Translations under genes and position numbers: made by a program
The notes under the pieces: model-generated
Told to the model about the DNA's origin: nothing
Database searches by the model: none
The model's input: the letters and a program-made list of their open reading frames with translations, nothing else
Assembly (NCBI GenBank): GCA_037380845.1
Contig: JARRRI010000028.1
Span: 1-18,082 of the forward strand
Length of the DNA: 18,082 nt
Source of the DNA: Candidatus Sulfobium sp.
GTDB lineage: Bacteria > Nitrospirota > Thermodesulfovibrionia > Thermodesulfovibrionales > UBA6898
Reading direction: 5' to 3'
In this document: in pieces, positions 1 to 18,082 of the stretch
Layout: the number at the start of each line of letters is the position of its first letter
How positions within the stretch are numbered: the first letter of the stretch is position 1

Positions 1-195
1 CAGTATATCGCTTGATCGGCAAGGCCGCAATGAGAGCTATTGCTTTTCATGTGGCAAATAATGCTGTTCACTGCCGAGAACTTCAGAATGACTGCCCGCT
101 TGATTTTTGAGTGCCTCCTGAAATCAAAACCGAGCGTTTCAGCCACACATACAAGAGTACTGCCGGAAAGGAGTAATCATACCGCCGACCGGTTT

Positions 196-237
196 TGAGG
201 ACTCGTCGGTGAAGTTGAGAGGCTAACGTTCTTCCTG
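196..237. repeat. 42-bp dispersed direct repeat, copy 1
   Basis: TGAGGACTCGTCGGTGAAGTTGAGAGGCTAACGTTCTTCCTG; ungapped manual alignment gives 35/42 identity to 1932-1973 and 29/42 to 3211-3252. Confidence 0.85.
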
Positions 238-481
238 TAAACCACTCCGGTAGAAGGTACAAATAGACCAAAGGTTACAATGGCAAATAAATAGAGCAAG
301 CACCTACCAACATCGTCCATCCCTGGAAAATATCGATACTATGGCTTGATTGACGAATAGCTTATTTTGTGATAACCAGTAATTGCATAGGATATCGCCT
401 GGGGAAAGCCGAGTTCATTGCGAACGAGGCACCATTTAGTCGTATGAGGGGGGAAAAAGCAAAAAAGGAAGGAGACAGATC

Positions 482-805
482 ATGAAGTATTTACATCAGG
501 CGTCGTATACAGCGGAGGCTCTCTCAGCTATGCTCAAGAACCCACAGAGTCGCAGTGAGATGGTCCGACGGACTATTGAAAAACTCGGAGGCCGTCTCGA
601 AGGCTTTTGGTTCGCCTTCGGGGATTATGATATAGCGCTTGTTTTTGAGATGCCAGATAGTGTAAATGCCGCTGCTTTTTCTATGGCGGCCTCCTCAGGA
701 GGCGGTGTAAAAGCCGTTAAGACTACGCAGTTGCTGACGACTGAGGAGGCGGTAGCAGCTATGAAGAAGGCGGCAAAGTCAGGCTACAAGCCTCCTAAAA
801 AATAG
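482..805 (+). CDS. GYD domain-containing protein
   Basis: 107 aa with the family pattern YT..A...M...P..R......E.LGG.L..F.F.FGDYD......PD; GAAGGAG RBS just upstream of the ATG. Confidence 0.85.
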   Translation: MKYLHQASYTAEALSAMLKNPQSRSEMVRRTIEKLGGRLEGFWFAFGDYDIALVFEMPDSVNAAAFSMAASSGGGVKAVKTTQLLTTEEAVAAMKKAAKSGYKPPKK

Positions 806-815
806 TCAGATCTCT

Positions 816-1043
816 TTGCTGGCACTGAATGAAGTGAGGAATACGCTTCACGCTACATGGACGCCCAAGCCCGTCCCCGGACACACATTCATTCTCGAAG
901 TTTGGGATCGTGATAATTTTGACGGTGGTGCTGACATGATCTGGTTCCAAGTGATTCGTCCAAGTCCCAACGGAACTGTAAGACCAGCGCTGTCGCTCTC
1001 AGAACCCTGCGAGGTGGAGGCCGGGAATATCCTGGTACAGTAA
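816..1043 (+). pseudogene. Probable 5'-truncated remnant (C-terminal part) of a secreted beta-rich protein
   Basis: TTG start with no RBS, 10 bp after the GYD stop. F.LEVWD.D..G.D.IWFQV...G...L...V.AGNILVQ* resembles the C-terminal GGNI.V-type ending of extracellular domains (recalled similarity, not searched). Confidence 0.4.
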
Positions 1044-1210
1044 GGTCTCCTAATAACGTAGTAAGCTGTCCATCAGCGGACGGGCCCAACTGTCCTTCAA
1101 AAGGGGGTGATGTGACTGTTAGTACTACAGATAGTCTTTGATGGTCGTCGGTTTTGGACGGTATGAATCCTTATTTCTTGTAAGGGAAACTTTGTTCCAA
1201 GGGGGTTAAA

Positions 1211-1737
1211 ATGACTAAGAAGATAATCTTCCGTACGTGTCTCACTTTCCTGCTCACTTTTTTCTTTGTTCAGGGGGCCATGGCCGCAGACGAACTTGAA
1301 GTAGTGTTTGAAAGACATAATACATCTATCACTCCCATATATATGAGCGGCCACATGGGAGACTCTAACTGGATTGAAGGATTCAGTTCTACAGCTGATA
1401 TTTATCTGGACAACGTCAAGTGGGAACAAGTTCTGGCACGGTAACATTCTCAAATCCGCCAATGATTCTGGGTGAAAGATACGGCAATTTAATAGTCCAT
1501 TTTACAACCACTATCACGGGCGTAGGGACATATGAGGTAAATGGTCAGGGAATTGTCTTAGCCAGCAGCACTACAACGACGGTTGGAGATACCACGCTCG
1601 CATGGTCTGGCTCAATAAGTAACGGCACCGGCGATCTCTCGAACATTTACGGTTTAAGCGCCGGCACTGGAGTTTCTAATGTTCTTGAAGGTGGAGGAAC
1701 TCTTACGGAAGTAGATCGAGTTCGATTTGAATACTAG
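1211..1737 (+). pseudogene. Secreted beta-rich protein split by a 1-bp frameshift near 1418-1420
   Basis: ORF 1211-1444 has a signal peptide (MTKKIIFRTCLTFLLTFFFVQGAMA/ADE). ORF 1420-1737 continues seamlessly if one base is added in GTCAAGTGGGA (..DNVK-VGTSSGTVTF..), giving 175 aa. The GSISNGTGDLSNIYG motif recalls DUF3224/allene-oxide-cyclase-like barrels. Confidence 0.7.
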
Positions 1738-1838
1738 CAAACGCATTGTCGCTGGGTCGATAAGGACGGGGACCCTGTGATGAATGCCCGCGATTCGAAG
1801 GGATTACTAGAACAGATTATTGCTGCGAGAGTGAATTG

Positions 1839-1870
1839 AGCAGGGGCTAGATCAGTGTCTCGCCCCTGCT
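1839..1870. terminator. GC-rich stem-loop (terminator- or REP-like)
   Basis: AGCAGGGGC (1839-1847) and GCCCCTGCT (1862-1870) are a perfect 9-bp inverted repeat, extended inward by AGAT/GTCT; no clear poly-T tail. Confidence 0.45.
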
Positions 1871-1931
1871 GTCTCAACTGCCAAGTTGGACTTTCTAATG
1901 CTAATCGATAACAGTTGCACTTTCCAATAAG

Positions 1932-1973
1932 TGAGGACGTGTCGGTGGAGTTGAGAGGCAAGAGTCCTTCCTG
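1932..1973. repeat. 42-bp dispersed direct repeat, copy 2
   Basis: TGAGGACGTGTCGGTGGAGTTGAGAGGCAAGAGTCCTTCCTG; 35/42 identical to 196-237. Confidence 0.85.
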
Positions 1974-2104
1974 AAGTAGACACTTGAACAATACTTCGCG
2001 GGCATGTACACTTTTGTTAGAAATATATATTTATGACTGTAATGGAGGTTTTATACGCCGCAATATCGAACATGCGTGCAACAAGTGCGGCAAAGCAGTT
2101 GACG

Positions 2105-3156
2105 TTAGGCGACATCACTGGTGTTTGATATCGGGTGCGACACCCTGACCCAAAGCTATGAAACAAGAAGGGCCTTAGCGTTATGAAAAAGCACACTATC
2201 TTCCTCGCGATCTTGCTCACCGTCGCATGCATATTGTCCCCTGGGGTCACATGGGCTCAAGGAAATTTAAAAGCCGCTACTTCGTGACGAGTGACGGCGT
2301 CAAACTCCACTACTTGGAAGCGGGATCCGGCCCGCCCCTCGTGTTTGTGCCCGGCTGGACTATGCCTGCGTGGATCTGGGAATCGCAGCTGAGATACTTC
2401 GGCGCGACCCGTCGGGTGGTGGCCCTCGACCCGCGCGGGCAGGGTCGTTCCGACAAGCCTACGAAGGGATATCATGCGACCCGGCGCGGGCGCGACATTT
2501 ACGAACTGCTCAACAACTTGGGCGGCGAACCCGCCGTCGTTGTGGGCTGGTCTCTCGGCGTGCAGGAAGTTCTCGTTTGTGCTCACGAGTTTGGGACTAG
2601 ACGCATTCGAGCCATCGTACTCGTGGATCATCCTGTCGTCATGGACCCAAAAATGGTCCTTGCGATAGCAAGCGAGAGAATTAAACTTTTGCAGGTGAAC
2701 CGGGAGGCCTGGACGCGGAGTTTTGTCAAAGACATTCTGCGAAAGCCCCCTTCCGACGCTTATCTGGAGGCCCTGACCCAAGCTGCCCTCTTTACACCGA
2801 CGAACGCTGCCGCCATCATGATGGCCAATCTCTACTTCATAGGGCCGACCGATTTGGGTCCAGCGCTAGATGCCCTGGACCGCCCCGTGCTCTTCGTCTA
2901 TTCGTCTCTCGAATGGGCTGTGGCCGCAGCCGAAGATGTTCGCAAGGGTTGGCCGAAGGTGCCTGTAAAGGTTATCGAGGAACCCTCGCACGCCGTCTTC
3001 GTCGCTAAACCGCAGGAATTCAACCGCGTGCTGGAAGAGTTTCTAGCTTCGTTGCCGAAATAGTGCGAGGGCGTCTTGAAATGCCTGTGACAGCATGTCG
3101 CCTAACACGGCGTTGTACCTGACGGCCCGCTGCGTGGCCCGCAGGTGAACACTACG
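2105..3156 (+). mobile_element. Integron gene cassette (1052 bp) carrying an alpha/beta hydrolase; solitary, no intI in window
   Basis: Begins at core site G^TTAGGC (2104-2110, GTTRRRY) and ends in attC at G^TT (3156). GTTAGGCGACAT (2104-2115) is the exact reverse complement of ATGTCGCCTAAC (3095-3106), as expected for a circularisable cassette. It holds one gene oriented toward attC. Confidence 0.85.
2183..3063 (+). pseudogene. Secreted alpha/beta-fold hydrolase (non-heme haloperoxidase/arylesterase-like), frameshifted after the signal peptide near 2261-2265
   Basis: Catalytic body in ORF 2227-3063: DGVKLHY.EAGSG, VPGW, DPRGQGRS, GWSLG nucleophile elbow, SHAVF His. Signal peptide MKKHTIFLAILLTVACILSPGVTWAQ starts at ATG 2183 in another frame; one extra A in GGAAA joins them into 293 aa. 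Confidence 0.8.
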
Positions 3157-3162
3157 TTAACA
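3100..3162 (+). other. attC recombination site (63 bp)
   Basis: R'' GCCTAAC (3100-3106), 5-nt spacer, L'' GTTGTACC (3112-3119, one extra base), central palindrome TG[A]CGGCC..GGCCCGCA, L' GGTGAAC (3144-3150), 5-nt spacer, R' GTTAACA (3156-3162). It starts 36 bp after the hydrolase stop. Confidence 0.88.
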
Positions 3163-3210
3163 ACTGTTAGTTCCTAGTATAAATCCACGATAGTTGCAGT
3201 TCAGCGTACC

Positions 3211-3252
3211 TGTCGACTTGTCGGTGAAGCCGCCACCCTCGGCTTCTTCCTG
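3211..3252. repeat. 42-bp dispersed direct repeat, copy 3 (diverged centre)
   Basis: TGTCGACTTGTCGGTGAAGCCGCCACCCTCGGCTTCTTCCTG; 29/42 to copy 1 with identical spacing; shares AGTTGCA at the same upstream offset as copy 2; internal 7-bp stem GAAGCCG/CGGCTTC. Confidence 0.65.
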
Positions 3253-3585
3253 AACTCTAAACTTTCCAGACGGACTTGGTAAAAGACCGGCTCTTTTTCC
3301 AAGTCCCTTGCTTCACAGGCATCCTGGATTGGTGCAATGCGGCTGCATACTCTTGCCTGTCGACCTGACGAGTGACCTACCCCCGAAACAAGAATCCTCA
3401 ATTATTTGGAAAATTTATAAAAAATTATACATTCTCAGCCTGTCCGTCTCTCGAAAGCCGACAACATCTCCACATTCAAATCCTTATCCCGGATAATTTT
3501 CCATCCCACATTTTGTTGCCTTACATCCGTCGCACACAATATATGGAATAAATAAGAAAAAAATTAGAAAAATAAAATTTTTTTC

Positions 3586-3614
3586 TTGACACAAAAAATG
3601 TTCTGCCTTATAGT
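3586..3614 (+). promoter_or_regulatory. Sigma70-type promoter of the dcw operon
   Basis: TTGACA (3586-3591), 17-bp spacer, TATAGT (3609-3614); A/T tracts upstream (about 3547-3584) fit an UP element. Confidence 0.85.
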
Positions 3615-3616
3615 TG

Positions 3617-3642
3617 GTGGTAAATAGTGGAGGAAAGTGGAG
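3617..3642 (+). promoter_or_regulatory. MraZ-binding repeats
   Basis: GTGG at 3617, 3627 and 3637 (GTGGTA, GTGGAG, GTGGAG), exact 10-bp period, between the -10 and the mraZ start; matches known MraZ operator architecture. Confidence 0.85.
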
Positions 3643-3648
3643 GGAACA

Positions 3649-4101
3649 ATGCCGGCTTTCTCCGGAAAATATTATTACAGCTTGGACCCAAAGGGGAGAA
3701 TCATCATACCCGCTCCTTTCAGGGAAATAATTTCCTCCAATTATAACCCGAAACTGTACGTTGTCAACGCGGCCTTCGATAAATGCCTCCATATCTATCC
3801 CCAGGAGGAATGGAACAGGCATGAAGAAAAGGTCCGCCAGCTTCCGACGATGCTCGAAGAGGTGCGATTTTATATGAGAAAGGTCATCGCTTCGGCCCAG
3901 GAAGTCGAGATGGACAAACAGGGGAGGATACTCATACCCGCCGCTCACAGGGCCGACTCGGGATTGAATACCGATATCGTGATGGTGGGGTTAATAGAAA
4001 AAATTGAGTTGTGGGACAAGAAAGAATGGGAAGCCGCGGTCGACCCCGCCCGCATCGACAGGAGAACGGTGGAAGAAAAACTTGCGGCGTACGGGCTCTA
4101 A
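3649..4101 (+). CDS. mraZ: Transcriptional regulator MraZ
   Basis: Two SpoVT/AbrB repeats (LDPKGRIIIP, MDKQGRILIP) and first gene of the dcw operon. ATG 3649 after GGAGG is preferred over GTG 3637, which is an operator box. Confidence 0.96.
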   Translation: MPAFSGKYYYSLDPKGRIIIPAPFREIISSNYNPKLYVVNAAFDKCLHIYPQEEWNRHEEKVRQLPTMLEEVRFYMRKVIASAQEVEMDKQGRILIPAAHRADSGLNTDIVMVGLIEKIELWDKKEWEAAVDPARIDRRTVEEKLAAYGL

Positions 4102-4108
4102 ATAAAGC

Positions 4109-4261
4109 AAGAAGTAAAAAGTACGAAGTCAGAATGTAACAAAGTGAAGAGAGGAAATTCAGAATGCAAAAAAAGGCAGAAAAAAGGCAAAAACAGAAGT
4201 TTGGCAAGGCGGCCGGTCCGTCTTTAACTTCTGCATTCTGCAGTCTGCATTCTGATTTCAG
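4109..4261. repeat. Imperfect inverted element built of 7-bp units in the mraZ-rsmH spacer
   Basis: Left AAGAAGT AAAAAGT ACGAAGT CAGAATG (4109-4136), plus CAGAATG (4160) and CAGAAGT (4194); right ACTTCTG CATTCTG CAGTCTG CATTCTG ATTTCAG (4227-4261), complementary to the left units. Confidence 0.75.
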
Positions 4262-4270
4262 ACCGGCGTA

Positions 4271-5143
4271 ATGACGCCGGCAGAGCATCTGCCGGTACTC
4301 GTCAGAGAGGTTGTGGACCTTCTCTCGCCACATGAGGGAGGGTTGTATGTAGATGCAACGGTGGGACTTGGCGGGCATTCGGAGGAGATTTTGAAAATGA
4401 TCGGCCGTAACGGAAGATTGATAGGTATCGACAGAGACGATGCCGCCCTCCGCATAGCGGGTGAGAGATTGGAAGACCCGCGGGTGCTCCTGAAGAAAAG
4501 CAGGTTTTCCGAAATGGGAGACGTCATCGTGCCGTACGGTAAGGCGGACGGCATACTTTTCGACCTCGGCGTTTCGATGATGCAGCTCAGGAAACTCGAA
4601 AGAGGGTTCAGTTTTCTATCGGATGAGAGACTGGATATGCGCATGGACAGGACCCAGAGTCTTACCGCCTGGGAGGTGGTAAATCATTATTCGGAAAAGG
4701 AACTTATCCGGGTGCTGAAGGAATATGGCGAGGAGCCCCGGGCTCCTAGGATAGCGAGGGCGATCGGCCGGTACAGGAAAGAAGCCGATATCGATACCTG
4801 CTCCGAACTCGCCGAGCTCATCTCACGTTCTGTAGGAAGGAGGGGGAGAATCCATCCCGCAACCAGGACTTTTCAGGCCCTCAGGATCGAGGTCAACGAT
4901 GAAATGAGAGAACTCCAGTGGGGACTGAACTCTTCGCTGAACTTATTGAAGAGCGGAGGGCGGATGTGTGTTATCTCCTACCATTCCCTGGAAGACCGGA
5001 TCGTCAAGAATTTCATCAGAGAGAACGCCAGAGGGGGAGCGCTGAAACCCCTGACAAAGAAGCCCGTAACCCCCGGTATAAAGGAAATCCGTGAGAATCC
5101 GTCTTCCAGGAGCGCCAAGATGAGAGGTGCCGAGAGACTATGA
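4271..5143 (+). CDS. rsmH: 16S rRNA m4C1402 methyltransferase RsmH
   Basis: H.PVL..EV, DATVGLGGHS, DLGVS, LDMRMD, HPATRTFQALRIEVN, ISYHSLEDRIVK, NP.SRSAK. Confidence 0.98.
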   Translation: MTPAEHLPVLVREVVDLLSPHEGGLYVDATVGLGGHSEEILKMIGRNGRLIGIDRDDAALRIAGERLEDPRVLLKKSRFSEMGDVIVPYGKADGILFDLGVSMMQLRKLERGFSFLSDERLDMRMDRTQSLTAWEVVNHYSEKELIRVLKEYGEEPRAPRIARAIGRYRKEADIDTCSELAELISRSVGRRGRIHPATRTFQALRIEVNDEMRELQWGLNSSLNLLKSGGRMCVISYHSLEDRIVKNFIRENARGGALKPLTKKPVTPGIKEIRENPSSRSAKMRGAERL

Positions 5144-5502
5144 TCAGCCCTAAAACAAATACCTCTATGCTATCATTACTGTATAAACCGCTGGTGGTTG
5201 CCTGTCTGCTCCTCGGTCTGTTCGGACTCATATGGCTGAGGTCCAGAATAGTTGCCGTAAACTACGAAATACACAACCTCGAAGAAAAGAAGATGGACGC
5301 CCTCACCGATATGAAGCTCCTCCTCGCCGACAGGGCGAAGCTTATGTCCCTTGCAAAAATCGACACGTCGCTGCAGAGAACAGCCACTGATAAACGATAT
5401 GCCGGGGGCGGATACGTATTCCCGGACCGGGTCAAAGTCGTACACGTAAAAAGAAGCAAAGGGTTGGCACCTTATAACGTAGCGTTTAAACGCGCGCAAT
5501 GA
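5140..5502 (+). CDS. ftsL: Cell division protein FtsL (divergent)
   Basis: Short N-terminus, one TM helix, then a coiled coil (YEIHNLEEKK..L..L); lies between rsmH and ftsI with an ATGA overlap. Confidence 0.75.
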   Translation: MISPKTNTSMLSLLYKPLVVACLLLGLFGLIWLRSRIVAVNYEIHNLEEKKMDALTDMKLLLADRAKLMSLAKIDTSLQRTATDKRYAGGGYVFPDRVKVVHVKRSKGLAPYNVAFKRAQ

Positions 5503-5557
5503 GACGGAGGAAGCCGCATCTCCCGGTCTCTCATTTGGCGCGCCGCGGTGGAATGAC

Positions 5558-7288
5558 GTGAACAGGAAAAGGACCATTATCTTGAATACTGCCCTGGTTT
5601 TTGGTTTCCTGGTCATATTTCTCCGCCTTATAGACCTGATGATTTTTAAGCACAGACTCCTCTCTGAAAGGGCCAGGTTGCAACAGATGACTACGGAGGA
5701 CGTACAGGCCATGAGAGGAAACATCTATGACAGGAGAGGACGGGCTTTCGCTGTAAACGTTGAACTCGAATCCCTTTACTGCGATTCAAAGGAAGCGGCT
5801 ATCGACAAGGAGAGAATAAAGGCGCTGTCGTCGGTACTGAACATGAAGCCTGCCATCGTTCAGTCAAGGCTTGAGAAGAACAGAAGTTTTACCTGGCTTG
5901 ACAGAAAACTGCATCCCGACACCGTAAAAAAAGTGAAAGTGGTGCTCGGCATGAAGCCCGGCGGCAAAGAAGCCCCTGCCCGTGGATTCGGCTTCATCCC
6001 TGAGGCCAAGCGCCTGTACCCCAACGGCAGCCTGGCAGCCCACGTCATAGGGGCCGTCGGCCTTGACAACCAGCCGCTTGAGGGACTAGAGCTCAAATTC
6101 AACAAGTACCTCAATGCGGCCGGGGGAAAGGTGCGTTTCTCACGTGATGCGAGCGGGAACCTTCTTTCCTCGGGGGCGAACCTGGAAACCAAAGGCGATG
6201 ACATCCGGCTTACTATCGATGAGGGACTCCAGTATATAGTTGAGAGGCAACTGGACCGGGCAATGACGAAGTGGAGGGCAAAGGCGGCAACGGCCGTCAT
6301 GATGGACCCTTTCACCGGTGATATACTTGCCCTGGCAAACAGGCCCACTTACAATCCCAACGACCTGGGCCGCTCTACCAGAAACGAGATGAGAGACAGG
6401 GCCATCACCGACGTATACGAACCCGGCTCCACCTTCAAGATCGTCGTGGGATCTGCCGCGCTCGAGGAAAAGGCCGTCGGTCTCAATTCGACGTTCGACT
6501 GCAGTAAGGGGTATATCGTAGTGGGAGGTCATGCAATACACGACGCCCACAAACACGGCGTTCTTACGTTCAGAGAGGTAATTCAGAAATCGTCCAATGT
6601 CGGGACCACGATGATAGGTATGAAGCTCGGCAAGGAGAAGATTTACAGGTATGCAAAACGCTACGGCTTCGGTGATGCCACCGGCATTGATCTTCCCGGT
6701 GAAGTCTCCGGCTGGATCAGAAAACCTGACAACTGGTCGGCAACGTCTGTCGGGGCTGTGTCGATAGGCCAGGAGGTGGCGGTAACGCCCCTGCAGATGC
6801 TCAGGGCCTATTCAGCCGTTGCCAACGGAGGTTTTCTTGTCCGGCCTCACGTGGTAGCGGAAATAAGGACACACACAGGTAAAACGGTCTATTCTTTCAG
6901 GCCGGCGCCTCTGAAAAGGGTGGTCTCGGAAGAAACGGCGCTCCGCTTCAAGAATATCCTGAAGACGGTAGTCGAAGAAGGCGGTACTGCGCCGGACGCC
7001 GCCGTAGACGGCAACGAAGTGGCGGGGAAGACGGGCACGGCCCAGTTGTTCGACCGCAAGACCGGAAGATATTCGAAGAGCAGATACGTCAGCTCGTTTG
7101 TGGGCTTCGTACCGGCTGATAATCCGAAGATAGCAGTGATCGTCGTCGTCTACGAACCTAAAGGGATGGCGTATGGAGGCATTGTGGCAGGGCCCGTATT
7201 CAGGAATATTGCCGATCAGGCCCTGTCGTACCTCAACGTGCCGAGGGACGATGCACCCGATAAAAACCTTCTTCTGGTGTCAAAATGA
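5558..7288 (+). CDS. ftsI: Class B penicillin-binding protein FtsI/PBP3
   Basis: N-terminal TM, RG.IYDR, R.YP.G, GLE, EPGSTFK (SxxK), SSN (SxN), KTGT; GTG start. Confidence 0.96.
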   Translation: MNRKRTIILNTALVFGFLVIFLRLIDLMIFKHRLLSERARLQQMTTEDVQAMRGNIYDRRGRAFAVNVELESLYCDSKEAAIDKERIKALSSVLNMKPAIVQSRLEKNRSFTWLDRKLHPDTVKKVKVVLGMKPGGKEAPARGFGFIPEAKRLYPNGSLAAHVIGAVGLDNQPLEGLELKFNKYLNAAGGKVRFSRDASGNLLSSGANLETKGDDIRLTIDEGLQYIVERQLDRAMTKWRAKAATAVMMDPFTGDILALANRPTYNPNDLGRSTRNEMRDRAITDVYEPGSTFKIVVGSAALEEKAVGLNSTFDCSKGYIVVGGHAIHDAHKHGVLTFREVIQKSSNVGTTMIGMKLGKEKIYRYAKRYGFGDATGIDLPGEVSGWIRKPDNWSATSVGAVSIGQEVAVTPLQMLRAYSAVANGGFLVRPHVVAEIRTHTGKTVYSFRPAPLKRVVSEETALRFKNILKTVVEEGGTAPDAAVDGNEVAGKTGTAQLFDRKTGRYSKSRYVSSFVGFVPADNPKIAVIVVVYEPKGMAYGGIVAGPVFRNIADQALSYLNVPRDDAPDKNLLLVSK

Positions 7289-8781
7289 AGCTGAAGGAAA
7301 TCCTGAAAGGAGTCCGGACGATAAGCGTATCGGGAGATGCCGAAGCAGAGATCAGCGGCATTTCTTATGATTCGCGAAAAGTCGCCGCCGGGCATCTGTT
7401 TGTCGCCATACGGGGCGGGAAATTCGACGGTCATGACTTCGTGGAAGACGCGATCGCAAGAGGTGCAGCCGCAATAATGTATGAAAAGACCGGAACCGTC
7501 ACCCCGGTGGAGGCCTTATCCCAAAAAAGGCCGGCAGTCTCCCTTATAAGAGTGGAGGACAGCCGGGAGGCGATCGCCTGTGCCGCAGGCAATTTCTTCA
7601 TGAAGCCGTCCGAAGCCCTGACGGTGGTCGCCATCACCGGTACGAACGGAAAAACAACTACGGCATATCTGGTGAAGTCCATCATCGAGTGCTGGGGCAT
7701 GAAGGCGGGACTGGTGGGAACGATCCGGTATATGGCCGGCGACAAGACATACGACGCCCCCCACACGACGCCGGAAGCGCCTGATTTCCAGGAAATGCTC
7801 CGGACAATGCTCGCCGAGGGATGCACCCACGTTGCCGTCGAGGTATCCTCACATGCTCTGACACAGAAAAGAGTTGAGGGGACAACATTCAGGGCGGCTG
7901 TCTTCACCAACCTTACGAGGGACCACCTTGATTTCCACGGGAGCATGGAAAACTATTTCCTGGCAAAGGAGAGATTGTTCACTGGACTCCTGAGTGAAAA
8001 AGGGACCGCGGTGATAAACTTCGACGATCCTTATGGAAGAAGGCTTCTGGCCGGCATGGGCCGCGGGAGACAGGTTTTGACTTACGGCCTTGAAGCGGGC
8101 CCGGACCTGAGGGCCACGGAGATCGATAATTCCTTCGGCGGGCTCCGGTTCAAAATAAATGTTCGCGGAAGGGCATACAACGTGGTCTCCCCGCTGATGG
8201 GACTGCCGAACGTATACAATATCCTTGCAGCCGCCGGTGTTTCGGCCTCTATCGGCGTACCCTGGAAGATCATAGTCGAAGGCATCGGGAATTCCAGAAT
8301 GGTAAAGGGCAGGTTCGAAAAAGTCGACGCCGGGCAGGGGTTCCTGGCCGTTATCGATTACGCCCATACCGAAGACGCCCTTGAAAGGCTGATTTACACC
8401 GCCAGGGGACTGACCGAAGGCAAAATCATCACTGTTTTCGGCTGCGGAGGAGACAGGGACAGGGGGAAAAGGCCGGCGATGGGCTCGATTGCAACCAGGC
8501 TGAGTGATTTTGTTATTATAACTTCTGACAACCCCCGATCAGAGAGACCGGAGAGGATAATTCAGGAAATCGAAGCCGGCGCCACGCGGAAAAACTACCT
8601 TATCGAACCGGACAGAGAGGCAGCAATCAGGAGGGCCGTTCTGATCGCTCAGGAAAATGATGTGGTCCTCGTCGCCGGGAAAGGTCATGAGGATTATCAG
8701 GAAATTGAGGGGAAAAGGTTCAAATTCAATGACAGGGAGGTACTGGAAAGGGCGATAAGGCAGATGATCAACAACACATAG
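7285..8781 (+). CDS. murE: UDP-MurNAc-L-Ala-D-Glu:meso-DAP ligase
   Basis: ITGTNGKTT, EVSSH, TNLTRDHLDFH, DYAHT, DNPR (mDAP specificity), AGKGHE. Confidence 0.98.
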   Translation: MKLKEILKGVRTISVSGDAEAEISGISYDSRKVAAGHLFVAIRGGKFDGHDFVEDAIARGAAAIMYEKTGTVTPVEALSQKRPAVSLIRVEDSREAIACAAGNFFMKPSEALTVVAITGTNGKTTTAYLVKSIIECWGMKAGLVGTIRYMAGDKTYDAPHTTPEAPDFQEMLRTMLAEGCTHVAVEVSSHALTQKRVEGTTFRAAVFTNLTRDHLDFHGSMENYFLAKERLFTGLLSEKGTAVINFDDPYGRRLLAGMGRGRQVLTYGLEAGPDLRATEIDNSFGGLRFKINVRGRAYNVVSPLMGLPNVYNILAAAGVSASIGVPWKIIVEGIGNSRMVKGRFEKVDAGQGFLAVIDYAHTEDALERLIYTARGLTEGKIITVFGCGGDRDRGKRPAMGSIATRLSDFVIITSDNPRSERPERIIQEIEAGATRKNYLIEPDREAAIRRAVLIAQENDVVLVAGKGHEDYQEIEGKRFKFNDREVLERAIRQMINNT

Positions 8782-8825
8782 TCATCGGCTGTTATTGGCA
8801 GTGGGGGCCACCGACAGAAAGAAAT

Positions 8826-10196
8826 ATGGGGCATTTACAACTCGATGATATCTTAAAGGCTACAGGGGGACGAGCACTCAGCGGACACAGCGGCGAGTTC
8901 ACAGGTCTGTCCATTGACTCAAGGACGATCAGGAGCGGGGAAATATTCCTCGCCCTTAAAGGACCGCATTTCGACGGCCACGATTTTCTCGACGCCGCCC
9001 TGAGAACCGGCGCAGGCGCCATTGTGGAGTTTCCTCCTGCCCGGGTGCCGGCCGGCAAAACGATTGTCCTCACAGAGAATTCCCTTGCCGCCCTTCAAGG
9101 CATTGCAAGGTACCTTCGCAATAAGTCCGAAGTTCCGGTTGTCGGCATAACCGGTACAAACGGCAAGACCACCACCAAAGAACTCATCGCGTCAATTCTG
9201 GGCAGGAAATACTCTGTACTGAAGACATCAGGAAACCTGAACAACCACATAGGACTGCCTTTGAGCGTGGCAAACGGGACGGGGGAGGAAGATGTGATGG
9301 TGCTGGAAATGGGCTCCAATGTCGCCGGAGACATAAAACTGCTCTGCGAAATCGCCCGTCCCAACTTTGCAGTTGTTACCAATGTCGGCGAGGCACATCT
9401 TGAGGGCTTCGGCAGCCTCGACATGGTCAGGAAAACCGACCTGGAAATCCTCGAATACGTCCGCACTGTTTGCGCAAACGCCGACGACAGTTTCCTCATG
9501 GAAGGCATAAAAGGCTTCCGCGGGGAAGTCATTACCTACGGGGTGAAGAACGGTGCGGAGGTAATGGCCGGGGACATCGCACTGGGGGAAAAGGGGGCCC
9601 ATTTCACTCTTAACCTGCCGGACGGAAAGAAGGCCGAAATAAGACTCGGCGTCCCCGGTGCCGTCAATATTTACAATGCCCTGGCGGCAGCCGCGATCGC
9701 CTGGGTACTGAAGGTGAAGACGGCAGAGATCAGCGAAGGACTGGGGTCTTTTGGCGGTGTACGGATGAGGCTGGAAGTGCTGGAACATTCAGGGGCACTG
9801 GTGATCAGCGATGTCTACAACGCAAATCCGGCATCCATGGAAGAAGCGGTGAGAGAGCTTGTCCGGCTGAAGAAGAAGAGGACCATCGCCGTGCTCGGGG
9901 ACATGCTGGAACTCGGCCCTTACTCCGGAGATGCCCACAGGAAGCTGGTCGACGCGCTGTCTGAAGCGCGCATAGACGTCCTGGTGGCGGTGGGGCCGGA
10001 GATGATCGCCGCCTCCGCCGGGTTTGGAGGAATGCGCTTCACGGCGGAAGACTCGGACAGGGCCAGGCCGCTAGTGGCGGAATTACTCGCTGAGGGAGAT
10101 ACAATACTTGTGAAAGGGTCGCGCGGCATGCGGATGGAAAGGGTTCTGCCCCTTTCCCCGGAGCATCCGGCAAAAGAGGCGTCCCGTGCTTTATAA
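8826..10196 (+). CDS. murF: UDP-MurNAc-tripeptide:D-Ala-D-Ala ligase
   Basis: DSR, ITGTNGKTTTKE, GNLNNHIGLP, D.YNANPASM, LGDMLELG, KGSRG..ME. Confidence 0.98.
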   Translation: MGHLQLDDILKATGGRALSGHSGEFTGLSIDSRTIRSGEIFLALKGPHFDGHDFLDAALRTGAGAIVEFPPARVPAGKTIVLTENSLAALQGIARYLRNKSEVPVVGITGTNGKTTTKELIASILGRKYSVLKTSGNLNNHIGLPLSVANGTGEEDVMVLEMGSNVAGDIKLLCEIARPNFAVVTNVGEAHLEGFGSLDMVRKTDLEILEYVRTVCANADDSFLMEGIKGFRGEVITYGVKNGAEVMAGDIALGEKGAHFTLNLPDGKKAEIRLGVPGAVNIYNALAAAAIAWVLKVKTAEISEGLGSFGGVRMRLEVLEHSGALVISDVYNANPASMEEAVRELVRLKKKRTIAVLGDMLELGPYSGDAHRKLVDALSEARIDVLVAVGPEMIAASAGFGGMRFTAEDSDRARPLVAELLAEGDTILVKGSRGMRMERVLPLSPEHPAKEASRAL

Positions 10197-11268
10197 GGCC
10201 CTGTATTATTTTCACAACCTGTTTTTTCCCCTGAACGTCTTCAGATATATAACGTTCAGGACCGCTCTGGCCGTGATAACGGCCATGTTGCTGTCCCTTG
10301 TTATCGGCCCCCGCCTCATCGTCTGGCTCAAGAAGATCAGCGTCACACAACAGATCAGGACCGACGGCCCCCAAAGCCATCTCAAGAAAACCGGGACGCC
10401 GACCATGGGGGGGATAATAATCATAACCTGCGTGCTGGCAACGGTCCTTCTCTGGGGAGAACTTGAAAACATGTACGTATGGATAATGGTCCTTTCCCTG
10501 GTCGGATACGGGGCAATAGGCCTCCTCGACGACTACCTGAAGGTGGTGAGAAAAAATTCCAGAGGCCTGCGTGCTTGGCACAAATTCGGTTCACAGATAG
10601 CCCTTGCCCTGGCGATCGGGGTCCTCCTTTATTTCAATCCCAAGGACCCCTACGCCGACGTATTGAGCATCCCCTTTTTCAAGAAATGGCTTTTCGACCT
10701 GGGACTGTTCTACATACCTTTTTCTGTTGTGGTGGTAGTCGGGGCATCGAATGCGGTCAATCTTACCGACGGGGTTGACGGCCTCGCCATAGGGCTGGTC
10801 GGCATCGCGCTTCTTGCGAATATTGTACTCGTTTATATCTCCGGCAATGCACGTTTTGCAGAGTATCTGCAGGTCCTTTACCTTCCCGGTACGGGCGAAC
10901 TGACTGTCGTATGCGGCGCCATGCTCGGAGCGTCCCTGGGGTTTCTTTGGTTCAACTCCTACCCTGCGGACGTCTTCATGGGCGATGTGGGGTCCCTTGC
11001 ACTGGGAGGTGCGCTGGGCACCCTTGCGATCATAACCAAACATGAGATTGTTCTGGCGGTGGTGGGCGGTATTTTTGTGATAGAGACCCTTTCGGTGGTA
11101 TTCCAGGTGGCATCCTTCAAGTTGACCGGCAAGAGGATCTTCAGGATGGCCCCCATCCATCACCACTTCGAGCTTAAGGGGTGGCATGAATCAAAGGTAA
11201 TAGTGAGGTTCTGGATTGTCGGTATAATGCTTGCGCTGCTGAGTCTGGCAACGCTGAAACTGAGGTGA
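10186..11268 (+). CDS. mraY: Phospho-MurNAc-pentapeptide transferase
   Basis: GTPTMGG, DDY.K, NAVNLTDGVDGL, FMGDVGSL, MAPIHHHFE; multi-TM. Confidence 0.98.
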   Translation: MLYKALYYFHNLFFPLNVFRYITFRTALAVITAMLLSLVIGPRLIVWLKKISVTQQIRTDGPQSHLKKTGTPTMGGIIIITCVLATVLLWGELENMYVWIMVLSLVGYGAIGLLDDYLKVVRKNSRGLRAWHKFGSQIALALAIGVLLYFNPKDPYADVLSIPFFKKWLFDLGLFYIPFSVVVVVGASNAVNLTDGVDGLAIGLVGIALLANIVLVYISGNARFAEYLQVLYLPGTGELTVVCGAMLGASLGFLWFNSYPADVFMGDVGSLALGGALGTLAIITKHEIVLAVVGGIFVIETLSVVFQVASFKLTGKRIFRMAPIHHHFELKGWHESKVIVRFWIVGIMLALLSLATLKLR

Positions 11269-12320
11269 CTATGAAAAAATTCCTGACAAGAAGTCGGCAG
11301 TCAAAAGTCAATGACGTAAAGCTATTTTATATATTTATTTTGCTGCTTTTCATTCTTTACTTTTCAGCTGCAACCCCTGTTCTGGCCCGCCAGATAAGAG
11401 CCAGAGCCGCCGTCGTCATGGATGCGAAGACAGGGAGAGTGCTATATGCAAAGAATCCGGATGCCAGGCTGATGCCGGCCAGCACAACAAAACTGGTTAA
11501 TGCCCTGGTGGTACTGGAAAGGGCTAAACTGGACGACGTAACAACCGTCAGCGGAAGGGCGGCGGCCCAGCCGCCCACCAAGGCCTATCTTAAAAAAGGC
11601 GACAAGGTGACGATCAGAGCGCTGCTTTACGCGGCACTTATGAAATCCGCCAATGACGCTGCAGTCGCCCTTGCGGAGGCCGTAGCCGGTTCCGAAAGAG
11701 CGTTTGTCAGGCTCATGAACAGAAAGGCGATAGCGATCGGAGCCGACGAAACGAGGTTCATCAACGCCAACGGCCTCCCGGGCCGCGGCCAGCGCATAAC
11801 GGCCCGGGACCTGGCGATAATAATGAGACAAGCCATCAGGTATCCTCTTCTCAGAGAGATCATGGGCACCCGTGTAAAGGAGGTCTCGACCAGGGACGGA
11901 AAGACGATGTTCATCAAGAATACGAACAGGCTCCTTTGGTCTGACGACGACGTGCTGGGCGGGAAGACTGGCTATACCCGGAAAGCCAGGCACTGCTTTG
12001 TGTGTGCCGGCGAACGCGATAACGATACTATAATCGTCGCTATCCTGGGGGCGCCCCACAGGAACCTGTTATGGAAAGAAGCCGAATACCTGATGGACGT
12101 AGGCGAGAAGATAATGAGCAGTGACTCCCGGCCGGTCGTCGTCGTTACAAAGCATCACAGGTCTTCAGGGAAAACCCTGTCGGCCAAAAAAGGGCGCGGG
12201 CGAAGAGTCGTAGTCAGGAAGAGAAGCAAAAAGGACAGGTCCGTGCTTGTGAGAAACAGGATAAGCGAAGAAAAGATACGTGCGGTTGCCAGGCAGGAGG
12301 ACGATGGAAACAGAGGGTAA
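11265..12320 (+). CDS. Peptidase S11 D-Ala-D-Ala carboxypeptidase/endopeptidase (low-MW PBP)
   Basis: PASTTK (SxxK), SAND (SxN), F.N..GL, GKTGYT; N-terminal hydrophobic anchor; Lys/Arg-rich tail. Start is GTG 11265 or ATG 11271. Confidence 0.92.
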   Translation: MTMKKFLTRSRQSKVNDVKLFYIFILLLFILYFSAATPVLARQIRARAAVVMDAKTGRVLYAKNPDARLMPASTTKLVNALVVLERAKLDDVTTVSGRAAAQPPTKAYLKKGDKVTIRALLYAALMKSANDAAVALAEAVAGSERAFVRLMNRKAIAIGADETRFINANGLPGRGQRITARDLAIIMRQAIRYPLLREIMGTRVKEVSTRDGKTMFIKNTNRLLWSDDDVLGGKTGYTRKARHCFVCAGERDNDTIIVAILGAPHRNLLWKEAEYLMDVGEKIMSSDSRPVVVVTKHHRSSGKTLSAKKGRGRRVVVRKRSKKDRSVLVRNRISEEKIRAVARQEDDGNRG

Positions 12321-13746
12321 GAAGATAACGGTTGTAGGCCTTGCGCGGAGCGGACTGGGGGCCGCCAACCTCCTGGCATCCCTGGGGGCCTCGGTCACCG
12401 TTACCGACATAAAGACAGAAGAGGAACTCGACGACTTCGTAACCAGGCTTTCCCCTTCCGTACGACTTGCGCTGGGGGGGCATCCGGAGGAGGTATTTAC
12501 CTCGTCGGATATGCTGGTTTTAAGCCCCGGGGTCCCGGCGACTCTCTCGTCCGTCGGCAAGGCGCGGGAGAGAGGAGTCCCGGTAGTGGGCGAGCTTGAG
12601 CTCGCATACCGGCTGGCAAAAAACGGATCGCGCAGGAGGCTTTTCGGCTCCGGCGTGACTTTTCTTGCGATCACAGGCAGCAACGGCAAATCCACCACCA
12701 CATCTCTTCTGGATCTTATCCTCAGGAAAAGCGGTTACAGGACCGTTCTGGGCGGTAATATAGGAAACGCCCTGACAGAGGAATTCCGCAGAGTGGAAGC
12801 AGGCGGGTCTGCATATGATTTCGTTGTGGCTGAAGTCTCGAGCTTTCAGCTGGAGACCATAGATGTATTCAGGCCCCACATTGCGGCCATACTCAATATC
12901 ACCCCGGACCACATGGACCGGTATCGGTCGCTTTCTGATTACTCGGAAGCGAAAGCAAGGATATTCCTCAACCAGGACAGGGATGATTTTCTCGTCCTTA
13001 ATGCCGACGATCCGGAGGTGCGGGCCCTCCACGAAAGAAAATTTTATGACGCTCCTCCTGAGGGCCGGTCTCTGCCCCGGGTCTGCTGGTTCAGCCGGCG
13101 GAGAAAAGTAGAAGGCGTTTATTTCGAAGACGGCATGATCCACTGCAATATGTCCGGTCTCGGCGACATTCCCCTGTCATTTCAACTTATGAATGCCGCT
13201 GATGTGAAGATAAAAGGAGTCCACAACCTGGAGAATGCCATGGCCGCTGCGGCCATGGCTCTCCTTGCAGGCTGTCCCGTCGGCGCCGTCAGGGAAACAA
13301 TGTGTGAATTCGGGGGGCTGGAGCACAGGCTGGAATTTGTCCGCGAACTCGACGGCGTCACGTATATCAACGATTCCAAGGGGACCAATACGGGGGCTGT
13401 CCTTAAGTCGCTGGAAAGCTTCAGGCGCCCCGTGGTGCTGATAGCCGGAGGCAGGGACAAAGCAGGCGATTTTTCCGTGCTGGGTCCGCTTGTGTCGGAG
13501 AGAGTGAAGACCCTGGTCCTTATCGGCGAGGCCGCCGGAAAAATGAAAGGAGTTCTGGGGGGCCTCACGGAAACGGTAATCGCAAAAGACCTGAGGGAGG
13601 CGGTAGAACTGTCCCGTGAGAAGGCCGCCGGGGGCGATGTAGTGCTCTTGTCGCCGGCTTGCGCAAGTTTTGACATGTTCAGGGATTTCGAGGACAGAGG
13701 GCGGCAGTTCAAAGAAATAGTGATGGAGCTGGTCAATGGTGGATAA
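12304..13746 (+). CDS. murD: UDP-MurNAc-L-Ala:D-Glu ligase
   Basis: GLARSG, SPGVP, ITGSNGKSTTT, EVSSFQL, DHMDRY, EHRLE, NDSKGTN, SPACASFD; ATG 12304 follows AGGAGG. Confidence 0.97.
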   Translation: METEGKKITVVGLARSGLGAANLLASLGASVTVTDIKTEEELDDFVTRLSPSVRLALGGHPEEVFTSSDMLVLSPGVPATLSSVGKARERGVPVVGELELAYRLAKNGSRRRLFGSGVTFLAITGSNGKSTTTSLLDLILRKSGYRTVLGGNIGNALTEEFRRVEAGGSAYDFVVAEVSSFQLETIDVFRPHIAAILNITPDHMDRYRSLSDYSEAKARIFLNQDRDDFLVLNADDPEVRALHERKFYDAPPEGRSLPRVCWFSRRRKVEGVYFEDGMIHCNMSGLGDIPLSFQLMNAADVKIKGVHNLENAMAAAAMALLAGCPVGAVRETMCEFGGLEHRLEFVRELDGVTYINDSKGTNTGAVLKSLESFRRPVVLIAGGRDKAGDFSVLGPLVSERVKTLVLIGEAAGKMKGVLGGLTETVIAKDLREAVELSREKAAGGDVVLLSPACASFDMFRDFEDRGRQFKEIVMELVNGG

Positions 13747-14947
13747 CTCCCCGGCCGACGTCAAAGCTCCCTTCATCAGGACGTATGACAAGTTCCTTTT
13801 ATTCACCATGCTTCTACTCCTGTCGTTCGGTGCGCTCATGATCTACAGCTCGACGTCCGTTGTCACTCCCCTCCTTGCAAAGAAAAATATCACTCAATTC
13901 TATTATTTCAAGAGGCACCTTTTCACCATGTTTGTCGGCGGAATGGTCATGATCGTCGCTTATTCCATCAGGCCGTCGTTCTATAAAAGGGCGGCTGTAC
14001 CTGCGCTGGTACTTTCCTTTATCCTTCTGGTCCTGGTATTTTTCCCCCATATAGGGGTATCCGCCGGGGGCGCAAGGAGGTGGATCCGGCTCTGGCCGAC
14101 GACATTCCAGCCTTCCGAGCTTGTGAAGCTGGCGATGGTCGTATTTCTCGCGAAGTACATGTCTTCCCCGGATTATGACACCGAGAAGTTCAGCTCCTTC
14201 GCGAAACCTCTTGCCGTGATGGTCGTTTTCCAGCTGGTATTTCTGAAGCAGCCGGATTTCGGCTCCACGATGAGCCTCGCCTTTTTGACCTTCGCCATGC
14301 TCTTCGTTTCCGGGATGAGACTGAGGTATATCGCCTCTGTCCTCGTCCTCGCGCTGCCGGTCTTATACAAGCTTGTCATGGAGCCATACCGCCTCAGGAG
14401 GATCACCTCTTTTCTCGACCCCTGGAAAGACCCCATGGGAAGCGGATTTCAGCTGGTCCAGTCCTTCATAGCCCTGGGAAGCGGCGGCCTCACGGGTCTC
14501 GGTCTCGGTGAATCGAGGCAGAAACTGTCCTTTCTGCCGGCTTCACATACGGATTTTATCTTTTGCCTGGTAGGAGAAGAGCTGGGTCTTATCGGTGCCT
14601 CCGTCCTGATCGCTCTCTTCCTCTTTCTCTTCATGAGGGGCATCACGATCGCCTCGAGGTCCCGGGACAAGTTCATTCACTACCTCTCTTACGGGCTCAC
14701 GCTGATGCTGTCGCTTCAGGCCCTCGTCAACTTTGCGGTTGTTACCGGTCTTGTCCCGACAAAGGGACTCCCCCTGCCCTTTGTGAGCTACGGCGGCTCA
14801 GCCCTGCTGGCCAATATGGCGGCCGTTGGTATCCTGCTCAGGGTATCGAGAGGTGACGACAAACAGGCCCCGGGGGAGGAGAAACACATAAAGGCGAGGA
14901 GATTGGCAAGACGCAATATTTACAGCAGGAAGGGGTACCGCAATTGA
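13736..14947 (+). CDS. ftsW: SEDS peptidoglycan polymerase FtsW
   Basis: GARRWI, FQPSE.VK, QPDFG, FLP..HTDFIF, GEELG, P.KG..LPF.SYGGS; directly before murG. Confidence 0.96.
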   Translation: MVDNSPADVKAPFIRTYDKFLLFTMLLLLSFGALMIYSSTSVVTPLLAKKNITQFYYFKRHLFTMFVGGMVMIVAYSIRPSFYKRAAVPALVLSFILLVLVFFPHIGVSAGGARRWIRLWPTTFQPSELVKLAMVVFLAKYMSSPDYDTEKFSSFAKPLAVMVVFQLVFLKQPDFGSTMSLAFLTFAMLFVSGMRLRYIASVLVLALPVLYKLVMEPYRLRRITSFLDPWKDPMGSGFQLVQSFIALGSGGLTGLGLGESRQKLSFLPASHTDFIFCLVGEELGLIGASVLIALFLFLFMRGITIASRSRDKFIHYLSYGLTLMLSLQALVNFAVVTGLVPTKGLPLPFVSYGGSALLANMAAVGILLRVSRGDDKQAPGEEKHIKARRLARRNIYSRKGYRN

Positions 14948-16080
14948 AAGTGATCATTGCAGGAGGCGGAACCGGAGGTCACCTCTTCCCGGGACTGGCG
15001 CTGGCGGAGGAATTCAAGCGGAGGGACGCCGGCAGCGAAATAACGTTTGTGGGAACAGAACACGGCATAGAAGCCCGGATAATCCCCCGCGAGGGATATC
15101 CGATAAAATTTCTGAGGGCAGAAGGTCTGGTAGGGCGTTCTCTTGTGAAAAAGATAAAGACTCTGGTGAAAACGGCATTCTCCCTTCTGGATGCACGCCG
15201 TATCCTCAACTCGGTAAAGCCCGATATCGTAATCGGTGTCGGCGGCTATGCCTCCGGCGCCATTGTCTTTCTGGCAGCATTAAGGTCGATCTCGACTATG
15301 ATCCACGAACAGAATTCGGTGCCGGGACTGACGAACAGAATGCTCGGGAGGATTGTGAACAGGACGTGCGTTACGTATCATGAAAGTCTTCCCTTCTTCC
15401 CAATGGGCAAGGCTTCCCTCACCGGCAACCCGATAAGGGCGCGGATACTGAAGGGAGAAAGGGAAGCAGCCTGCAGGCTTTTTGCGCTGGACAAGTCGGC
15501 CTTCACCGTCTTTGTGTTCGGGGGAAGCGCAGGCGCCAGATCGATAAACAGGGCGGTAGTGGATGCGCTGAACCATCTCATCGACCTTAAGGAAAAGATC
15601 CAGTTTCTGCACCAGACAGGGCAGAAGGACTACGAAAGTGTCAAGGAGGCATATAGAAAAGCCGGCTTCCGCGGGACCGTAGCGCCTTTCATTTACCAGA
15701 TGGCCGAGGCTTACGCCGTTGCCGACGTGGTGATTTCGAGGGCAGGCGCGACCACACTGGCTGAACTTACTGCTCTCGGCAGACCGGCAATACTCGTCCC
15801 TTACCCTTTTGCCGCCGGCCGCCATCAGGAGCTAAACGCCATCAAACTGAAGGAGATGGGTGCGGCCTTCGTTCTCAGGGACAATGAACTTAAAGGTGAA
15901 ACACTCGCGGCAGATATCAGGGAATTACTCGAAAACGATCTCCTGAGGTCAGAAATGAAAAAAGCCGGCAAGGGACTGGGCAGGCCGGATGCCTGCGGCA
16001 GGATTGTCGACATCGCAACAAGTCTGGTGAAGGAAAAAAGCGGTATCGCGGGCTGCATAAGAAGAGGCCGTAATGTTTGA
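14944..16080 (+). CDS. murG: Lipid II GlcNAc transferase MurG
   Basis: GGGTGGH.FP, GGY.S, HEQN, GNPIR, GGS.GA, SRAGA.T..E, HQ..NA; TTG start overlaps the ftsW stop. Confidence 0.98.
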   Translation: MKVIIAGGGTGGHLFPGLALAEEFKRRDAGSEITFVGTEHGIEARIIPREGYPIKFLRAEGLVGRSLVKKIKTLVKTAFSLLDARRILNSVKPDIVIGVGGYASGAIVFLAALRSISTMIHEQNSVPGLTNRMLGRIVNRTCVTYHESLPFFPMGKASLTGNPIRARILKGEREAACRLFALDKSAFTVFVFGGSAGARSINRAVVDALNHLIDLKEKIQFLHQTGQKDYESVKEAYRKAGFRGTVAPFIYQMAEAYAVADVVISRAGATTLAELTALGRPAILVPYPFAAGRHQELNAIKLKEMGAAFVLRDNELKGETLAADIRELLENDLLRSEMKKAGKGLGRPDACGRIVDIATSLVKEKSGIAGCIRRGRNV

Positions 16081-17461
16081 AAAATACAGGGTGATACACT
16101 TTGTGGGAATAGGCGGCATAGGAATGTCGGGTATTGCCGAAGTACTCTGGAACCTGGGTTACGTTGTCACGGGCTCGGACCTAAAAGAATCAGAGACTAC
16201 GACACGTCTGAGGAACATGGGTATGGACGTCCACATCGGCCACAGGGAGGATAATGTGGATTCCGCACATGTGGTCGTGGTTTCGTCGGCGGTATCACAG
16301 GACAATCCGGAAGTCGCGGCCGCAAAGAAACTGTCCGTACCGGTAATTCCCCGCGCTGAAATGCTTGCCGAACTCGCCCGCCTCAAATACGGTATCCTGG
16401 TAGCGGGTTCCCACGGCAAGACCACCACAACTTCACTGGTTTCGACCGTACTTGCCCGGGGCGGCTTCGATCCTACCCTCATAATCGGTGGCAGACTCAA
16501 GGCGATCGGAAGTAATGCAAGGCTCGGAAGGGGGGAATTCCTCGTCGCCGAAGCCGACGAAAGCGACGGCTCGTTTCTCAAGCTCACCCCTACAATTGCC
16601 GTCGTCACCAATATTGACAGGGAACATATGGATTTTTTCGGTGACGTGAAAAGCCTGAAGGATGCCTTTGTTTCATTTATCAACAAGGTCCCTTTTTATG
16701 GGGTCTCTTTTATATGCAATGAAAACAAAAACGTTCAGGAGATTATCCCGTGCATACACAGACGATATCTCACCTATGGACTCTCGGATTCAGCGGATAT
16801 TTATGCCTCCGGCATCGAAAAGGGGTTCATGTACTCCCGCTTTGACGTGATATACGGAGGGACCCTCCTCGGCAGGTTTACGCTGCCAGTCCCGGGTACG
16901 CACAACATCCTCAATGCACTGGCGTGCATAGGAGTCGCCCGCGAGCTGAAGATGGAAACCGTCGCCATACAGGAAGCCCTGGGCTCCTTCGACGGTATCC
17001 AGCGCAGATTCGAATTCAAGGGAGAGGCAAAGGGAGTGAAAGTCTATGACGACTACGGACACCATCCCACCGAGATAAGAGCCTCGATCGAGGCCGCACG
17101 CGAGAACCTGAAATATCTTGGCGGACATTCGAGGCTGCACGTAGTGTTTCAGCCTCACCGCTATAGCCGGACGGCGGATTTGATTGACGAATTCTCCACC
17201 TCCTTTGGAAAGGCCGATACCGTCATAGTTCTGGATATCTATCCGGCCGGGGAAAGCCCTATGGAGGGTATCACGTCTCCTGTCCTCTGCGAAAAGATCA
17301 GAAAGGCCGGAAAGGAGAATGTTTTTTACGCGGGTGACCGTGATCAGGCGGTTGCCCGGGTTGTCAGCGCGACCGGGACCGGCGATATGGTCGTTACCCT
17401 CGGCGCGGGAGATGTCTGGAAAGTCGGGGAGAAAGTGCTGGAGATGCTGAATGGAGCTTAA
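16073..17461 (+). CDS. murC: UDP-MurNAc:L-Ala ligase
   Basis: HFVGIGGIGMSGIA, GSHGKTTTT, EADESDGSF, DDYGHHPTE, FQPHRYSRT. Confidence 0.98.
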   Translation: MFEKYRVIHFVGIGGIGMSGIAEVLWNLGYVVTGSDLKESETTTRLRNMGMDVHIGHREDNVDSAHVVVVSSAVSQDNPEVAAAKKLSVPVIPRAEMLAELARLKYGILVAGSHGKTTTTSLVSTVLARGGFDPTLIIGGRLKAIGSNARLGRGEFLVAEADESDGSFLKLTPTIAVVTNIDREHMDFFGDVKSLKDAFVSFINKVPFYGVSFICNENKNVQEIIPCIHRRYLTYGLSDSADIYASGIEKGFMYSRFDVIYGGTLLGRFTLPVPGTHNILNALACIGVARELKMETVAIQEALGSFDGIQRRFEFKGEAKGVKVYDDYGHHPTEIRASIEAARENLKYLGGHSRLHVVFQPHRYSRTADLIDEFSTSFGKADTVIVLDIYPAGESPMEGITSPVLCEKIRKAGKENVFYAGDRDQAVARVVSATGTGDMVVTLGAGDVWKVGEKVLEMLNGA

Positions 17462-18082
17462 CAGAGAGAACTGGGAGGCTTCGCTGAAAGAGTATTACCG
17501 GGGCGACAGCCGGTTTGGTGAACCCATGAAAAACCATACGAGCCTCGCGATTGGGGGCACGGCGGACGTTCTGACGTCGCCTGAAGACCCTTTGTCGTTC
17601 AGGAATCTGATGGTGGTATTAAAGAAAGAGACTATCCCCTTTTTCCCCCTGGGAGGGGGGACAAACCTGCTCGTGCGGGACGGGGGAATGGAGGGTGTTG
17701 TCATATCCCTGAGGGCCTTCAACAGGATCGAAGTACTCCAGGAGACAGACAATAGTGTGGAGCTCTTTGTGGAAGCCGGTGTCCTGTTGCAGAAGCTCGT
17801 AAATTTCTGTAAGGGGAAAGGATACGCCGGGATTGAGGGGCTTACCGGTATTCCAGGCACGGTCGGGGGCGCCATCTGCGGCAATTCCGGGTCCTTCGGC
17901 TATGAGGTCAGGAATGTGACGGCTTCAGTCGTCATAATGAATTCCGAAGGCCGGCTGGACAGGCATAACGCGGCGGACCTCGCCTTTTCATACAGGAGTT
18001 CCGGCATCTCTCAGAGCGACATCGTTGTGAGTGCAAACCTCAGGTTCCAAAAAGACGCCGCAAAAGAAGTCGCCGCCAGGAC
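17451..18082 (+). CDS. murB: UDP-N-acetylenolpyruvoylglucosamine reductase (3' truncated by window end)
   Basis: Manual translation from ATG 17451: MELNRENW..EPMKNHTSLAIGGTAD..LGGGTNLLVRDGG..GIEGLTGIPGTVGGA..GNSG.FG..FSYRSS. Absent from the ORF track because it has no stop in the window. Confidence 0.95.
   Translation, partial: MELNRENWEASLKEYYRGDSRFGEPMKNHTSLAIGGTADVLTSPEDPLSFRNLMVVLKKETIPFFPLGGGTNLLVRDGGMEGVVISLRAFNRIEVLQETDNSVELFVEAGVLLQKLVNFCKGKGYAGIEGLTGIPGTVGGAICGNSGSFGYEVRNVTASVVIMNSEGRLDRHNAADLAFSYRSSGISQSDIVVSANLRFQKDAAKEVAAR

Follow-up and report, generated by a model that had tools for sequence, protein, structure and literature searches.

What separates the small genes that lie upstream of mraZ in Candidatus Sulfobium sp.? 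The window analysed here is one stretch of 18,082 nucleotides of this genome, whose population occurs in marsh samples. The original prediction described three diverged 42-nt direct repeats in it, proposed that they delimit cargo genes, and read them as traces of a hidden minus-strand coding sequence. The cargo-delimiting part, with its breakpoints, held up in our analysis, and the coding part did not.

A repeat search of the window recovered the three repeats as one 42-nt family (Table 1). Copies 2 and 3 are 83% and 69% identical to copy 1, and the spacings between the copies are 1736 and 1279 nt. Their internal spacing had also been described correctly; the pattern GAC-N2-GTCGGTG-RAG-N15-Y-CTTCCTG matches exactly these three sites with 0 mismatches, and 0.00 matches are expected from 200 dinucleotide-preserving shuffles of the window. 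Assembly-wide, five copies of the 42-nt unit were found at E<=0.01, namely the three in the window, C83:195-245 and C23:36296-36350. The linker type of copy 3 is also that of the copy at C23:36296.

Table 1. Coordinates of repeats, element arms, attC-like sites and genes in the window
Feature	Position	Strand	Remarks
Repeat copy 1	196-237	+	GTCGGTG core 205-211, 19-nt linker, CTTCCTG 231-237
GYD-domain protein gene (cargo)	482-805	+	Pfam PF08734, E 6.6e-23
Weaker attC-like site	1050-1125		between ORF 816-1043 and ORF 1211-1737; two-box match 1054-1122, minus strand
Secreted 175-aa protein gene (cargo)	1211-1737	+	split here into 77- and 105-aa frames
Left arm and core bearing repeat copy 2	1880-1950	+	model R1, 55.1 bits
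Repeat copy 2	1932-1973	+	core 1941-1947, CTTCCTG 1967-1973
Alpha/beta hydrolase gene (cargo)	2183-3063	+	signal-peptide part 2183-2287 and body 2227-3063 in different frames
attC-like site behind hydrolase gene	3100-3162	+	end boxes CTAAC ... CGTTA; GTT box abuts next element
Left arm and core bearing repeat copy 3	3153-3229	+	model R1, 56.4 bits
Repeat copy 3	3211-3252	+	other linker type; core 3220-3226, CTTCCTG 3246-3252
mraZ promoter-like site (3586-3614) and mraZ	3586-4101	+	start of conserved division/cell-wall cluster bounding the array

The element and the array upstream of mraZ

The 42-nt repeats make up the downstream portion of an oriented element of ~100-130 nt that lies between genes. 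The element starts with a left arm of ~70 nt, which is followed by the heptamer GTCGGTG, the core. One subfamily adds a 19-nt linker and a second heptamer, CTTCCTG, after the core. The left arm contains two direct repeats of ~22 nt built around AGTT(T/G)C, and three direct boxes in it contain GTT. Repeat copy 1 has no recognisable left arm. We searched 54 genomes of the host's family, from 16 genera, with model R1 (left arm and core) and model R2 (the 42-nt unit), both at E<=0.01. R1 matched in 42 of the 54 genomes, with 17 copies in this genome and up to 29 in others, and R2 matched in 14 of the 54 genomes and 7 of the 16 genera. As the original prediction anticipated, further copies therefore lie elsewhere in this genome and in related genomes. 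Of the 77 cases with an ORF on the left-arm side, 49 have the nearest such ORF in the same orientation as the element, ORFs being called crudely as longest frames only. Both same and opposite orientations of the element were seen within contigs. The whole window had no match in Rfam at E<=1, and no such element was found in the open-access literature on integrons in Nitrospirae or Thermodesulfovibrionia.

Conservation of the element lies in its sequence and not in a fold. RNAalifold predicted no pairs from 80 copies, and the pairing and covariation of three proposed helices (left-arm hairpins and an attC-like fold of the first half) were not above those of shuffled controls.

Our best reading of positions 1-3600 of the window is an array made up of three or more modules, located at a variable site upstream of mraZ. 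The GYD gene has a second copy on contig C67 with 96% identity and diverged copies in two other genomes of the family, G061 and G057. The stretch 443-1016, which includes the GYD gene, is absent from the copy of the module in G012, a genome of another genus. The gene for the secreted protein is intact in G012, and the main contig from metagenome run X1 has an extra G behind position 1419. Family-wide conservation begins at ~3533-3580, ahead of mraZ. In G012, a gene that lies at C23:33.6 kb in the present genome is found ~1.3 kb upstream of mraZ instead, and thus the array appears to fill a variable gap. The element was not found upstream of mraZ in relatives, in any of 11 loci. Copy 3 forms the final junction ahead of the mraZ promoter.

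Breakpoints at the two heptamers

Homology between loci and between genomes begins or ends at the two heptamers, in agreement with the proposed role of the repeats as cargo delimiters. The repeats coincide with breakpoints of gene gain and loss. Positions 231-442 and 1017-1919 of the window recur in G012 (contig C372) with 94% identity, and this homology starts at 231, the first base of CTTCCTG in copy 1. High-identity homology ends at 1919, and all similarity stops after the core of copy 2. Homology to the GYD unit of G061 begins at 205, the core of copy 1. For the pair G000/G012, high-identity homology ends in the second box of the left arm, between AG and TTGCA.

We compared 69 copies with 600-nt flanks, all against all. 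Four left-flank homologies end at -28, 0, 0 and +1 from the last base of GTCGGTG, that is, at the heptamer in three of the four pairs. Of the eight right-flank homologies, all begin within -38 to -7, three of them at -7 or -8 and five left of -8. The left arms resemble each other, which blurs the end at -28 and these five starts. These informative flank pairs are a handful, and the related genomes are not independent of each other. A cytochrome c module in G057 and G058 is 89% alike over a stretch that begins at the ribosome-binding site, takes in the gene, an attC-like site and the left arm, and ends with GTCGGTG; beyond it the two copies diverge. This module lies at different loci in the two genomes, and the full heptamer is absent from its 5' end in both. 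Furthermore, identical right flanks occur behind differing left arms: a 159-nt sequence does so in five copies, and a second family in three. In contigs from metagenome run X12, the 1941-1973 unit is joined to other sequences on its left and on its right: the match to the window begins at 1941 or 1944, and in three contigs it ceases after 1973. Read depth in the bin 1861-1984 is 31.6, whereas most other covered bins have ~3-4 and one other has 27.1. Left and right flanks thus combine independently of each other around a short core that they share, as is expected of att sites in general.

Not every locus gave this picture. At one G057 locus, the block absent from G058 starts upstream of the element, not at the core. 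A clean pair of empty and filled sites for the element alone was not found; the two loci at which G057 was compared with its genus showed rearrangements instead of simple insertions. No excised or deleted forms were seen, and the contigs of four runs contained no such joints.

A putative cassette-type recombination site

From these breakpoints we infer that the ends arise by site-specific recombination and that modules move as units. We give an about even chance to the explanation that a cassette-type recombination system uses the element as its junction site, and that a putative recombinase shuffles modules among loci and genomes of the family. The element, which sits behind co-oriented genes, would be the joint between small gene modules. 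Its left arm would move with the upstream module, and the sequence after the heptamer would move with the downstream module. Crossover would then be site-specific and take place in the 7-bp core, where the putative recombinase may exchange cassette-sized modules in this anaerobic Nitrospirota family.

More tentatively, we suggest that this is a second cassette system beside classical integrons in Thermodesulfovibrionales-type Nitrospirota, in which promoterless modules would be moved at the 7-bp core by a non-integron, possibly housekeeping recombinase. Modules would end in a double-strand site defined by its sequence (left arm and GTCGGTG, sometimes with CTTCCTG). Exchange at this site may build arrays such as that upstream of mraZ and may couple them with attC-bounded cassettes.

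No recombinase linked to the element was found. Among 100 neighbouring ORFs at 20 loci there was no transposase beyond two IS110-family genes, and there was one Xer-like gene. Besides the integron integrase and XerC/XerD, this genome has tyrosine recombinases on contigs C90, C55 and C82. A housekeeping recombinase, as in Xer-dependent modules, would explain the absence of a linked dedicated enzyme. Xer-dependent modules include the pdif modules of Acinetobacter plasmids and integrative elements exploiting Xer, and their sites are 28 bp long, with two 11-bp arms and a 6-8-bp centre. The present modules resemble them in that genes without their own recombinase are bounded by short conserved sites. 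Unlike in dif, a two-arm layout or a dif-like sequence was not seen in the element by eye. Tandem accretion of att-flanked integrative and cis-mobilisable elements, which the original prediction had in mind, is similar in that direct repeats of an att core partition the cargo and the arms assort independently at a short core of identity. It differs in that the present modules are 1-2 kb long without an integrase, have no tRNA or protein-gene target, and occupy many loci per genome.

To our knowledge, integrons are the one well-understood system to date that builds up a stock of single-gene cassettes. A junction element that is spread through the lineage, is defined by its sequence, lies beyond attC sites and gives the precise module ends without tracking the integrase would imply that either integron arrays in Nitrospirota hold an unrecognised second type of site, or another enzyme shuffles cassettes. 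The element supplies a 7-bp core and a ~70-nt arm as a concrete substrate for recombination assays, and it is a simple marker for variable gene modules in uncultured sulfate-reducing Nitrospirota. Should the element prove to be only a mosaic intergenic repeat, it would still represent a repeat family not described before, one that explains many of the contig breaks in these assemblies.

Mosaic repeats, integron sites and other alternatives

Such a mosaic repeat, similar to BIME/REP of E. coli and BOX of pneumococcus, is the alternative that survives best, and we regard it as rather unlikely. It would reach the ends of transcription units by spreading alone or with the help of a transposase acting in trans. 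The repeats would then be hot spots of insertion or homologous exchange, not ends of modules cut at a defined core. The element shares much with these repeats: it is modular, with several alternative right-hand parts, oriented, intergenic, placed at ends of transcription units, and a target of other mobile elements. It is dispersed at a low to moderate number of 1-29 copies per genome, often beside housekeeping genes (selB, rpsA, transketolase and mutS2), and tandem pairs 65-110 nt apart exist. Unlike them, it has no palindromic hairpin with covariation, is fused to attC, and has unique flanks that break at fixed heptamers. These flanks stop there to the base in three of the four left-flank pairs, which speaks against a mosaic repeat. 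The start of many copies at the attC crossover triplet and the missing empty/filled pair for the element alone also argue against a repeat that spreads by itself.

IS110-family elements, known repeat hunters, lie beside or inside copies in G053, G057 and G061, which is consistent with a mosaic repeat. As the driver, this family was rejected; its recombinase is present in 26 of the 54 genomes, yet none was found in this genome or in G012. Y1 transposases showed no clear link to the element. Of the two Y1 (IS200-like) genes in this genome, one has a single partial copy ~280 nt away, a point in favour of a mosaic repeat, and the other has none. Neither a palindromic unit nor a Y1 gene flanked by copies, the marks of REP/BIME spread by Y1, was found. 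We also considered and rejected a transposon end. One inverted pair of 154-nt repeats surrounds a sulfatase gene in G061, but the 100 ORFs next to the element at 20 loci include no transposase apart from the two IS110-family genes.

Next in order is an unusual integron site, attI-like, partial-attI or a favoured secondary target, used by the integron integrase, with the window as a cassette array lacking the integrase. We consider this unlikely. Many copies of the element begin at the GTT of a classical attC site; such sites directly adjoin the element here and in copies of four other genomes (G041, G051, G052 and G058). The end boxes at 3100-3162 are the same as those of the attC sites beside this genome's own integrase. 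This site folds modestly, with -12.8 and -15.1 kcal/mol on its two strands, and the two-box attC motif alone is not significant in the window, with at least two matches in 15 of 200 shuffles. The three direct GTT boxes of the left arm, the end of the G000/G012 homology inside the second of them, and the TT that follows the core in 12 of 54 copies, four of which have TTAACAAC there, like the attC end boxes here, also point toward an integron site. As in integron cassettes and integrase-less attC clusters, the modules are small, mostly single-gene and in one orientation, and each is followed by a recombination site. Further shared features are arrays at a variable place in the chromosome, module homology that stops at the site, and attC-like sites together with a true integron integrase in the same genome.

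The element itself differs from attC. Integron sites are recognised by shape and are therefore found with structure models. Neither the 42-nt repeats nor the left arm has the inverted end boxes RYYYAAC ... GTTRRRY, and the conserved feature is the sequence rather than a covarying fold. Its breaks seem to fall at GTCGGTG or CTTCCTG rather than between G and TT as in cassettes; one pair ends between AG and TTGCA, three of the four left-flank pairs end at GTCGGTG, and most breakpoints are at this core, which has no GTT triplet. The element was not found beside integrases. The integrase of this genome (406.7 bits) is on contig C35 with a classical array, not on the contig of the window, and the element is absent from this array and from the 1.5-kb flanks of 11 integrase loci. 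The distribution of the element does not follow that of the integron integrase. It is present in 26 of 35 genomes with the integrase and in 16 of 19 without it, and the integrase is absent from the assemblies with the most copies (29, 26 and 25).

An attI origin was considered and rejected. The left arm looks by eye like a stretch beside some integrases, and an unfiltered model search found nothing there. The attI regions of 11 integrons of the family showed no similarity to the element, the best match having an E value of 0.6 and lying outside attI. Two reports are in favour of an unusual site: cassettes ending in partial attI sites are known from mobile integrons (PMC12901181), and insertion outside att sites is known as well (bioRxiv 10.1101/2022.09.11.507474). 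Partial-attI cassettes are similar to the modules proposed here in having a non-attC site of the double-strand type downstream, beside attC sites in the array, and they differ in the resemblance to attI, which the element does not show to the 11 integrons of the family.

It is very unlikely that the element is a regulatory leader, whether through an upstream ORF of 9 codons or as an operator to which a protein binds. The ORF would consist of GAGGA, 7 nt, the GTG of the core, 8 codons, and TGA within CTTCCTGA. This frame is kept in copies 2 and 3 and, as read by eye, in most other 42-nt units, and the 42-nt unit is still linked to the GYD gene in two genera. In contrast, copy 1 stops at codon 6; over 54 copies, the frame that opens at the core GTG has a median length of 13 codons (range 1-136); most copies carry GCGGA as the purine-rich box; and the peptide is wholly different between the linker types. 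A promoter and terminator scan found no such sites within the 42-nt repeats themselves; the one promoter-like match close to them is a 9-of-12 hit on the minus strand (3216-3187), which overlaps the left arm and the first bases of copy 3.

Finally, the original prediction took the repeats for att scars carrying a fragment that replaces part of a minus-strand protein gene, or for remains of a small paralogous gene. This version is largely refuted and highly improbable, since codon periodicity is absent, about half of the copies have stops, no parent ORF was found, and conservation sits in runs of 5-9 adjacent bases. The mean information per codon phase is 0.98, 0.94 and 0.99 over 70 distinct copies. 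Over ~20 codons, 23 of 48 copies contain a stop in the proposed frame; in the other five frames, 31-36 of 48 do, which is in favour of the proposed one. In the 54 genomes, no open frame of more than 68 aa matched the peptide of copy 2 at E<0.01, and this assembly contained no parent ORF either. The array does not end in an intact parent gene; the frame around copy 3 has 29 codons from stop to stop. The likeness to NUMOD4/HNH endonucleases was not borne out in a search of four minus-strand frames, which gave no Pfam family at E<=0.01. The peptides themselves and the count had been given correctly: five of the seven differences between copies 1 and 2 are in synonymous codons, and the other two are both in one non-synonymous codon. 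The remaining five frames have 0, 0, 3, 0 and 1 differences in synonymous codons. This 5:2 excess, which speaks for a coding origin, is real, but it is a small-sample effect. A loose motif, H-R-x4-(Y/F)-x3-(K/Q)-L-L, recurs in the proposed frame and is also in favour of such an origin. Between copy 2 and its nearest relative in G012, we counted by eye four non-synonymous changes and one synonymous change.

The proposed junction element and its conservation

The three 42-nt direct repeats upstream of mraZ (copies 1, 2 and 3) were confirmed, in register, as the original prediction had claimed; the pattern of letters common to them matches at those three places only, against 0.00 matches in 200 shuffles. 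Copies on other contigs have the core heptamer GTCGGTG in common, plus about 70 nt more on its left. A model (R1) built on sequence alone, from 16 copies of the left arm and core, revealed 17 copies in the source genome and matches in 42 of the 54 family genomes and 12 of 16 genera (E<=0.01), with at most 29 copies per genome. The blocks conserved among 70 distinct copies are TTTCT, AAATCCTCA, ATAGTT(T/G)C, A(T/A)A(C/A)CTG and GTCGGTG, and the first four make up two direct repeats of about 22 nt each. The 42-nt unit, which consists of the core, a 19-nt linker and a second heptamer, CTTCCTG, is one among several alternative continuations past the core. Its model (R2) finds five copies in the source genome and matches in 14 of the 54 genomes and 7 of the 16 genera, with no match in the three other genomes of the source genome's genus. 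Public records with the exact repeat pattern carry the labels Thermodesulfovibrionales, Nitrospirae or Candidatus Sulfobium, with the exception of one 2.1-kb contig labelled Bacteroidota. The element is mostly intergenic; by crude gene calls, 9 of 79 copies lie within an ORF of 90 aa or more. On the left-arm side an ORF is present in 77 cases, and the nearest one has the element's orientation in 49 of them; the ORF on the other side has no orientation preference.

Breakpoints at the two heptamers

The main evidence for the function of the element is its breakpoints. Window positions 231-442 and 1017-1919 have a 94% identical counterpart on a contig of G012, a relative from another genus. This homology begins at the first base of CTTCCTG in copy 1; high identity stops at 1919, within the second AGTT box, and past the core no similarity is left. 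A cytochrome c module shared by two relatives (G057 and G058) is 89% identical over a stretch that opens at the ribosome-binding site, takes in the gene, an attC-like site and the left arm, and reaches GTCGGTG. Past this heptamer the two diverge, and the flanks of the module map to a different locus in each genome. When 69 copies were compared together with their 600-nt flanks, the four left-flank homologies ended at -28, 0, 0 and +1 from the last base of the core, and the starts of the eight right-flank homologies fell between -38 and -7 from it. A 159-nt sequence was counted in five copies as the same right flank behind different left arms, with the left flanks compared at C18, C24, C20 and C27, and a second right-flank family has three copies with different left arms. 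Furthermore, in contigs from a marine-sediment run, other left flanks precede a window match that begins at 1941 or 1944, and in three of the contigs the match stops after 1973; depth is 31.6 in the 1861-1984 bin, whereas most other covered bins read about 3-4 and the 2109-2232 bin reads 27.1. Because of these five comparisons, it can be said that, at the level of sequence, both heptamers behave as shared cores where left and right parts combine, although the informative breakpoint pairs are few, the genomes are related and all of them are drafts.

The main rival explanation is a mosaic intergenic repeat where rearrangements merely tend to occur. The evidence supports the view that the repeats belong to a junction element that spans the family, sits between cassette-like modules, is physically coupled to classical attC sites and has its exchange points in the two heptamers; the exchange itself we infer to be site-specific. 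The earlier idea of repeats that delimit cargo is supported in a modified form: homology does break at the heptamers, and the repeats belong to a larger element. No description of such an element was found in the open literature searched.

The repeats had also been read as a hidden minus-strand coding sequence. The peptides and the count of 5 synonymous differences in 7 behind this reading are both correct. The reading itself is rejected, since conservation lacks 3-base periodicity and in 23 of 48 copies the proposed frame is interrupted by a stop; around copy 3 the frame closes three codons upstream. A search for an intact parent gene found no longer ORF bearing the motif in the source assembly and, with the copy-2 peptide in six frames of the 54 genomes, nothing at E<0.01 whose frame exceeded 68 aa. 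Four minus-strand frames had no match in Pfam. A known RNA or folded site is rejected as well, because the element has no Rfam match, RNAalifold predicted no pairs, and three proposed helices were no better than shuffled controls.

attC sites and candidate enzymes

The element starts at the GTT box of a classical attC-like site in 8 of about 15 source-genome copies inspected, and also in copies from four relatives (G041, G051, G052 and G058). These attC calls rest on likeness to the sites of contig C35, because the two-box motif by itself does not reach significance in the window and no attC model was usable. The source genome carries a true integron integrase, which scores 406.7 bits with TIGR02249 (cut-off 265), and a classical array, both on C35.

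No enzyme was linked to the element. It was not found at 11 integrase loci, nor in the C35 array. Its distribution does not follow the integrase: it is present in 26 of 35 genomes with an integrase and 16 of 19 without, and the assemblies of the three genomes with most copies (96, 83 and 91% complete) lack an integrase. Among 100 ORFs near the element at 20 loci, the only recombinases are two IS110-family genes and one Xer-like gene. IS110-family genes stand beside or inside element copies in G053, G057 and G061, and these insertion sequences may home to the repeat. Since neither the source genome nor G012 has any, they look like repeat hunters rather than drivers. Against the corresponding locus of G059, CTTCCTG in G061 appears to be cut after CTTCCT. 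The two Y1 transposases of the source genome have no clear link to the element.

The variable region upstream of mraZ

The source genome is a 3.18 Mb draft of 104 contigs, and the window covers bases 1-18,082 of its contig C28. A cluster of division and cell-wall genes, with mraZ and rsmH, occupies the window from 3628 onward, and the repeats fall within the 3.6 kb upstream of mraZ. The genes there are on the plus strand only: a GYD-domain gene, a small ORF, a frameshifted secreted-protein gene and an alpha/beta hydrolase gene.

Coordinates of features in the window and on other contigs
Feature	Location	Strand	Remark
GYD gene segment	604-842	+	second copy at C67:1061-1299 (96% identity); C67 also has an element copy at 2620-2672
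Weaker attC-like site	~1050-1125
Secreted-protein gene	1211-1737	+	broken into 77- and 105-aa frames; intact 175-aa ORF in G012
9-codon frame	1945-1974; 3224-3253		core GTG to TGA in CTTCCTGA; GAGGA 7 nt upstream in copy 2; retained by many 42-nt units, not by copy 1
Alpha/beta hydrolase	2183-2287 (signal peptide); 2227-3063 (enzyme body)	+	two parts in different frames
attC-like site	3100-3162		3' of hydrolase gene; abuts element carrying copy 3
Inverted repeat	3272-3306		directly past copy 3; 15-nt arms, 93% complementary, 5 nt apart
159-nt sequence	C18:17192-17350; C24; C20 end; C27:1876		directly after GTCGGTG; opens with TTAACAAC, resembling end boxes of classical attC sites of the source genome
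159-nt sequence, fifth copy	C2:15119-15253		135 nt
Integron	C35:19838-28300		full: integrase (about 110 additional N-terminal residues), attI, at least 7 classical cassettes, one with a 151-aa Y1 (IS200-like) transposase gene
Y1 transposase gene	C22:84882-85829		315 aa; IS200-like Y1 domain and DnaA C-terminal-like helix-turn-helix; partial element copy ~280 nt upstream
IS110-family transposase genes	L125 (G057:C51) 2111-3295; L118 (G061:C103) 7721-9058; G053:C237; G057:C27		within a few hundred bases of the element
Inverted repeat pair	L090 (G061:C111) 1255-1431; 5682-5816		154 nt (element and 66 nt past core); encloses 4.3 kb with a sulfatase-like gene

Family-wide conservation starts only at the mraZ promoter, and the content upstream varies from genome to genome. 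In G012, the counterpart of the source gene at C23:33.6 kb sits about 1.3 kb upstream of mraZ; in the source genome, 6 kb of accessory genes, with additional element copies, extend from this gene to the end of C23. Therefore, the end of C23 and the window, on contigs that are not joined, may be one variable region. Window positions 1-119 match, base for base, the final 119 bases of contig C19 in reverse complement; the assembly forks here into two continuations, and metagenome contigs show the same alternative continuation. In metagenome run X1, the main contig carries an additional G behind 1419, within the secreted-protein gene, and the frameshift around this position is probably an assembly or strain difference. 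The frame mismatch between the signal peptide and body of the hydrolase is a second apparent frameshift among the cargo genes.
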